Assembly: GCA_965197685.1 (NCBI GenBank)
Contig: CBDANP010000006.1
Location: forward strand, 345,344 to 409,343
DNA from: Dehalococcoidia bacterium
GTDB lineage: Bacteria > Chloroflexota > Dehalococcoidia > Lucifugimonadales > UBA1123
DNA length: 64,000 nt
Reading direction: 5' to 3'
Part shown: positions 1-64,000 of the stretch, piece after piece
How positions within the stretch are numbered: the first letter of the stretch is position 1
Layout of the letters: the number at the start of each line of letters is the position of its first letter
Notes under the pieces: generated by a model
The model's input: only the letters and a program-made list of their open reading frames with translations
Databases searched by the model: none
What the model was told of the DNA's origin: nothing
Made by a program: the position numbers and the translations under genes

Positions 1-12
1 TATCGTTGTGTC

Positions 13-452
13 ATGTTGCCAGAGTTCAACCAAGATGGCCTTCTGCCTCCAGGCGCTCATTGGGCCGGCTGGGAAGAATTGACTGATCGATGCGGGACCA
101 ATCCTCACAGGAGAGCGCTCCTGCTTGGACTACGAGCGGCCCTTGAGAGCCTGAAACACGCGGGCTGCCGGACCGCCTACATAGACGGCAGTTTCGTTAC
201 CGACAAGGAATATCCGAACGACTTCGATGCGTGCTGGGAGGAGAGCGGCGTCAATCCGTTCCAACTTGATCCTGCATTGCTGAAATTCGATCCGGGCAGG
301 GCTACGCAGAAGGCCATATCCCTGGGTGAGCTGTTTCCTGCGTCGGCCATGCGGATGTCGATGGCTTCTCGTTCATCGAATTCTACCAGATTGATAAGGA
401 TACCGGGAAGCCGAAGGGAGTCGTCGCCATAGACCTGGAGGAGTTGACATGA
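13..452 (+). pseudogene. Minimal nucleotidyltransferase-fold (Pol-beta/MNT-like) protein, frameshifted copy; putative TA-module component
   Basis: 78 of the first 110 residues are identical (hand count) to the intact paralog 41430..41870. Has the GS-x9-DxD signature (DGSFVTDKEYPNDFD). After ...GELFPAS (~nt 350) the homologous C-terminus (ADVDGFSFIEFYQIDKDTGKPKGVVAIDLEELT*) continues in the +1 frame to TGA 450-452, which overlaps the next ATG (ATGA). Confidence 0.6.
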
Positions 453-865
453 TAAAGAACGAGCGGCAGTACAGGATCACCAGGGCGCAGGCGGACCGAT
501 TTGAGCGGACACTCGCCGAACTCAGAAGAGACAATGGCGAGGACCAAGACATTCACCCGCTGATCGCGAAGGCGCACGAGGACGCCATATCCAGCCAACT
601 TGAGGACCTGAAGAGTGAACTCAGGGAGTATGAAGACCTGAGGGATGGTAAGTTCGACATGACCGAACTCGGGATGGTGTCCAGTCTGCCGGAGACACTC
701 ATCAAGGCACGGATAGCTCGGGGTATGAGTCAGAGAGAGCTGGCAGAGCGAATTGGATTGAAGGAGCAGCAGATACAGCGCTATGAGGCGACCGACTATG
801 CCTCGGCCAGCCTGTCTCGGATCAGGGAGGTCGTCAGCGGGTTGGGTGTGGGCACAGACGGATAG
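449..865 (+). CDS. XRE-family helix-turn-helix protein, antitoxin-like partner of the NTase
   Basis: Starts MIKNERQYRITRAQ (typical of HigA/XRE-type antitoxins). HTH segment ARIARGMSQRELAERIGLKEQQIQRYE. 4-nt ATGA overlap with the upstream gene. N-terminal 138 aa are paralogous to 40348..41433. Confidence 0.7.
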   Translation: MIKNERQYRITRAQADRFERTLAELRRDNGEDQDIHPLIAKAHEDAISSQLEDLKSELREYEDLRDGKFDMTELGMVSSLPETLIKARIARGMSQRELAERIGLKEQQIQRYEATDYASASLSRIREVVSGLGVGTDG

Positions 866-868
866 AAC

Positions 869-1264
869 TCATAACCCGAGGAAGCGCCGTATGCGACTAC
901 GAGTTCTGGCGACCATACGCGATATGGCGTCTTCCTTGGATTGAGACTGTCTCCACTGTTCGAAGCGAGAGCGCTTTTCGTGCTCGTGTCTCATATAATC
1001 AACCGCTGAGAGTCTTTCCCGGTCATACCGAGAGCGGCTCTCGGGTGTGGAAAGTACACGATAGGTCTCGTGTATTTCTCTGAAGCGGGCAGAAGATAGA
1101 GGATCCCCGCTGATGTCGGGATGGTACGCCTTGGCCAGTCTGCGATACGCCTTTCGAATGTCCTCCAGGGTGGCGTCGGCAGCCACGCCAAGTACGTCAT
1201 AGTAGCTGTGGTCGCTGTCCAGCATGGCCCTATCTGTCTCGTCGGTGAGTCCGAAGTAAATCAA
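869..1264 (-). CDS. J-domain (DnaJ-like) protein
   Basis: YYDVLGVAADATLEDIRKAYRRLAKAYHPDISGD...RYDRE includes the HPD tripeptide. The true start may be the internal Met at 1225 (MLDSDHSYYDVLGV). Confidence 0.75.
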   Translation of the reverse strand: MIYFGLTDETDRAMLDSDHSYYDVLGVAADATLEDIRKAYRRLAKAYHPDISGDPLSSARFREIHETYRVLSTPESRSRYDRERLSAVDYMRHEHEKRSRFEQWRQSQSKEDAISRMVARTRSRIRRFLGL

Positions 1265-1421
1265 TGATCAATGATAGATACGCAGCATCTTGGAGACAAG
1301 TTCGCCTGGGTCTGAGAGCGTGAATCTGGGGATGCGCGGGCTCGTGACTTCCAGGATGGAGAGAACGTCGTTGGTTCGCCCTGTAGCTTTTATATAAAGT
1401 TAGAAGAAAGGAAGTGGAGCG

Positions 1422-1646
1422 ATGGCGCATCCCACAGTACGGAAGACAGTCATCGGCATCGGATCGTTCTGGTTGGCCATACTTCTATTCGTGATAGTCC
1501 AATCGTCATTGAATGTCCCGGTAGTCGGCGTCAAGCCGGAAGCCACCCGGCTCACCCTGATGATGACGTTGCCCTTCACCGCGGGCGCGTCGGCTGCGAT
1601 CCTCGGCATCGCATACTGGACCAAGAAGAGACGCGGAACAAAATAG
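1422..1646 (+). CDS. Small predicted membrane protein (two hydrophobic segments)
   Basis: 74-aa ORF with two hydrophobic stretches and a basic tail (KKRRGTK). No recognisable family. Confidence 0.3.
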   Translation: MAHPTVRKTVIGIGSFWLAILLFVIVQSSLNVPVVGVKPEATRLTLMMTLPFTAGASAAILGIAYWTKKRRGTK

Positions 1647-1886
1647 GGCATTCTGTCTCGCAGGATGATCTGTCTGCGGTGAAGTCGCAGTCGATTGATC
1701 GGCAATCGTCAGATTTGCCGTGGGGCGACTCGGACGATTGTTGCCGAATTGAAGCGATCTCCTTGCGAAGACGTTGCCGAAGTCATGTTGGGCCTTAGTT
1801 AGGACGTTACTGAGGCCACGTGTCTTGCCGAAACAGAATCGTGTGGGCAAGCGCTGTGGAAAACGTGAACTCGTCGGGTGATGGAG

Positions 1887-2771
1887 TTATTCACCCTGAG
1901 GGGGCCACTGTCGGCGACGCAACTCCTCACGCAGTTCCTCAAGCTCCGCTTCAGCGGCATTCCGACGTTGCTCGCTCTCAACCGCGTCCACCAGGTAGCG
2001 CCCAGTATGATGCCCATTGCCCGAGGGCTCCTCAACGCTCAGTATCTTCCGAAGCTCCCTCACCTCCGATTCAAGAGCGCGGCGGAGGATTTCGTGCTCA
2101 GCGAAGTTGCGGAGCCACTCAGCCCTGGCAGGATTGTGAAACCTCAGTCTGCTGTCGGTCCAACGCTCTTCCAAAGACCAGCACAGGTCCAGGGACAGCA
2201 GCGGGCTGTGTCCTCGAACCATTCCGCCCGGTTCGGCGTTGATCGGCAGCCGTGTGTACTTGCCGGCCACGAGCTCCTCTCCCACGAGCGCTTCGCCATA
2301 CACCACCGCGCCCACCGTGGGATCAAGTCTCCAGTATTCTGAGATACCCAGGCGGGCGTACAAGTCTCGCTTGACGGTGAGGTCATTCTCAGGCGGACCG
2401 AGAGGTGGGAAGAAATGCTGTCCCGGAGGAGTCGCGACTTCCAGTACGAAGTCCGGCGCCTTGCCCACACGCCAGGTCTTGAACGCCGAGTCTGCCACGA
2501 TGGCGGCTGCGTCTACACTGAACGTTACATAGAAATCCGGCGCGACCCGCGCCTGCGGGTTGTTCATCTCGTAGTATATGTAGCTTCTTACACTGAACAG
2601 AATGTCGGGCGCGTCGTGGGAAAAGACGCCGTTGTAGTTGAGGACATAGGAGGTCTCGTGGACGATGTCCGACTCGCGGAAGGACTGGAATCTCGGTTTG
2701 TCGTCCATCTCCGGGTAGAAGATATCAGGGTTCTCTTCCGGCGGAATTGCGTAGTGTAGTATGTCAGCCAC
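1887..2771 (-). CDS. Uma2 family (DUF820) PD-(D/E)XK endonuclease with C-terminal coiled-coil tail
   Basis: Core APDFVLEVATP ... KRDLYARLGISEYWRLDP typical of Uma2/DUF820. C-terminus rich in heptad-like E/R/L. Confidence 0.7.
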   Translation of the reverse strand: MADILHYAIPPEENPDIFYPEMDDKPRFQSFRESDIVHETSYVLNYNGVFSHDAPDILFSVRSYIYYEMNNPQARVAPDFYVTFSVDAAAIVADSAFKTWRVGKAPDFVLEVATPPGQHFFPPLGPPENDLTVKRDLYARLGISEYWRLDPTVGAVVYGEALVGEELVAGKYTRLPINAEPGGMVRGHSPLLSLDLCWSLEERWTDSRLRFHNPARAEWLRNFAEHEILRRALESEVRELRKILSVEEPSGNGHHTGRYLVDAVESEQRRNAAEAELEELREELRRRQWPPQGE

Positions 2772-3587
2772 AAAGTTTCCCTTCGGAATTGACGGTCGAT
2801 GGATTCAGGTATATCAAGAAAGTGGGTGGATAGCCAATGCGACGATATATGTTGCACGGCAGTCCTCCTCATGGAAAGGCGACGTCCAACCTGTCCAGGG
2901 TGGGAGCCCCGTGATCTTCGCCCCAAAGGCGTTAGTGTGAGTGGGCCTCCACAGGCAAACGTGAGTCATTCGCTCCGTACGCCAGACTTGCTATCCATTA
3001 GGAAGGCCTAAAGTCACAGGAGGCAGAGACAATTGTGCGGAAACTATAAAACGACATGGCGTCGGGAGATCGCTCGCGAAATGGAACGGCATCGAGAATC
3101 GTTCGCTGACTGCGAAGGCGTCTCTCCCAGAGGTCCGGAGTGGCTGGACGCTGAATTCGACCCCTTTGATGGCATGGCCCCGCCGTTCTACCTGTGGACC
3201 GGCAGTCGCGTGTACTTCGTCGTATGTTACGATGCGGCCCAGTGTGTCGCATCCGTTCCTCGCAGCGTACTGGACGAAGAACCGACGTACTTCGGGGGCA
3301 GAGGGGGGCTCCTTTACCCACTGTGACACCGTGGAGAAACTCAAACCCCGCTCTCATGTGGGCCCAGCTCAGACTCGGCTGGCAAGGGGTCAGGGTCGTG
3401 CCGGCGAACATCCGGTGCGATACTCTCGGAAGCCCCGAAGCGCCTCTATCGGTCCCTTCGCATTCCTACAGGTAGTAGCCTCCGACATGTTCCTCCGTCT
3501 CGGCGTACGGCCAATCCATCGTTACGGTCTCTCCTCCCCTGCGGGTGACCGTCGTCGCCTGGAGCTGAAGCGCCTATGCGCCCGGCT

Positions 3588-4698
3588 TCAGGCCACCGCA
3601 ACCCGCCTTCCTTCGTCGCTGGATTGTCGGATGGCGTCTATAAGGCGATGCAGTCCCACGGCATGGTCGAAGTCGGGTACGCTGGGTACTACGCTGGCCG
3701 TACCCCGGATTGACGCTGCGAACTGGCTGTACAGCTGGCCCACGTTGTAGGCCGCTCCGCCGGGCATTTCCGGAGCGGGATGCAGTTCCGCCGCCGGCGT
3801 CCAGTCCCTGCAGATCATTGCTGCCGCCCCGAGCCCCTCGAATGCTCACCCGCTGCAACTGGGGCGAGTCCGCCGAAACCGCCACCAGCGTCCCCTCTTC
3901 GCCGTAGATTTCCATCCGGTAGCCGCTGCCCGCCCAGGCGACGCTGCCAATCTGCACAGACGCCACGCCGCCACTCTGAAGGTTGCCGCTGACCAGCACG
4001 TTGTCAGGCGACGTAACCGGCAGGTCCCGCCCGGTGTCCGTCTCGCGCCAGGTGGTGGCCTGGGCGCTGACCACGGTAGCCACGTCCGCGAACTCGCCCA
4101 CCACGCTGCACAGCGCGTCAATGGTATGCCCGCAGGCGATTGTCAGCGTATGCGCCCCCAGATCATCCTCCCGCTGCCAGGTCCTGCCCGAATCCCGCGA
4201 CAGCGCTCCCTCGCGCATCAGCCGCACATGACAGGTCATCACCCGGCCCACATACCCATCGGCCACCAGATTTCGCAGGTGGACGATGGCGGGATTGGCG
4301 CGCGCCTGCAGACCCACTGCCGTCCCGACGCCTTGCCGCCGGGCCGCTTCAGCCATCTCGACGGCCTCGGCGGTGGTGCGACCCAGCGGCCACTCGGTGA
4401 AGGTGTGCTTGCCGGACCGCAGCGACGCCATGGTCGGCTCGTAGTGTAATGGCACCCGCAGCGAGATGGTGGCGGCCTCGATGTCGGCATCGGACAGCAT
4501 CCGGTTGTAGTCATTCCACGCGCCGTCCGCGTTGTATGCCGCCATCGCCTCGTCCGCCGACTCCTGTCGCGTGGTGCAGACGGCTGCCAGGTCGAAATGT
4601 GGGTGCGCCGCCAACGCCGGCAGGTGCGCCCGTGGCGACCAACCCTGGTGAATATTCGCCCCAATCAGTCCAATACGAATCGGCTGCTGCGTAGTCAT
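3588..4698 (-). pseudogene. Gfo/Idh/MocA family NAD(P)-dependent oxidoreductase, frame break near 3795-3830
   Basis: N-terminus IRIGLIGANIHQGW ... TFTEWPL Rossmann pattern. The family-like C-terminus (AAYNVGQLYSQFAASIRG...PDFDHAVGLHRLIDAI) is only readable in ORF 3588..3818, a different frame from ORF 3574..4698. The switch lies in a GC-rich cggcggcgg stretch. Confidence 0.7.
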
Positions 4699-4799
4699 GC
4701 TTCACCTCCTGAACCGTGTCCAGACGTCGCGTCGTCTATAATCGCGGCTATCGTACTTAGGATCTCTTAATTTTAGAAGGGTCTTGTGTTAATAGTGAC

Positions 4800-5039
4800 C
4801 TGCATTCGACCCTGTTCCGTGTCGATGTTCAGCGGTGGCTCCCGGTGGGAGCCGGCCTCTCCGGTCCCCGCCATCGTCGACCATTCAGGCACAGGATACC
4901 CCGCCAGGGGTGCCGCGGGAAGGGATGCTGATACAGATAGACGGCAGCCATCACAGGTGGTAGGAGGATTGGGGACCGCAGTTCACGCTGCCGCTGGCGG
5001 TCTCGGCCGAACTGGCATGTGAATCGCAATAGGTTCGCA
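4800..5039 (+). pseudogene. Relic of an rve-type (ISNCY/IS481-like) transposase gene, truncated by the IS1182-family element
   Basis: Translation ...PPGVPREGMLIQIDGSHHRW*EDWGPQFTLPLAV... parallels residues ...RQRMPSEGMLIQIDGSYHRWLGDDGPRFMLLLAV of the intact transposase 7366..8853. Contains an in-frame stop and ends at the IS boundary. Confidence 0.55.
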
Positions 5040-6609
5040 CTAGGAGCCTGTCCGAGTAATACCGTTGGCGAGCTATTGTGGGTATGATGATGGGACTACC
5101 AAGCATGTGGAGCCACCGATGAGCAAGACATACCGTTCCTACGATCCGAACCAGCAGTTTCTGCTTCCGGTAGCAATGCAGGAGTGGCTGCCTCCGGACC
5201 ATCTGTCGTACTTCATCTCCGACATCGTGGATCATCTGGACCTGTCCGCGATCACATCCGTGTACGAGCGGGAGAGTCGAGGCGGCCCGCCCTATCACCC
5301 CCGGATGATGGTCAAGGTATTGCTCTACGGCTACTGTATCGGGGTTGCCTCCTCGCGGCGGATCGCCCAGCGTCTGTGCGAGGACATCGCGTTTCGGGTA
5401 CTTTCGGCCAACAACACGCCGGACTTCAGGACCATATCCGACTTTCGCAAGGATCACCTGTCTGAGTTGTCTGAGCTGTTCCTGCAGGTGCTGGTTCTGT
5501 GCCAGCGGGCGGGTCTGGTCAAGCTGGGACACGTGTCGTTGGACGGGACGAAGGTCAAGGCGAACGCATCGAAGCATAAGGCGATGAGTTACGGACGCAT
5601 GAAGGAGAAGTCGGCTCAGTTGGAGTCTGAGGTGGATGAGTTGCTGCGACGAGCTTGTGAGGTGGATGAGGAGGAAGACCGGCGATACGGCGGGGAGAAG
5701 CGGGGAGACGAGTTGCCTGCGGAGCTGTCCTTTCGTGAAGGTCGGCTGAAGAAGATACGGGAGGCGATGTCTGCGCTGGAAGCGGAGGCTCAGGCTGACG
5801 CGGAGCGGGCGGAGGCTGCGGGTCGTAAGCGTCCGGGTGTTCCGGACGAGAGGGCGCAGCGCAATTTCACCGACGCCGAATCGCGTATCATGCCCGCCCC
5901 CGGAGGTCGGGCATTCGTTCAGGCATACAACTGCCAGGCGGTGGTGGACAGCGCAAACCAGGTGATAGTGGCGGCGCGCGCGACCAACCAGTCCTCGGAC
6001 AAGCGTCAGGCGGCAGTCATGATGGAGGAGACCATAGCCAACTCAGGCGCAGTTCTCCGTGAGTTATCCGCAGACGCGGGCTACTACTCGGCAGAGGCGG
6101 TTGAGAACATTCACGCGCTGGGAGTGGAGCCGTTCATAGCTCCTGAGAAGACGCGCCATGGCAGGGTGGCGCCGCCCGCTCCCCGGGGTCGAATACCCAG
6201 ACATCTGTCGGCCAGAGACCGGATGCGCCGCAAGCTGCGGACGAAGCGTGGCAGAGAGCGTTACGCCTTGCGGATGGGAACAGTGGAACCTGTATTCGGA
6301 CAGGTCAAGCAGTGTCGGGGCTTTCGGCAATTCTTGCTGCGGGGTCTGGACAAGGTGAACGGCGAGTGGCTACTGATCTGCATGGGCCATAACCTTCTGA
6401 AGCTGTTCAGGTCTGGGGTCAGGCCGCCCGCCAGAGCGCGGCTGAAACGACCCGCCGCAAGCGCAAGTAACCCGTCTGAGGTGACGAGCGGAACGATGTT
6501 CGAGAAACAATCTGGACGCTTAACTCTACGAGCGGCAAAGATAGTTGTCGCCGTCCACTGCTTGGACCATACCCCATAATCAATCACCTATACTCGGACA
6601 GGCTCCTAG
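5040..6609 (+). mobile_element. IS1182-family insertion sequence
   Basis: Perfect 19-bp terminal inverted repeats CTAGGAGCCTGTCCGAGTA (5040..5058) / TACTCGGACAGGCTCCTAG (6591..6609) bracket the transposase ORF. No target-site duplication seen. Confidence 0.8.
5119..6579 (+). CDS. IS1182-family DDE transposase
   Basis: MSKTYRSYDPNQQFLLPVAMQEWLPPDHLSYFI...GGPPYHPRMMVKVLLYGYCIGVASSRRIAQ...DFRTISDFRKDHL is the characteristic N-terminal pattern. ATG at 5119 chosen over the longer ORF start at 5065. Confidence 0.85.
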   Translation: MSKTYRSYDPNQQFLLPVAMQEWLPPDHLSYFISDIVDHLDLSAITSVYERESRGGPPYHPRMMVKVLLYGYCIGVASSRRIAQRLCEDIAFRVLSANNTPDFRTISDFRKDHLSELSELFLQVLVLCQRAGLVKLGHVSLDGTKVKANASKHKAMSYGRMKEKSAQLESEVDELLRRACEVDEEEDRRYGGEKRGDELPAELSFREGRLKKIREAMSALEAEAQADAERAEAAGRKRPGVPDERAQRNFTDAESRIMPAPGGRAFVQAYNCQAVVDSANQVIVAARATNQSSDKRQAAVMMEETIANSGAVLRELSADAGYYSAEAVENIHALGVEPFIAPEKTRHGRVAPPAPRGRIPRHLSARDRMRRKLRTKRGRERYALRMGTVEPVFGQVKQCRGFRQFLLRGLDKVNGEWLLICMGHNLLKLFRSGVRPPARARLKRPAASASNPSEVTSGTMFEKQSGRLTLRAAKIVVAVHCLDHTP

Positions 6610-6786
6610 GGAGCTGGCGGCATTTTTGAACCGGGAGGATGTCGGGGCGCGTAGCCGTTCTTCGCATTCACCAGCGACTCATCCTCCACCCTCCGCGCCA
6701 GCACTCTGCGACGTGTTCGATGGCGCCCCTGTTCCCAGCCACTCCTCCTTACCGTCTTCTCCAGACTCGACTCGCTAATCAATCAC
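6610..6786 (+). pseudogene. 3'-terminal relic of an IS66-family element (transposase C-terminus plus terminal repeat)
   Basis: Encodes ...ALCDVFDGAPVPSHS, matching the C-termini AVCDVFRGAPVPSRSL / ALCDVFGGGPVPSRSS of the three intact copies. Ends in CGCTAATCAATCAC, compare CGCTAATCAATTAC. Confidence 0.5.
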
Positions 6787-7290
6787 CTTCATCCAACCGA
6801 ATATAGACTCCACACGCTTCATACCCTTCTGACTCGCCTGGTATCCGGCATGATGGTAGGTAGAGCGCAAGTGCAGACAGGTTAGGACGACACTGGATTC
6901 CGTTTCCTTCGATTCCCAGGCCATAGTTGCGAAGCCATGCGGGGAACCAGAGGCAGCTCCGTTCGATCATGTGATTGAAACATCGAACCGCCAAGGAAAA
7001 CGGCACAGACCCCGCCGGAAGGCCGCGGAGGTTATGCAAAATAACCTCAGGCGTCCAGCCGAATTTTGCTCAATTCCAGCTACGCGGGTAAACTCGTGAC
7101 ACATTCCCTATCGTTGGAGCATCTGGCAACGAAAAGGAACCCGTCTTTGCATTCCTCTGTAGAAACAGGAGCATAACCGATATGATTGCCCAAGCAATTG
7201 AGCGAATCAAAAGCACCTTACGCTCGAGTGTCCTGGATGAATCCGCCACCAAGCAGGGAGTAGTGCTCAAGCTCCTCAGCCTTGCCGGAT

Positions 7291-8928
7291 TGTCGAAGTT
7301 CAGGATAAATGTCAGGGTAAGTGACCAGCAAGAATGTCACCTGCTTGGGTCGCCATGGTATCAGACTACGTTGCTTCCACCTTTCTCCGAGAGGGCGTCA
7401 TCGGTGGACTCTCAGCTTTCAGGTACTTTTTCACCGTATTCCTGTGGACCCCCGTCTCCCGGGTGATGCCTCTGATCGATAGGCCCTTGCGCTTCGCTGC
7501 GTGAACCGCCTCCCACCTTGCTACCTGCTTCGGAGTGGGCTTCCTTGGCAGGGGCGCCGCTTTCTTTCGTTCCCTATAGACGGCTTCGCGGTCGCTCTCT
7601 TCCGCTCTCTCCCTGTCGAGCGCTGCCAGAACCGTCGCCCACCGACTGCCCAAGCCGTTATGGTCCGGCGGTGCATGTGAAGAGTGTCCGTTGACACTGC
7701 GCAGGATGTTCGGATGGGACGGAGCCTCCTGGCTGGGGATGATCTGACCTTCATGTTCAACGACCAGCTCACCGTCCAGTCCCTCGAGCACGTCCACCTT
7801 CGATCCAGCGTAGGTCGGTCGCTCCGTGCCGGGCAGCAGCTGAAGCGTACTCTGTCGGTACTTCACGGTGTTGTCCTTTGCCACCTTGCGACTGTGCCTG
7901 AAGCACAGCGCCCGATCCAGGCATGTCTCTTCGTCCACTGGACGGTAGGCGACTTCAGGTTCCCGCGCCGGTACGCCGAAGCGCTCGTTGAAGGAGTCGA
8001 TGAAGGCCTCCAGAACGATCTTGGCGTCTTCGATGGTGGTCGCGCCCGCGAGTCGAAGCTCGGTTACAAGTCTGTCCTGGAAGGTTCCAGCCACTCTCTC
8101 CACACGGCCCTTGGCCTGAGGAGACAGCGCAAAGATCATCTGTATCCCAAGCTCGTCCATCGCGCGACTGAACTGGGTTGGAGCGCTCGGCAGTCCGCCC
8201 CCGGGTACATGCTTGAAGACGGAGTGTCGGTCTGTGTACAGGGCGATGGGTATCCCATAACGCTGGATCAGACCCCGCATCAGCAGGAAGTAGTCTCGTG
8301 TGTTCTCATACTCACAGAACAGGGCGCTTGCCACCCTGCCCGTGGCGTCGTCCACAGCCAGAAGCAGCATGAACCGAGGTCCATCGTCTCCGAGCCACCT
8401 GTGGTAGCTGCCGTCTATCTGTATCAGCATCCCCTCGCTCGGCATACGCTGCCGACGAACACGATGCTTCGGCGGGCGGCGGCGGCGCGGACTGTTCACT
8501 CCGGCTTCAACCAGTATCCGTCGCAGCGTGCTGCGAGCTATGTCTATACCCTCACGTTCTCTCAGCAACTCGCTCAGGTGGGTGTGGTTGGTTCCTGAGT
8601 ACCGGGTCCGAGCGAGACGCAGCACTTCGGCCTTTGTCTTCTCTGGTGTTGTGTTGGGAGCTCTGCGTCCTCGGTGGCTGTGAGCGAGTGCGGCTGCGCC
8701 ATCCTTTCTGTAAGCCGCCAGAAGTCGCCAAGTGTGGCGCGCGCTCACTCCCATCAGAGTAGCTGCCTGATCTATCGCCATATGCTCCGCCAATAGACTA
8801 TTGAGGATCTGAAGTCTTGTCTGTTCCCGTTGGTTCAACGTCACGTTCTCCATTGTGACATTGTTGCTGAACAGTTAGGTCATGACATTTATGGTGAGCA
8901 ACAACAGCCGGATGGGACACTTTCGACA
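7291..8928 (-). mobile_element. rve-type IS (ISNCY/IS1202-like); boundaries approximate
   Basis: Termini TGTCGAA (7291..7297) / TTCGACA (8922..8928), with repeated subterminal ATAAATGTCA and AATGTCAC motifs at both ends. Boundaries are supported by in-frame restoration of the split host gene. No clear TSD. Confidence 0.55.
7366..8853 (-). CDS. Integrase-core (rve) DDE transposase, ISNCY-like, with extra C-terminal HTH
   Basis: N-terminal HTH (LNQREQTRLQILNSLL...AATLMGVSARHTWRLLAAYRKDGAAALAHSHRGR). DDE core (MLIQIDGSYHRW...LYTDRHSVF...QAKGRVERVAGTFQDRL). C-terminal KRKGLSIRGITRETGVHRNTVKKYL. Confidence 0.8.
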   Translation of the reverse strand: MENVTLNQREQTRLQILNSLLAEHMAIDQAATLMGVSARHTWRLLAAYRKDGAAALAHSHRGRRAPNTTPEKTKAEVLRLARTRYSGTNHTHLSELLREREGIDIARSTLRRILVEAGVNSPRRRRPPKHRVRRQRMPSEGMLIQIDGSYHRWLGDDGPRFMLLLAVDDATGRVASALFCEYENTRDYFLLMRGLIQRYGIPIALYTDRHSVFKHVPGGGLPSAPTQFSRAMDELGIQMIFALSPQAKGRVERVAGTFQDRLVTELRLAGATTIEDAKIVLEAFIDSFNERFGVPAREPEVAYRPVDEETCLDRALCFRHSRKVAKDNTVKYRQSTLQLLPGTERPTYAGSKVDVLEGLDGELVVEHEGQIIPSQEAPSHPNILRSVNGHSSHAPPDHNGLGSRWATVLAALDRERAEESDREAVYRERKKAAPLPRKPTPKQVARWEAVHAAKRKGLSIRGITRETGVHRNTVKKYLKAESPPMTPSRRKVEAT

Positions 8929-10141
8929 TTTCGCAGGTTGTTCCCGAATATACGGTTGGAAGCCGCCGCGTCGATTACGCGCTCAGGCCAGGCTCACCCA
9001 ACGCCGTATTCATCGAGGTCAAACGCCCCAGCGAAAATCTGGAACGACATCAACAGCAGCTATTGGAGTATTGCTTTCAAGAAGGGGTAAAACTGGCCGT
9101 ATTAACCAACGGGCGGACCTGGCGGCTCTATGTCCCCTTGCAAGCGGGAAGTTGGGAACAGAGACGGTTCTTGACCATCGACCTTGAGGACCAGGAACCA
9201 AACATCGTGGAACAGCGGTTCATAGAATATCTTTCTCTGGAAAGGGTGAGTAGTGGACAGGCGGTAAGCGCTGCCGAAGATTTGGTCAAATCGCAACAGC
9301 GAGCCGAAATTATCGACGAAACCCTTGTCACGGCTTGGAAGCAAATCGTCGAAACTCCCGATGAACTCCTGGTTGACTTAATCTCAGAAACTACTGAGCG
9401 CATTTGCGGGTTTAAGCCGGAGCCAGAGTTAGTTGAGCAATTTCTGGCAGGGCGCGCTCATGCCCTAACTGACGCACTTGAGGGGAGTCCCCCGCTGGTG
9501 GTGCCTCGGGAAACCAACGCGCCTCCAGCGAACCGAAAGCACAAAAAAGGGAAGGGCCCCACCCTTCCGATCACTCTGGATCCGCAGAACTCCGCAGACT
9601 TCTTAGACGCCTTGCTACGCACTAGGGAAGCGTGGCTTGAAGTGTCATACAGCGATGGCCGCAGAGAGGTTCACCGCTGGGATGCCTCACGCATGAGTGC
9701 ATCATCGAATGTGATCGGCAACCTGAGAAGCAGGTCGGAGTTTCGAAGCGGAACCTGGCTGAAAAATGGGATCACCAGCCTACGGGTGAGCATTGAACGT
9801 CCGAGAACCAAAGACGCATGATGTCACTATCCTGCAACTCCAGTGTGGCAACAGTAGGCGTCCAGCTTTGTATCGACTGAAATGGAAGACCCTGTGAGCG
9901 AGACCTCGACAAAACGGAAAGCGGAACTCAGCCTTTGAAGTTGGCAGCTGGCTCTCGTTGACATGATAAAAGGAGTGCGAACCCTATCAGCTCCGTGTGG
10001 TAGGGTAACTACCTTGTAAACGACATCGGGCGGCGAGTGTGGGACGACAATGTTCAGGATCGGCAAGACGTCCTGACCGGACTTGCAGGTCCCAAACCTG
10101 TCTATCAATAATGAAAAGTTCCTGCGAAGCGCCAGCCTTCC

Positions 10142-10339
10142 TTACTCGTCATCCGAGGACGGCCAGTTCTCTACACCGTCTCCGTCGAAATCTGATATGA
10201 GAATCTCCTTTGGCGGCGGCTTGTAATAATCTCCGCCGAGCGGCTCGCCTTCCATAAGCGTGATTGCCATACCGAGTAGGGTAAGCATCGCCCACATTAG
10301 CGTCTTTAGGGCGATATTCCAGCCTTCTCTATTCGTCAT
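10142..10339 (-). CDS. Small hypothetical protein with one hydrophobic helix
   Basis: 65-aa ORF. GAGGAAG directly upstream of the ATG. Overlaps the upstream small ORF by 11 nt. Segment LMWAMLTLLGMAITL is hydrophobic. Acidic C-terminus. Confidence 0.3.
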   Translation of the reverse strand: MTNREGWNIALKTLMWAMLTLLGMAITLMEGEPLGGDYYKPPPKEILISDFDGDGVENWPSSDDE

Positions 10340-10523
10340 GACTTCCTCGATGCGGCCTGAGTGGCCAGGTGACTAATTGCCGCAGTTCGGTAGATGCTTC
10401 CTCGTAGCCGCGTGCTATGTCGAGAGCGAGCTGAATTCCCTCGACTGGGGAATTCCTACAGGCTAATTCTTCTGCCTCGTCTAACCAAGTCAATGCTTTT
10501 TCGATTAGCTCTGCATTAGTCAT
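10329..10523 (-). CDS. Small hypothetical acidic protein
   Basis: 64-aa ORF with GGAG 7 nt upstream of the ATG, ~200 nt downstream of hsdR on the same strand. No recognisable family. Confidence 0.3.
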   Translation of the reverse strand: MTNAELIEKALTWLDEAEELACRNSPVEGIQLALDIARGYEEASTELRQLVTWPLRPHRGSHDE

Positions 10524-10723
10524 TCGGGGACTCCAAGTCTTCCGTGAAGTCTAGGAATCCGCTCACGCGGAGATAGACCCGCGTGGGCAGGGCAACCAAA
10601 AAGAAGCACACTCCTCCCCTTTCGAACACATTAGATTGATCGAGTTCGGCAGTAATTCTCGAATACCCAGCGATCCGGGAAACTGATAGAACCGTATCAA
10701 GTCGGCTTTCGCGTGTGATGAGC

Positions 10724-13700
10724 TCATCCCTCTGAAGTCGACGTCTTATAGGTCGCGCTGAACGACCTATTGCTCAGCCAGCGCCGGAAGTCCTCGTTCT
10801 CCGTGTACAGCTTGTAGAGCTCGGCGCCGCACTGGATCGTGCCTATCAGCACATCGTCAAGCGCGCGGTCATGCTCGACTCGAGCGTTCTCCTCGTCTGG
10901 ATGCTGGCGTGCGTTCCGATAGGCGTCCCTGGCCTCAACCTGTTCGGGAATCCCGGCAATGAGTTCACCCACCTGGTCGGCGTCCGTGAACTCGGCGCCC
11001 CACAGACCGTTGAACTCCTCCAGAATGACCGACAGGGGGTTCATCTCCGGTTCCGGTATGTACCCGCCGCCGGACGCCGGCGCGGGATCTATCTCGGCGT
11101 CCTCGTCCTCCAGAAGTATGGCCTCGGTCGCCCGCTTCTCCACCCGGTAGCTGTCCATGTCTATGACCTCGAGGATCCCCTTGGACAGGTCCTCCTCCAC
11201 CGGCGCGGGCAGCTTGGGTATCAGGAAGTTCAGGAAGATGGACAGCTTCTCCCACCCGATGTCCTCATAGGGGAGTATCTGCGCGAGGAAGGCGTATGAC
11301 CGGACGAATCCCTTGGCCTTTCCCTTGAAGTCCACCTGCCCGTCCTCGTCGAGCTCAGTCCGGTACACCTCCACGCAGGAGTCCAGTATCGGGTCGAGGC
11401 TGTCGCGCTCAGCGCCGTCGAGGTACATCCTCACGAGTTCGTCTATCCGCTCCTCGGAATAGACCTGGCAGCCGTCCAGGGCGGCCCTGAGGTCGTGCAG
11501 CTTGTCCGGGTCGGTCTCGTCGGACAGGATGGTGGTGCGGTAGTAGTCGGAGAAGGCGTCCTGGATCGTGTCCGAGTCGTTCATGAAGTCCAGGACGAAC
11601 ACGTCGTGCTTCTTCGGATGGGCGCGGTTGAGCCTGGATAGCGTCTGGACGGCCCTTATTCCGGAGAGGGTCTTGTCAACGTACATCGTGTGCAGCAGCG
11701 GCTCGTCGTAGCCGGTCTGGAACTTGTCGGCGCACACCAGGATGCGGTAGGGCTCCTCCTGTATCTTGTCCGCTATCCGGCCGGAAGGGAAGCCGTTCAG
11801 CGAGGTCTCGGTCACGTTCGCGCCGCCGTACTCATGCTCGCCGGAGAAGGCCACTATTGCCTGGTACCGGCTGCCGCGCTCTTCCAGGTAGCTCTTGATG
11901 GCGTGGTAGTAGTCTATGGCGCGGCGTATGCCGTCGGTTACGACCATCGCCCTCGCCTGGCCGCCGATCTTCCTGGGGCCGGCGACCTTCTCGTGGAAGT
12001 GGTCCATCATGATCTCGGCCTTCATGCCGATGGCGCGCTCATGGCCCTCCACGTAGCGGCGGAGCTTTCTCTGCGCCTTCTTCGAATCGAACTCCGGGTC
12101 GTCCTCTATCATCTTGACCAGGTTGTAGTAGCTGCTTACCGGCGTGTAGCTGCCCAGCACGTCCAGTATGAAGCCCTCCTGGATGGCCTGCTTCATCGTG
12201 TAGCTGTGGAACGGAAGATGTCTGATAGTTCCGTCCGGCTGAGGGTCCGACTCGCCGAACAGCTCCAGCGTCCTGTTCTTCGGGGTGGCGGTGAATGCGA
12301 AGTAGCTGGCGTTGGCGAGCATCCTCTTGGACTCGATGATCCTGTTGATCCGGTCCTCGAAGGTCTCCTCTTCATCCTCTGAATCGCCCGAGGACAGCAC
12401 GCTGGACATTGCCGCGGACGCGCGGCCGCCCTGGCTGGAGTGCGCCTCGTCTATGATGATTGCGAAGTTTCGGTCGCTGAAGTCGCCGCTCATCTCGTCC
12501 AGGATGAACGGGAACTTCTGCACCGTGGAGATGATGATCTTCTTGCCGCCCTCTATGAATTCGCGGAGGTTGCTGGAACGCTCCGCGTGGCCCACCGTCG
12601 CGCTCACCTGGGTGAACTGTCTGATGGTCTCCTCTATCTGCGCGTCCAGAATAAGCCGGTCGGTGACGACGATGATGGAGTCGCAGACCGGAGCGTCGTT
12701 CCTTCGCAGGTCCACCAGCCTGTGCGCCAGCCACGCTATGGAGTTGGACTTGCCGCTTCCCGCGGAGTGCTGCACCAGGTAGCGTTGGCCGGCGCCCTTC
12801 TCCTGGGCGTCCGCGAGCAGCTCACGCACGACGTCGAGCTGGTGATAGCGCGGCCAAATCTGGGTCCTGCTCTTCTTCCTGGTCTTCGGGTCCGTCGTCT
12901 GGATGAGCTGGGCGTAGTTCTCGATGATGTCGGTGAGGTTCTCCCTGGAGAGTGTATCCCTCCACAGGTACTCGGTCATGAGGCCGTCCGGGTTGACGGG
13001 ATTGCCAGCGCCGCCGTCCCTGCCCTTGTTGAAAGACAGGAACCAGGACGCCTTTCCCCTGAGCTCGGTGCAGAACCGGACCTGCTGGTCGTCAACGGCG
13101 AAGTGGGCCATGCAGCGGCCCAGCCTGAACAGGTCCTCGCGCGGATCGCGGTCGCGCTTGTACTGCTCCTCGGCGTCCGCCACGGTCTGCTTGGTGAGGC
13201 TGTTCTTCAGCTCGAAGGTCGCCACCGGCAGGCCGTTGATGAACAGCGCGAGGTCGAGGGCCAGGCCGGTGTTTCTGGCGCTGTAGCGCAGCTGGCGGGT
13301 TACGGAGAAACGGTTCAGGGCGTGAAGTTCCCGCGCCCTCTCGTTGCCGGCGGACGGCGTGGCGTAGAAGAACGTGATGTTGTGCTGCCCATGCCTGACG
13401 CCGTTGCGGAGAACTTCCACCACGCCCCTGTCGGTCACCTGCCGCTTCAGTCTCGCCAGAAAGCGCTGTCTTGTGATGTTGTCGCCGTCCAGCGCGAGCG
13501 CCTCTGTGGTGTCCGGCTGGGTGTCTCTGAGAAAGGCGGACAGCTGCGCCAGGTCAACGCAGTATTCGCGGTCGTAGTCGTTGGAGCTGCCCGGCAGCCA
13601 GCCGGCGCCTGTCATGGAACTGAAGATGATGTCCTCGAGGCCGCGCTCGCTGGTGTCGGTGGCGCGCCTGACGGCGCCCGATTCCCCGGGGATATCCGCT

Positions 13701-13876
13701 TCAGCCTTGGGTTCGGCCTTTACGCTTGGAGATCCGGCGAAGAGACCGCGCCGGGGATTTCTCCACTCGAGGATTTCCGGGATGTCGTCGGTGTCTATCT
13801 CGTCCTCCGGCAGGTCCATGAGCGCTTCGAGCTCCGCTCTCTGATTAGGAGTCAGGTCAGAAACTTTCACTCTCAT
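10724..13876 (-). CDS. hsdR: Type I restriction enzyme R subunit with ~75-aa N-terminal extension resembling the N-terminal part of antitoxin BrnA
   Basis: Canonical HsdR blocks (LALDLALFINGLPVATFELKN, QYKRDRDP, HSAGSGKSNSIAW, IIIDEAHSSQ, FTATPKN, KFQTGYDEP). ATG 13876 preceded by GAGGAGGAAG. Residues 1-45 are MRVKVSDLTPNQRAELEALMDLPEDEIDTDDIPEILEWRNPRRGLF. Confidence 0.9.
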   Translation of the reverse strand: MRVKVSDLTPNQRAELEALMDLPEDEIDTDDIPEILEWRNPRRGLFAGSPSVKAEPKAEADIPGESGAVRRATDTSERGLEDIIFSSMTGAGWLPGSSNDYDREYCVDLAQLSAFLRDTQPDTTEALALDGDNITRQRFLARLKRQVTDRGVVEVLRNGVRHGQHNITFFYATPSAGNERARELHALNRFSVTRQLRYSARNTGLALDLALFINGLPVATFELKNSLTKQTVADAEEQYKRDRDPREDLFRLGRCMAHFAVDDQQVRFCTELRGKASWFLSFNKGRDGGAGNPVNPDGLMTEYLWRDTLSRENLTDIIENYAQLIQTTDPKTRKKSRTQIWPRYHQLDVVRELLADAQEKGAGQRYLVQHSAGSGKSNSIAWLAHRLVDLRRNDAPVCDSIIVVTDRLILDAQIEETIRQFTQVSATVGHAERSSNLREFIEGGKKIIISTVQKFPFILDEMSGDFSDRNFAIIIDEAHSSQGGRASAAMSSVLSSGDSEDEEETFEDRINRIIESKRMLANASYFAFTATPKNRTLELFGESDPQPDGTIRHLPFHSYTMKQAIQEGFILDVLGSYTPVSSYYNLVKMIEDDPEFDSKKAQRKLRRYVEGHERAIGMKAEIMMDHFHEKVAGPRKIGGQARAMVVTDGIRRAIDYYHAIKSYLEERGSRYQAIVAFSGEHEYGGANVTETSLNGFPSGRIADKIQEEPYRILVCADKFQTGYDEPLLHTMYVDKTLSGIRAVQTLSRLNRAHPKKHDVFVLDFMNDSDTIQDAFSDYYRTTILSDETDPDKLHDLRAALDGCQVYSEERIDELVRMYLDGAERDSLDPILDSCVEVYRTELDEDGQVDFKGKAKGFVRSYAFLAQILPYEDIGWEKLSIFLNFLIPKLPAPVEEDLSKGILEVIDMDSYRVEKRATEAILLEDEDAEIDPAPASGGGYIPEPEMNPLSVILEEFNGLWGAEFTDADQVGELIAGIPEQVEARDAYRNARQHPDEENARVEHDRALDDVLIGTIQCGAELYKLYTENEDFRRWLSNRSFSATYKTSTSEG

Positions 13877-14147
13877 ACTTCCTCCTCTCACTGGGCGTGG
13901 CCCTTCGAGCGCTTATTATCCTGCCGACTTCGCCCCCGAATCTCGGGTCATACTCGGGCAGCGTGTGGATGACGATCAGTGTAGCCATGCCCACCATTCC
14001 GGTGGTCTGAAACCTTCGTTCATCGGGGTTTGGGTCGTCCTCGGTTACGGCCAGCTCGTCCTGAAACGCGAGCATGGCGGTCTCGAAGCTGATTCGGTGT
14101 TTTCGTATGTTCTCGCTGTTCTTGTCCTCGTCCCATGTCCAGTACAA
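13857..14147 (-). CDS. brnT: BrnT-family (DUF497) ribonuclease toxin
   Basis: MYWTWDEDKNSENIRKHRISFETAMLAFQD...GRIISARRATPSERRKYE fits the DUF497/BrnT pattern. TTG start with GGGGAG upstream. 20-nt overlap with the hsdR start. Confidence 0.8.
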   Translation of the reverse strand: MYWTWDEDKNSENIRKHRISFETAMLAFQDELAVTEDDPNPDERRFQTTGMVGMATLIVIHTLPEYDPRFGGEVGRIISARRATPSERRKYESESF

Positions 14148-14165
14148 TCGCCGGACTCCCCGGGG

Positions 14166-15593
14166 CTATGATGTTGGCATCTCTATCTCGATCTCGCCCG
14201 CGCCGCGGACGTCCAGTTTTCCGGTGACGACGTCGGCAATGAGCCGGGTCCGGTATTCCTGCATCAGGTCTATCTGGCGGTGAGCATGGTCAATCGCGGT
14301 GTCGATGTCTGCTGTTGTCTTGTCCAGGTATCCAACAATTTCTAGCTGTTCAGAAATAGAGGGGAAAGGAAATCGATGTGCTCTCAACTTTTCTCCCGTC
14401 AAATGCATGATGGTACTGAGTTGACCATCATTAAATGCGTTTCCTACCGCCGCCGCACGTAGGACGTAATACATGAAGCGCTGAACATCTCGTTCAGTGT
14501 TGAGAGGCCTAAGTCTGTGCAGTGCCTTCTGGAATCCACATCTGTCAAGCCCTCCAGACCAGATAGCACTTCGGCCCACCTCGCCACCCTCACATACAAG
14601 CAAGTCGCCCTGCTCAACTGTATAGCGGCTGTACTCATCAGGCGCAATATCCATCGTGGGAAGGTCCCGTATATTAATTCTATCCCACTGGACATCGATA
14701 TTCCGCAGATAAGGGAGTGACTGGTATCCGGTTATGGTTTTAGAATCTAGCATTTTGCCGAGACACTGTGCGTATCTGTACCTCAAAGCCGCAATGTTCC
14801 AATGAGCTGGTACATCACCAAGCCACTCGACGCCGGAGTGCTTGAGAGGAGCGTTGGGATCGAGGCCCCGGGTAACGGCCTGATTGATGACAGCCTGTTT
14901 CTGCTCGGTCAGCAGCTCGATGAGTCGCTCCTTGGCGCTGATGTAGCTCTGGATGCGACTGTCGGCGTGGTCGAGATAGCGCACGATGGCGGTCTGTTCT
15001 GCCAAGGATGGGACTGGAAGTGGCTCCGCAGCGAGCGCAGCATAACGAAAGTCTGTAGACCTCTCACGAACCCCCTTAGCGAGTGCGGCAATCCATCGGC
15101 TCCTAGCCATCTCCCGTATCGCGAAAGCATAGTAGTAAGCATTCGCTCGATACTCTGGCCTACAAACAGAGTAAACGGGCGTACCCTTTCCGTCCGAGTC
15201 AGAGACTCCGACAGCACCTGCGAAGGCGTCCATAGCATGGATTACTAAATCTCCCACTCGAATACCTTGATAGCCTATCTCCTGCAGCGACTCAGTGAAC
15301 CCCTCCGTCCTCCGATTCTTTCGCAGAGTTACAACCCCATCTCTAAAGCATGTTACGACGTCGTCCGTGTCTCTAACGGAACGGTCCATCTTCTTTAGCA
15401 GTCGCTTCCCACGGTCCACGGTCCAATGTGCTGGTATGTGTTCAAGCCACTTCATTCCGGAGTCTTTGTAAGAAGGGTAAGGGTTTATCAAAATGGACAG
15501 ACTCCTCTGGTCCGGGGCATATCCTAAAGAGTAGGTATTAGGAGGCTTTTGACCTGAACTAGGATCCAACACCCGAGTCCTGTGGGAAGACAT
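14166..15593 (-). CDS. hsdS: Type I R-M specificity subunit (two target-recognition domains)
   Basis: Two conserved spacer/coiled-coil blocks (LPVPSLAEQTAIVRYLDHADSRIQ...LIELLTEQKQAVINQAVTRGLD and FPFPSISEQLEIVGYLDKTTADID...LMQEYRTRLIADVVTGKLDVR). The start may be the internal Met at 15455 (MKWLEHIPAHW). Confidence 0.85.
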   Translation of the reverse strand: MSSHRTRVLDPSSGQKPPNTYSLGYAPDQRSLSILINPYPSYKDSGMKWLEHIPAHWTVDRGKRLLKKMDRSVRDTDDVVTCFRDGVVTLRKNRRTEGFTESLQEIGYQGIRVGDLVIHAMDAFAGAVGVSDSDGKGTPVYSVCRPEYRANAYYYAFAIREMARSRWIAALAKGVRERSTDFRYAALAAEPLPVPSLAEQTAIVRYLDHADSRIQSYISAKERLIELLTEQKQAVINQAVTRGLDPNAPLKHSGVEWLGDVPAHWNIAALRYRYAQCLGKMLDSKTITGYQSLPYLRNIDVQWDRINIRDLPTMDIAPDEYSRYTVEQGDLLVCEGGEVGRSAIWSGGLDRCGFQKALHRLRPLNTERDVQRFMYYVLRAAAVGNAFNDGQLSTIMHLTGEKLRAHRFPFPSISEQLEIVGYLDKTTADIDTAIDHAHRQIDLMQEYRTRLIADVVTGKLDVRGAGEIEIEMPTS

Positions 15594-17190
15594 CTTCTAA
15601 GAGTTCCTGAAATACGTCGGGCGTCTCCCGCAATGCCGGAATCAAATGGGTCAGTGTGAAGCCCTCGCGCCTGTTGCCTAAATTAGCGATCCGGGTCTTC
15701 GCCCGAATGTATCCGAACAACTGCTGTGTTGTGTCCTTGATATTGTCCGGCATCTGTGAATCGTTCAGCAATTCCTGTCTCTTATTCAAAACTGCGTCCG
15801 TCAGACTCTCCTTCCCATTTCGGCTCAGAAAAGTCCGCAGGACCTCTGGGTCATACAAATAATTCTCCAGCTCCCGTCTTCGTAGAACACATACTCCGGC
15901 TTCAATGCTCTGAGTTCTCTCATCGTCAGTCATGTCGTCGCGGTCAATCACTGACCATACCGTGGTGCCCTCTGTTACAGCCTGGAGAACCCGGATTAGA
16001 TTCTGACTGTTCTTAACCTCGGTGGAGCTTCCGTAGGAGATAAAGAGTGTCTCAGGGTGAATATCGGCGAAGAGACGATTGTAACAGGCGGCGTCAAAGC
16101 CCTTGTCGGCCTCGAACTTCTTACCCTCGCATATTACGATGTTCTCAGGAGCTATCAGGTTTGAGAGGTCGTCAAGAGCCACATTGTATGCGTTCTGCCA
16201 GAATACGCGGTTAGGGACATGTGGACGAATTACCGCAGGAAGGTCAAAATCGTGAGTCCCGAAGTCCAAGAACGCCACGTTGCCTTCCTGTTTCATTAAC
16301 TCGTATGCCTCCCTGACGAATCCTATGGAGTGAGTCGCAAGCCACAACTGGGACTCTTCCGGCACAAGCTTGAGCATCGCCTTGAGAAGAGAACCATGAA
16401 GAGCTGTATTGACGTGTGCTTCCGGTTCGTCAATGCAATATATGGCATCTTGGTATTCGGGACGCTTCACGAATATGTCAAGCAGTAAGTCAAATGCTGC
16501 CTTCTCTCCCCCCGATAGGTTTTTATAATGAAAATCTTCGGCTGTCCCTTTAGAAAAGCGGAAAGTGCCGGCGTCCTGGATTCCACCAAAGTCTTGAAGC
16601 CTAAGTGTCGGGTCAGTGAAGAGGCCTTCCATCGCCGTCTGGAGGTCGCTGAGAAATTCTCTGCGATACCGTCCAATGGTCATAACTTCGGGCGCATCCC
16701 TGTCTATGTCCGCCTGACGTCTCCAAACTAAACGTCTGTAATTGTCGGACACAGCCTGGTCAGCATCAATGATCCGTTGAAATCTATCGGACGCGTGTGC
16801 CGACTCGACAGCCTGAATCGCATCGAGGCGAAAGTCGGACTCATTTCTGTAAGCAGACCGTATGTTGAACGCCGCAGACCATTCTTCCTGGGTCAGCGCC
16901 TGGCGAGAATGAAACTTGACCTCTATCCTCTGTGCTATTTCATGGGTGTTCTGCGCTCCATCATCTGAACTCCGGCTATAGTACCCCCCGTAGTTGTCGT
17001 TTCCTGAAACACTATAATTGCTCCTAGCAGACCATGACTTCAGCAGGAAGGCGTCGAAAAGAGAGGACTTCCCCGACCCATTTGGCCCAATTAAGACGAC
17101 GACGCGGGCGGATTCGGGGATGTCGCAAATAGTGAGGTCGTTAAAACGCTTGTAGCCAGGTGGTTGTATACGAATGGTCTTGATTCTCAA
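15559..17190 (-). CDS. Fused ABC-type ATPase + DUF4435/Toprim (OLD-like) protein, PARIS AriA-AriB-like / restriction-linked ORF
   Basis: Walker A GPNGSGKSS, signature LSGGEKAAF, Walker B IYCIDEPEAHV, ATHS. C-terminal IVICEGKKFE...WSVIDRDDMTDDE...RRELENYLYDP resembles DUF4435. Sits between hsdM and hsdS with a 16-nt gap to hsdM and an overlap with hsdS. Confidence 0.75.
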   Translation of the reverse strand: MRIKTIRIQPPGYKRFNDLTICDIPESARVVVLIGPNGSGKSSLFDAFLLKSWSARSNYSVSGNDNYGGYYSRSSDDGAQNTHEIAQRIEVKFHSRQALTQEEWSAAFNIRSAYRNESDFRLDAIQAVESAHASDRFQRIIDADQAVSDNYRRLVWRRQADIDRDAPEVMTIGRYRREFLSDLQTAMEGLFTDPTLRLQDFGGIQDAGTFRFSKGTAEDFHYKNLSGGEKAAFDLLLDIFVKRPEYQDAIYCIDEPEAHVNTALHGSLLKAMLKLVPEESQLWLATHSIGFVREAYELMKQEGNVAFLDFGTHDFDLPAVIRPHVPNRVFWQNAYNVALDDLSNLIAPENIVICEGKKFEADKGFDAACYNRLFADIHPETLFISYGSSTEVKNSQNLIRVLQAVTEGTTVWSVIDRDDMTDDERTQSIEAGVCVLRRRELENYLYDPEVLRTFLSRNGKESLTDAVLNKRQELLNDSQMPDNIKDTTQQLFGYIRAKTRIANLGNRREGFTLTHLIPALRETPDVFQELLEDVFPQDSGVGS

Positions 17191-17206
17191 GTAGTCACCC
17201 TGCCAT

Positions 17207-19189
17207 CTAATTTTCCAGCATGATCTCTGTCAACAGCCCTTCGGACTCCCTTTCCAATGCCCTGATGTCACTTATGATCTCGGAGAGTGGTCGCATCGGA
17301 TCGGGCTTGTAGAAGTGCCGCGTGAAGCTGATCTCGTAGCCGATCTTAACACTGCCGGGGTCGTACCAGACATCTGGAGCGTAAGGCAGTACCTCGCGCC
17401 GCAGGAAAGCGTCTATGCCGCCCTCTTCCAGCAGCGGCGCCTGCTCGGTATCCCGCAGGTCGTTGTCGCGCTCGTACTCGACCACCACGGCCCTGTCGCC
17501 GATATTCCTCTCGAATAGCCCACGCAGCGGATCGGGAGCCGTACCCCGCCCGTGAATCCTCTTGATGACCGCGGGAGCGTCCTCAGATCGCTCGGCCGTC
17601 GCCCTGAGTTCCCTGATCTCCCTGGCGTTATAGGTGCGCTCGGGGTCAATACCCACCAGTCTCAGCGGACGGTCAACCGTCACCTTCCAGTACCCGAACG
17701 CCTCGTTCGGGAATATCCTGGACTGCTCGCTCTCCTCGAAGCCCATGAACGTCTCGCATATCCGGTCGATGTCCTCGTCGGATAGTTCGCAGTTCTTCTG
17801 TCCCAGGTTTCTTCGCAGCGGCGTGAACCACTTGCTGGCGTCTATCAGCTGCACGTATCCCCTGCGATGTTCCGGCTTCCTGTTGGACAGAATCCAGACG
17901 TAGGTTGCGATGCCGGTGTTGTAGAACATGTTCAGCGGCAGAGCGACGATGGCCTCCAGCCAGTCGTTCTCGATGATCCAGCGGCGGATGTTGCTCTCGC
18001 CCGAACCGGCGTCGCCGGTGAACAGCGAGCTGCCGTTGTGGACCTCCGCGATCCGGCTGCCGAGCGGCGTGTCCTTCATCTTGCTGAGCATGTTGGCCAG
18101 GAACAACATCTGACCGTCGCTGACCCTGGTCACAAGCGAGTACTCGGGATCCCCGGCGTGGCTGATGACGAAGCGCGGGTCGCTCATGCCCTTCTTGCCG
18201 CCCATCCTGGCGAGGTCGTTCTTCCAACTCTTGCCGTAGGGCGGATTGCTCAGCATGAAGTCGAAGGTCCGCGGCCAGTTGGATTGGGATACCGCGGCGT
18301 CGTTCGACAGCGTGGAATGCTCCGGCCCGCCAACTATGTTGTCGGCGGAGTTGCCCTCCCCCTTGAGGAGCAGGTCGGCCTTGCAGATAGCGTAGGTCTC
18401 GGCGTTTATCTCCTGGCCGTACAGGTGGGTGGACACCCGCTTATCGCGCCGCGAGGTCCTGCAGCGTCTGTTCAGCCACGGTCAGCATACCGCCCGTTCC
18501 AATCGCACCGTCGTACATCAGGTAGGTCGTGGACCTATGGAATCGGCCACCGGGTCGAAGATGAGCCGGGACATGAGCCGCACGGCGTCCCTGGGCGTCC
18601 AGTGCTCGCCCGCCTCCTCGTTGTTCTCCTCGTTGAAACGGCGCACCAGGTCCTCGAATATGGTGCCCATCGCGTGATTGTCCAGCCCTGGAATCACAAT
18701 TTCCCCGTCGCCGTCCAGGACTGGCTCGGGAGACAGGTTGACGTCGGGCGAGGTAAACATTTCGATCAGTGTGCCGAGAGCGTCCGCGGCCGACAGTCTC
18801 GGGATCTGGTTGTGGAACTCGAAGTTCCTGAGTATGTCCTGGACGTTGGAGGAAAAGCCGTCCAGGTACGCCTCGAAGTTGGCCCGAAGCTGCTGCCGGC
18901 TGCTCGTGTCCAGCAGGCCCTTCAGCGTGAAGGGCGACGCGTTGTAGAAATCTTGGCCCGCCGCCTGCCTGAGCGGTCCGTCCTGGGCGACGATCCCCGC
19001 GTCGTCCAGCATCTTCTTCCGATTCAGGACGGCTTCCTTCGTGGGCTCAAGGACCGCGTCGAGGCGTCTGAGAACCGTCATGGGAAGCAAGACGTCCCTG
19101 TACTTGCCGCGCACGTACAGGTCGCGCAGCACGTCGTCGGCCACGCTCCAGATGAAGTTCGATATTCTGCCTATCTGCGGATCCTGCAT
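17207..19189 (-). pseudogene. hsdM: Type I R-M DNA methyltransferase subunit, two apparent frame breaks
   Basis: The HsdM_N-like part (ISNFIWSVADDVLRDLYVRGKYRDVLLPMTVLRRLD) is in ORF 18518..19189. The motif I segment TYLMYDGAIGTGGMLTVAEQTL is readable only in a third frame between ~18445 and ~18530. Motif IV LSNPPYGKSWK and the rest are in ORF 17207..18436. Confidence 0.85.
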
Positions 19190-19343
19190 CAGCGACCTTT
19201 CACAATCTTGAATCGGGGGATAGCGACTTTATTGTAGCACTCGCGGCTTTGTAATCCACGCACCGCGACGCGCACAGGTCCGATATCCGCTTCCGAGAAG
19301 TGAGAGGGATTAGAACAGCCGCGAATGCGCATCGCTTATATGG

Positions 19344-20279
19344 CTATGGGTGGGCATTGAATACCTGCCTTCGATGCCAGTCGAGGTATTCGGGAGCGGG
19401 ACGGTGGCCGCTGTCCAGTCCGGTGGGTACATAGAGACTCCCACCTTCATACTGGCCGATAGCGATTTCTTTACCGTGGCCGGTCAGATAGCTGGATACC
19501 AGCACCCTGAGATCCTCATCCACTGTGAATGAGCCCAGATCAAAGAGTTTGTCGTGGAGTACGCAGAGCGCCAGCCCATTGCGGACCTCCGGGGGTCCAC
19601 CATACGCGTGCCAGTGAATGTGGGCCGCCTCCAACCCGACAGTATGTTCCTGCAGTTCCAGAGACAGCTTGCAGACAGCGCACCTGCCATCGTAGGCGTC
19701 GAGTACCCGTGCCCTGAAGGCGCCGTCACGCCTGCGGCGGCGTATCGTCAATTCCACCATCTGGTCGTCGTCCACAAATGGCGTGTCATTGAATCCGGTC
19801 GCCTGAAGAATATCGTCGTGCATTGAATCCGGAAAGTGTGATTCGAGAAGGGACAGAGCTGCTCGCCACGCCAGATCTTGATCGTCTTGAAAGGTCTTGT
19901 AGATCGGTTCGGTCAGACCGCCTCTGATACCGAGTTCTCTGAGACTGGAGACATGAGCATTTCCTGAGGAGTCCAAGCGAACGATGTCCGGTCTGTCGAT
20001 CTCCCACAGTCCATCATGCTGCATTCGCCAGAACGGGTACGCGGTGGGAACACTCCTATGATGCGGTCCAAAGAGTCGGATCAGCCTCGTGAGTTCATGG
20101 TGGACGGTGTCGAATGATGCTAACCGTGGCTCAGCGCTCAGACATCTGCCAATCGCCCATATTGCAAGCATGGGTTTATACGGCGCGCGGACGCCATATC
20201 TGCTCCACACGCGAAGGTTCTGAAACTTCGCTAGGATGTCCTCTTCCTCAGAGTTCATGTCCCAACCCATGCTGGTCAA
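19344..20279 (-). CDS. SBD-HNH endonuclease (ScoMcrA-type, phosphorothioate-DNA-dependent type IV restriction-like)
   Basis: N-terminal RAPYKPMLAIWAIGR...FGPHH...YPFWRMQHDGLWEI. C-terminal HNH: FRARVLDAYDGRCAVCKLSL...LEAAHIHWH...NGLALCVLHDKLFDLG. Confidence 0.7.
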   Translation of the reverse strand: MTSMGWDMNSEEEDILAKFQNLRVWSRYGVRAPYKPMLAIWAIGRCLSAEPRLASFDTVHHELTRLIRLFGPHHRSVPTAYPFWRMQHDGLWEIDRPDIVRLDSSGNAHVSSLRELGIRGGLTEPIYKTFQDDQDLAWRAALSLLESHFPDSMHDDILQATGFNDTPFVDDDQMVELTIRRRRRDGAFRARVLDAYDGRCAVCKLSLELQEHTVGLEAAHIHWHAYGGPPEVRNGLALCVLHDKLFDLGSFTVDEDLRVLVSSYLTGHGKEIAIGQYEGGSLYVPTGLDSGHRPAPEYLDWHRRQVFNAHP

Positions 20280-20370
20280 TCACATTCTCGATTTGCAGAC
20301 GGCTTCCCTCGTGAACCCCCAACCAATGGCAGAAACATCCAGTCAACCTTTTCCCACAGTTGCTGCGACA

Positions 20371-22941
20371 TCAGGTAGCCTCATCATATCCCAGTTCCAA
20401 GGCCCGACGTCGGTCAGTCTCTGCTTCGTCGTTATTTCCATTAACCATGTGAACCAAGGAGCGACCGTAGTAGGCTGACGCGCTATTGGGATCGTGTTCA
20501 AGCGCTGCACTGAAGTCCTCCATCGCCAGGTCAAAGTACCCGCTGAAGAGACGAGCGTCACCTCTGCTGCGGAACGCTATCGCATCCATGGGGTCAATTC
20601 GCAATGCGATGTCGAAGTCGGTAGTTGCCCGTTCGTAATTCCCATCGCCAAGGTTGGCTTCTCCTCGGAACCGATACGTCAGCGGGTTCTCAGGGTCCAG
20701 GCGAACAGCTTCGTCATAATCTGCAATCGCTTTGCGGAACTCCAACTTCGTTCGATAAGCCGCGCCCCGTCCAAGAAAGGAAGAACCGTCCTCGGGATCG
20801 AGGCCTAGGGCAGTATCGTAATCTACTATCGCTAGGTCGTACTCCTCCCCGTAACGATGGCAGTCTCCCCTCACTCGATATGCATCCACATGGTCCGGGC
20901 TCAGGCGAATGACCTGGGTCATATCGGAGATGGCGCGGTCAAGTGCATTCAGTTCTCCATATGCCATTCCGCGGTAGTAATATGCCATCGATTCGCGGGG
21001 ATTGAGGCGAATCGCATGGGACATATCGTCGATCACACGATCATATTTTTTCATATAACCGTAGACGATACCCCGAAGCAGATACCCAGGCGCACTGCCC
21101 AGGTCGAGACTGATGGCCTTATCCAGGTCTGAGATTGCCCTCCCGTCGTCACCCTTCAGGAAATGGGATTTCGCACTGGCGAAGTGGACCTCCGGACCGC
21201 CGAGATTGCCTGCAATGCCCCCATCTGGAGCGACAATCTCGTGGTCGGGACCCTTTGTGATGTCCAACGTCGGAAAGGCCGCCTTTATTTCCTTCATCAG
21301 TTCCAGGGCCTGGGCCCACCGGTCGGAGACTCCCACGTGGCGGGCCATCTTGCGGTAACGGTTGAACTTGATGTTATCTCCAGCCTGAAGGGCGGTGGCC
21401 GCGGCCGCAAACGCAATTCGTGGATCGTTTGGGTTCAACTCCAACGACGACTGAAAAGTCGCGAGAGCTTCGGTAAGCTCTCCCAATTCGTACAGGGCCA
21501 ATCCCAATGCATCGTAGTAGCGAGAGTCGAGTGGACCACATTCCGGTCTCACGCCCTTCAGGTGCTCAACAGCCTCTTCTGCTCTGCCGGTTCTGAGCAG
21601 CAACCATCCGATTTCAGTCCATGGGAGAATCCAATCCGGGTCCAATTTCACCGCCATCCAACAAGCATCCAGGGCCTCTCTGACAAGGGCCCTGTCCCCT
21701 TGATGCGCGCCAATTGCACCCTTGACCGAACCCAATGTAAAGTAGTTTGCGGGGTCCAAAGGGTCCAACTCAGCTGCCTTGGCGACCTCCGACAACACCT
21801 CGTGTATTCTTCCCTGCTGCTTTAACTCCATGGAACGTTGGTAGTGAGCGAAGGCCACGGGGTTACTGACATCCCACTTCTTGAGAATACCGCCATCCGT
21901 GTCCCTGATCAACTCTTCCTCCTCCGTCTGGTGGACTTTGAGGTTGACTGCTAGAACCCTGCCCACCCAGTCCGAGTCTGCCGCCAGGAGGTCTTCCTTC
22001 CACTCGTCGTCCGTTTCGAACGTTCTAATCACGGCCAGCAGTGGATCAGAGAGCCTGGAGTCCGCGCCGAAGCGCACGATATCGATTAAGTCGTCAATGC
22101 GAAATCTGACCAAGGTGCCATCTTTAATGACCTGGTACACCTGCGAAGAATATCTGCGCAACCGGCCAAGCATCTCAGAAACAGCTTCGGTCCCTATGAA
22201 TTCCTCCAAGAGGCCAGCGATGTCACTAGTCAGATAGAGCCTTCTGAGTTCGCGGAGAACCAGTTCCGTCTCAGACTCCCCACTCTCCTGGGAAAAAGCC
22301 TTCGCAATATTTGCAAGGTTATCGTCGCCCGGGCGTTTTCCTTGGTATAGCCATGCTTCCACAGTAGTTGGAGATACTCCTACGAAATCTGTGAAGTCGT
22401 ACAGAGACAGCCCCGCTTTACTTCGCATGTTGTTTAGGTAGGAGCCACGGCGGTCCACGCTCACCCATTCGAGAAAGTCCAAGGTTTTCGGAGACGTCGA
22501 CGTCAGATGCACGAGGGCTGCCGTTCTCAGAGCTAGGTCGATGGCGACGAGTCTGATGTAGGTGCGCCAGACGACAGAATGGTTTCGTGGGTAGATACGC
22601 ATCATTCTAGGAAGGAGGAAAGCCCTCATCCGATCCCAATTGAGCGCGTGCCAATCTAGGACAGACGCCCATGAGTATGAGCCGGGGGCAGATTTATCTT
22701 CATTCCAATGAGGTGCCCCTACCAGTTCGTCCAACGCATTGGAGATAGCTTCGATGATCTTCCCACGCGTGGACTCTTTAACCATGTCATCAAGACGCCC
22801 CGAGAAGAAACGACGAACCGTCCTGGGACTCAATCCGGGGGTCTTGATGCTCAGCCTTCCAGCCAAAGCTCCTAGTACCTGCCCACTGGTTGGCAGTGGC
22901 GGAGCGGACTCACGTTCAACAGTTCTTTTTGTATCACACAA
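20371..22941 (-). CDS. Large HTH + tetratricopeptide-repeat protein
   Basis: XRE-like HTH (AGLSLYDFTDFVGVSPTTVEAWLYQGKRPGDDNLANIAKAF) around aa 175-215. The C-terminal ~450 aa are serial 34-aa TPR units (AYYYRGMAYGELNALDRAISDMTQVIRLSPDH...). TTG start with GGAGAG upstream, 39 nt after the viperin stop. Confidence 0.75.
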   Translation of the reverse strand: MCDTKRTVERESAPPLPTSGQVLGALAGRLSIKTPGLSPRTVRRFFSGRLDDMVKESTRGKIIEAISNALDELVGAPHWNEDKSAPGSYSWASVLDWHALNWDRMRAFLLPRMMRIYPRNHSVVWRTYIRLVAIDLALRTAALVHLTSTSPKTLDFLEWVSVDRRGSYLNNMRSKAGLSLYDFTDFVGVSPTTVEAWLYQGKRPGDDNLANIAKAFSQESGESETELVLRELRRLYLTSDIAGLLEEFIGTEAVSEMLGRLRRYSSQVYQVIKDGTLVRFRIDDLIDIVRFGADSRLSDPLLAVIRTFETDDEWKEDLLAADSDWVGRVLAVNLKVHQTEEEELIRDTDGGILKKWDVSNPVAFAHYQRSMELKQQGRIHEVLSEVAKAAELDPLDPANYFTLGSVKGAIGAHQGDRALVREALDACWMAVKLDPDWILPWTEIGWLLLRTGRAEEAVEHLKGVRPECGPLDSRYYDALGLALYELGELTEALATFQSSLELNPNDPRIAFAAAATALQAGDNIKFNRYRKMARHVGVSDRWAQALELMKEIKAAFPTLDITKGPDHEIVAPDGGIAGNLGGPEVHFASAKSHFLKGDDGRAISDLDKAISLDLGSAPGYLLRGIVYGYMKKYDRVIDDMSHAIRLNPRESMAYYYRGMAYGELNALDRAISDMTQVIRLSPDHVDAYRVRGDCHRYGEEYDLAIVDYDTALGLDPEDGSSFLGRGAAYRTKLEFRKAIADYDEAVRLDPENPLTYRFRGEANLGDGNYERATTDFDIALRIDPMDAIAFRSRGDARLFSGYFDLAMEDFSAALEHDPNSASAYYGRSLVHMVNGNNDEAETDRRRALELGYDEAT

Positions 22942-22980
22942 TTGTTTCTCTCCACAGACTGATTCATCTGCCCGTTCGTC

Positions 22981-23850
22981 TCACCAGTCGTACAGGCCGT
23001 TCCTCGAAAGAAACTTCTGAGAATCTACTGATACCTCCCTCAACGCTTCGTCCACTCCCGCGTCGATGATGGGGCGACTGTACGTATGGCCCCCGGCCAC
23101 GTTATCGAAGAACCTGCCGGCGGGATCCACCATCACATAACTTCCCCTCATCAGGTCGTTTCTCTCCGGCACTACATTGACTCCATGTGCCTCTACCCGA
23201 CGGTTCAGCTGCACGTGTCTTTCGAATTCATCTTCTGAAATAATATGCTCGCCAACCCCACGGTCGTTCTGTCCTTCCACGGGGAGCACCTGAAGCAGCT
23301 TCCACCGCTCCGGGTGGGCCTCGATTATGAAGTCGGTGAGGTCTTCCATCAGGTTGAAACGCGTTACGACGGTGTTGACCTTAACTCGTATGTCGCGCTC
23401 ACTGAGCATATCAGTTCGTTGTAGGTAGTCTCGCTCACTCATGGGACCGGACCGAGTTGTCCTGCCTATCCGAAACAGAGTGCATGGATCCACCGAGTCT
23501 ATGCTCAGGGCGACCCAATCGAGATATCCGCTAACACTATCCAGCCATTGGCGTGTCAGCCGACTGCCGTTGGTCACCACAGAAGTGGTGAGACCCAATT
23601 CTCTGGCCCGTGAGATAAGATCGGGCAACCAGGGGCAGAGCGTGGGTTCGCCGCCCGCAAAGTTTATCTTGCGAAAACCGGCCTCTGCTAGCAGCTCGAC
23701 TACTGTGAGACTGTCTTCTCGCCCAAGATGACCCTTGGGCAGTATCCGGGAGTCTATGTCCTGAAAAGATGCGAAGCAGAACCCGCATTTCATGTTGCAG
23801 GGTCTCCACAGGTGGTAGTTGACGGTCGGGATACTATCCGCGGTTCTCAT
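22981..23850 (-). CDS. Prokaryotic viperin (pVip), radical-SAM antiviral enzyme
   Basis: VNYHLWRPCNMKCGFCF (human viperin has VNYHFTRQCNYKCGFCF), KINFAGGEP, VVTNGS, VKVNTVVTRFN, RWKLLQVLPVEGQN, C-terminal FLSRNGLYDW. GGAGGA just upstream of ATG 23850; preferred over the TTG at 23877. Confidence 0.85.
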   Translation of the reverse strand: MRTADSIPTVNYHLWRPCNMKCGFCFASFQDIDSRILPKGHLGREDSLTVVELLAEAGFRKINFAGGEPTLCPWLPDLISRARELGLTTSVVTNGSRLTRQWLDSVSGYLDWVALSIDSVDPCTLFRIGRTTRSGPMSERDYLQRTDMLSERDIRVKVNTVVTRFNLMEDLTDFIIEAHPERWKLLQVLPVEGQNDRGVGEHIISEDEFERHVQLNRRVEAHGVNVVPERNDLMRGSYVMVDPAGRFFDNVAGGHTYSRPIIDAGVDEALREVSVDSQKFLSRNGLYDW

Positions 23851-24033
23851 GGTGATCCTCCGGTATCTGACTTTCAAGAGTTGAGGATTCCAATGTTAAG
23901 AGGCATGTCCTTGCGCCAGATACCCCAGTCGGACGGACAATTTCTGGTCGGGCGCCAGATCCCACACTATCTCCCACTCTCATTACTGTGGCATAGTAAG
24001 TTTCGTTCCGTATCTGGAGAATGGAGAGACCAC

Positions 24034-25023
24034 ATGGACAAGTTCGGGAGTGTTCAGAACGTAGACCTCGGCGAGGTGTGGGCCCACGAATTGGACTTCT
24101 CAAGGTGGCTCGCCGAGAACATCACGGACCTGAACGAGCAGGTGATATTCGAGATAGATCCCAAGTCCGTTCAGCAGGAGGTTTCTGCCTGGAACGGCAC
24201 TTTACGGGTGGACCTGCTCTGCGACGCAGTGATGCCCGGTTCCGATGAACCGTTCCCCATCGTTATCGAGAATCAACTGTATGCCGCAGACGGCGACCAC
24301 CTTTCCGGACTGATCCAGTACATCGTGGCCTTCGGAGCGCGGGGCGCGGTGTGGATAGCGACCGAAGCGAGCTCCGGTTATATGCGGGTGGTGAAGTGGC
24401 TGAACGACGAAACCTCCATCACGGCCTACCTGTTCACCGTGGAGGTCATCAGAATAGACCAGTCCAGACCCGTTCCACGGCTTGTCCGCCGGGTTGGCCC
24501 TGACCCCGCTCTGACGCGCGAGGGCGGCGGGCGATCAACTAGCCCCGAGCTTTCTCAGAAATACAGAGATTGGTGGGGGCGCGTTCTTCCTGTTTTGGCG
24601 CGGGAATGCGCTGAATTCGGTATCTGGTCGAATGATCTTCGTCCCAGGGCGGAGGAGATGAGGACCGAGTATCCGAGGGAGGATATGCCTATAGGATTCT
24701 ACATCCGGGTGATGGACAAAGACTCCAGGGCAGGTGTCTGGTTTTCGGGCACAGGCGATTGGCGTCCGCAATCAGAATACTACTTCGACCGCCTGGTAGA
24801 GATGAAGGATGAATTCGAGCGGAGCTTCGGTCAGCCACTGAAATGGGAACAGCGTGGCGCGCAGCGGTACATCTACTGGGACAACCCTGATGCCTATGGG
24901 TATTCCGGCGGCAACCCCGCGAGACAGACCAAGGAGGTCGAGTCCATAGTAGGCTCGATGAAGAGGTTGGTTGCTACTGTGAATGATGCGATGTCCAGCA
25001 TCACGCCATACAAGGATTTATGA
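24034..25023 (+). CDS. NucS-like PD-(D/E)XK N-terminal domain + DUF4268 protein
   Basis: EVWAHELDFSRWLAENI...VDLLCD...IVIENQLYAADGDHLSGLIQYIVAFGARGAVWIA, then a DUF4268-like C-terminus (YFDRLVEMKDEFERSFGQPLKWEQ). GGAGAG upstream of ATG 24034. Divergent from pVip. Confidence 0.55.
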   Translation: MDKFGSVQNVDLGEVWAHELDFSRWLAENITDLNEQVIFEIDPKSVQQEVSAWNGTLRVDLLCDAVMPGSDEPFPIVIENQLYAADGDHLSGLIQYIVAFGARGAVWIATEASSGYMRVVKWLNDETSITAYLFTVEVIRIDQSRPVPRLVRRVGPDPALTREGGGRSTSPELSQKYRDWWGRVLPVLARECAEFGIWSNDLRPRAEEMRTEYPREDMPIGFYIRVMDKDSRAGVWFSGTGDWRPQSEYYFDRLVEMKDEFERSFGQPLKWEQRGAQRYIYWDNPDAYGYSGGNPARQTKEVESIVGSMKRLVATVNDAMSSITPYKDL

Positions 25024-25188
25024 GTGTCCTCTGTAAACCAATCCGGGAATTAGACGACGATATTCGCTCGAAATACGTTGCCTGGGAAACAAGGCGAGGC
25101 CTCTGTTTTCACAGCCGCTTTTACGAACATTCGTATAAGCTTATTATAACCGCGCCATATCAATTTTATACGCATGTTCTCAAATCTA

Positions 25189-25311
25189 CAGGGCCTGTGC
25201 AAAGTCGGTATCATTACTATTTCCCTAGTATCGTCGCTCCGGGTTCCCGCTTTCGTGGGAACAACGGACTGGAGTCCAGAAACCTAAAATCATTACTTTG
25301 CACAGGCCCTG
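25189..25311. mobile_element. 123-bp MITE with 17-bp perfect terminal inverted repeats and 9-bp target duplication
   Basis: CAGGGCCTGTGCAAAGT (25189..25205) / ACTTTGCACAGGCCCTG (25295..25311). Flanked by direct repeats TCAAATCTA (25180..25188 and 25312..25320). Internal hairpin GTTCCCGC-TTTC-GTGGGAAC. Confidence 0.7.
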
Positions 25312-25469
25312 TCAAATCTATGACACGACATCGCAAACCCAGGTCCCGAGGCGAAAAAGACGCCGTGAGACCGGGCTGAGATCTCGCGCGGCTGAATTTC
25401 CGCCTCCCTCGACCGGCGTCTGACTTCCCCCGACACCGTCCGCTCCCTCCCTTTCCGCTGTATCGCTTC

Positions 25470-25499
25470 TTGACAGTAAGAACATATATTCGTTATGCT
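25470..25499 (+). promoter_or_regulatory. Candidate sigma70-type promoter with embedded SOS (LexA, Cheo-box-like) operator for imuB-dnaE2
   Basis: TTGACA (25470..25475), 18-nt spacer, TATGCT (25494..25499). The spacer holds GAACATATATTC (25480..25491), which is GAAC-N4-GTTC with one mismatch. ~30 nt upstream of the imuB start. Confidence 0.4.
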
Positions 25500-25528
25500 T
25501 CCCTCCCACCGAAATAAAACAGCAGAGG

Positions 25529-26981
25529 GTGGGCGTGAGAGCAGCCTGCGTATTCATAACACACATCAGGGCCAAGGCGGAACTGTACAGGCGCCCGGAA
25601 CTCGCGGACAGCGCATTCGTCATCGTGGATCGCGAGCGCGCCGGAGTTCCGGTGGTCGATGCGGCGCAGGGGGCGAGGGAGATACGCATTGGCATGACGC
25701 TTCAACAGGCGATGTCCGTACACCCGGGGCTTATCGCGCTGGACGACGACGAACCCCACTACCGGAGCGCTTTCGCGCGTCTGCTCGACTCGCTTGGGAA
25801 TGTGAGCGATGTCGTCGAGGACGGAGGTCTCGGAGAGGCCTATGTGCGCCTGGATGGGTTGGAGAGGCTGTACGATGGGGAGGCTGGCGTCGTGTCTGCG
25901 TTGCTGAACGCGGTCCCGGACTACCTTTACCCGCGCGTCGGAGTGGCGGACTCGAAGTTCCCTTCATACGCCGCTGCCCGGACCGCCGGACCCATGAGGG
26001 CGGTGAAAGCTCCGGACGACGCGCCAACCTTCCTCGCGCCTCTGCCCATAAACATTCTTCCCGTATCCGTGGATGTGAAGTCGGCTCTGCGCCGTTTCGG
26101 ACTGCGGCTGATGGGAGATGTCGCGTCAACGGGCAGGACGGCGATGTTCGACCGCTTCGGAAGAGAGGGCGCGACCGCGTGGGAACTCTCCACCGGACAG
26201 GACCGCAGGCCGTTCGTCCCGAGAAAGGTGGAGGAGTCCATCGTCGAGAGCGCCACGCTGCCCTTTTCCACCACCTCGATGGAGACGCTGCGCGCGGCGC
26301 TGGACATACTTCTCAGGCGCGCGTTCGCAAGACCTGTCCTGAGGAACAGGAGTGTGGGAACGTCGGCCATCGAGTCGTCGGGCCTGGAATCCGGACCATG
26401 GAAGCTCCGGGTCCGTTTCAAGGTCCCGGTAGAACGCTGGGAGCGCGCCTCCGAATTGTTGGGAGAACGCATCGATAACGAGCCGCCAAAATATCCGATA
26501 AACGATCTCACCCTGTCATTGTCCGACCTCGGAGGCGAGCCCGGCGTCCAGGCGGGGCTGTTGAAAGACGCCCGGGAGAGCGGCCGGGCCGTGCTGATAG
26601 AGGTGGACAGACGACTACGGGGCACAATGGAAGGGATGCCCGCGCTCTACAGAGCGGTGGAGGTCGCTCCCTGGCATCCCGCTGCCGGAGATGAGGTCGC
26701 TTCGGGCCCCGCTTGACCCGCTTGGCGCCGGGCCGGTCAGGTCGCTGCGCGCACCGTCGCTCGTGTCGGTGCGGGAGAGCGAACTGCATCTGCCGCTCGC
26801 GGTCCGGATCGGGAACGGCTGGCGACGGGTGGTCGAAATGGAGGATGTGTGGAGCGTGGACCTGTGGTGGCTGCCCCGTCCGGTGAACAGGACCTACTTC
26901 AGGGTAGCCGAGGCGGGAGGGCGCAGACTCACGCTGTTCAGGGACGGAAGTGACGGCGTCTGGTATCGCCATCCGGGATAG
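25529..26981 (+). pseudogene. imuB: ImuB-like Y-family polymerase paralog, frame break near 26680
   Basis: Y-family-like N-terminus (ACVFITHIRAKAELYRRPEL...VIVD...MTLQQA). The ImuB-type C-terminus (PLPEMRSLRAP...WSVDLWWLPRPVNRTYFRVAEAGGRRLTLFRDGSDGVWYRH) lies in ORF 26691..26981, one frame off. The break is at a ccc run (tggcatcccgctgcc). Confidence 0.75.
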
Positions 26982-26986
26982 GGGTC

Positions 26987-29900
26987 ATGTCCAGCGGCTA
27001 CGTCGAACTTCACGCGAAGAGCTTCTTCAGCTTTGGGGAGGGCGCGTCCCACGTCCACGAACTCGCGGCGCGGGTGGTGGAACTCGGACAGCCGGCTCTC
27101 GCGCTGACCGACGCCAACCTGTGCGGCGCGCTCGAGTTCGCGAACCTGGCCGCTACGCTCGGGCTTAAGCCCATTACCGGCGGCGAACTCACGCTCTCGG
27201 ACGGTTCCCGTATCACGCTGCTGGCCAAGTCCAGAACGGGGTACTCCAACCTCTCCCAACTCTTCACCTTCGCCAATCAAACAGACCGGCGCGAGCCTCG
27301 CCTCGATCCCGCTTATCTATCCAAACACGCCGACGGACTGATAGCGCTGGCCGGAGGACGGGACGGCAGGCTGTCGAAACTCCTGATGGACGGGCGATAC
27401 TCCGAGGCGAAGACCTGTCTCAGACAGCTCATGGACTGGTACGGTTCCGAATCGGTGTACATCGAACTCCAGCGGAACCTCCTTGACGGCGACACCCGCC
27501 GCAACAGGCGACTCGTCGGGCTGGCCGGGGAGACGGGCGCGCGGCTCGTGGCGACCAACGGAGCGCTGTACCACGCGCCCGGGAGATACAGGCTCCAGCA
27601 CGCGCTGGTGGCCATCAAACATAACCGGACCATAGACGGAAGCCTTCGCTTTATCCTGCCCAACGACCAGTCTCACATGAGGTCGAGCGCGGAGATGGAA
27701 ACTCTGTTCGCCGACTGCCCGGAGGCGGTCGAGGCGACACTGGAGATCGCCGAACGCTGCGAGTTCGACCTCTCTTCGGACCTGGGCTACACCCTCCCCG
27801 AACCCGACGTTCCGGAGGGTTACACGCCAATGAGCTATCTCGTGAGGCTGTGCTACGAGGCCGCCACTCGCAGGTACGGCTCTATAACCGGGCGGATCGA
27901 GAGCCGGCTCCGGGAGGAGTTCCGGCTGATAGAACGAAACGGCATGGCCGGCTTCCTGCTGCTGTACCGCGAGATAGCGCTGCTGGCGCGGGAGAGTCAT
28001 GGAAGAGCGGGGACTGGTTGGCCCGGAGACCGCGCTCGAGGAGCGTCCCCCGGGCAGGGGACGCGGCTCCTCGGTGGCGCTTCTGGCGGGCTACCTTGTC
28101 GGCATCAGCCACGTTGACCCGCTGAAGTGGGACCTGACCCTGGAGAGGTTCATATCGGAGCGCTCCGATTCGCTGCCGGATATAGACCTGGATTTCCCCA
28201 GGGCCATAAGGGACGAACTCATAGAGAGAGTCCACAGGAGGTTCGGCTCCGCCTTCGCAGTCCTGACCGGGGCGATCTCGACCTACCGCTCCCGCGGGGT
28301 GATCAGGGACCTCGGAGCCGCCCTGGGACTGCCCGAAGAGCGGCTGAAGCTGCTGGCCTCACGCATGCATGACGAGGACATGAGCGCTCTGGCCGAGAAA
28401 ATGAGCGAGACGCCCGAGTTCAGGGACAGCCTGGAGACTGCGGGCTGGAGGAACTTTGCGGAACTCGCTCCGCAGCTCATCGGCGCTCCGAAGTCGCTTG
28501 GGCAGCACGTGGGAGGGATGATACTCAGCAGTTCGCCGATACCCGAGATGGTCCCGGTCAGGGCGGGAGCTATGGACGGCCGCTACATCATGGACTGGGA
28601 TAAAGACTCCGTCGCCGACGCCGGATTCGCCAAGATAGACATCCTGTCGCTGCCCGTTCTGGATCAGATAGAGGAGGCGCTGGACCTCATAGATAAGAGC
28701 GGGAGAGAACGCCCCGACATGAGTCGTATAGGCCATGAAGACCCCGAAGTATATGACATGATAAACGAGGGCAGGTGCAAGGGCGTGTTTCTGCTCCAGT
28801 CGCCGGCCCAGCTCAAGCTGGCGCGTCGGCTGCTTTCACGGGACCTCCTCGACCTCGCCTACCAGGTGGCGCTGATAAGGCCCGGAGTGGGAGCCGCCGA
28901 GAGCGCGGTGAGCAAATTCGTCGAGAGGTACAGGTACGGCGCGGAGTGGGAGTACGACCATCCCCTGGAGGAGCGAGCGCTGGAGCGCGGCTACGGCATC
29001 ATCGTGTGGCAGGAGCAGGTGGTGCAGCTTCTTATGGACGTAGGAGGCATGAGCGCGTCCGAGGCGGACGGAGCGCGCCGCGCATTCACCAAGTCCAACA
29101 ACGGCCACCTGATAGCAATGCGCCGGCGACGCTTCCTCGAAGGCGCGCTGAACAGAGGTGTGGACAGGGAGACCGCGCTGAAGATATTCCAGAAGGTCAA
29201 CGGGCGCTATATGTTCCCGGAAAGCCACTCCCACGCCTTCGCGATAACCGCGTACCAGGCGGCATGGCTCAAGCGGCGCCACCCGCTGGAGTTCTTCGTC
29301 TCGCTCATGAACAACCAGCCGATGGGCTTCTACCCTGTGGAGACTCTCAAACAGGACGCCAGGCGGTTCGGAGTCCCGTTCCTGAACCCGTGCGTCAACA
29401 GGAGCGAGTCAAGCGCCATACCTGAGAACGGCTCCGTCCTGCTCGGACTGGCGCTTGTGAAGGATGTGGGGGCCGAGTCCGCGAAGTCGATAGTGGAAGA
29501 AAGGGAGGCGCGCGGCGCCTACATCGGCGCGGGCGACCTGGTGAGACGGACCGGACTGAGGCCCCGGGCGGTGGAGTCCCTGGTCATGGCCGGAGCGTTC
29601 GACCGGATTGCGCCGAATCGTCGCCAGTGGCTGTGGGACGCGGGACTGTACGCGAGTCCCGGGAGGAACGGCCAGGCCACGCTGCCGCTCTCGATGGAGC
29701 GCTCGGTACCGAACCTCGCGGACTTCTCGGAGGAGGAGCGTATGGCGGGCGAGTACCGGACCATGGGCATCTACCCCAGGGGACACCTCATGCAGTTCGT
29801 CAGACCGCGTCTGGCTTCCGAGGCAATGACCTGCGCGGAGGTGGAGAAGCTCGGAGACGGCGATTTCGCCATAGTCGCGGGATGGCCCATAGCCAGGCAG

Positions 29901-30134
29901 CATCCGAAGGGGCGGGACGGGACGATATTCGTGACGCTGGAGGACGAGACCGGGGATACGCAGGTCATCCTGTGGCCCGGGGTTTACGCCGAGTACCGCA
30001 GGGAACTCAACAGCCAGGTGGTTCTGGTGAAAGGCCGGATCTCCGCCCGGGACGGCGCGGTGAACCTGATAGCCTCCGAGGTCCGGGCGATCCGGTCCGG
30101 CGTGAGAATGCCCCGGTCCCACGACTGGCGGTGA
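26987..30134 (+). pseudogene. dnaE2: Error-prone DNA polymerase III alpha paralog DnaE2 (ImuC), frame break near 27995
   Basis: PHP N-terminus YVELHAKSFFSFGEGAS...LALTDANLCGALEF. Continuation GRGRGSSVALLAGYLVGISHVDP...PDIDLDF...GVFLLQSPAQ... is in the +1 frame from 27999. The break is in cgggagagtcatgg. Confidence 0.85.
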
Positions 30135-30636
30135 TTCCCGGCCCGGTTCTGGCTCCGGCCTAATGGCTGTTTTCGCCGCCATGACCGGTACGCCCATCGC
30201 AGCGATCTTCCCGGCGGCGTTTCACTCGTCGTTCGTCGTCTTTGCAGCGCTGGTGGGCGGCTTCGCGGACGGCGGACAGGTATGGAGCGTGTGCCCTGCC
30301 GCCCAGCCCGTCGAGGTCAGGCGGAGAGGCGAGTTGGCGATCCGCCAGGAGGTTTCACGCAGCGCCGCGATCTCACCGATAGGGCAATCCCGCGCGCCTG
30401 GATGCATACTGGAACATGGTCGCATGAGGATCCCAGACTTTGAGTCTCTTTGCCCTCAAACATCACGTGGGACACTTTCCAGATGAGCTTGCGACAAACT
30501 TGCGACACATCCTGCGACATCCTGTCCAGCGTATTGTATCGGCCGCTCTGAAATGGGGCGTGAATCGGTTCGCGCTATACCGCTTATGTCAATTGATTCT
30601 TTTGGGCTGGCCACCTTAAATTCAGACTAAGGTTTC

Positions 30637-33600
30637 CTATTGGACGGTCACCTGTACGCCGGACGAGCAGTTGTTCTGCGTGTTCAATTCCTCCGGATGG
30701 GCGCTGAAGCATGCGCCGTAGTAGTATGTGCCGGTAGCAGTTGGCGCACTCACCGAATCCGACTGACGAGAGGTTTGTCCCGAGTTGAGCTCAGGTATCT
30801 GATCCGAACTTACTCTTGTGTCACTGGTGGTGATGGTGGAGTCAGTCGAAAGGTAGTAATGCAAGGCAGTAGAGAGCGATCTGCCGGTCCCGTCATTCCG
30901 CGCGGTGGCAATCAGCCTTACAGACTCCCCCGGCCCAACTACGTTGTCTCTGACAGAAAACGATGCGACCACATAGTCATAGTTGCCTATGCTCTGAACA
31001 ACTGCCGCGACGCTGTCCGAGCAGTTGTTGGTCGTATCCGATTCTCCCGATACCGAAACCACGCAAGCCCCGTAATAGTAGGTGCCTGAACTTGACGGCG
31101 AGGTCAATGAAATCGACTCGTCCTCGGTGTCGGAAGGGTTGAGAATGCCAACCGTGTCCGATCCTACCTGAGTGTCGGAAGTGGATATGGTGGAGTCGGA
31201 AGATCGGTAGTAGCGCAGGGTGGTGACTACCGAATCGCCATCGCCATCGTTGCGTACTGTCGCGCTCAATGTAAAGGAATCACTTGTTCCAAGACTACTG
31301 TCGCTGAGACGTGGAGACTCGACCACCAGGTCAGGGCTGGTCTCAGGCGGCGCAGAAACTGTAACCTGCTCGCCAGATGAGCAGTTGTCGCTGGTGTCCG
31401 TCTCGCCTGCTACGGAATCGACGCAGGCGCCGTAGTAGTATGTGCCCGCGTCCGATGGCGCGGTCAGAGTAATAGACTCGGCGCTGGTCTGTCCTCCTTC
31501 AAGACTCCCCACCGAATCCGTTCCGACTTCAGTGTCGCCGGTGGAGATTGTGGAGTCGGAGGAGCGATAGTAGCGCAGCGTGGATGTGGCCGAAGCGCCA
31601 TCCCCGCTGTTGCGAACGGTCGCGTTCAATGTGAACGATTCTCCTGTCTCCAGCTCGTCATCACTTACCGAGGGCGCCTGGACCGCCAGCTCCGGACTGG
31701 TCTGAACGGCCTCGGCGACGGTCACCTGCTTGCCGGACGAACAGTTGTTGGTCGTGTCCGCTTCACCGGATACGGAATCCACGCAGGCGCCGTAGTAATA
31801 TGCGCCGGCGTACGCGGGAGCGGTCTGGGAAATGGATTCGGCCTCAGCGCCGGATGGATCAAGCATGCCCACAGGATCGCTTCCCACCTCTGTGTCTCCG
31901 GTGGAGATTGTGGAATCCGTCGAGCGATAGTAGCGCAGAGTAGTGGAAGCCGAGGGGCCATTTCCAGTGTTTTCGACCGTCGCGCTGAGCGTGAATCGCT
32001 CTCCCGTCTCCAGGCTGTCTTCGCTGACCGTCGGTGGCTGGACTACCAGATCGGAGCTGGTCTGTGCAGGCTGCGTAACGGTAATCTTCACGCCGGACGA
32101 GCAGTTGTTCTGAGTATTCGTTTCATCCTCATGCGTGACATTCGTGCAGGCGCCGTAGTAGTACACGCCTGCGTCCGAAGGCGCGAAAAGGACAATACCC
32201 GTTCTCTCACTGTAGGTCGGGGGTTCCAGAGACATGAATTCCGATCCGACCCCGGTATCACTGGAGGAGATGGTGGAGTCACCAGAGCGGTAGTACGACA
32301 ATGTAAACTGATAGTACGGGTCATCGATGCCTGTAATAGCCACGGTAACGTCTAGTCTGAATCTGCCTCCGGGTTCCATTTCACTCACAGTGACGGAAGG
32401 GGAGCTAACTGACAGGTCGACTTCGGCCTGAGCGGCTTCAGTGACATCCACCTGCGCGGCAGACGAGCAGTTATTGGTTGTGTTCGTCTCTCCCGCAACC
32501 GAATTTACGCATGCGCCGTAGTAGTAGGCGCCAGCGGCGGATGCGGTCTCTGTATGAGATCTGATCACCGCCTCCCCGGGCGCGCGGCCGGGGATTGGAG
32601 TTGCAACGATCAGGGTGTCGCCGGTGGATATGGTGGAGTCGTCGGAGAGGTAGTAAACGATGCCGCTTCCTGCTGAGGCATCATCCCCGCTGTTGCGGAC
32701 AGTCGCGGTCAGGACGAATGTCTGTCCAATTTCCACGCTGCTGGCGCTTGCCGAGAACGACTCGACCACAAGGTCCGGACCGGTTTGAACGGAATCGGAA
32801 ACCGTAACCAGTACCCCGGACGAGCAGTTGTTGCCGGTGTTAGATTCATCCGCTACCGAATCGACGCACGCGCCATAGTAGTACGTTCCCGCGTCATTGG
32901 ACGCGTTCAGGGAGATAGACTTCGAGGTGGCTCCGAGCGGTCCGAGCCCTTCGACCGAGGCCGTACCGACCCGGGTGTCACCGGCAGAGACGCTGGCGTC
33001 GGCGGAACTGTAGAAACGTACTTGGGTGGCGGCTGACATGGTACCGCCTGCGTTACGAACAGTGGCCGTCAGCGTAAAGGACTCTCCCGGTTGAAGCCGG
33101 TCGTCGTTGACCCTTGAGGACACCACCAGGTCTGGAGGGGGATTCGCGACGGTTACACTCTCACCAGGCGAGCAGTTGTCGCTGGCATTCGATTCACCTG
33201 TCACGGAATCGACACACGCGCCGTAGTAATAGGTTCCGGCGCTCGCGGGGGCATAGTCGAACGTGGCCTGGTATGATCGTTGACCCGGTCCAAGTCTTGG
33301 CGTCGACACCCTCCTGACCTCGATGTCGGCGGCGGATATGGTGGAGTCGGTAGAGCGGTAGAAGCGCAGTGTCGTGACAGTTGACGTACCATTCCCGCTA
33401 TTGAGAACGGTCGCTCTCAACTCGAGACTTTCTCCCGTTTCCGCCTCGGTTGGAGTGACAGTGAAGCTCTCCACCCGCATGTCAGGATTGCCGGCCTGCG
33501 AGACGGTTACCTCCAAGCCCCCTGAGCAGTTATTCTGAGTGTTCGATTCGCCCGACACCGAATCCACGCAGGCGCCGTAGTAGTACGCTCCAGCGTCTGC

Positions 33601-36090
33601 GGGCGCGGTCCGGTCTCTTATGTCAAACCCCTGGTCTTGAGATGCGCCGAGAATTGGAACGCTGCCCGTTGCGATTTGAGTGTCGCCGGAGGATATGGTG
33701 GAGTCCGTTGAGATATACACGTGGAGCGTGGAGGTTGAAGATGAAGCGAGACCTTCATTGGCCACCCGGACGGTCAGTGTGAACATTTCTCCTGGTTCGA
33801 GTTCCGTATCTGTGGCCGTTACTGACCGAATCGCCAGATCTGGAACGGGTTGCGCGACAGTGACGCGCACGCCTGCCGAACAGTTGTTGGTGGTATCCGA
33901 TTCACCTTCAACCGGGACAACGCAGGCGCCGTAGTAGCGCGTCCCCGAATCTTCAGAGGCGGCCAGCCTTTCAGACTCGTCGTCGTCATCGGATGGGTCA
34001 AGGGCGCTTACCCTATCGTCAGTCTCAAGATAGGCGTCGTCGGTCGAGATGTGAGAATCGGTTGAGCGGTAGTAGCGAAGGGTGGTCTTGGGCGACCAGC
34101 CATCGCCTCTATTGCGCACGGTCGCATCCAGCGTGAATTCACCTCCCGCATCTACTTCACTTTCACTGGCGGAAGGCGATACCACGACCAGGTCGGGACT
34201 GCTCTGAGGGGCCTGTTCAACGGTTACCATTCTGCCGGTGGAGCAATTGTTCTGAGTGTTCGATTCACCTTCCACCGGGACAACGCAGGCGCCGTAGTAA
34301 TACACGCCTGCGCTTGAGGGCGCGTTCTGACTGATCGACTCGTCGTCGTCTTCGGACGGACCAAGACTGCTCACCGTGTCATCTCCGACTTTTGTGTCAG
34401 TAGAAGTGGAGATTGTGGAATCAGTTGAGCGGTAGTAGATCAGAGTAGGACTGACCGCTCTCTGGTCTCCACTATTGAGCGCGGTAGCGGTTATTCTGAA
34501 GGACTCTCCCGGACCCACCTCACTCTTGCTGACCGACAGCGTCCGGACAACCAGGTCGGGACTGCCCTGGCTGGTCTCCTCTACGGTTACCTGCGCCTCA
34601 TCCGAGCAGTTGTTGGTAGGGTTCGTTTCACCAGACACGGTGGCGACACAGGCCATGTACCGATAGTATCCGTCATCCTCCGACGCGGTGAACGTTTGGG
34701 TCACTCTTTCGCTTCCAGACGGGACAATGCCAATCACATTACTTACGATGTCTTCCGCATTTATGTCGGAGTCAGTCGAGCGATAGTAGTGCAGAGTGGT
34801 TTCGGACGACGCGCCATTCCCCGCATTATGAACGCTCGCGGTCAGTGTGAAGGACTCTCCAGGTTCCACATCGCTCTTGCTGATCTCCAGCGACTCGACC
34901 ACAAGGTCTGGCTCCCCCGGCGTGGAGTAGAACCTGCAGTCCGCCGGGTCCCCGACGCAGAAGTGGTCAGACCTGACGGACTCGAGATGCGATGCGGAGC
35001 CTGAGAAGATTCCTCTCCAAAAGTTTGCCGGGTGACTACTCGCTGATTTCACGGCTGAGCCCACTCTTGCCAGACCCGGTAACCCCTTAACGGGGAGGAA
35101 GATACTGAACACCGTGTAGTATTCATCCAGCGTAAGTTTGCCATCTCTAACTTTTGCGGTGAAGCCAAAATTTGTTCCAGTATGTAAGAAGCAATATACG
35201 GTGTAGAGACCGGGCTTGGTGGGCGTGAAATTGTGACCAACCATAAGGGTCGGATCCCCAACCTGTACGCCTTCGGTAGTTAACTTCTTCACTTCTCTCT
35301 CGACATGATTGCGTCCGGGCCCAGGAGGAGGATGTGATTTCACGAACTCCATTTCTCTGTAAATCTGGATGAAGGACGCCGCTACAAGCGATGACACTTC
35401 TTTCCTCTTTGCCCTGGACTCAAGCCTTACCGTATCCCCCACTTGCAGGTTCTTGGCAGAGGCCGAGCATTCGGTCAGTCTCGCCTTGGAGAAGGTGAGA
35501 TTGTTGCTCTGGAATTCACTAACCGAGAATGTCTTCCGAACGGCCCCCACCGACCTGTCGCGCCATCCTATGACAAATGGCGTCGTCCTATGTTCACGAA
35601 GTTCGCATTCCATGGCATAGCCGTTGCCGGGTAAAAGCGAAGCAAGTGGCCATGTATATATATATGAATCATCCGGTTCAAGTGAAAAATTGGGTATTCT
35701 GTGAGGTCGCTCCCAGCCATATAACTCTCTGGTGAAGGTGACTTTCACAAATAGCTTCGCATTCTCGCTCAGCGTGTTGTTCTTAACCGTAACGACCATC
35801 CTAAATGTGCCTGTGGCCGTTGGCCTGTCTGGAATTTCGCAGGAGATAGACGCTTCAGGACTCATTTGGACACGGCTCGGGGCGCTGTTGTACTCGCCGC
35901 CGCTAATGTCGTCCGATGTCACGCCGTGGTTGCGCGCGGAAGCCGCGTTGGAGGATAGGATTTCACCCGTCGCCAGCCCTTCGTAAGCGCGGACAGGACC
36001 CGGAACCTGCCTGTGCGACCAGCCGCCCGCCGCGAAAACGATACCGACCAGCGTCAGTATGGCAACTACAGCCGTAAACCTGAATTTCAT
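30637..36090 (-). CDS. 1817-aa secreted/cell-surface protein with 12 tandem CARDB-like domains
   Basis: N-terminal signal/anchor MKFRFTAVVAILTLVGIVFAAGGW. From residue ~392 there are 12 units of the form PDLVVES.SVS...PGESFTLTATVRNSGDG.S..TTLRYYRSTDSTIST.DT.VG...YYYGACVDSV.GE.NT.NNCS.G..VTV. Confidence 0.85.
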   Translation of the reverse strand: MKFRFTAVVAILTLVGIVFAAGGWSHRQVPGPVRAYEGLATGEILSSNAASARNHGVTSDDISGGEYNSAPSRVQMSPEASISCEIPDRPTATGTFRMVVTVKNNTLSENAKLFVKVTFTRELYGWERPHRIPNFSLEPDDSYIYTWPLASLLPGNGYAMECELREHRTTPFVIGWRDRSVGAVRKTFSVSEFQSNNLTFSKARLTECSASAKNLQVGDTVRLESRAKRKEVSSLVAASFIQIYREMEFVKSHPPPGPGRNHVEREVKKLTTEGVQVGDPTLMVGHNFTPTKPGLYTVYCFLHTGTNFGFTAKVRDGKLTLDEYYTVFSIFLPVKGLPGLARVGSAVKSASSHPANFWRGIFSGSASHLESVRSDHFCVGDPADCRFYSTPGEPDLVVESLEISKSDVEPGESFTLTASVHNAGNGASSETTLHYYRSTDSDINAEDIVSNVIGIVPSGSERVTQTFTASEDDGYYRYMACVATVSGETNPTNNCSDEAQVTVEETSQGSPDLVVRTLSVSKSEVGPGESFRITATALNSGDQRAVSPTLIYYRSTDSTISTSTDTKVGDDTVSSLGPSEDDDESISQNAPSSAGVYYYGACVVPVEGESNTQNNCSTGRMVTVEQAPQSSPDLVVVSPSASESEVDAGGEFTLDATVRNRGDGWSPKTTLRYYRSTDSHISTDDAYLETDDRVSALDPSDDDDESERLAASEDSGTRYYGACVVPVEGESDTTNNCSAGVRVTVAQPVPDLAIRSVTATDTELEPGEMFTLTVRVANEGLASSSTSTLHVYISTDSTISSGDTQIATGSVPILGASQDQGFDIRDRTAPADAGAYYYGACVDSVSGESNTQNNCSGGLEVTVSQAGNPDMRVESFTVTPTEAETGESLELRATVLNSGNGTSTVTTLRFYRSTDSTISAADIEVRRVSTPRLGPGQRSYQATFDYAPASAGTYYYGACVDSVTGESNASDNCSPGESVTVANPPPDLVVSSRVNDDRLQPGESFTLTATVRNAGGTMSAATQVRFYSSADASVSAGDTRVGTASVEGLGPLGATSKSISLNASNDAGTYYYGACVDSVADESNTGNNCSSGVLVTVSDSVQTGPDLVVESFSASASSVEIGQTFVLTATVRNSGDDASAGSGIVYYLSDDSTISTGDTLIVATPIPGRAPGEAVIRSHTETASAAGAYYYGACVNSVAGETNTTNNCSSAAQVDVTEAAQAEVDLSVSSPSVTVSEMEPGGRFRLDVTVAITGIDDPYYQFTLSYYRSGDSTISSSDTGVGSEFMSLEPPTYSERTGIVLFAPSDAGVYYYGACTNVTHEDETNTQNNCSSGVKITVTQPAQTSSDLVVQPPTVSEDSLETGERFTLSATVENTGNGPSASTTLRYYRSTDSTISTGDTEVGSDPVGMLDPSGAEAESISQTAPAYAGAYYYGACVDSVSGEADTTNNCSSGKQVTVAEAVQTSPELAVQAPSVSDDELETGESFTLNATVRNSGDGASATSTLRYYRSSDSTISTGDTEVGTDSVGSLEGGQTSAESITLTAPSDAGTYYYGACVDSVAGETDTSDNCSSGEQVTVSAPPETSPDLVVESPRLSDSSLGTSDSFTLSATVRNDGDGDSVVTTLRYYRSSDSTISTSDTQVGSDTVGILNPSDTEDESISLTSPSSSGTYYYGACVVSVSGESDTTNNCSDSVAAVVQSIGNYDYVVASFSVRDNVVGPGESVRLIATARNDGTGRSLSTALHYYLSTDSTITTSDTRVSSDQIPELNSGQTSRQSDSVSAPTATGTYYYGACFSAHPEELNTQNNCSSGVQVTVQ
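30640..34917 (-). repeat. In-frame tandem coding repeats (12 diverged units averaging ~119 codons) of the CARDB-like protein
   Basis: Counted from recurring PDLVV / RYYRSTDS / YYYGACV / NNCS landmarks in the translated ORF. The units are diverged at DNA level, not identical copies. Confidence 0.8.
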
Positions 36091-36339
36091 CGGAACCTCC
36101 CGTTAATCAAAAACCTGGTAGGCTTCCTAATATGGCCCAGCCCCACTGAGCCTTATCCTGTACCCGGCTCGTCCAGGTGGAGGGCAGGTGGAACAATTCT
36201 ATTTCGAAATGCTGGGACCTTCATGTTTCCACAGGACTCATCATTTCTAAGGACTCTCTCTGAGGGTCCGGCCTTTCCATCCAAAGGCCAGCCACCTCCA
36301 GCGCTTTCAGCGGACGCCGGCTAAAGAGACCGCTGCCGA

Positions 36340-37758
36340 TCATCCGCAGTCCGGAAGCGCTAGGTTCGCGAGATCACTCATAGCCACGTCACGCAGCGCC
36401 GAGGGAACACATCCCGTGAACTGATTGCCCGAAAGGTAGAGACCTATCAAATTGTTCAGATTGCCCAATTCAGTCGGAATCTCGCCGCTCAGCTGGTTTT
36501 CTGACAGGTCCAGGTGCTCCAAACTGGCGAGATTGCCCAATTCGGACGGTATCCGTCCGCCCAGACGATTGCCCCGCAGCGATAGCAGCTCGAGGCTGGA
36601 AAGGCTACCCAGTTCAGTCGGTATCTCCCCACTCAGACGGTTGCGGCTCAGATCCAGCTGTTTCAATTCGGAGAGACCTCCCAGCTCAACCGGAATGTTG
36701 TCCCTCAGCCGGTTGCTGCGCAGGTCCAGCCGCGTCAGGCTGGCCAGACTGCCCAGTTCAGTCGGTATCTCGCCGCTCAACTGGTTGCCCCCAAGCGAGA
36801 GGGATTTCAGGCTGGTCAAGTCCCCCAGTTCAGTCGGTATCTCGCCGCTCAGTTGGTTCCCGCCAAGTGAGAGAGACTCGAGGTTGACCAGGTCCCCCAG
36901 CTCAATTGGAATCTCGCCGCTCAACTGGTTGTTCTCGATAGAAAGCGACTCAAGGTCTGTTAGCTCACCCAGTTCAGCCGGAACCTCGCCGCTCAACAGG
37001 TTGCTCCCAAGGAATAACGAGTCCAGTTTCCTCAGATCATCCAGATCGTCCGGTATTTCACCACTCAGTTCATTGTGTCGAATATCCAGAAGCGTCAGCT
37101 CTGATATATCAGTCAATTCGGACGGCAGTTCGCCTGACAGGCGATTTCCCGAGAGCCTTATTTCTGTAATGCGCCCTTCGTCATCAGTGGTGACGCCATA
37201 CCAGTCCCCAAGCGGACGTACACTCAGCCAGTTCGTGTTCCTGGCCCAGTTTTCTCCATCCGCGGCGTTATACAGAGCGACCAGGGCAGACCTGTTGGAA
37301 TCGGGGGAAAGCCTGTTCGCCACATCTTCGGGCGTCTCCCCGGTTACAGGCACGATGAGGTACTCGATGAACAGCTCGGCCAACAGGTCGCTCAGAGCGT
37401 CGGAGAGCGCGCCGCTGTCGTGGGCCTCCGTCATAACGGCCATGAGAAGGTCGAACGGATCCCGCGCGGACAGCCTGGCCTCTGCCTCTTCAGGCATCTC
37501 CCCGGTAACCGGAGAGATGAGGTACTCGATGAACAGCTCGGCCAACAGGTCGCTCAGCGGATCTGAGAGAGTCTCGTTTTTGTAAGCGTCGCTCAGCACG
37601 GCGATGAGAAATCTAAACGAGTCGTTCTGGGACGTGGCAATTGGCCCGGTATCTGAGGGAGACTGCGCCGGAGGAGCGGCGGAGATAGATCCAGACAAGA
37701 CAGAGATGATGCAGAGCAGTCCTAATGCGATGGATCCGAGTAAGGCCCTGCCGTACAT
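36340..37758 (-). CDS. Secreted leucine-rich-repeat protein (plant-type 24-residue LRRs)
   Basis: Start placed at MYGRALLGSIALGLLCIISVLSGSISAAPPA (signal-peptide-like). Duplicated LSDLLAELFIEYLI.PVTGE.PE motif. Then ALVALYNAADGENWARNTNWLS and ~13 repeats L..L..L.L..N.LSGEIP.ELG. Confidence 0.8.
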   Translation of the reverse strand: MYGRALLGSIALGLLCIISVLSGSISAAPPAQSPSDTGPIATSQNDSFRFLIAVLSDAYKNETLSDPLSDLLAELFIEYLISPVTGEMPEEAEARLSARDPFDLLMAVMTEAHDSGALSDALSDLLAELFIEYLIVPVTGETPEDVANRLSPDSNRSALVALYNAADGENWARNTNWLSVRPLGDWYGVTTDDEGRITEIRLSGNRLSGELPSELTDISELTLLDIRHNELSGEIPDDLDDLRKLDSLFLGSNLLSGEVPAELGELTDLESLSIENNQLSGEIPIELGDLVNLESLSLGGNQLSGEIPTELGDLTSLKSLSLGGNQLSGEIPTELGSLASLTRLDLRSNRLRDNIPVELGGLSELKQLDLSRNRLSGEIPTELGSLSSLELLSLRGNRLGGRIPSELGNLASLEHLDLSENQLSGEIPTELGNLNNLIGLYLSGNQFTGCVPSALRDVAMSDLANLALPDCG

Positions 37759-37953
37759 TGCAACCCCCGCTCTCTGCCGGATCTTGTGTCGGTGAACAGT
37801 CCATGGCGCTGGGCAGTATTCCCAATCGATACTACAACGCCATCTCCCAATCAAGACCGTTCGGCCAAGTGCCATGTTAGAATAGCAACTGAATTGACAA
37901 ATGTCTGTGCATTTCCAAAAATGCACATTACATACGGAGAATGTCCGAGGTCC

Positions 37954-39432
37954 ATGGCTTCTGATTCTAAAGACCAGCGGTCGCAAGCGAGGCAGGTGGG
38001 TATGCTCATGCGAGCGTACCGACTGGCATACCCCGTGGAAGGTCCGGCCAGGAGGCTCTCTCAGGAAGGCCTGCTCGAACTGATGGCCCGGGTGGACGAC
38101 GAGTACCGGCGCCGGTACAGTCACACGACCGTGGTACGCTGGGAATCGGGGGAGACGCTTCCGGACGCCGAGCGTCTGGAGGTGTTCGGCAAGGCGCTTG
38201 AACTAACCCCATCGGAAGTCGAGGGCCTCAAGAGACTGGCCAGCTTAGATATCGAAGAGTCCAGGCGAAAAGTCCAGGCGGCAGTACCGAGCGAGACTGC
38301 TGAGACATATCGCACACCCGATGACACCGCGTCCGGGGTTCGGGACGATCTTTCCTCCCATGCCAGGGAGTCGTTCAGATTCGCGCTGTCACGCTTCCTT
38401 CCGCCCGCGTCGTTCATGGCTGTCGCTGGCTGCCTCATGCTTTGGCTTGGATTGAGCGCCGCCTGGATGATGACACTGTATGTCATCGTCTCAGCCGGAG
38501 CGGTATTGTTCCAGACACTACTGAGAATGCGTACTGCGATAGAGCTCAGGGACATCATCTTCGCCTCCGTGTTCATCCTTCTCGGCACGCCCATGTTGCA
38601 GGGCCCAATTACCCACACGGAAACGTTTGGGCTCTCCACTATCGGGTTCTTTATGGACATACCGAAGGCATACCTGCTCTCCCTGATGGTCAACCTGGTC
38701 TCCGCGCTGGCTGCCAGCCTGCTGTTCGACTTCCTCCGGCGCTGGCGCTCCCAGGGACCTGATCGTAAGGGAAACGGCTATAGGCGCGCAGCTCTGATCG
38801 TGCCGCCGCCGCTGATCTTCGTATATGTGTGCAGTCACGCATCTGAAAGCCTCGGGATACTCCTGTGGGCTTCGCTCATCGCCCTCGTATATATGGTCAT
38901 CGTCACGGGGGCGCACCTGGCCTTCAGCGCCTATCGCCAGGAGAAGAGAGTCGCGGCGGGCAGAGCGGTCACCATTACCACATCGCTCGTCCTGTTGATC
39001 GGCGTCGGGGGACTGGCTCTGTCGGACAATGCGATTGTGGGAATACAACAGGACGACTTTGACGCGAGGTCTGAGGACATATGGCTTGTACCCACCACTT
39101 CTGATTCCGAGAATCCCGCCGACATAAAGACTCGATTCAGAAATCGCTCGTCCTTCTATGGACCGTACGGCGGTGATGCCACGTTCGATGTGTCGATTGT
39201 CGTTCAATCGCCAAACGGCGCCGCTGTTCGCCACCAGATGGACAATCAATCCTTTTCATACAACGAGGAGAGGGTCTTTACCACCGAGCACGCATTCGAT
39301 CAGGCAGGGATCTACACCATCCATGCGGAGATATACGATGTCGCCGGTCTTAAGGAAGAGTGGGACCCGTCGCATCGCTTTGATATTCGTTCCGAGACCT
39401 TCACCATCGCTGGGCCGAACGGTGGGTCGTAG
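37954..39432 (+). CDS. XRE-HTH membrane protein with C-terminal extracytoplasmic beta-rich domain
   Basis: HTH-like RRLSQEGLLELMARVDDEYRRRYSHTTVVRWESGETLPDAERLEVFGKAL. Several hydrophobic helices (aa ~150-400 of the long ORF). C-terminus ATFDVSIVVQSPNG...GIYTIHAEIYDVAG. Divergent from the LRR gene. The start (37954 vs 37921/37786) is uncertain. Confidence 0.6.
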   Translation: MASDSKDQRSQARQVGMLMRAYRLAYPVEGPARRLSQEGLLELMARVDDEYRRRYSHTTVVRWESGETLPDAERLEVFGKALELTPSEVEGLKRLASLDIEESRRKVQAAVPSETAETYRTPDDTASGVRDDLSSHARESFRFALSRFLPPASFMAVAGCLMLWLGLSAAWMMTLYVIVSAGAVLFQTLLRMRTAIELRDIIFASVFILLGTPMLQGPITHTETFGLSTIGFFMDIPKAYLLSLMVNLVSALAASLLFDFLRRWRSQGPDRKGNGYRRAALIVPPPLIFVYVCSHASESLGILLWASLIALVYMVIVTGAHLAFSAYRQEKRVAAGRAVTITTSLVLLIGVGGLALSDNAIVGIQQDDFDARSEDIWLVPTTSDSENPADIKTRFRNRSSFYGPYGGDATFDVSIVVQSPNGAAVRHQMDNQSFSYNEERVFTTEHAFDQAGIYTIHAEIYDVAGLKEEWDPSHRFDIRSETFTIAGPNGGS

Positions 39433-39578
39433 GACAGATCGCGCCATTCTCGGTAGTGCGCTGGCGCCATGGGCAGTAGCGACTTTATAGATTTTCGACA
39501 GATTGGATGGGTTCAGAAGCGCGAGTGATCCGCCGGGTTCGCCTACGCCTCCATCATGCAGGCCACCCAGCCATATTC

Positions 39579-40196
39579 TCACGGCACCGCCGCCAAACTC
39601 CCCGTCGGGTCCGGCACCAACTCCAGGTAAATCAGCGTCGTCTGGATGCTGCTGTGCCCCAGCCAGCGACTGAGGTAATTTATCGGGACCCCGTGCATGA
39701 GCAGGTGCCGAGCGTAGCTGTGGCGAAGCGTATGGGTCCCGACTCTCCGGCCGGGAGCGATGGCGCCGAGCCCCTCCGCCCGCTCCACCGCCGCCTGCAC
39801 CCACCGCCAGGCCGTGGACCTGTGCGCCTCGATGAGGCGTCCCTCCGCGACATTCCCGTAGGACAGCGCCATCCTGAACGCCGCGGCCAGCTCCGGGTGG
39901 ACCGGCACGACCCTGGCCTTCCTGCCCTTGCCGGAGCGCACCCTGATCGTGGGCAGGTCCGAGTCCAGGGATAGGTCGGACACGTCGAGCGCCAGCGCCT
40001 CGGACACGCGAAGGCCGGCGCGCCACTGCGTGAGCATGAGGAGCTTCGCCCTGGGGTCCTCCGTGGCCCTGATTACGGCGTCCACCTCATCGACCTCGAG
40101 GTACTCGGGGAGTCGCCGCGGCTGCGTCTCCCCGTCGGTTCTTTTGGGGTGCAGCCCGCGCGGTCTGCGCCGGCGGGCGACGGCCTGTGTGGTCAT
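39579..40196 (-). CDS. Short tyrosine recombinase (catalytic domain only)
   Basis: Catalytic landmarks: R in AGLRVSEALAL, HxxR in THTLRHSYARHLL, H/Y in LGHSSIQTTLIYLEL. At 205 aa it has no N-terminal core-binding domain. Confidence 0.8.
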   Translation of the reverse strand: MTTQAVARRRRPRGLHPKRTDGETQPRRLPEYLEVDEVDAVIRATEDPRAKLLMLTQWRAGLRVSEALALDVSDLSLDSDLPTIRVRSGKGRKARVVPVHPELAAAFRMALSYGNVAEGRLIEAHRSTAWRWVQAAVERAEGLGAIAPGRRVGTHTLRHSYARHLLMHGVPINYLSRWLGHSSIQTTLIYLELVPDPTGSLAAVP

Positions 40197-40347
40197 TCGG
40201 AATAGCCCTCGTTTCAGCGCAACTGTCTATCCGAGACATTGTTGCATATCCGGGCCAGGTTGACGAGTTTAAGGGGAGGGCTCAGCTAGGGAGAGGCGGG
40301 CCGGATGCAACAAAAGATAACATTATGTCCTACTCTGTTGTCCTTGC

Positions 40348-41433
40348 TCATCGCCGCCGTCGTTTCTTCAGTATATCGCCGTACCGCCACAGGAATAGAT
40401 CAAGTTTCTTCATGTCTGTGAAATGGGCGAAGCTTGGAAACGTGCGGTCGAATTCATCGCGCAAGTCTAAGAAGCACGGTAGGTGGATTAATCTCTCAGT
40501 CTCATTCCTTAAGAGATCGTAAATCCTCATAGCTTCCCGGTATCTGCCGTCGAGCTGCTTCTTGTGTTGGCGTCTCGGCAGGCCCAAGGACATTCGCACG
40601 TTTTCATCATAGGGCGGGCGATGCGGATCAATGGTCGCAACGAGCTTCGAGCAGAATGACAACTCTACCCTGCTGCTGAGATCACCATCATGCATCCTGG
40701 CCAAGACATCCGACAGGCTCACGTCCTTGTTGCGTTTCTCCCTTTCGAGAATCGCGAAGTACGCTGTCTTCCAATCGCTGGCTCGTCTCTTTATCTGATA
40801 GTAGTCGCTGAATTTATATTGATATGCGCTGTCCTCTGCAACATTCGTCTTGTGTAGCGACCGTTGTAGGTAGTCATATTGGTCAATCCGATGCCGTATC
40901 GCTTTCAGATTCTGAAATAAAGCCTCTCGGTCCGCGGTCATATTGGCTAGTATCGTAGCGTGGCTCCTAATCGTCTCGTATCCCGACGTGTCAGGCTCCA
41001 AGACGTTTGGCGATGTCAGGGAGACTTCATCCATCCACAGCCCGCCCACGACATCTTTTATTCTGGATAGGCTCGCTCCTGCATACTCAGTTGCTTCGTA
41101 ACGCTGAACCTGCTGTTCCTTGAGGCCAATTCTATTGGCCAGGTCTCGCTGAGTCATTCCCCTCGCTATCCGCGCCTTGATGAGCGTTTCGGGCAGACTG
41201 ATTACGATCATGAGCTCGCCCCAATCGAACTTCCCTGCCTTCAGGTCTTCATACTCCTTAAGGTCAGCCCGCAATTCCAACAGTTGGCTTCTCGTCGCGT
41301 CCTGGCGAGCCTTGGCTATAAGGGGATGAATATCACTGTCCTCACTGTCACCGTCTCCGAACTCGGACAGCATCTGTTGAAGGCGCTCCACCATGGACTT
41401 TGTGGTCCAGTACTGCCGTTCATTCTTTATCAT
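40348..41433 (-). CDS. XRE-HTH antitoxin-like protein with ~220-aa C-terminal domain of unknown function
   Basis: First ~135 aa are paralogous to 449..865 (MIKNERQYWTTKSMVERLQQML..., ARIARGMTQRDLANRIGLKEQQVQRYE). C-terminal extension (…ELSFCSKLVATIDPHRPPYDENVRMSLGL…) is unassigned. ATGA overlap with 41430..41870. Confidence 0.7.
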   Translation of the reverse strand: MIKNERQYWTTKSMVERLQQMLSEFGDGDSEDSDIHPLIAKARQDATRSQLLELRADLKEYEDLKAGKFDWGELMIVISLPETLIKARIARGMTQRDLANRIGLKEQQVQRYEATEYAGASLSRIKDVVGGLWMDEVSLTSPNVLEPDTSGYETIRSHATILANMTADREALFQNLKAIRHRIDQYDYLQRSLHKTNVAEDSAYQYKFSDYYQIKRRASDWKTAYFAILEREKRNKDVSLSDVLARMHDGDLSSRVELSFCSKLVATIDPHRPPYDENVRMSLGLPRRQHKKQLDGRYREAMRIYDLLRNETERLIHLPCFLDLRDEFDRTFPSFAHFTDMKKLDLFLWRYGDILKKRRRR

Positions 41434-41870
41434 GTCAACCTCCCCAGATCGATTGCTACGATTCCCTTCGGCGTATTGCCATCCATATCACTTTGGAAGA
41501 ATTCAAGATATGTCTGGCCGTCCGCATCGGCAATGGCCCCTGCGGGGAACAGTTCTCCGAGGTATTTCGCCTTCTGCATCGCCCTTCCATGGTCGAATAT
41601 CAGGAGAACAGGATCCAGGGCCAGTGGATTGACTCCGATCTCCTCCCAGCAGGCGTCGTAATCATTAGGGTACGCTTTTTCCGTGACGAAGCTGCCATTC
41701 ACATAGGCCGTCAGGCAGCCTGCGTTCTTCAAGTTCTCCAGAGCGGCCCTGAGTCCGACGAGAAGCAGTCCTCTCCAGGGATTGTATCCGAACCTATTGT
41801 TCAACTCGTTCCAACTAGCCCGGTGAACACCCGGCGGAAGTAGGCCATCTTCATCGAATTCTGGTATCAT
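41430..41870 (-). CDS. Minimal nucleotidyltransferase-fold (MNT-like) protein, intact copy
   Basis: NGSFVTEKAYPNDYD (GS-x9-DxD). Paralog of 13..452. Confidence 0.7.
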   Translation of the reverse strand: MIPEFDEDGLLPPGVHRASWNELNNRFGYNPWRGLLLVGLRAALENLKNAGCLTAYVNGSFVTEKAYPNDYDACWEEIGVNPLALDPVLLIFDHGRAMQKAKYLGELFPAGAIADADGQTYLEFFQSDMDGNTPKGIVAIDLGRLT

Positions 41871-44721
41871 AATACAATGATAGCGTTGTGAAATTCCAAG
41901 TTCAATAGTATCGCCGTAGTAGTTGGATATGGAGCTACAGGCCGCTTAATCCTGTGGACCAATTATTGATTGGAGTTAGACTGGCGGCACGCATGGAGTT
42001 CGGTATGGATATGCCAACCAAGGCCTATACCGGGTGGAGAATCTGAGAAACTCGGAAGTCGCTATGAGAGCATAAGGGTAGTGGATGTTGCACCTGACCT
42101 TATCGACGATGAATATGTCGTCCTCTTTGTGGAGCCGTTGGCAGATGAGGCTACGGGTGTCGAGTTCTATCGAACCAACGGATCGGACACTCGGGGACAC
42201 CACTCGATTATCCGGGCAGCAGGTTGAGGGCAACTGGACAATTGGCTGCCGCACAAAGTATGACCCCGCCACTGGCGGAAGTATCCCAGGAGATCTGATC
42301 CCAGAAGTCCCAAGGCGGTGCGGTTGGAGCATTCAGTTCCAGGATCTGCAACCACTATATGCATCGGGAAGCCAATGCATCAGTGACGTGGAGTAAAGTC
42401 TAGTGACAGGACACAGACTTACGAGATCAGCCACAAGACGGTCTGGCGACGCCTACCAGGACCTGGTAGCGGCAGAAGTCATACTGGAGTTTCTAAGGCA
42501 CCCTTCGCGATACGAATGGGTTAAGTTAGAGGTTCGTGAAGCAGGCAAACTGGACGATGTACTCGCACTACGCAGAGATGGCGTTGTTGAAGCCACTCAG
42601 GTCAAATATTCGACGGACGCAATGCGACCGGGGGATCCGTGGACTTGGGAAAACTTCCTAGAGCCGTCTAATGGCGGAACGTCTTGGCTTCAAGATTGGT
42701 GTCATTCAGTAAAGCGATTGGACGCTATCTACGGTGGAACAGAGCCGAGACTGGTCTCGAATCGACGTCGTGGGGACGGCTTGTACCTCAATCCGGATAA
42801 TACAATCGACATCGAAGCGACTGACGAAAGTACAATCTCTGAGATACACCTGCAGCTCAGGGACGCTGCAACGGACTTTCTCACACGTTTCCGCTTTGAA
42901 GTTGATCAACAGGATTTGGTGGATCTGGAAGATCGACTGCGCTATCAATTTGAGCAACTAGGCGTTTCTGAATATGGCTGGCTGGCTCTGAAGGAATTCA
43001 TCGAGTCGCAGGTTCTACGTCCTGGGCCATCCGGAAGTGTTGAAATACGGCTTCCCGAGATCCAGTCTGCGTGCCGCTGGCGTAGGCTGAAACCGCTTCC
43101 ACAGAACGTGGAAGTTCCGGACGACTATACATTACCTCCGGACTTTCACGAGGATTTTCTCCAGCTAGTTGACCAGAGTAGCGGTTCGGCCGTCGTTCTA
43201 ACGGCAGGGCCAGGTATCGGCAAGAGCACATATCTAAGCTACTTGGTCCAGGAATTGGAAGAAGACGGACGGCCTGTGATACGGCATCACTATGCATTGA
43301 ATTCTTCCAGTCATGGGTCGGAGAGGTTAGATGCACGTCGTGTAGCCGAGTCTCTAATGGCGGACATCAGCGCCAAGCTAGGATCGGTTCTCGGAGAACT
43401 CGCCACTCAGAATCCAGACCCAGGTGCCATCAGTTCTTGGATTAGTAAAGTCGGCAGTCGCCTTCAAGGGGATGACCGTCATCTCGTCGTTGTGATTGAT
43501 GGGCTTGACCACGTATGGCGGGAGGAAGAGTCTCGTGATGAACTGAATAGGCTATTTAACTGGCTGATTCCCGTACCCGAAGGCGTTGTCCTGGTTGTTG
43601 GTACTCAACCGGTCTCGGATAGCCAGCTGCCGTTGCGACTAATTGAAGTTGCACCGAGAGATGAATGGACTGAACTTCCGAATCTGGACGCGCAAGCCAT
43701 AAATGAATGGCTTATTCATTACAGGAACCTTTTCCCATCTGAGTGGCAATCGGTCAACGAGGCCTGGCATCGTTCACAATTGGCCAATTCACTCCACTCT
43801 AGGACAGCCGGCCATCCACTTCTGCTTCGCTATTCGGTTGAGAGAATCGCGCACCAGGGAGAACTCCTCACAGTTCATTCGATAGAGGCTATACCCGAGC
43901 CCCCCGCAAATACTGTTGAAGACTACTACCGGGCACTTTGGGTGAGCCTGGCACCTGGAGCAAGAGATGTAGTCTTCCTGCTTGCTGTTGCCAAGTTTCC
44001 ATGGCCTGGCGACTCCCTCTATGAGTGTCTACAGCTAGTGGGTTATGGGAGAGAGAGTGCTTTGGAGGGTGTGGATGCCATACGTCATCTCCTCGGATTT
44101 GACGCGTTGGGAGCTAGAGCTTTTCACAGCAGCCTACTAATGTTTGCGACACTGCAATCTGAATTCCAAGAGCGTGCGGCAACTTTACGGACGCCGATCA
44201 TCGAGTGGCTAAATGGCCAAGCTCCTGAATATTGGCGTAGGTCGCATTTGTGGCTCCTGCAACAGGAAGGTGGGGATACCGAACCACTATTGTCCGGCTC
44301 CGACCGCCAGTGGACCGTTCAGGCGCTCGCAGAGGGACATCCTGTAAACGAGACAGCACTGATCTTGCAGTCGGCTGCATGGCAGGCATTAGAGGTGTGC
44401 GACTTCCGTGCCTACGTGGACCGCGGCATCCTGTCGGATGTCTTATCTGCCACCGACATTCAGGATGAGACACTACGTTGGATGTTCGCTACTCAACTGC
44501 ACCTATCCACAGACGATTTTCTGGAGCCTCGTGCACTTTCTGCCACCGAGGAGTTACCGGACTTACAAGTCCTCGAATTGGGACTTCATCTTCTCCGGCA
44601 AGGCCAGCCTGATAAGGCCGCTAAGTGCCTAACAGAAATGAACCGCAGGATCAGGCGACAAGTAGGTGATCATCCCTGGCAGAGCGATCCAGTTTATCGC
44701 CGTGCGGTCGTTGCGGAGTTA

Positions 44722-45893
44722 TACCATTCCAGGCTGATGTTGGCGTGAAGGAACTGGGAGGAATCTGATACTTCATCTATGCTCAAGCCAGTTCAGACGT
44801 TGGAGGGCAGCAGATGATTGGACGCCCGTTCAGAATGGAATGGCATGAAGAAGATACACCAGCAGCGCTGAAAAGGACTTACCTGTCCCAGAGAGAGATG
44901 TGAGTATTCGTACCCGACTGCACGTACTGTGGCTGATACGCTGCGACTGGCAGATCAAAGCGGCGGCAGAGGCTGTGGGAGTTCACTATCGCAGCGCCCA
45001 GAGATGGGTGGAGTGGTACAGAGAAGGCGGCCTCAACGAAGTTGTGTCCCGCAAGATGGGAGGCGTGGGTCAGCCGCGTTATCTGAACTCAGAACAGGAA
45101 CGCAAGCTGGAGGAGGAGGTTGGTGGAGGATGGTTCAGAACCGCCGGAGAGATCGCGGACTGGGTGGAGTCGGAGTATGGAGTGAGATTCAAAGGGAACA
45201 GCATATATAGTTTGCTGCAGCGGCTGGGATGTTCACCGAAGGTTCCCAGACCCAGACATGAGAAGGCGAACATGAAGGCTCAGAAGTCCTGGAAAAAGGG
45301 GGGCTCGGGAGTTCCCTTCGGAGAGCGGGAGTGAGTTCGGGAATGCTGATTGGGTTTGCCGACGAGATGAGAGTGGGGCTTCGTGGTATGATGCGCCGGG
45401 TGTGGGGAGTTCGTGGGGTGAAGGTGGTACAGCGATTGCAGTTGGTGTATGAGTGGAAGTACCTGTTCTTGGTGGTGGACTTTATGCGTGGCAAGCTGGA
45501 GTGGGCGTGGATGGACTCGATGAAGTCTGAGACTGTGGCGCGCGCGGTGTTGAGTGTTAGGCGATACAGGGAAGTGAGAGCGCTGGTGTGGGACGGAGCG
45601 CGGAGCCATCGCAGCGAGTTGGTGAAGAGTATAGCTGGGGTGAAGACGATAGTTCAGCCTCCGTACAGTCCTGAGTTGAATCCTGCCGAGCGGGTGTTCG
45701 AGGAGGTTCGGAGGTGGGTAGAGGGCCGGGTATATGGGAGCATAGAGGAGAAGGTAGCGGCGGTGAACGCCTGTCTGAGCAGGTTGGAATCTGATCCCGA
45801 ACGAGTGAAGTCTCTTGTGGGTTGGGAGTGGATCAAGCGGAACGTTCAGGGGCTGCCCGAACACTATGCGGCTTCTTCAAGCTGAAATGGTAT
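44722..45893 (+). mobile_element. IS630-family insertion sequence (boundaries +/-2 nt)
   Basis: Terminal repeats TACCATTCCAGGCTGA / TCAAGCTGAAATGGTA. Flanking TTA/TA on both sides, consistent with TA-targeting Tc1/IS630 elements. Confidence 0.75.
44814..45885 (+). pseudogene. IS630-family transposase in three frames
   Basis: MIGRPFRMEWHEEDTPAALKRTYLSQRE (stop in an agagagaga run), then the HTH part (ORF 44900..45334), then the DDE part (ORF 45331..45885: IGFADEM...LFLVVD...VWDGARSHRS...PPYSPELNPAERVFEE). The second shift is -1 at AAAAAGGGGGG (45293..45303). Confidence 0.75.
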
Positions 45894-48238
45894 TAGCTGG
45901 CGCGATAGGCGCAAGACCTGAAGGCATCGCCAGATTTCTCGACAATTTCACTTCGGAGAGTGTACAGGCTTCAATTTCAGAGAACTTGGTTGCTGGTTGG
46001 CGACACTCCCACGACGTGCGATCTGCTATCAAGACCTTGCTATATTCTACTAGTGCTCAAGTAAGAAGGCGTCTATCGCGCCATGTAGTTGTTCTGGCCG
46101 CGGGCGAAGGGATGCAGCTGCCATCTGCTGACCTGGAACAACTGACGGACCTCTATTCTTCGGTTTATAAGGTACTTTACGCTCCACAGACTGACACTTC
46201 GACACTTGAGGAACCTTCCCTGCTGGAGGATCGATCCAATTACAGCGTCAGCGACATGCCCAGCACCGTTGGTCAGTACGTTCACGACTTATTCTTTTTC
46301 CTCCTCATTCGCGAACTACGGTGTCCGGGTTCAGTGGAACATTGGCTCTCTCCAACAGGTATTAGTGGGTGGCTGTCCATTGCTATCACGAGACTTGCAG
46401 AGGGAGCAATTGAAATTGCCAGTGCTTGGCGTAACGACCGTGAATTTCCTGTGGCAAAGTTGTACAACGTCACCTCGGGCTTGGATAGACCCCATTGGAT
46501 GGAAGACATGGAGGAGGGCCACCGCGCCGAGGGTTTTCAAATTGCCTTGCGCACAATTACGGAGGATCTTCTCGTATTGCGAGGAGCCGGGGAGGGACAT
46601 TCGGAGTTGAGCTGGACAGAGGTGGAAACAATTGCTGCACATCGATTCGCGAGCTTTGGAGAAATCTTGCGGTGGAACGCAGATGGCTCGTTGCCGGTCA
46701 CTCGTGACGGTATCGAAAGCCTCTGCTCATCACTGGAGGAGGAACTCTCCCACACGATTGAGTCGTTTGGTGCTCGCGCTGAAACATTCGCCCTGTTAGC
46801 CATTGTTTGCGCCCGTAACGGACTGAATGATAAGGCAAAGTCTTACCTTTACAAGGCAGCCGAAAACTTAATGGGTTACGGCTATCATAAGGATTCATTA
46901 CTAGAAACGGCTTTGGATACTGTTGAGATAATTGCCGGACACCGCGAGGTGACACCAGACACTTGGTTCAGACTGGCACCAGCAATCGCCGCGATTAATG
47001 AATTCACAGATGGAGACCACACCAGCCATCTTCCCTCACGATTGGGAAGATCGCTACTGGGAATCGAACCAGCCCTCGCTGTTAACTACCTCAAAGAATT
47101 GATGGACTCCGAACAGTACGGTCATGTCGAGAGTATTTTGAATGTTCTGGCGCGCGATGGCGATCTGGAAGATCCAGTGGTCAAGGCTCTCGTAAGCACG
47201 TGCATCAGTCCAGACTCCATCAGGATCATAGAAGAACGTGCCAACAATTCGGACCAATCTGCGAGGGAAATGCTTGATCTCCCGCCCGGATTCTCCTCTA
47301 CATACAGCAGGAGGGAATCAGACTCTTCGGGAACTAGTGGTTTCTTTCCCGGCGACTCAGATGCAATGAGTGAGTTTGCAGGACCTGAGTGGCATTTAGA
47401 GTTCCCTCCTGAGCGATTCCACGAACTTGTGAACAACGACGCTCTATCAACTCCAACCAAGCGGTCCGATGTCTTGTCTATTTGGTTATGTCGCTGGCTG
47501 GAAACGGCTCTTGCGTGCGACGCACTAGACATTGCAGAGTCGCACTTTATGGAAGATGGCCGTTTGGAAGTCAGTAATCAAATGGTCAACGCCGTGCAGA
47601 GCGTATCCGGTCGCAGTCGAAGTTACGCATGGATTGTGCGATCTCAGCAGTCCAAGAACGGATGGTGGGAGAACTGGGAGGACTTTGAAGAAGTAACATG
47701 GCGTTGGGAGTGGATGAAGGATAATTTCCCTGACAGATGGCACTGTTTCCTGATAGCGTCCAGCCGGCCTCGCCGAGGGCTATCACCTGCGTTTGGTATG
47801 ACTTTTGTGCATTTGGTTCGCTATCTGGTTTACTTCGAGCGCTTCGAATACGCACATGCGGCGACTATCCAATTGACCGAGACGGTATCCGATCTAGTTT
47901 CCGGCCAAGACCTTCCTGTTCCATACTGGATAGGAGAGGGAGGGGGTTGACGCATGATCGAGACACTGGTTGACCGGTTGCGTTGGCCAGCTGCAATGGT
48001 TCGGGAACGCGCAGCCTCGCAGATTGGGTATCTTATAGCCAGTGGTCATGCCGAAGCTCGTGAATCTTTGACTGACTGGGTATCTCGCCAAGAATTGGAG
48101 AGTCTAGCTGCGATTGGCCTCCTTCCCTTCTTGTACGCAGCTACGAGGAGTGGAACTACGATACCCACCGCATCCGAATTGGGATCGGTGTGTAACGCTG
48201 GATCGGTGCTGTCAGAGATGTTTCTGAAGGAGTTCGAC

Positions 48239-49755
48239 GTAATTGATTAGCGGGTTGGGGATGGAGAAGGATTCAGAGGGAACGGCTGGGTACAGGAGCG
48301 CCCCTGAAGACGTCACAGACCGCATCCAGCAGCAGCGCCTCGTCGTCAACCGTCCGAGCCAGCGTCTTGATCACACTCGAGAACGCTGAGAACGCCTCAG
48401 CCCCTTCGTCGTTCTTCGAGCAGTGAGATACCTTCCGAGCTATCACAGCCCCACGCAGAGCCCGCTCAGCGCGATTGTTGGTCGGCTCTACGTTGGGGTC
48501 ATCCAGAAAGCGCAGCAGGTTGCCGCGGTCGTTGTGCCTACCGAGTTCATTCAGAAGTCTCTGATTGTCCGGGTTCGGCATCGGACGTTCGCGCAGATGA
48601 TGGGATACCTCTCGTTTCAACCGCTCAGACTCGGCGACAAAGTTAGACGCCGCACCGCGCCGTTCCGACTCCCGCAGCTCAATCGCCTCTCTCAGCAGTT
48701 CCATTAGACGCTTGCCAAAGCTTCGTCCTCTGCCCACCTTGGTCTCAAGAGCCTCACTGATAGAGCGCAGGATATGCGCCATACACTTCTGCTGTTTCAC
48801 ACCGGACAGAGTACGGGAGTCATAGCTCCGGCTCCTGTCCGCAACCATCACTCCACCATAGTCGGTGGGAATCAACTCTCTGACTTCCTCGTTGCGGTGG
48901 CGAGAGCGTACCCGGTACACGGTCGTCTCATCGGTCTCGAACGCCATCAGGAAAGCAGACTCTCCGCCCACACGCCAGCCCGTGTCGTCGGTGTGGACGA
49001 ACGCGCTTGAGCGCACCGAATCGCGCAGCCTGCGGTAGGCGTCACCCACCTCTCCCTTCGCGCGGCGCAGTGCGTCCTGCGTGATCGCGCTCTGGCTTAT
49101 CCTCACTCCGCTCAGAGTCCTGAGTATGGAGGGGATCTTCCTCACCGGAACGCCCGCGCTGTGGTGCAGTACATGGGCCGCCGCCATCACCCGCTTGCCC
49201 ACTCGATGGGCGCTCGCGCCGTACTGGTCAGGGGCTACATCCCTATGACCACCGCGAACCCGCTTTCCACACGACTGACACCGGCATATCTGTACCCTGT
49301 ATCCCTTCACATCGGGCCTGGGCATCGGGGGAATGTCGGTCACATAGGCGAAGCTCACTCCCTCATATTCGAGTCTGCCCCCACATCCCGGGCAACTGTC
49401 CCCGGCTACCGACACGTCAATGATCGGTTCCGTCAGGTCACCATGGGAAGGAGGCTTTCGGTAGCTGAACGATCCCCTGCCCGGCTTTCGGCCCGGACGT
49501 TTGGGCTTTGCGGTTCGTGTGCCCTTGGAGAACGGAGCGGCTTGGCGCTTTCCCGCTCGCTGAGCCTCGACGAGTCGCTTCTGCAACTCCCTGATCGTCG
49601 CCAACTGTCGAGCGTTCCGGTCTTGCAGTCGGTTGACCTGGACAAGAAGGTCGCCATGCTGGCAGGGTGGGAGGTCTTTGCCTGAACATATGGCCGCAGT
49701 ATAAGAATATGTTCAGAGAACCGCAATCCCCAAGCCGACGCCGCTAATCAATTAC
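48239..49755 (-). mobile_element. IS66-family element, copy 1 (1517 bp)
   Basis: Terminal repeats GTAATTGATTAGCGG (48239..) / CCGCTAATCAATTAC (..49755). 8-bp target duplication AGTTCGAC at 48231..48238 and 49756..49763. Confidence 0.9.
48273..49604 (-). CDS. IS66-family transposase (single-ORF type)
   Basis: Leucine-zipper-like N-terminus, zinc finger CPGCGG...CRCQSCGK, DDE core FVHTDDTGWRV...VMVADRSRSY...KCMAHILR. TTG start as called by the ORF track. Confidence 0.85.
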   Translation of the reverse strand: MATIRELQKRLVEAQRAGKRQAAPFSKGTRTAKPKRPGRKPGRGSFSYRKPPSHGDLTEPIIDVSVAGDSCPGCGGRLEYEGVSFAYVTDIPPMPRPDVKGYRVQICRCQSCGKRVRGGHRDVAPDQYGASAHRVGKRVMAAAHVLHHSAGVPVRKIPSILRTLSGVRISQSAITQDALRRAKGEVGDAYRRLRDSVRSSAFVHTDDTGWRVGGESAFLMAFETDETTVYRVRSRHRNEEVRELIPTDYGGVMVADRSRSYDSRTLSGVKQQKCMAHILRSISEALETKVGRGRSFGKRLMELLREAIELRESERRGAASNFVAESERLKREVSHHLRERPMPNPDNQRLLNELGRHNDRGNLLRFLDDPNVEPTNNRAERALRGAVIARKVSHCSKNDEGAEAFSAFSSVIKTLARTVDDEALLLDAVCDVFRGAPVPSRSL

Positions 49756-51422
49756 AGTTCGACCCATCATATATGGTTGATATGGGAAATTGCCGACATT
49801 CTGGGACTCCTCCAGATATTTGGAAGCCGTCCGACAGTGTTCCCCAACGGTCCTCCAGTGATATCGAAAGAACCTATCGCGGAATACTGACGCATTATGG
49901 AAACTCAAACCAGGCACGTCTGATAAGGCATTTCGACTACGAGCTGGATCACCTGCGTGAACGGAAGGGCAATACTCCAGAGAGTGCCAGATGGACACAG
50001 GGAAGGGCCGAGACTGGTTATCATCCTTTTTGGCACACAATCTCTGACGAGGTCTGTCTATCTGCCTACCTTCGTACACTCGCCTGGACTGCGTCAAAGG
50101 AAATTCTCCCCGAAGACCTTATTCTTCAGGCCGCAGCCTATGCGTCTCCTATCGATCTCGGATTGTGGGGAGTCCAGCCAACTAAGAAGCCGACTTGGTG
50201 GCCTCAGTTGACAGACGATTATGAGGTGGATGATATCGACACCCAAGTGGCTACGGTTATCGCTCAAGTGGAAAGTGCGACTAGGGCATGGGGCAACGGT
50301 GCCAACGTAATTCTTGCAGCAAGTGGATGCATTTCCCAGACGGATCTCAGGCAGTACGACCTAGATATTCGATCATGTTTCCAACGGACCGATGGCCCAC
50401 TTAGACCTACGAGCGAAGAATTATTCCAATATCTTAATTCGGTCAGTGCGTCCGTCAATCAAGATAACTCTCCTCTACGTTTCGAAGGGGTAGTGGATAC
50501 CCGTGAAGAATCGCAGTGGATGTATGACTGGTTAGTCATCCCGACTTCCGGAAGTAGTCAGCCGGTCGCTCTGATAGGTTGGCAGACGTGGCGAGGTGCC
50601 AGAAAGATCGAATGCCCATCAAACCAATTGATTGATGGCGAAATACGAGCAGTTTGCCGCGATTCCTCAATCGAGTATCAAAGTGACGACGGTTTGGTAG
50701 CACGCTGGAGTGACTGGTCCCAAGGCATATCCGCTCAGGTTGTACAGAGCACTATGTCTGCCAATGGTTGGGTGCTCACAGCTCCAAGGGAAATTGTGGA
50801 GCGATTCGCGAATCAAAACGGACTCCAACTTGCTTGGGCTTGGGAGATAACGAGCTATCTCAGAGAATACCCTTTTCAGAAATTTACGGAGTATCGAGTT
50901 CACGACGATTTTGGAGCAAATTCAGTGATACGTCCGTGGTAGTAGGGTTCACTGAAGTCAGGTTCATGTGTGGTGACCATTCATTCTTGGCAAGCAGGCA
51001 ACCGACGGTCCGACCATATGAGATTGACTTTACATAACTACTATAGGGCGAACCTTCCGTCGTTTTATGCAGCCGGCGTCTTGGGAATACCTCACCGCCT
51101 GTCTTCAGGTCCGGAGAACTTACCCTTGGCTCGGGCGCAGCTCGCGAGTCTCGCGGCAGCTGCGTCGCGTGAGATTCCCAACTGCACGGTCTGCTCCCGG
51201 GACTCACGAATTCTGATTGCCAACTTGGTCCCCCACAGCGCGTTCTACTCCAGAATATCTCATTTTCTGAGTGCCCGCTGAATGTACTGACAGAGACCCT
51301 CTTCGTTTCTTACCATAGGTAGATACAGGCACGGATGCAGCGCGCTCATCATTCGGTAGCATACCGATAGATGAGACTGAATGTTTCTCCAAAACTCCGG
51401 ATTCTATCTCGGGAGGATCGTC

Positions 51423-52304
51423 ATGGGCCAGCATAAACTGCCAGTGAAGCATCTTCAGCGATTCGCAATCAAGGATTGTCCCGACTTCATATGGCAGATC
51501 GATAAGCAGGAGTGTACTGTCAAGAAAATTCCGATTCAGGCTGTTTCTCAGGGTAAGAATCTATGGTCCGATAAAACGGAGCGGCTGCTAAACCAGACCG
51601 TCGAGGCACCGGCCAATCGACATCTCGATAAACTGGCAAACGGGATGCCAGCCGAGCGATTGGACAGCGAAGCTCGAGAGGCAATCGCCAGATATATCAG
51701 GGTAATGATTACTCGCTATCCCGAGCGTGTGAAGCGTGAGGCAGATAGATTCTTCACATCTGAGGCACTAACGGCACACCTGAACGAACACTGGCGAGCA
51801 TTGTTCAAGCCTCACCCCATCCCCGAAGTAGTGCGTGAGCATATCGAGGAAACAATCCATCGGTTTGGGGACGACCAGTTCCGGGCTGAAGTCATAGATG
51901 ATTACGACTGGGTCTGGCCCACTCAGAACAGTCCTGTCATAGCGGAGGTTCTTCGTTCTGAATGGAAGGTGTTCCAGCCTAGGAGCGAGCCATTCGTTAC
52001 TACAGATAGACCCGCTTGGGTTCCAAATGTAAACAACAGAGACACATTCGAGCTCTGGTTTCCAATCAGCTCACGCTACCTTCTCGCCGTTGGCGAGAAC
52101 ATGGCATCGTACGCGGACGAACGTCCTACCCGTTCTCACAAATACGTCGCTAAGTTCCCCGTTAAGCATTTCGAGAACGCAGACCGCTTCGTCTATTCGA
52201 GTCGTATCACCCGGAAGCAGCGGGAACTACTGGCACATTACAAGAAGGCACGCCCGCGAACTAAACGGAGGCGCCAGGAGTATCTGCAGAATAGACGACT
52301 GTGA
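51423..52304 (+). CDS. DUF4238-like protein
   Basis: Starts MGQHKLPVKHLQRFA, resembling the H-x-x-P-x-x-x-L-x-x-F opening of DUF4238. No other motif recognised. ATG 51423 preferred over 51381. Confidence 0.45.
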   Translation: MGQHKLPVKHLQRFAIKDCPDFIWQIDKQECTVKKIPIQAVSQGKNLWSDKTERLLNQTVEAPANRHLDKLANGMPAERLDSEAREAIARYIRVMITRYPERVKREADRFFTSEALTAHLNEHWRALFKPHPIPEVVREHIEETIHRFGDDQFRAEVIDDYDWVWPTQNSPVIAEVLRSEWKVFQPRSEPFVTTDRPAWVPNVNNRDTFELWFPISSRYLLAVGENMASYADERPTRSHKYVAKFPVKHFENADRFVYSSRITRKQRELLAHYKKARPRTKRRRQEYLQNRRL

Positions 52305-52770
52305 CGATTAGAGTCAGAGTCTAAACTGCCGACACTGGGGCATCGAGGGGCTGTCAAACCGACCTGCGTCGGCTCTAGGTGCGCCGTCTCCGTCGATTCC
52401 GGCGCTTCGGGGTATCCCACAGGTTATCCGACTCCAAAACCGGCCCTCTATGGGCCTATGTGAGCCACACCTTCACCGGGATCGGCGCCAAAATCGGCGT
52501 TTCCGGGCTGTATGAGCAGGATTCGGCACGGTAGCCGGCGGCGGGGATTTGTCGCTCGTGGACTTCAATTCCCGCCACTGTCGATGGTCGGACCGCCAAC
52601 TTGTCAAGATCAATGCACCCATGTTGCAGTCTGATGACGGAACTCTCCTCATCTCCAATGGCCGCAATCTTCTAGGGCAGCGAGCTCCCCGGGTTACCGA
52701 AACATCCTCTCCACCTGTGGTAGAGTGCGCGCAAGTCAGCCGCAACCCACACCGTGCGGGAGTTGACCTG

Positions 52771-53336
52771 ATGGTGATAGCAAAAAGATTCGTCGGACGC
52801 CTGGGGAGAAATCCCCCGAGTTACGCCTTCTACACAAGCGACAACCTCCCCATCCTGCGCGGCATCTACGCCAATCCCCTCCGCTACACCGGCGAGCTCG
52901 AGGTGGGCGGCAAGGAATCCTACGAGAAGACAGAGGCAGGCTGGGACACGAATGCAAAGCATCTGGACGAGATCAAGGCCCGACGCCCTGATGCGTTACC
53001 TGTCATAAAAATCGCCGGGAGTCTGTACGGCGACTCAGGCGCCGGATACCTCACGTTCATGGCCGTACGTCTGCTGGAGATGGAGCGCGTGATGAAGCGT
53101 GGCGGAAGCATTTACCTGCATTGCGATACGCGCATTTCCCATCTTCTCAGGATGATGATGGATGCGGTGTTTGGGCCGGAGAACTTCAAGAACGAGTTGG
53201 TCCTCGGAGTGCCGGCGAGGCGCGCCGGTGGCCGCAGATGGCCCCTGGCCCATGAGACCGTGCTGTTCTACACAGGACCCGCTTGGCATCGCTGGAAGAG
53301 AATTCTACTGCCGCGCGAGATTTTCAAATGGCATCT
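52771..53336 (+). pseudogene. N4/N6 DNA methyltransferase fragment with degenerate motif IV, 3'-truncated at an IS boundary
   Basis: YLTFMAVRLLEMERVMKRGGSIYLHCDTRISHLLRMMMDAVFGPENFKNELV...HETVLFY matches the central block of DPPY-type MTases. Where IDPPF(N) is expected the sequence reads ANPLRY. The ORF runs into IS701-like sequence. Confidence 0.5.
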
Positions 53337-53354
53337 CTACTCGACTTTGTACAT

Positions 53355-53692
53355 TCAAGCTGCATAGGCTAGCGATTCTATGAACCTGTTGAACAGGAGA
53401 GTCGGGATTTGTTGCATATCGGGTTTTTGCGACGACGTGCAGAAAGTCGCTGAAGCGCTCCACAGGTGACGACGAACCAGGGCTATGGCGTCAACGAAAG
53501 TCGGCTCAGTCTTGGCATACCAGGCGGCTGATCGTGGAGTCCCCAGACATTGATTGCCCAGCAGGTGGGCTGCGAGAGTTATCCAGGAGAACAGTCCCAA
53601 CAGCACAGGAGTGGTCCGGGCTATGGCACGATCCGACCACTGTCGTTGAGTCTCCACTCCAAGGTGGGCGCGTGCCTCCTGGAAAGTAACTT
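53355..53692 (-). pseudogene. IS701-like transposase, C-terminal fragment
   Basis: (V)TFQEARAHLGVETQRQWSDRAIARTTPVLLGLFSWITL... Continues exactly from ...WRIEV on the other side of the IS982-like insertion. Confidence 0.7.
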
Positions 53693-53713
53693 ACCCGATG
53701 TGCGGGTTTAGAT

Positions 53714-54601
53714 TCAGTTTACCAGCTTAGATATTTGCAAAGGAGGATTGCCCCGAGCCTGGTTCAACATGAAGGCCATGGTATGGCTGAGCGTTTTTCT
53801 GAGCAACCGATTGCTCAGATGCCACATATCCCTGGCCCACACACGCTTGATCAGGTAGCGATCCACCAGTTGACCGAACACCGTCTCTATCCTATATCGG
53901 AAGCGACTGAGCATCGCGCTTCTGCGCGGCCAGGGTTCGGTGGAAGCCCTTTTGAACTGCGCCTGAAGGTTCAGATTCTGATGGGCCAGTTCCTCTTTGA
54001 GCCGTGGACTCCAGTAGTTTCGGTCTCCCAATATGGTTCCCGCCCGTCCATTGACCAACTCGGCAACCATAGCGGTCTCATGGACTTGTGCGGGGGCTAT
54101 GCCGAAGCTGACGATGACACCCGGCCACGCCACTAGCGCGTGCAGGCGAAAGCCGTAGAAGGTCTGGCGCGCAACGGTATCGTGTCCGAAGCCAGCCTCA
54201 CCTCTGAACCTTTGGCATCTGTATGCGCGAGCGAATTGACAGACAGGAACAGCGAAACTGTCAACCAGTTTCAGAGATGGGTCATGTCTGATCTGTTCGA
54301 TCAGACTCTGCCATATCATCTCCTTGACGCGCCACAGATTGGCTGCCTGTCTGACGAACGTGGTGCGATGTATCTTTCCCATTACAGGGAACAAGTGTGT
54401 GTAGTGTCTGCGGAAGTAGTCATAGATGGCCTTGTCCTGGTTCAGGGACAGATACTCTCCCACTATCTCCATGGTGAGAGTCTCGCTGTCAGAGAGCGCG
54501 GGCTGCGGCCCTCTCTGTCTGAGGCGTGTGTTTTCGAGAAGCTGTTTCATGGTGTCGTCAATTATGCAGAAAGCGGTTATGATGAAATCGTCCAGGTCCA
54601 T
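53714..54601 (-). CDS. IS982-family DDE transposase
   Basis: MDLDDFIITAFCIIDDTMKQLL...LSDSETLTMEIVGEYL...LVDSFAVPVC...GYRLHALV...ILGDRNYWS...IETVFGQL. ATG 54601 preferred over the ORF-track start 54691. Confidence 0.8.
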   Translation of the reverse strand: MDLDDFIITAFCIIDDTMKQLLENTRLRQRGPQPALSDSETLTMEIVGEYLSLNQDKAIYDYFRRHYTHLFPVMGKIHRTTFVRQAANLWRVKEMIWQSLIEQIRHDPSLKLVDSFAVPVCQFARAYRCQRFRGEAGFGHDTVARQTFYGFRLHALVAWPGVIVSFGIAPAQVHETAMVAELVNGRAGTILGDRNYWSPRLKEELAHQNLNLQAQFKRASTEPWPRRSAMLSRFRYRIETVFGQLVDRYLIKRVWARDMWHLSNRLLRKTLSHTMAFMLNQARGNPPLQISKLVN

Positions 54602-54641
54602 GGCGTCCTCCTTGGAGTTTGATGCAACCCCATTACAGACG

Positions 54642-54776
54642 CAGGGTCTTTCGGTTATTTGCGAATCGGAAAGCCCGCGCCTATATGTCATTCCCGCACT
54701 CCACCACCGTCATTCCCGCGAAAGCGGGAATCCAGTGGTCATTGAACCGGCGAATCTGGATAACCGAAAGACCCTG
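54642..54776. mobile_element. 135-bp MITE with ISAs1-type termini
   Basis: Ends CAGGGTCTTTCGGTTATTT / GGATAACCGAAAGACCCTG, nearly identical to the IRs of the full-length ISAs1-like element at 57340..58530. 10-bp target duplication ATTACAGACG (54632..54641 and 54777..54786). Internal hairpin ATTCCCGC-GAAA-GCGGGAAT. Confidence 0.85.
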
Positions 54777-54903
54777 ATTACAGACGCTATCACCTGGACT
54801 TTCAACCGCTTCTATCATTCGTACAAAACTTGTACACCGGGTTAACTTCAATCCGCCAGCGCAGCGCGAACCAATGGATGACCTGAACAGGGTCAACCGT
54901 GGT

Positions 54904-56420
54904 GTAATTGATTAGCGGCGTCGGCTTGGGGATTGCGGTTCTCTGAACATATTCTTATACTGCGGCCATGTGTTCAGGCAAAGACCTCCCACCCTGCCAG
55001 CATGGCGACCTTCTTGTCCAGGTCAACCGACTGCAAGACCGGAACGCTCGACAGTTGGCGACGATCAGGGAGTTGCAGAAGCGACTCGTCGAGGCTCAGC
55101 GAGCGGGAAAGCGCCAAGCCGCTCCGTTCTCCAAGGGCACACGAACCGCAAAGCCCAAACGTCCGGGCCGAAAGCCGGGCAGGGGATCGTTCAGCTACCG
55201 AAAGCCTCCTTCCCATGGGGACCTGACGGAACCGATCATTGACGTGTCGGTAGCCGGGGACAGTTGCCCGGGATGTGGGGGCAGACTCGAATATGAGGGA
55301 GTGAGCTTCGCCTATGTGACCGACATTCCCCCGATGCCCAGGCCCGATGTGAAGGGATACAGGGTACAGATATGCCGGTGTCAGTCGTGTGGAAAGCGGG
55401 TTCGCGGCCGTCATAGGGATGTAGCCTTTGACCAATATGGCGCGAGCGCCCATCGAGTGGGCAAGCGGGTGATGGCGGCGGCCCATGTACTGCACCACAG
55501 CGCGGGCGTTCCGGTGAGGAAGGTTCCCTCCATACTCAGGACTCTGAGCGGAGTGAGGATAAGCCAGAGCGCGATCACGCAGGACGCACTGCGCCGCGCG
55601 AAGGGAGAGGTGGGTGACGCCTACCGCAGGCTGCGCGATTCGGTGCGCTCAAGCGCGTTCGTCCACACCGACGACACGGGCTGGCGTGTGGGCGGAGAGT
55701 CTGCTTTCCTGATGGCGTTCGAGACCGATGAGACGACCGTGTACCGGGTACGCTCTCGCCACCGCAACGAGGAAGTCAGAGAGTTGATTCCCACCGACTA
55801 TGGCGGAGTGATGGTTGCGGACAGGAGCCGGAGCTATGACTCCCGTACTCTGTCCGGTGTGAAACAGCAGAAGTGTATGGCGCATATCCTGCGCTCTATC
55901 AGTGAGGCTCTTGAGACCAAGGTGGGCAGAGGACGAAGCTTTGGCAAGCGTCTAATGGAACTGCTGAGAGAGGCGATTGAGCTGCGGGAGTCGGAACGGC
56001 GCGGTGCGGCGTCTAACTTTGTCGCCGAGTCTGAGCGGTTGAAACGAGAGGTATCCCATCATCTGCGCGAACGTCCGATGCCGAACCCGGACAATCAGAG
56101 ACTTCTGAATGAACTCGGTAGGCACAACGACCGCGGCAACCTGCTGCGCTTTCTGGATGACCCCAACGTAGAGCCGACCAACAATCGCGCTGAGCGGGCT
56201 CTGCGTGGGGCTGTGATAGCTCGGAAGGTGTCTCACTGCTCGAAGAACGACGAAGGGGCTGAGGCGTTCTCAGCGTTCTCGAGTGTGATCAAGACGCTGG
56301 CTCGGACGGTTGACGACGAGGCGCTGCTGCTGGATGCGGTCTGTGACGTCTTCAGGGGCGCTCCTGTACCCAGCCGTTCCCTCTGAATCCTTCTCCATCC
56401 CCAACCCGCTAATCAATTAC
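54904..56420 (+). mobile_element. IS66-family element, copy 2 (1517 bp)
   Basis: Same termini as copy 1. 8-bp target duplication ACCGTGGT at 54896..54903 and 56421..56428. Inserted in the IS701-like transposase gene. Confidence 0.9.
54968..56386 (+). CDS. IS66-family transposase
   Basis: Differs from copy 1 at three residues by eye (G/R, P/F, I/V). This copy has an in-frame ATG at 54968 where copies 1 and 3 have ATA. The start equivalent to copies 1/3 is the TTG at 55055. Confidence 0.85.
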   Translation: MCSGKDLPPCQHGDLLVQVNRLQDRNARQLATIRELQKRLVEAQRAGKRQAAPFSKGTRTAKPKRPGRKPGRGSFSYRKPPSHGDLTEPIIDVSVAGDSCPGCGGRLEYEGVSFAYVTDIPPMPRPDVKGYRVQICRCQSCGKRVRGRHRDVAFDQYGASAHRVGKRVMAAAHVLHHSAGVPVRKVPSILRTLSGVRISQSAITQDALRRAKGEVGDAYRRLRDSVRSSAFVHTDDTGWRVGGESAFLMAFETDETTVYRVRSRHRNEEVRELIPTDYGGVMVADRSRSYDSRTLSGVKQQKCMAHILRSISEALETKVGRGRSFGKRLMELLREAIELRESERRGAASNFVAESERLKREVSHHLRERPMPNPDNQRLLNELGRHNDRGNLLRFLDDPNVEPTNNRAERALRGAVIARKVSHCSKNDEGAEAFSAFSSVIKTLARTVDDEALLLDAVCDVFRGAPVPSRSL

Positions 56421-57339
56421 ACCGTGGTCTCTGTACACAGCAGAGCCTGTGTGCGCAACTGTCCGAGAGGGTCTTGAATGAGTACCCATCGAATGGGCAC
56501 AGGGGGCTTGCCCGCATGATACCAGAGCGCTGTTTGAGAGCTGAACTCCATAGTCCGAGTAACACCGTCGTACCACGCGAGCGCCGCGCTCATCCAGCGC
56601 GTATCGGGACAGTCCAGGAGTGTCCTGAGTGTGGGCAGACGCTGGCCCTTGAGACGCGGACGCCCCATCTGGCCGGGCCGGCGAGGCGGAGCGGGTTTAT
56701 AGAGCGCGGCGTCGAGACGCAGTCTGGTGATGAAGGTGACAGGTCTTTGCATGGACTGACAGAAGTGGAGCAGGTCGAGGGCAGCATAGCTGCTGTCAGC
56801 GACCACCACGATGTGTCGGTTGGGCAGCCAGCGGCGCAGTTGGAGTATCATCTGTCGCGCCCAATCGGTGATCTTCTTATGGGGTTTGCCTATCCTCTGA
56901 TGGTAGCGTTCGGAGGGAGCGAGCGCTGTGATGACAGGGAGCGCCCATGTACGATGTGCCCAGGGTATGGTGGTCAGCCACATCAGGCTTATCCATCTCA
57001 GCCCACTGGCCTTGACCAGATGGGACTCGCTGGAACGAGCGGCGTCTCGGTAGATGCCTCTGGCCTTGATTCGCCTGCCCCAGCGCCGCTCAATGGTCTC
57101 GTCTATGCCGAACACCAGAGTCTCATCACGCTGTGCGAGACGCTGTACCACAAGCAGTAGCATAACCCGGCTCAGTTGAAGGGGAGAGAAGACGGCGCGG
57201 TTTAGAACGTGGTGGTACTTTGCGAAGCCTGAGTCGTCGCTGAGTCCCATGACACGGAGCGCCGAGGTGATGGTGCGCTTGCGCGGACTGAGGATGGCCC
57301 CGACGAGAAGAATCTGAGCCTTTAGCCAGGTCCTCTGCT
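56421..57339 (-). pseudogene. IS701-like transposase, central fragment
   Basis: ...GAILSPRKRTITSALRVMGLSDDSGFAKYHHVLNRAVFS...VFGIDETIERRWGRRI...IVVVADSSYAAL... Bounded by the ISAs1-like and IS66 insertions. Confidence 0.7.
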
Positions 57340-58530
57340 CAGGGTCTTTCGGTTATTTTCATAACAATAGTCCGAGCAGTTGTAGAGCGCCGTTGGGTCT
57401 CCAGCCTACCCTCCTGATGGCAGCCGCTATATTCTTCTCACCACACATCCTGAGTATGTTCAGCGCCAGGTTTCTCAACGCAGCCATCACCTGTGGCGCT
57501 GAACCGGTTCGCACCTGGCTGTTGTCCTCGCCCATTGTAACGTCCCTCACATAGTGCAGACGATTTTCTATACCCCAATGACCTCGCACCAGACCAAGAA
57601 GCCTGTCTGCCGGTATCTGAGTTCCGAGACTGGTTATGGCATATCGCACCTGGCGAGTCTCCTTGCCTTTCACCATGCGCCAACTCTCCACCTTCATCAC
57701 CTGCCGCTGTCCCGGCCAGTCCAGATACGTCTTCAGCATATCCGTAGCCCACAGTCTGCGACGCTCCCAGCGGTCTCCATGACTGTCCTCGGTCTCAGCA
57801 TAGGCGTACTTCCCAGACAACGGCTCTTCAAAACAGAACTCTATGTCCTCGTACAGGCTCTTTTGGTTGCCCTTGACTATCAGCAGATAGTCCCCACCCT
57901 CGCACACAATCCGCTCGCACAACTGTCGCTGACAGTAGAGCGCGTCTCCGGTTACAACCCTGTCCGAAACAACCACTCTATCCAGCAGATTCCCCGCCAT
58001 GTTCAGTTCGGACGCTCGCTTCTCCGAACAGTCCCCCCTTTTTGACCCACCACAAGACCCTTGTGATGGGTATAGGCCGCCACCAGTCGAACTCCTGGTA
58101 TCTGATCCCCGTGTACCCCTCTCAGCGCCTTGACATCTATCGCTATTGCATCCTCCACTATTGCATCCTCTTGCGTTCCCAACCAGGACTCGACCCATTC
58201 TCCCAACACTGACTCGAACGCATCGGTGTCCATTCTTGCAAATACATTGTGCAGAGTGGATACCGCAGGGGTTCTGTCTCTTGTAAACCCCAGTTCCTTC
58301 AGTGTGTTAGGATCCTGCATCCTTCCCCATTGGGCGATGGCATAAAGACTGCGCGCGCCGCTGACCATCGCGCATACCGACAGTGACAGGATGGCGCTCA
58401 AAGGGTGGCGACGACCATGGGCTGAACGGGGATCGGGAACCTCCTCGAACGCTCTGAGTAGGCTTTTACCCAATCCCTCTGTATTCATACCCTAAGTCTA
58501 ATACTGTTCCCAAATAACCGAAAGACCCTG
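57340..58530 (-). mobile_element. ISAs1-family element
   Basis: Perfect 19-bp inverted repeats CAGGGTCTTTCGGTTATTT (57340..57358) / AAATAACCGAAAGACCCTG (58512..58530). No target duplication detected. Confidence 0.85.
57359..58488 (-). pseudogene. ISAs1-family transposase, -1 frame break at an A5G6 run
   Basis: N-terminal ORF 58003..58488 (FEEVPDPRSAHGRRHPLSAILSLSVCAMVSGARSLYAIAQWG...AIDVKALRG...) and C-terminal ORF 57359..58198 (VVTGDALYCQRQL...LLIVKGNQKSL...GHWGIENRLHYVRDVTMGED). The switch is at minus-strand AAAAAGGGGGG (58033..58043). Confidence 0.8.
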
Positions 58531-58768
58531 CAGCGATAATGGAATCGCTTGTTCCTAGTCTCGTACATGTGATGATGGAAGGCGATGGTCCAGACCAGTG
58601 TTGGGGACCGCCTTACTACCCCAGGGTCCCAAGAGACAGTTTTCCAAGTGGGAAATATCCGGATGGTTAGACGCGAACATCCCTGCATTATCCATACTTG
58701 CCATCTTAGTGAACCATCCAGGTATCCTGTTCTCTAAAGTCGACAGACTTCCTGCGGAACCGATTGAG

Positions 58769-58978
58769 ATGACGCTATTTCCAACGACAGACCGCATCAC
58801 TCAATCACCTGGCGACTTCTTAACTGCCAACGCCAACATCTTCGCCACCTTCGACCACCACACCCAGGACTTAGGCAACATATCCTTCGGCGTCCAACTC
58901 GCGGACCGATGCTACTTCGTCAAGACCGCCGGAAACTTCGCCGACACCTGTATGCGCGAGCGATTCGGGTCATGCTAG
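58769..58978 (+). pseudogene. Truncated paralog of the 61186..61596 gene
   Basis: MTLFPTTDRITQSPGDFLTANANIFATFDHHTQDLGNISFGVQLADRCYFVKTAG parallels HTPQSPADFLAAHDSIFAVFDHHTQDSGNISYGVEIGHDRYFVTTAG. It diverges and stops after 69 aa. Confidence 0.4.
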
Positions 58979-59343
58979 ACATCAGCCTCTCGTTGCAGGT
59001 GTCCCTCCTCATACGCGGTAAGCTCATAGAGCGTCAAGCCTCTCCCCTCCCGTTTCGCGGTCAGCCATTGCTTTAGCGACCTCTGACTTTCGCCAGACTT
59101 TTGCCCTGTAAGCAGCATATCAACACTAATGTCCTCGTCCAAGTCTGGCCAATGGATACCCTCGCCTGAGCCTATCAACTCCCAATTGCTCCGCTCCTCC
59201 GGCGTAGCGTGAACCAGCCTGGGATACCAAGCCAATGGCACGGAGATTATCCGTCCGTCGGAAAGTTCGGCGGTAAGACTGTCTTCGGTTACCTCGACCG
59301 TCATAGCGTCCGGTACGCTTATTTCAGTCGTTGAAACGTACAT
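58975..59343 (-). CDS. DUF2442-like protein
   Basis: LSDGRIISVPLAWYPRLVHATPEERSNWELIGSGEGIHWPDLDEDISVDMLL fits the DUF2442 pattern. Overlaps the upstream DUF4160-like gene by 20 nt. The start may be the internal MTVEV. Confidence 0.6.
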   Translation of the reverse strand: MYVSTTEISVPDAMTVEVTEDSLTAELSDGRIISVPLAWYPRLVHATPEERSNWELIGSGEGIHWPDLDEDISVDMLLTGQKSGESQRSLKQWLTAKREGRGLTLYELTAYEEGHLQREADV

Positions 59344-59560
59344 TCCACTCCCTCAAGAATGAATTCTGATTCTGTTCTATGATACGCTGAACCCGTCGTA
59401 TTTCGGTACTCCTCATTCCGCTGCTGCTTGCCAGAGCTACCGGATCCAGCCAGAACTTGGCAACCTGCCTGTCCCGCCTCACATGGACATGGGGCGGCTC
59501 TCCCCGGTCACCCAGGTAAAAGTAGAAACGATATGGACCTTCTATCAGTAATGTTGGCAT
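59324..59560 (-). CDS. DUF4160-like protein
   Basis: YRFYFYLGDRGEPPHVHVRRDRQVAKFWLDPVAL fits the DUF4160 pattern. Confidence 0.65.
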   Translation of the reverse strand: MPTLLIEGPYRFYFYLGDRGEPPHVHVRRDRQVAKFWLDPVALASSSGMRSTEIRRVQRIIEQNQNSFLREWNVRFND

Positions 59561-59635
59561 CGCTCATTGTATCCTAACGCGCATAATCCATTCCTGTCAT
59601 CAACTGGTACAACCGCGGAGCCTGTATCAACAAAG

Positions 59636-61174
59636 GTAATTGATTAGCGGCGTCGGCTTGGGGATTGCGGTTCTCTGAACATATTCTTATACTGCGGCCA
59701 TATGTTCAGGCAAAGACCCCCCACCCTGCCAGCATGGCGACCTTCTTGTCCAGGTCAACCGACTGCAAGACCGGAACGCTCGACAGTTGGCGACGATCAG
59801 GGAGTTGCAGAAGCGACTCGTCGAGGCTCAGCGAGCGGGAAAGCGTCAAGCCGCTCCGTTCTCCAAGGGCACACGAACCGCAAAGCCCAAACGTCCGGGC
59901 CGAAAGCCGGGCAGGGGATCGTTCAGCTACCGAAAGCCTCCTTCCCATGGTGACCTAACGGAACCGATCATTGAGGTGTCGGTAGCCGGGGACAGTTGCC
60001 CGGGATGTGGGGGCAGACTCGAATATGAGGGAGTGAGCTTCGCCTATGTGACCGATATTCCCCCGATGCCCAGGCCCGATGTGAAGGGATACCGGGTACA
60101 GATATGCCGGTGTCAGTCGTGTGGAAAGCGGGTTCGCGGCCGTCATCGGGATATTGCCCCTGACCAATATGGCGCGAGCGCTCACAGAATGGGCAAGCGC
60201 GTGATGTCGGCGGCCCATATACTGCACCACAGCGCGGGCGTTCCGGTGAGGAAGGTTCCCTCCATACTCAGGACTCTGAGCGGAGTGAGGATAAGCCAGA
60301 GCGCGATCACGCAGGACGCGCTGCGCCGCGCAAAGGGAGAGGTGGGAGACGCCTACCGCAGGCTGCGCGATTCGATACGCGCCAGCGCGTTCGTCCACAC
60401 CGACGACACGGGCTGGCGTGTGGGCGGAGAGTCTGCTTTCCTGATGGCGTTCGAGACGGATGAGACGACCGTGTACCAGGTACGCTCTCGCCACCGCAAC
60501 GAGGAAGTCAGAGAGTTGATCCCCTCAGACTATGGCGGGGTGATGGTTGCGGACAGGGGTCGGAGCTATGACGCGCGTACTCTGTCCGGTGTGAGACAGC
60601 AGAAGTGTATGGCGCACGTGATTCGTTCTGTCAGTGATGTGGTTGAGACCAAGGTGGGTAGAGGGCGCACCCCCGGTCGGAGCCGAGGGCATGGCTTCGG
60701 TAAGGGACTGATTGAACGTTTCAGAGAGGCGATGGAACTGCGAGAGTCATACCATCGTGGAGAGTCGGATGACTTTGTGGGAGAGTCGGAGCGGTTGAAA
60801 CGGGAGGTGTCTCACCATCTACGCGACCGTCCGATGCCGGACCCGGACAATCAGAGGCTGCTGAATGAACTCGGCAGGCACAACGACCGTGGCAACCTGC
60901 TGCGCTTTCTGGATGACCCAGGCATAGAGCCGACCAACAATCGCGCTGAGAGGGCATTGCGTGGAGCGGTGATAGCTCGGAAGGTATCTCACTGCTCGAA
61001 GAACGACGAAGGGGCTGAGGCGTTCAGTGCGTTCACGAACGTGATCAAGACGCTGAGACGAGCTGTTGACGACGAGGCGCTGGTGGATGCTCTCTGCGAT
61101 GTGTTCGGTGGCGGTCCCGTTCCCAGCCGTTCCTCCTGAACATCTTCCGCAATAATACCCCGCTAATCAATTAC
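59636..61174 (+). mobile_element. IS66-family element, copy 3 (1539 bp, diverged)
   Basis: Same terminal repeats. 8-bp target duplication CAACAAAG at 59628..59635 and 61175..61182. Confidence 0.9.
59787..61139 (+). CDS. IS66-family transposase (diverged copy with 7-aa insertion)
   Basis: 450 aa. Collinear with copies 1/2 but with many substitutions, and GRGRTPGRSRGHGFGKGL in place of GRGRSFGKRL. Confidence 0.85.
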   Translation: MATIRELQKRLVEAQRAGKRQAAPFSKGTRTAKPKRPGRKPGRGSFSYRKPPSHGDLTEPIIEVSVAGDSCPGCGGRLEYEGVSFAYVTDIPPMPRPDVKGYRVQICRCQSCGKRVRGRHRDIAPDQYGASAHRMGKRVMSAAHILHHSAGVPVRKVPSILRTLSGVRISQSAITQDALRRAKGEVGDAYRRLRDSIRASAFVHTDDTGWRVGGESAFLMAFETDETTVYQVRSRHRNEEVRELIPSDYGGVMVADRGRSYDARTLSGVRQQKCMAHVIRSVSDVVETKVGRGRTPGRSRGHGFGKGLIERFREAMELRESYHRGESDDFVGESERLKREVSHHLRDRPMPDPDNQRLLNELGRHNDRGNLLRFLDDPGIEPTNNRAERALRGAVIARKVSHCSKNDEGAEAFSAFTNVIKTLRRAVDDEALVDALCDVFGGGPVPSRSS

Positions 61175-61185
61175 CAACAAAGATT

Positions 61186-61596
61186 ATGTCCTTCCATGCA
61201 ACACGCCACACCCCTCAATCCCCCGCCGACTTCCTCGCCGCCCACGATAGTATCTTCGCAGTCTTCGACCACCACACCCAGGACTCCGGCAACATATCTT
61301 ACGGAGTGGAAATCGGACACGACCGCTACTTCGTCACGACCGCTGGCCTCGTTGACGACGACAAGCCCTTTGACCACGCCTCTCGCGCCGGTGTCCTGAG
61401 AAACGCCGTGCGACTCGCCGTGAGCTGCGACCACTCCCTGCACAGGAAACCCTTCAGAGGAACCGACGCCCAATATGAGACAATGCTCCGCGCGTGTAGC
61501 GACATCCCAGCCGCTCGCTTTCAGACCGTATTTGAGTTCCGCGATGATTGGCTGAAAACCAGTTACAACTTTGCTAAGGAGGTTATGTATGAGTAG
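61186..61596 (+). CDS. Hypothetical protein (possibly kinase/phosphotransferase-like N-lobe)
   Basis: 136-aa ORF starting 12 nt after IS66 copy 3. FDHHTQDSGNISYGVEIGHDRYFVTTAG weakly resembles the Gly-rich loop plus K-strand of APH-type kinases. Assignment is tentative. Confidence 0.4.
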   Translation: MSFHATRHTPQSPADFLAAHDSIFAVFDHHTQDSGNISYGVEIGHDRYFVTTAGLVDDDKPFDHASRAGVLRNAVRLAVSCDHSLHRKPFRGTDAQYETMLRACSDIPAARFQTVFEFRDDWLKTSYNFAKEVMYE

Positions 61597-61981
61597 TGAA
61601 TGTGGTCCTGTAGAACGTGCTGTTAGGAACTCACTGAGTGAAGGAGAGAAGTTGCAGACTCCTAGTGGCAGAGGTACGCTATTCACTATTGATAAGTTTG
61701 ATCGGACCGAGGTCAGATTGAGCGTAGGCACAACAGGAGCCCCTATAATCATCAGTTGGCATGAATTCGAAGGTGTCGTTCCCTATTTGAGAGAACTGGG
61801 CGGAGAAATTGGAATCGGGGCCGTAAATGCGGTTACTGGCCAACCAGCAACCCTTGATGACTATTTCAAGAGTTCGTCAACAGTCAGAAGGTCAAATTAC
61901 GCTGCATCAATACTGGATAAAGCAGGAATTGTCGAAATCGTCCATACTACACCGATGCAAGTCCGCCTTAGAGATAGATGA
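61589..61981 (+). CDS. Hypothetical protein
   Basis: ATG 61589 overlaps the stop of the preceding ORF by 8 nt (translational coupling). No recognisable motif. Confidence 0.4.
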   Translation: MSSECGPVERAVRNSLSEGEKLQTPSGRGTLFTIDKFDRTEVRLSVGTTGAPIIISWHEFEGVVPYLRELGGEIGIGAVNAVTGQPATLDDYFKSSSTVRRSNYAASILDKAGIVEIVHTTPMQVRLRDR

Positions 61982-62013
61982 TAGATTGCAATAATGCGGA
62001 GAGGTAAACACCC

Positions 62014-62937
62014 ATGAACATAGGATTTATCGGACTCGGCACAATGGGCGGCTCTATGGCGTTGAACGCGATCCGGGGCGGGCACGATCTTGTCGTCCAC
62101 GACATCAGGCGCGAGTCGGCGACTCCGCACCTGGAGATGGGCGCGGAGTGGGCGGACACCCCGCGCGAGGTCGCGCAGCGGTCAGATATTGTGCTCACGT
62201 CGCTGCCAGGCCCCGTTGAGGTGGAGGCGGTCGCCCTCGGCGACGACGGACTTGGCGAGGGACTGAGCGAGGGCAAGGTCTATCTCGACCTCAGCACCAG
62301 TTCCCCCGACCTCATTCGCAGGATACACGCCGAACTCACGCCGCGCGGGATTCACGTTCTGGACGCCCCCGTCAGCGGCGGCCCGGAGGGCGCTCGCACC
62401 GGCAGGCTGGCCATATGGGTAGGCGGCGACAGGGATGTTTACGAGCGTGTGAAGCCAGCTTTGGACTCGATAGGAGACCAGCCATACTACGTGGGGCCGG
62501 TCGGAGCGGGATCGGTTGCCAAGCTCGTGCATAACTGCGCCGGCTACATAATCCAGGTAGGGTTGGCGGAAGTGTTCACTATGGGCGTGAAGGCGGGAGT
62601 GGATCCGCTCGACCTGTGGCTCGCCGTCCGGCAGGGAGCGCAGGGCAGGCGCGGCGCTTTCGAGCGTCTCGCCGACCATTTCTTGATAGACAGCTATGAC
62701 CCGCCCGACTTCGCGCTGAGGCTGGCGAGAAAAGACATGGACCTAGCCTGCCAGGTCGGAAGGCAGTATGACGTGCCTATGAAACTGGCGAATCTCGCGC
62801 TGGCTGAGATGACCGAGGCGCTGAACCGCGGCTGGGCCGACCGCGACTCCAGGGTCGCAATGGTTCTCCAGGAAGAGCGCGCGGGCGTGAAGGTGAACAC
62901 CACCTCCGAGGCCATCCGCGCCGCCTTGGACAGTTAG
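62014..62937 (+). CDS. NAD(P)-dependent 3-hydroxyisobutyrate/6-phosphogluconate dehydrogenase-family oxidoreductase
   Basis: MNIGFIGLGTMGGSMALN Rossmann motif. DAPVSGGPEGA and GAGSVAKLVHN blocks typical of the HIBADH family. GAGAGG upstream of the ATG. Confidence 0.85.
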   Translation: MNIGFIGLGTMGGSMALNAIRGGHDLVVHDIRRESATPHLEMGAEWADTPREVAQRSDIVLTSLPGPVEVEAVALGDDGLGEGLSEGKVYLDLSTSSPDLIRRIHAELTPRGIHVLDAPVSGGPEGARTGRLAIWVGGDRDVYERVKPALDSIGDQPYYVGPVGAGSVAKLVHNCAGYIIQVGLAEVFTMGVKAGVDPLDLWLAVRQGAQGRRGAFERLADHFLIDSYDPPDFALRLARKDMDLACQVGRQYDVPMKLANLALAEMTEALNRGWADRDSRVAMVLQEERAGVKVNTTSEAIRAALDS

Positions 62938-62946
62938 AGTGACTTG

Positions 62947-63531
62947 CTAAGTTTCGGATACGCTATGAGAAAAGGCGGCGTCAGAAGAATAGAGAGCGTC
63001 GCCTCTAAGCAATCTGTAACCCCTCTGATTAGTTATATGGGTTGCTATCCTGTTGATAAGCTCGGTCTTTCGTTCCTTGCTACGTGTCCGTAAACCGAGT
63101 GAGGCCGCCAGTTCGGTCAATACCGATATGGGTTCCCTTGACCGTCTGAGAAGTTCTTCGACATCAGAGCTTTCCGAGTCGTTGAGCTTTTCCACAAGTC
63201 TTTTGGCCCGATGCTTAGCGTCTCCGGATCCATTGACGTTCTTAGCTCTTGATCCTTGCTGGCCTCTAAGTCCCATCATTCTTCTGAGAGGCGCGTCATT
63301 AGCCGCGCGATCCGCTAAAATGTCGAGCCTTGACAACCCCTGTGACAGAGGCTGGCCTGATTCAGTCGTTGGGAAAGCCTCGACCAGGAGTTGAAGCTCT
63401 TGCAGAAAATCTATGGTTTCACGCAGCGTCTGGAGGAGTTCGGCCTTCTCTTCCTCTGACGGCAACGACGCTAGCAACGTTCTCAGGCCCTTGAGTAGAG
63501 AGTCAGTTGTGTAGTGAGATGTGCTTTTCAT
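62947..63531 (-). CDS. Hypothetical protein
   Basis: 194-aa ORF, helical/charged composition, no recognisable family. Confidence 0.35.
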   Translation of the reverse strand: MKSTSHYTTDSLLKGLRTLLASLPSEEEKAELLQTLRETIDFLQELQLLVEAFPTTESGQPLSQGLSRLDILADRAANDAPLRRMMGLRGQQGSRAKNVNGSGDAKHRAKRLVEKLNDSESSDVEELLRRSREPISVLTELAASLGLRTRSKERKTELINRIATHITNQRGYRLLRGDALYSSDAAFSHSVSET

Positions 63532-63557
63532 TCCCCCGCCTCATACAATCACAATAA

Positions 63558-63995
63558 TTATGGGAGCAATTGTCGTAATTCCCGCGTTATCTCAGGATAC
63601 TCATTCTTGATAGCCGCGCGTCGGGCGTTAGGCGAGATATGCTCCCAGACCGGAACTTGGTTTTGTGCTGCCTCGCTGTAACCGATCAACTCAGTCGTGT
63701 ATGTCTGTACGACTTTATTCTGAGCATATGATCTTTGAGAAATCGCGCTTATCGTGTCGAAGTGCGTAGTTGTGATCATAGAACCTCCAATCCGAACTTT
63801 GACAAATACGATTGCGCCCAAGTCGGATACACGATGTCCACCACTCTGTCCCGCAAATGTGTAAGCGGCTGATATATTATCGCCTATCCTGCGTACCTTA
63901 TCCGTAAGGATGTTCAATCCAATGGTAGAGAGATGGTCTGGTATGGCGGTAACAACATAATAGTCACTGGCGTGAAGCGCGTTCTGGGTCATCAT
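63558..63995 (-). CDS. Hypothetical protein
   Basis: 145-aa ORF, 26 nt upstream of 62947..63531 on the same strand. No recognisable family. Confidence 0.35.
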   Translation of the reverse strand: MMTQNALHASDYYVVTAIPDHLSTIGLNILTDKVRRIGDNISAAYTFAGQSGGHRVSDLGAIVFVKVRIGGSMITTTHFDTISAISQRSYAQNKVVQTYTTELIGYSEAAQNQVPVWEHISPNARRAAIKNEYPEITRELRQLLP

Positions 63996-64000
63996 ATATA

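Follow-up and report, generated by a model that had tools for sequence, protein, structure and literature searches.

Gene organisation of the locus

The window (the whole stretch of DNA analysed, 64 kb) carries a type I restriction-modification (R-M) operon in which a gene for a BrnT-family toxin directly precedes hsdR, and the HsdR protein in turn begins with a segment similar to BrnA antitoxins. The genes and features, from hsdM to the end of hsdR, are as follows.

17207..19189, reverse strand: hsdM methyltransferase, split by apparent frameshifts (three-frame translation and tblastn with the L003 HsdM)
15559..17190, reverse strand: fused AriA-AriB (PARIS-like) ATPase-Toprim gene (PADLOC AriAB, E=1.3e-30; Pfam AAA_21 and DUF4435)
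14166..15593, reverse strand: hsdS, intact, with Pfam Methylase_S in two stretches
13857..14147, reverse strand: brnT, 96 aa, RelE/BECR-fold RNase toxin family (Pfam PF04365 and PDB 7vd7 chain A)
13857..13891, reverse strand: brnT/hsdR coupling junction, read directly from the sequence
10724..13876, reverse strand: hsdR, whole ORF, 1050 aa, stop codon at 10724..10726
13739..13876, reverse strand: putative BrnA-type toxin-binding module, HsdR aa 1-46 (hhalign against canonical BrnA; 7vd7 chain B)
13664..13738, reverse strand: variable low-complexity linker, HsdR aa 47-71, predicted to be disordered
10724..13663, reverse strand: canonical HsdR body, aa 72-1050, with PD-(D/E)xK nuclease, SF2 motor and C-terminal helical domain

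The AriAB gene, inserted between hsdM and hsdS, belongs to the operon context and lies outside the brnT-hsdR pair; it is absent from the closest relatives, the loci L171 and L172. hsdS ends 18 nt upstream of the brnT start, an RNase-family gene being placed inside a type I R-M operon between hsdS and hsdR, and no promoter or terminator signal above background was found between hsdS and brnT-hsdR. The hsdM gene is intact in the relatives (620 aa in L171, 563 aa in L172) and is split in the window by two compensating apparent frameshifts within roughly 18,430-18,530, which leave its AdoMet motif I (YLMYDGAIGTGGML) out of frame. Given the frameshifted hsdM, this R-M copy may be inactive, in which case only the addiction aspect of the system discussed below would remain in the window. 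Two transposase genes are present just downstream of hsdR.

A preliminary description of this DNA, whose coordinates and observed features all proved correct, had assigned the 96-aa ORF to the BrnT/DUF497 family, and the assignment was borne out by a match to the full Pfam BrnT_toxin model (PF04365, positions 1-77; E=1.3e-21, 77.1 bits against a cut-off of 34.5) and by similarity to the 94-aa 'toxin' of PDB 7vd7 chain A (E=1.6e-12). All residues invariant across 30 BrnT homologues are present in the window protein. As read from the sequence, brnT starts with a TTG codon with GGGGAG in front and stops with the TGA at 13859..13857, its frame ending 20 nt into hsdR as had been described; the hsdR ATG (13876..13874) and its Shine-Dalgarno sequence GAGGAGG (13887..13881) both lie within the brnT 3' end. 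Among the relatives, the overlap is likewise 20 nt in L001, L171 and L172 and is 14 nt in L086, and the same geometry is seen in canonical brnT-brnA loci. The pair has the layout of a type II toxin-antitoxin (TA) system, with adjoining, co-oriented and overlapping genes for toxin and partner and the Shine-Dalgarno sequence of the latter inside brnT.

The HsdR body was recognised by Pfam (HSDR_N at aa 181-275, SWI2_SNF2/ResIII at aa 342-574 and also a T1R_D3-like match), by PADLOC REase_I (E=8.5e-42) and by TIGR00348 hsdR (E=1.5e-58, with a score of 198.9 bits that is below the curated cut-off of 284.55 for the model). The nuclease motif D...ELK, the Walker A motif GSGKS and the DEAH motif are all intact in the translation, and in local alignments the core is 56-93% identical to many HsdRs. 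Relatives without the extension begin with M(T)TDTSERGLE, a stretch whose counterpart in the window HsdR is aa 72-81, so that the extension comprises HsdR aa 1-71. Whether HsdR translation could start 3' of the extension had been raised as a check; no in-frame ATG, GTG or TTG occurs between M20 and M92, and a start further downstream would remove the conserved HsdR N-terminus. In the AlphaFold2 model the extension is not docked onto HsdR and shows a short helix at aa 10-20, with pLDDT <50 over aa 26-72; such a predicted combination of helix and disorder is characteristic of antitoxin regions whose folding takes place upon the toxin. At least five different linker types are found among the homologous fused HsdRs.

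The BrnA-type module of HsdR

The module consists of the helix at aa 10-20 followed by the motif DEIDTDDIPE..W.N..RG.F. Its likeness to BrnA, proposed earlier for the first ~45 residues of HsdR, was confirmed with an alignment of 17 canonical BrnA proteins (which themselves match Pfam PF14384 at 1e-14 to 1e-16): HsdR aa 1-49 aligned with BrnA columns 1-49 at 59% identity (hhalign 99.25%, E=5.8e-20), the match ending exactly at the onset of the BrnA ribbon-helix-helix (RHH). A profile of the module gave 99.9% against canonical BrnA and E=5.3e-9, over profile positions 11-49, against the 44-aa 'antitoxin' of PDB 7vd7 chain B; with the window sequence alone the match to this fragment is marginal (E=0.029), the strong values requiring profiles. 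Residues L19, I27, D28, P33, R43 and G44 are invariant both in the alignment of HsdR/P0007-type modules and in canonical BrnA, while D31 is nearly invariant in the former and invariant in the latter. Judging from these alignments, the resemblance of the HsdR tail to BrnA goes far beyond chance. Since 7vd7 is a crystallised complex of a 94-aa toxin, a BrnT homologue, with a 44-aa antitoxin fragment, the window BrnT and the HsdR module are, by the similarity of both chains, an apparent interolog of a solved toxin-antitoxin complex.

A profile comparison of HsdR residues 1-80 with BrnA models, suggested in the preliminary description, thus succeeded with the alignment of the 17 BrnA proteins and failed with library models: Pfam and NCBIfam gave no match to HsdR aa 1-80 or aa 1-60 alone, and PF14384 did not match these fragments or the full protein even at E<=10. 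In two canonical BrnA proteins tested, this 68-position model matched residues 25-87 and 7-87; the missing Pfam match in the window fragment is probably explained by the model spanning the C-terminal RHH part, which is absent there. As it carries the module with no match to PF14384, HsdR is not a member of the BrnA family. The C-terminal RHH of BrnA (ITLRLD..V..WFK...GYQT.IN..LR) is absent from HsdR, in which the linker and then HsdR itself follow column 49, and a full BrnA HMM matches only the N-part in the window. The earlier observation that a separate brnA and an RHH are lacking holds across the whole 64-kb window, where no RHH segment, second brnA-like module or second brnT was found.

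Distribution and decay of the fusion

The module is present in 45 of the 120 closest HsdR clusters, from genomes labelled Dehalococcoidia/Chloroflexota and Latescibacterota. Across 46 fused HsdRs, the mean top-residue frequency is 0.78 for the module, 0.80 for the HsdR core and 0.58 for the linker, by which measure the module is as conserved as the core and the linker less so. Among the best 146 of the 2095 proteins matching the module profile, 22 carry PF14384 BrnA_antitoxin and 8 carry CopG_antitoxin. Other fusion partners of the module are TcmP, an HTH-NucS-like (HTH-NucS_C) nuclease and an uncharacterised domain, with brnT upstream each time. Of 80 metagenome loci, 69 extend far enough to accommodate a brnT, and in 60 of these it lies directly upstream of the module; in genome loci brnT overlaps the start of the module gene by 14-20 nt, be the fusion partner RHH, HsdR, TcmP or the P0007 domain. 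The search for other brnT genes directly 5' of a module-bearing hsdR, which the preliminary description had called for, was successful, the order hsdS-brnT-hsdR being common to the window, L086, L171 and L172.

Sequence identities differ between the parts of these loci. L012 and L023 share 72% in BrnT, 78% in the module and 55% in the HsdR core, the window and L023 share 54%, 61% and 81%, respectively, and the window shares 76-79% in BrnT and 78-80% in the module with stand-alone P0007-type loci. By these values, brnT travels together with the module as a single cassette that is not bound to a particular HsdR core. The earlier proposal that a toxin-binding piece of the antitoxin was grafted onto HsdR is strongly supported by the homology, the 7vd7 complex, the spread across the HsdR clusters and the junction geometry taken together.

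An intact brnT precedes the module-HsdR gene in about half of the loci examined, and in the window, L171, L172, L086, L088 and others it retains all family-invariant residues. The module is kept with no intact brnT in L011, L057, L061, L068, L082, L084, L087, L002/3 and L005. The brnT remnant in such fused loci consists of the last 16-20 codons (L061, E=1e-6; L002, E=1e-5), indicating that the toxin was lost later on, and L090 carries a frameshifted brnT copy. In some fused loci brnT is replaced by Peptidase_M78 with DUF4411, or by DUF433 with a small uncharacterised ORF, and a Latescibacterota-type lineage that lacks brnT has another residue (..LEGSN..) at the position of the module Trp, which is conserved elsewhere. 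In the loci examined, all chosen by way of the module, no brnT was found beside a module-less hsdR. This direction of decay, with the toxin lost and the module kept, fits TA logic; retention of the module without brnT in about half of the fusions examined allows for another role of the module or for its neutral persistence.

Probable role of the brnT-hsdR pair

The explanation favoured here, with moderate confidence, is that the restriction subunit would itself serve as the antitoxin of BrnT, so that brnT and hsdR together would make up a TA pair. HsdR aa 1-46 would represent the toxin-binding N-terminal peptide of a BrnA antitoxin, attached through a flexible linker of ~25 residues to the front of a type I HsdR that is ordinary in all other respects. 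BrnT would be made from a weak TTG start immediately upstream of hsdR, captured 1:1 by the HsdR tail and thereby held inactive. With the BrnA RHH gone, the pair would have no autoregulation of its own and would be expressed within the hsdM-(ariAB)-hsdS-brnT-hsdR operon. The BrnT RNase would be freed when HsdR or its exposed tail is destroyed, unmade or lost, possibly through phage-induced shut-off, HsdR proteolysis or hsdR deletion, and would then cause growth arrest. If so, two defence devices would be coupled, BrnT acting as a second abortive layer (guardian) behind restriction, and hsdR would be hard to lose. Several points count against this explanation: HsdR is large and presumably stable, and the lability by which ordinary antitoxins serve as sensors is not evident in it; about half of the fusions examined keep the module without an intact brnT; hsdM is frameshifted in the window; and no promoter or terminator signal above background sets brnT-hsdR apart from hsdS. 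No description of the conserved coupling of a BrnA-type HsdR tail with an upstream brnT was found in the literature searchable here.

The same tethered antitoxin could serve addiction alone: the HsdR tail would still neutralise BrnT, and the selected effect would be post-segregational killing, which makes hsdR, otherwise an R-M gene losable without harm, and with it the R-M operon or island, undeletable, with no sensing of phage. TA pairs are classical maintenance devices; the cassette of brnT and module swaps between HsdR cores and stand-alone loci like a mobile unit, and an intact hsdR beside a frameshifted hsdM and two downstream transposase genes is the pattern expected of a protected gene. 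However, lineages have dropped brnT and kept the R-M operon, so that prior loss of the toxin offers an easy way out of such stabilisation. The PARIS-like guardian gene in the same operon also points to a defence context, and in its position between hsdS and hsdR the RNase gene resembles prrC. The product of prrC is a phage-triggered guardian (PMC12707154). Addiction without phage sensing is considered rather unlikely. Less probable still is a functionless remnant, in which recombination joined the 5' end of brnA to hsdR and the module, its binding to BrnT no longer needed, survives only because hsdR draws its ribosome binding site and start codon from it and is coupled through it to the translation of what lies upstream. 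Its persistence in many loci where brnT is deleted or swapped for other cassettes, and the Trp replacement in the brnT-less Latescibacterota-type lineage, which could mean relaxed constraint, are in keeping with such an origin; but an initiation region alone would not hold ~46 residues at core-level conservation while the linker drifts, the invariant residues of the module are those of canonical BrnA, and an intact toxin with no other antitoxin nearby requires a neutraliser.

Instead of being a caged toxin, BrnT could also regulate the restriction complex or belong to it as an accessory subunit, modulating HsdR assembly or activity from the tail or bringing an RNase to where the motor stalls on foreign DNA. 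The tail does sit, on its flexible linker, directly before the nuclease domain (HSDR_N), and the module fusions to other nuclease-type or defence-associated proteins, the HTH-NucS_C protein and TcmP, suggest that the activity of the partner matters. However, BrnT homologues with this module occur overwhelmingly in ordinary two-gene TA loci, and HsdR fusions lacking brnT still work or are at any rate maintained intact, making this role very improbable. A false fusion produced by a deletion or misjoin at 13.7-13.9 kb has a negligible probability. The apparent hsdM frameshifts do leave the sequence quality of the window open to doubt, but the same uninterrupted fusion ORF recurs in the 45 protein clusters and in many independent contigs, both long-read chromosomes and short-read scaffolds (L171, a 4.3-Mb chromosome, L172 and L086 are examples), by which an artefact is effectively refuted.

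For the tethered-antitoxin reading, the prototype of the components is BrnT/BrnA of Brucella abortus (PF04365/PF14384), with which the window pair shares the toxin family, the toxin gene in first position, the overlap of the toxin 3' end with the partner start and the N-terminal segment of ~46 residues in the partner. It differs in that the partner has no RHH DNA-binding domain, and hence no autorepression, in that a type I restriction subunit of 1050 aa carries the module as its N-terminal tail, and in that the pair is embedded in an R-M operon. As to how the window system would work, PrrC, the anticodon nuclease of the EcoprrI type IC R-M system, is the closest match, being likewise an RNase encoded inside a type I R-M operon; the prrC gene lies between hsdS and hsdR. 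The PrrC RNase of EcoprrI is kept latent via the restriction enzyme and is released when that enzyme is attacked, PrrC and PARIS are both described as guardians of type I R-M systems, and ClpXP degrades HsdR specifically in type IA/IB systems (PMC12707154). Release of BrnT upon loss, proteolysis or inhibition of HsdR would fit the PrrC/EcoprrI and PARIS precedents. BrnT is unrelated to PrrC: it belongs to the small RNases of the RelE/BECR fold, and the family searches (Pfam, NCBIfam, PADLOC) yielded nothing related to PrrC. Its silencer would be a recognisable antitoxin peptide fused to HsdR, whereas the EcoprrI enzyme is unmodified; brnT-hsdR has no known counterpart of the T4 Stp trigger, and the physical association of BrnT with HsdR is a presumed one. 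The pair may work like PrrC and is not a member of the PrrC/RloC family, which is marked by an ABC-ATPase-like N-domain and an anticodon nuclease domain.

PARIS (AriA/AriB), a back-up to type I restriction that sets off an abortive response directed at RNA (PMC12707154), resembles the proposed system in its guardian role and has a fused AriAB homologue in the window operon. It differs in that it uses an ATPase scaffold to sense the anti-restriction protein Ocr directly and in being an independent two-protein system untethered to HsdR. Fused TA genes, single-chain BrnT-BrnA fusions among them, are on record and show that BrnT and BrnA can be rearranged covalently and that TA systems are built of modular domains (PMC11980606). 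In such fusions the toxin is linked to an entire antitoxin with RHH or HTH, whereas in the window the toxin remains a protein of its own and an unrelated enzyme carries no more of the antitoxin than its toxin-binding part.

Organisation of the brnT-hsdR operon

The R-M operon of the window lies on the (-) strand in the order HNH_2 gene, hsdM (split), AAA_21/DUF4435 ATPase gene, hsdS, brnT and hsdR.

Genes of the R-M operon (coordinates within the window)
19344-20279, (-) strand: HNH_2 gene, 311 aa (PADLOC HNH, E=8.7e-20)
17207-19189, (-) strand: hsdM, split into two ORFs
15559-17190, (-) strand: AAA_21 + DUF4435 ATPase gene, 543 aa, between hsdM and hsdS
14166-15593, (-) strand: hsdS
13857-14147, (-) strand: brnT, 96 aa (Pfam PF04365, E=1.3e-21, 77 bits; cut-off 34.5)
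10724-13876, (-) strand: hsdR, 1050 aa, with domain matches

The match to PF04365 identifies the 96-aa ORF as BrnT, as had been proposed from its pattern in the preliminary description, and direct reading of the junction bore out the 20-nt overlap with hsdR claimed there. The brnT gene starts with a TTG at 14147, with GGGGAG 8 nt before it, and ends with the stop codon TGA at 13859..13857, while the hsdR ATG at 13876..13874 is preceded by GAGGAGG at 13887..13881. brnT is intact and is translationally coupled to hsdR.

The HsdR protein of the window contains the Pfam domains HSDR_N (aa 181-275), SWI2_SNF2/ResIII (aa 342-574) and a T1R_D3-like domain, and matches TIGR00348 (E=1.5e-58, 198.9 bits, under the curated cut-off of 284.55) and the PADLOC model REase_I (E=8.5e-42). 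Its extension was delimited as aa 1-71, since extension-free relatives start with M(T)TDTSERGLE, corresponding to window aa 72-81; it comprises a BrnA-type segment (aa 1-46, hereafter the module) and a linker (aa 47-71). Reading of the sequence revealed no in-frame start codon between M20 and M92 of HsdR. Neither another brnA-like module nor a ribbon-helix-helix (RHH) antitoxin was found in the window, in agreement with the earlier statement that a separate brnA and an RHH segment are missing, and all the features of the first sequence description are present.

In hsdM, a pair of compensating frameshifts, separated by about 90 nt, lies within roughly 18430-18530, around AdoMet motif I; this AdoMet-binding motif (TYLMYDGAIGTGGMLTVAEQ) is readable in another frame only and stop codons interrupt the main frame. 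The gene is intact in the closest relatives of the window, L171 (a locus on a 4.3-Mb chromosome; HsdR 92-93% identical) and L172, and the frameshifts of the window may reflect either true inactivation or an error in sequencing.

Homology and conservation of the HsdR module

The window HsdR has a flexible tail that bears the toxin-binding half of BrnA. The proposed BrnA-like nature of the N-terminus was confirmed by profile comparison, in which window aa 1-81 matched an alignment of 17 canonical BrnA (hhalign 99.25%, E=5.8e-20, 59% identity), with aa 1-49 paired with BrnA 1-49 and the alignment ending where the RHH strand (KQQITLRLD...) starts. No BrnA match was obtained with Pfam or NCBIfam for HsdR aa 1-80 or aa 1-60. 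The shortfall probably lies with the models and not with the homology; the missing Pfam match is not counted against homology because the profile-profile comparison gave 99% and because the match regions of PF14384 reach through the RHH in canonical BrnA. The canonical neighbours from genomes are PF14384 members (E 2e-14 to 6e-16). A module profile (A1) built from 11 such N-termini and searched against 1.84 billion representative proteins retrieved 2095 proteins at E<=1e-3, and the best 146 of these include 22 with Pfam BrnA_antitoxin (best E 1.1e-18) and eight with CopG_antitoxin.

Both components of the window could also be related to PDB entry 7vd7, a BrnT homologue with an antitoxin fragment. 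Window BrnT matches chain A (94-residue 'toxin', E=1.6e-12), and chain B (44-residue 'antitoxin' fragment) is matched by the module profile (E=5.3e-9) and by the window tail as a single sequence (E=0.029). Since both partners are matched, the window pair are homologues of the solved toxin-antitoxin-fragment complex, the antitoxin side being the HsdR tail. An AlphaFold2 model of window HsdR (117-sequence alignment) has a helix at aa 10-20, pLDDT <50 for aa 26-72 and the ordered enzyme from about aa 74, with no predicted docking of the tail onto HsdR. The toxin is an ordinary member of the BrnT family. The tail, although homologous to BrnA, has neither RHH nor PF14384 match, and HsdR therefore contains a BrnA module but is not a BrnA.

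The fusion is a real and conserved feature. The module is present at the N-terminus in 45 of the 120 best HsdR clusters (90% identity) of a full-HsdR search. These proteins are 979-1072 aa long (over 1000 aa in 42 clusters); TDTSERGLE is the N-terminus in the rest of the full-length clusters (about 976-1028 aa), and a few shorter ones start downstream of it. At least five types of linker join the module to the HsdR core. In 46 fused HsdRs, module aa 6-47 and the N-terminus of the core are similar in top-residue frequency (0.78 vs 0.80) and entropy (0.87 vs 0.86 bits), the linker being far more variable (0.58 and 1.70 bits). The search for further extension-bearing brnT-hsdR loci, suggested in the preliminary description, was successful (e.g. 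L171, L172, L086), and fusions carry Dehalococcoidia/Chloroflexota and Latescibacterota labels. An assembly artefact or a one-off event is effectively ruled out by the 45 clusters and by the occurrence of fusions in long-read chromosomes as well as short-read scaffolds.

Variants of the arrangement were also observed. Protein P0121 has two tandem modules before the HsdR N-terminus, and locus L011, which has no brnT, has a 67-aa module-only ORF (3983-4183) just before a module-bearing HsdR (4050-7355). Short ORFs of three Latescibacterota loci (L046, L066 and L073, around 3980-4222), consisting of module, linker and the first HsdR residues and ending in ...TDTSEHR*, resemble stubs left by truncation of fused hsdR genes.

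Linkage to brnT, cassette exchange and other partners

In canonical two-gene loci, as in the window, the 3' end of brnT overlaps the module gene by 14-20 nt, and among 80 metagenome loci brnT lies directly upstream of the module in 60 of the 69 with room for it. The JGI metagenome scan yielded canonical BrnA loci only and no HsdR fusions.

State of brnT at loci with module-bearing hsdR
Intact, overlapping hsdR: window, L006/L171, L172, L012, L023, L027, L059, L086, L088/89
Frameshifted or partial, or low-quality locus: L090, L070, L004
Last 16-20 brnT codons only: L061 (E=1e-6), L002/3 (E=1e-5)
Undetectable or very weak traces: L011, L057, L068, L082, L084, L087, L005

About half of the examined HsdR fusions have no brnT and keep the module. 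Where remnants of brnT persist, they show that the brnT-hsdR coupling is the older state and that loss of the toxin followed, loss of toxin after coupling being the direction of decay allowed by TA logic. A conserved Trp of the module is replaced in the brnT-less Latescibacterota-type lineage. In brnT-less fusions the module may neutralise brnT paralogues elsewhere, serve a second role or undergo slow decay.

Three brnT ORFs begin with Leu and not with ATG (TTG at 14147 in the window and at 5730 in L001; L088, about 2690-3017). The brnT of L088/89 was overlooked by the gene caller, probably owing to the missing ATG, and surveys of called proteins may underestimate brnT next to fused hsdR. Where brnT is missing, different two-gene cassettes lie between hsdS and hsdR (L087 1231-2915, L084, L005 and L002/L003 5427-5967), encoding either Peptidase_M78 (HTH-ImmA type) with DUF4411 or DUF433 with a 105-aa ORF lacking family annotation. 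The hsdS-hsdR junction looks like an exchange site for these cassettes and brnT.

By sequence identity, brnT and the module form one heritable unit that is uncoupled from the HsdR core. L012 and L023 share 72% identity in BrnT, 78% in the module and 55% in the HsdR core; the corresponding values for the window and L023 are 54%, 61% and 81%. The evidence for cassette exchange comes from such individual discordant pairs only; a mirror-tree style correlation between BrnT, module and HsdR core identities in eight fused loci was weak and fell short of significance (Spearman 0.32, p=0.10). The nearest relatives of the window cassette are stand-alone loci of the P0007 type (BrnT 76-79%, module 78-80%, junction DNA nearly identical). 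These two-gene loci (L001/L007 6001-6552, L009) encode BrnT followed by a 170-197-aa protein with the same module and linker and a conserved ~110-aa alpha/beta domain (..GGYRLYV..RFGY.R.N..VYANGDFSDPEGRF..YKFWPDD..AMRYAAKVVRSAYESKA). This domain has no Pfam or NCBIfam match, and a Foldseek search of the PDB with the P0007-type model (pLDDT 70.8) gave nothing at E<1e-3.

Two further kinds of module fusion have brnT directly upstream: one with a TcmP 'three-Cys-motif partner' (TIGR04474, E=3.4e-49) in L013 (3806-5077), and one with an HTH and NucS_C-like endonuclease domain in L152 (650-1480) and L154. An apparent fusion to a DctP solute-binding protein in L058, probably an artefact of stop-to-stop reading, was discarded because the DctP part seems, by eye, to have its own lipoprotein-type signal sequence.

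Possible roles of the fusion and neighbouring genes

Cells often layer restriction with abortive-infection back-ups. To our knowledge, the way these two layers communicate has been worked out in only a handful of cases, chiefly PrrC and PARIS. In the window such wiring is legible in the sequence, since a peptide complexed with a BrnT-type toxin in a solved structure is part of the restriction subunit. It is rather probable, judging from homology, that the tail binds and neutralises BrnT. The model is simple and testable, with few parts: the HsdR tail would bind and silence BrnT at one BrnT per HsdR, and therefore, we infer, two per R2M2S complex; with the RHH lost, expression would follow the R-M operon; and BrnT would turn active once the cell degrades, loses or stops making HsdR or its tail.

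For this guardian or antidote statement in full, the chances appear even. Against it stand a lability of HsdR that is not obvious, the retention of the module without brnT in so many fusions and the two frameshifts in hsdM of the window. HsdR of type IA/IB enzymes is a specific target of ClpXP, and phages could conceivably also direct the degradation of restriction enzymes (PMC12707154). PrrC, latent on EcoprrI, and PARIS are guardians of type I R-M (PMC12707154), and the data are compatible with an analogous guardian or abortive layer, which would work like PrrC/EcoprrI, the sequences being unrelated. They are also compatible with addiction, by which an otherwise dispensable hsdR is made hard to delete; the two effects are not mutually exclusive. 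The guardian reading, if true, would establish a novel class of R-M guardians, apparently widespread, in uncultured Chloroflexota and other phyla, while addiction, if it alone holds, would explain how such an hsdR can be stabilised.

More tentatively, the BrnA N-terminal peptide may be a portable 'toxin leash' that makes antitoxins of unrelated defence proteins, BrnT reporting on the integrity or state of the leashed protein. Leashed proteins so far are HsdR, TcmP, the HTH-NucS-like nuclease and the alpha/beta domain without assignment. In HsdR, the leash would wire a guardian covalently into type I restriction, and removal of HsdR, phage-directed or through ClpXP-type degradation of translocating HsdR, would lead to RNase-driven abortive infection. 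The fusions also show that antitoxins can be split and their toxin-binding half reused on other proteins, a module overlooked by domain-based surveys as Pfam (BrnA model included) and NCBIfam are silent on it alone.

Related arrangements have been described. BrnT and BrnA can be joined in a single chain (PMC11980606), CoCoNuT systems can have BrnT-like genes upstream (PMC11090510), and in the E. coli ICR defence island brnTA is one of the TA systems listed alongside the type I families (PMC12707154). The literature searched, most subscription journals being outside its coverage, yielded no account of HsdR fused with a BrnA module. The pairing of brnT with module-HsdR joins two known kinds of system, type II TA and R-M guardian, with its function inferred; the architecture is surprising and offers a clean model of cross-talk between restriction and abortive defence.

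The 543-aa AAA_21 + DUF4435 protein matches the PADLOC model of fused AriA-AriB (PARIS; E=1.3e-30) and its gene is missing from the closest relatives of the window. It is a candidate second guardian inside the same R-M operon, so that the locus would appear to collect guardians. The HNH_2 protein encoded just upstream of hsdM weakly matches a type IV methyl-directed REase, and L171 has a ScoMcrA-SBD + HNH_2 gene at this position. A promoter and terminator scan of 10.4-20.6 kb detected sites no more numerous than in shuffled sequence. ORFs 9063-9821 and 10142-10523, without family match, separate hsdR from two transposase-like genes a few kb downstream.

Transposase-like genes downstream of hsdR
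5065-6579, (+) strand: transposase-like gene
7366-8853, (-) strand: transposase-like gene

One of the two has DUF772/DDE_Tnp_1 domains and the other HTH_23 with a weak rve_3 match; the R-M locus adjoins mobile elements.

Follow-up and report, generated by a model that had tools for sequence, protein, structure and literature searches.

The locus described here is most probably a two-gene, split-sensor antiviral STAND (Avs) system that is dead in this genome and whose trigger is probably the phage terminase, a reading given a probability of about 0.75. It lies in a window of 64,000 nucleotides, the whole stretch of Dehalococcoidia DNA that was analysed, and its two genes, here called A and B, are proposed to be together the equivalent of one single-chain Avs1/Avs3-type protein of ~1950 aa. 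This assignment was made because the structural models of the gene A sensor and of gene B both match SeAvs3, and because the NTPase and the proximal part of the sensor resemble Avs1b. Avs systems, which are NLR-like, are already known as a kind; this one is unusual only in that two proteins share the sensor and a different insertion element has broken each of the genes, leaving the system non-functional in this genome.

Table 1. Positions of the two interrupted genes and of the elements inserted in them, in window coordinates
Feature	Position	Strand	Basis
Gene A, 5' part (aa 1-773)	42403..44721	+	nuclease, NTPase, start of helical sensor; ORF
IS630-family insertion element, 1171 bp	44722..45892	+	ends, flanks, transposase domains
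Gene A, 3' part (aa 774-1457), all-helical sensor	45896..47950	+	in-frame reconstruction
Gene B, 5' part (aa 1-95)	47954..48238	+	64% identity to N-terminus of the partner in related locus L001
IS66-family insertion element, 1517 bp	48239..49755	-	DDE_Tnp_IS66, ends, duplication
Gene B, 3' part (aa 96-487)	49764..50942	+	53% identity to aa 106-487 of the L001 partner

Gene A is present in the window as two ORFs, 42403..44748 (+) and 45815..47950 (+), which the initial annotation had described as the halves of a single gene knocked out by an IS630 element. This description was borne out. Deletion of 44722..45895 (1174 bp) yields a single stop-free ORF of 4374 nt encoding 1457 aa, in which the rejoined sequence reads ...AVVAEL followed by AGAIGARPEG..., as had been predicted, and related genomes contain one continuous gene A at this position, not two. 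The junction residues LA agree with the consensus of the family alignment, so no residue is gained or lost. The element, which interrupts the gene after codon 773, has the ends TACCATT...AATGGTA, with imperfect terminal inverted repeats (TACCATTCCAGGCTGA / TACCATTTCAGCTTGA) that match at 13 of 16 positions. It is flanked on either side by TTA (44719-44721 and 45893-45895), which fits a duplication of TA (1172 + 2 bp) or of TTA (1171 + 3 bp). Its transposase is encoded in two frames, an HTH ORF at 44900..45334 (HTH_33, 4e-16, and HTH_23) and a DDE_3 ORF at 45331..45885 (2.4e-11). With a DDE_3 domain, an N-terminal HTH, inverted repeats, and TA in its flanks, the insert is of the IS630/Tc1-mariner type, and it is the only copy in the window.

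The reconstructed gene A protein is predicted to begin with a Cap4-type PD-(D/E)xK nuclease (aa ~1-230), followed by a STAND NTPase and winged-helix domain (aa ~246-585) and then by a helical sensor. PADLOC models of Cap4-type effectors matched aa 8-122 at 1e-15; the Pfam Cap4_nuclease model matched the protein alone weakly (E 0.079), and matched 8 of 25 homologues with a best value of 1.9e-7. The nuclease motif, placed as in the initial annotation, comprises E43, D51-D52, and Q66-V67-K68 (nt 42529-42606); in a 25-member family alignment all sequences have E43, D51, D52, and Q66, and at least 90% have V67 and K68. The Walker A sequence GPGIGKST (nt 43207-43230) and the Walker B sequence VVVIDGLDH (nt 43486-43512) also lie where they had been placed, in a region matched by NPHP3_N (6.7e-10), AAA_16, and NACHT in Pfam. 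GPGIGKST and DGLDH are invariant in the same alignment, and GHP and FHSS motifs are conserved. The AlphaFold model of the sensor (aa 585-1457, ~870 aa) is all-helical, with a pLDDT of 86. Judged by sequence and model, gene A has the general Avs layout of effector, STAND NTPase, and large TPR-like sensor, as had been claimed for it. Two other defence systems were considered for the nuclease and rejected: Lamassu, where the match to LmuA (1e-6) covers the nuclease domain only and no SMC (LmuB) gene is conserved nearby, and a CBASS Cap4 effector, where the SAVED_PDDEXK match is confined to aa 8-122 and the neighbourhood has no conserved SAVED or cyclase gene.

The ATG of gene B is located 3 nt past the gene A stop codon, and a ribosome-binding stretch, GGAGAGGGAGGGGG, lies within the end of gene A. 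The break in gene B follows codon 95 and is due to an IS66-family element with a 15-bp perfect inverted repeat (GTAATTGATTAGCGG / CCGCTAATCAATTAC), ends that start with GTAA, and an 8-bp target duplication, AGTTCGAC, at 48231-48238 and 49756-49763. Removal of the element and one copy of the duplication restores an in-frame gene of 487 aa. The transposase (48273..49604, minus strand) matches DDE_Tnp_IS66 at 2.8e-34, and the insert belongs to the single-ORF type of the IS66 family; there are three copies of this family in the window, the others at 54904-56420 (99.2% identity) and 59636-61174 (89%). The 3' part of gene B encodes a helical region and then a beta-rich C-terminal domain, and the AlphaFold model has a pLDDT of 90.5. 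A search of BFVD, a collection of viral structures, with this model found nothing, and so there is no sign of a phage-borne mimic.

Avs1b, of AVAST type 1, is the only STAND model in PADLOC and NCBIfam that matches gene A. The PADLOC NTPase model of Avs1b matched aa 246-583 at 3.5e-16, and alignment to the Avs1b family profile (hhalign probability 99.2, E 2.3e-19) covered the NTPase, the winged-helix domain, and the first ~150 aa of the sensor, with the aligned parts at the same position in both proteins and the likeness ending at aa ~750. Avs1b (NF041810, PDLC02159) is a terminase sensor with a profile of 1931 aa, near the combined length of A and B. Gene A is nevertheless not an Avs1b equivalog, since it scored 52 bits against a cut-off of 1500 in NCBIfam, in the NTPase region only. 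Similarly, the system was not filed as Avs1b because gene B showed no homology in hhalign comparisons with one Avs1b sequence and with the Avs1b family profile, C-terminus included; the distal sensor of gene A likewise has no sequence homology to Avs1b. In addition, Avs1b carries a trypsin-like protease effector and is accompanied by the MBL hydrolase Avs1a and the small Avs1c, whereas this locus has a Cap4 nuclease and neither of the two accessory genes.

A split-TPR variant of Avs1, named in one sentence of PMC13601566 (2026), is probably what this locus corresponds to. Both have a split sensor and an Avs1-like NTPase, and Upx, which that paper reports for the variant, is encoded full-length 3' of the A-B pair in a Bradyrhizobium relative (L032). 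Upx was found by tblastn at only this 1 of 80 related loci, and was absent from the window, in a search that a highly diverged Upx could escape; none of seven other large downstream neighbours of relatives is Upx. The same paper also predicts Avs1 to be structurally similar to Avs3.

SeAvs3, the Salmonella enterica Avs3 (PDB 8DGC, in complex with terminase), was the sole significant PDB match both for the gene A sensor model (8dgc_B, E 3.4e-7, TM 0.51) and for the gene B model (8dgc_B, E 4.8e-8; 8dgc_A, E 2.2e-7; TM 0.50), with the next-best TM at ~0.2 or lower. The PDB copy searched with Foldseek covers releases to April 2026. SeAvs3 is a terminase-sensing antiviral STAND protein in a single chain, whereas the sensor of this locus is distributed over two genes, but the two share an N-terminal Cap4 nuclease, a STAND NTPase, and a sensor that is very large and mostly helical, and are of similar size (1944 aa for A+B, 2004-2028 aa for the SeAvs3 chains). 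When the PDB was searched by sequence and by profile, with the complete STAND protein and with the STAND and partner alignments as queries, nothing relevant came up and there was no similarity to SeAvs3, so the locus is tied to it by structure comparison only, and a TM of ~0.5 is a fold-level likeness, no proof of a shared ligand. The initial annotation had described the C-terminal sensor as belonging to no nameable family and as possibly recognising a new trigger. As SeAvs3 is the one significant PDB match of both sensor models, the large terminase, a known trigger, is by analogy the most likely one.

The same split-sensor layout could also serve a trigger other than terminase. The family would then be one of the ~90 structurally distinct Avs families, perhaps one with a name already (Avs8-24), and would respond to a different conserved phage protein or to a perturbation of the host. 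This is a serious possibility, to which somewhat less than an even chance is given. It is favoured by the end of Avs1b homology at aa ~750 and the lack of detectable Avs1b homology in gene B, and by the SeAvs3 match (E ~1e-7, TM 0.5), which misses the E 1e-10 clustering cut-off given in PMC13581612. According to that paper, the Cap4, STAND, and TPR layout is common to Avs families with unrelated triggers, such as Avs7, and the representatives tested were preferentially from Enterobacteriaceae; homologues of this locus exist in Klebsiella. SeAvs7, as described there, is a Cap4-STAND-TPR sensor of the major capsid protein in which the nuclease, also of the Cap4 type, is activated by STAND tetramerisation, and it incorporates host EF-Tu, giving a precedent for a second polypeptide in the sensing complex, though in that case a housekeeping host factor and here a dedicated operon partner. 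On the other hand, the sole STAND family similar in sequence is Avs1b, itself a terminase sensor, and the adjacency of Upx in the Bradyrhizobium relative agrees with what PMC13601566 says of the split Avs1 variant. Furthermore, SeAvs3 alone was matched significantly by both halves of the sensor, and no other Avs entry, Avs7 included, was among the structural matches listed from the PDB copy to April 2026. The PDB should contain other solved Avs structures.

The reading of A and B as one split sensor draws further support from the family. Reconstructed gene A is matched over 99-100% of its length, at up to 54% identity, by more than 100 database proteins of 1450-1490 aa; judged from sequence, such end-to-end homology is far beyond chance. 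Full-length homologues are on record for gene B as well. In the one-genome-per-species collection there were 236 matching stretches, and the partners form 715 clusters at 50% identity. The nearest relatives are in Dehalococcoidia MAGs, and the family extends from Chloroflexota to Klebsiella plasmids, plus a few archaea; PADLOC 2023 and NCBIfam 2026 detect it at the domain level only. Of 75 informative loci, drawn from many phyla, 72 have gene B directly downstream of gene A and in the same orientation. The gap between the two has a median of 8 nt in 61 measurable loci, 15 of which have a 4-nt overlap, and the genes are probably translationally coupled. In about one quarter of the relatives A and B are naturally fused in proteins of 1916-2006 aa, among them an intact fusion on a K. 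pneumoniae plasmid (WP_234262172.1).

These fusions bear on a further alternative, that gene B is outside the sensor, and is either a separate regulator, such as a brake of the inhibitor or antitoxin kind, or an additional effector that acts on the STAND protein. Gene B is a separate polypeptide in most loci, has no match in Pfam, PADLOC, or NCBIfam, and is missing from three Dehalococcoidia loci that retain gene A (L006, L015, and L034). Against this, the fusions occur in many lineages, in frame at the STAND C-terminus and with no linker domain, no catalytic motif could be recognised in gene B, whose model matches the chain of SeAvs3 itself, and the 1944 aa of A+B add up to the length of the fused homologues, of Avs1b, and of the 2004-aa Avs3 chain, all of which makes such a role improbable. 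The view of the initial annotation that this is a single-gene Avs-like system, inactivated by one IS, whose novel C-terminal sensor recognises a new trigger, which the classic effector-NTPase-sensor layout of gene A alone would allow, is very improbable given the conserved and often fused partner, the second IS inside that partner, and the SeAvs3-like fold of the gene A sensor.

No third conserved gene was found when ORFs of at least 150 aa from the 80 loci and the window were clustered, the next-best family being present in 7 loci. For this reason an upstream pair encoding DUF6932 and HTH proteins was not regarded as part of the system, though the pair recurs in L001. Defence genes are frequent beside the relatives, including type I R-M, type III methyltransferase, TmtA, retron PRTase, and SNF2/HKD helicase genes, and the window itself contains a type I R-M system.

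By analogy with SeAvs3, an intact split-sensor system might work as follows. Gene A would bring the Cap4-type PD-(D/E)xK DNA nuclease, the STAND NTPase, and the first part of the helical sensor (~870 aa), and gene B (487 aa) would supply the rest of the sensor, that is, more helical repeats and the beta-rich domain. The combined sensor would close around a conserved protein of the phage, most probably the large subunit of its terminase, and this binding would free the NTPase to bind ATP and tetramerise. In the tetramer the Cap4 domains would meet and cut double-stranded DNA, aborting the infection.

A doubtful extension of this scheme is that the 487-aa subunit is a functional device rather than the product of neutral gene fission: a specificity module that can be exchanged or controlled on its own, and that perhaps serves other effectors such as the occasionally adjacent Upx. 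Polar loops of the gene A sensor, together with Trp-rich motifs of the partner, could then form a putative nucleotide- or ligand-reading site. The loops are HKD (nt 46886-46894, aa 1104-1106), in which K and D are invariant and H is kept in at least 90% of the family alignment, and FTDGDxT (nt 47003-47023, aa 1143-1149), in which T, D, D, and T are invariant. In SeAvs3, terminase-bound ATP is read by Y1714 and H1770, the latter in a loop, in the C-terminal part (bioRxiv 10.64898/2026.08.25.746987); the Foldseek comparison of this locus with SeAvs3 gives E and TM scores and holds at the level of the fold. If this extension were true, the system would respond to a ligand-bound state, or else to some trigger that is not the terminase.

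A recent inactivation, as had been proposed for gene A, is plausible on sequence grounds: the target duplications have stayed intact, the reconstructions show no further stop or frameshift, and all family-invariant residues are kept. An IS-free allele, which the initial annotation had suggested might be found in related genomes, did not turn up: exact-junction DNA searches of metagenome contigs gave 0 matches for each gene, and the closest protein relative of gene A is only 54% identical, so that no close intact allele is on record. Full-text searches of the literature for homologue accessions gave no matches, and no experimentally tested member was found. Relatives truncated by IS elements occur on plasmids of Klebsiella and possibly of Moraxella.

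As a pseudogenised defence system, the locus has little direct importance of its own. Together with the IS-truncated plasmid relatives, the double IS insertion is an example of the decay of defence genes in IS-rich islands. An annotation that took such a locus for a single-gene Avs, or for two fragments of a pseudogene, would overlook the partner, gene B. Since the Avs1/Avs3-like sensor occurs both as one chain and as two tightly linked chains, the family provides a natural system for the assembly of an NLR-like sensor from parts, and it lets one ask which part carries target specificity.

The two ORFs of the split STAND gene (gene A) and the insertion between them were re-read, and the ORFs, the element ends, the TTA flanks and the junction all lie exactly where the initial annotation had placed them when it described a single Avs-like gene recently knocked out by an IS630 element. 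In silico deletion of 1174 bp (44722..45895) produced a 4374-nt ORF without an internal stop, encoding 1457 aa. The restored junction reads AVVAEL/AGAIGARPEG, and because its L/A falls on the conserved 'LA' of the family consensus, the excision is exact. Comparison of the outermost 16 positions of its two ends gave 13 matches, and the element carries HTH_33/HTH_23 and DDE_3 ORFs in different frames; it is an IS630-family element with target site TA.

Residues 8-122 of the rebuilt protein matched the Cap4-type PD-(D/E)xK effector models of PADLOC (about 1e-15), and the LmuA model of PADLOC was matched at 1e-6. The Pfam Cap4_nuclease model matched the protein of the window with an E value of only 0.079, and 8 of 25 family members at E ≤ 0.01 (best, 1.9e-7). 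Residues from about 250 to 440 matched NPHP3_N, AAA_16, AAA_22 and NACHT in Pfam. In a 25-sequence alignment, E43, D51, D52 and Q66 of the nuclease region, the Walker A residues G273 K274 S275 T276 and the Walker B residues D366 G L D369 H370 were invariant, and V67 and K68 were kept in at least 90% of the members. Database searches gave over 100 proteins, each 1450-1490 aa long, that span 99-100% of the rebuilt protein at 26-54% identity; their sources include Chloroflexota, Truepera, Paenibacillus and Dehalogenimonas. A one-genome-per-species collection contained 236 matching stretches, a few of which are archaeal. The full-length homologues, the nuclease and NTPase matches and the conserved residues together establish the two ORFs as halves of one gene, which encoded a Cap4-STAND protein.

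The reading as an Avs-like protein with an IS630-family knockout therefore stood, while the division of the sensor between two proteins, the partner gene and a second IS had been missed. In the first two related contigs examined, an unannotated ORF directly follows the STAND gene. Its counterpart in the window (gene B, the partner) lies in two pieces separated by an IS66-family element of 1517 bp, which has perfect 15-bp inverted repeats and an 8-bp target duplication, AGTTCGAC. Taking out the element and one duplication gave an in-frame gene B of 487 aa. Two further copies of the element were found in the window, with the identities listed in the table, and it is therefore active in this genome, or was so recently.

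Features of the window and of related loci (positions of related loci are those of the locus named)
Feature	Position	Strand	Remarks
DDE_Tnp_1-type transposases	5065-6579, 53714-54691, 57359-58198		
HTH_23 protein	7366-8853		weak rve_3 match
Type I restriction-modification region	10724-20279	-	
hsdR	10724-13891	-	
hsdS	14166-15593	-	
AAA_21 ATPase gene	15559-17190	-	between hsdS and hsdM; weak DUF4435 match
hsdM	17207-18436	-	
HNH_2 endonuclease gene	19344-20279	-	
DNA polymerase III alpha (DnaE-like) gene	26987-30134	+	two overlapping ORFs, different frames
DnaE-like ORF 1	26987..28117	+	PHP domain
DnaE-like ORF 2	27999..30134	+	pol3 alpha, finger, HHH, OB domains
1817-aa protein	30637..36090	-	at least 11 CARDB repeats; alpha-2-macroglobulin-like domains
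594-aa leucine-rich-repeat protein	36340..38124	-	adjoins 1817-aa protein
DUF6932 and 361-aa HTH_3 genes	40348-41870	-	divergent from STAND gene
Gene A ORFs	42403..44748, 45815..47950	+	
IS630-family element	start 44722, end 45892		ends TACCATT and AATGGTA; TTA on each flank
HTH_33/HTH_23 ORF	44900..45334		IS630-family element
DDE_3 ORF	45331..45885		IS630-family element
Gene B, 5' piece	47954..48250		64% identity to first 95 aa of related protein
IS66-family element in gene B	48239-49755		single-ORF, 100% identity (reference copy); DDE_Tnp_IS66 transposase on minus strand
Gene B, 3' piece	49773..50942		53% identity to residues 106-487 of partner in related contig
DUF4238 protein	51381..52304	+	
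N6_N4 DNA methylase fragment	52549..53367	+	
IS66-family copy	54904-56420		single-ORF, 99.2% identity
DDE_5 transposase	56417-57250		
IS66-family copy	59636-61174		single-ORF, 89% identity
DUF6932/HTH_3 pair, L001	1-836		about 7 kb upstream of gene A homologue
Gene of about 352 aa, L006, L015, L034	~12350-13500	reverse	stands where partner expected
Upx, L032 (Bradyrhizobium sp. LMG 9283)	13804-17616		full-length; PADLOC E 1.4e-244
Fused copy, L082 (K. pneumoniae pC240_1, CP067932.1)	6470-13004		5'-truncated directly behind ISKpn26
Fused single-chain member, L083 (NZ_CP054968.1)	6236-12004		Klebsiella plasmid
Plasmid gene, L084 (Moraxella sp. DOX410)	6242-9675		ends at IS3

Searches with tblastn and a profile HMM located the partner immediately downstream of gene A, on the same strand, in 72 of the 80 related loci; five of the remaining eight are cut off by the end of a contig, and the partner is absent from the other three, all from Dehalococcoidia. 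In these three, from metagenome-assembled genomes, gene A is intact and a reverse-strand gene occupies the place of the partner; either the partner was lost in these lineages or gene A can work alone there. The median distance from the STAND stop to the partner start was 8 nt in the 61 measurable loci, 15 of which showed a 4-nt overlap. Clustering of all neighboring ORFs across the loci gave no third conserved gene. In many relatives one chain of 1916-2006 aa includes the partner as its C-terminal part; in one such fused relative (P0098) hhalign placed the partner at residues 1474-1952 with a probability of 100. When 1.84 billion proteins were searched with a profile, 715 clusters were recovered, and among the 150 top-ranking representatives about 26 had the fused form. 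An intact fused protein of 1922 aa (WP_234262172.1) is encoded on a K. pneumoniae plasmid; a further relative is WP_094015648.1 of Paenibacillus rigui. The occurrence of both fused and split forms strongly supports the view that A and B work physically as a single unit.

Profile searches with the family found nothing among the PDB sequences. The sole STAND family match in PADLOC and NCBIfam was Avs1b, the AVAST type 1 STAND protein, over the NTPase region only, with 52 bits for gene A against a cut-off of 1500. The bona fide avs1a-avs1b-avs1c locus of Cupriavidus necator pHG1 was retrieved, and an Avs1b family alignment was built. In profile-profile comparison, residues 246-751 of the gene A family aligned to 206-699 of Avs1b (probability 99.2, E 2.3e-19); the distal gene A sensor gave no alignment to Avs1b, and the partner no homology to it. 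The two families have the NTPase module and the beginning of the sensor in common but differ in their effectors. The family is thus a distant relative of Avs1.

The predicted structure of the partner (pLDDT 90.5, pTM 0.90) has helical repeats at the N-terminus and, after them, a beta-rich domain. In the PDB it significantly matched only chains B and A of 8DGC, the complex of Salmonella enterica Avs3 (SeAvs3) with the PhiV-1 terminase (E 4.8e-8 and 2.2e-7, probability 1.00, TM 0.50); the next match had an E value of 0.08 and a TM of 0.09. The gene A sensor (aa 585-1457; pLDDT 86, pTM 0.87) was modeled as all-helical, and its only significant match was again 8dgc_B (E 3.4e-7, TM 0.51, 999 alignment columns), followed by generic TPR/HEAT proteins at a TM of about 0.2 or below. 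Together A and B measure 1944 aa, compared with 2004-2028 aa for the SeAvs3 chains and 1931 aa for the Avs1b profile. The likeness of the sensor to Avs3 is at the fold level only; as this is the Avs3 fold, the sensor is probably not novel, contrary to the earlier idea.

The Avs families described as distinct in structure number at least 90 (Lee et al. 2026, PMC13581612), and the predicted structure of Avs1 closely resembles that of Avs3 (Evans et al. 2026, PMC13601566). In one of the 80 loci, L032, Upx, a defense gene, directly follows the STAND gene and partner. Taken together, the cited papers and this adjacency indicate that the system in the window is most probably the split-TPR Avs1 variant mentioned by Evans et al. 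By analogy with SeAvs3 and SeAvs7, another Cap4-STAND Avs, A and B would jointly build a binding cavity, and capture of a phage protein, for which the large terminase is the most probable candidate, would release the NTPase to take ATP and form a tetramer. The assembled Cap4 domains would then cut dsDNA and abort infection; in SeAvs7 and SeAvs3, Cap4 is activated by tetramerization (Lee et al. 2026, PMC13581612). The SeAvs3 residues that read terminase-ATP, Y1714 and H1770, are in its C-terminal part (2026 preprint, bioRxiv 10.64898/2026.08.25.746987). The large terminase as trigger is the weakest step of this proposal, with roughly even odds.

The window contains at least nine transposase genes: those of the IS630-family and the three IS66-family elements, the DDE_Tnp_1-type and DDE_5 genes and the gene of the HTH_23 protein. 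With so many elements, two insertions within 5.9 kb of operon are not in themselves remarkable; escape from the cost of a suicidal defense gene is possible. The fused copy on pC240_1 begins at about family position 104 and lacks the nuclease core, and the Moraxella gene, assigned to the family by NTPase similarity alone, stops at its IS3, so IS damage recurs in the family.

The type I restriction-modification system provides a defense-island context for the locus. The 146-aa DUF6932 protein (Pfam 6e-38; PADLOC candidate PDC-M63A, 5.8e-9) and its HTH_3 neighbor recur in L001 and are not kept across the gene A family; they are possibly a separate small defense or toxin-antitoxin-like module. DUF4238 and methylase ORFs follow closely behind the broken partner gene. 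The split of the DnaE-like gene reflects a frameshift, loss of the gene to a pseudogene, or an error in sequencing. Most direct-repeat families of the window come from the CARDB and leucine-rich-repeat proteins.

No intact A or B protein can be made from this genome. The 781-aa product predicted from the first gene A ORF would retain the nuclease and NTPase and lack most of the sensor. The locus is thus a dead member of an already known Avs-like kind, and the intact fused Klebsiella homolog or a resynthesized pair is among the most useful material for follow-up of the family.
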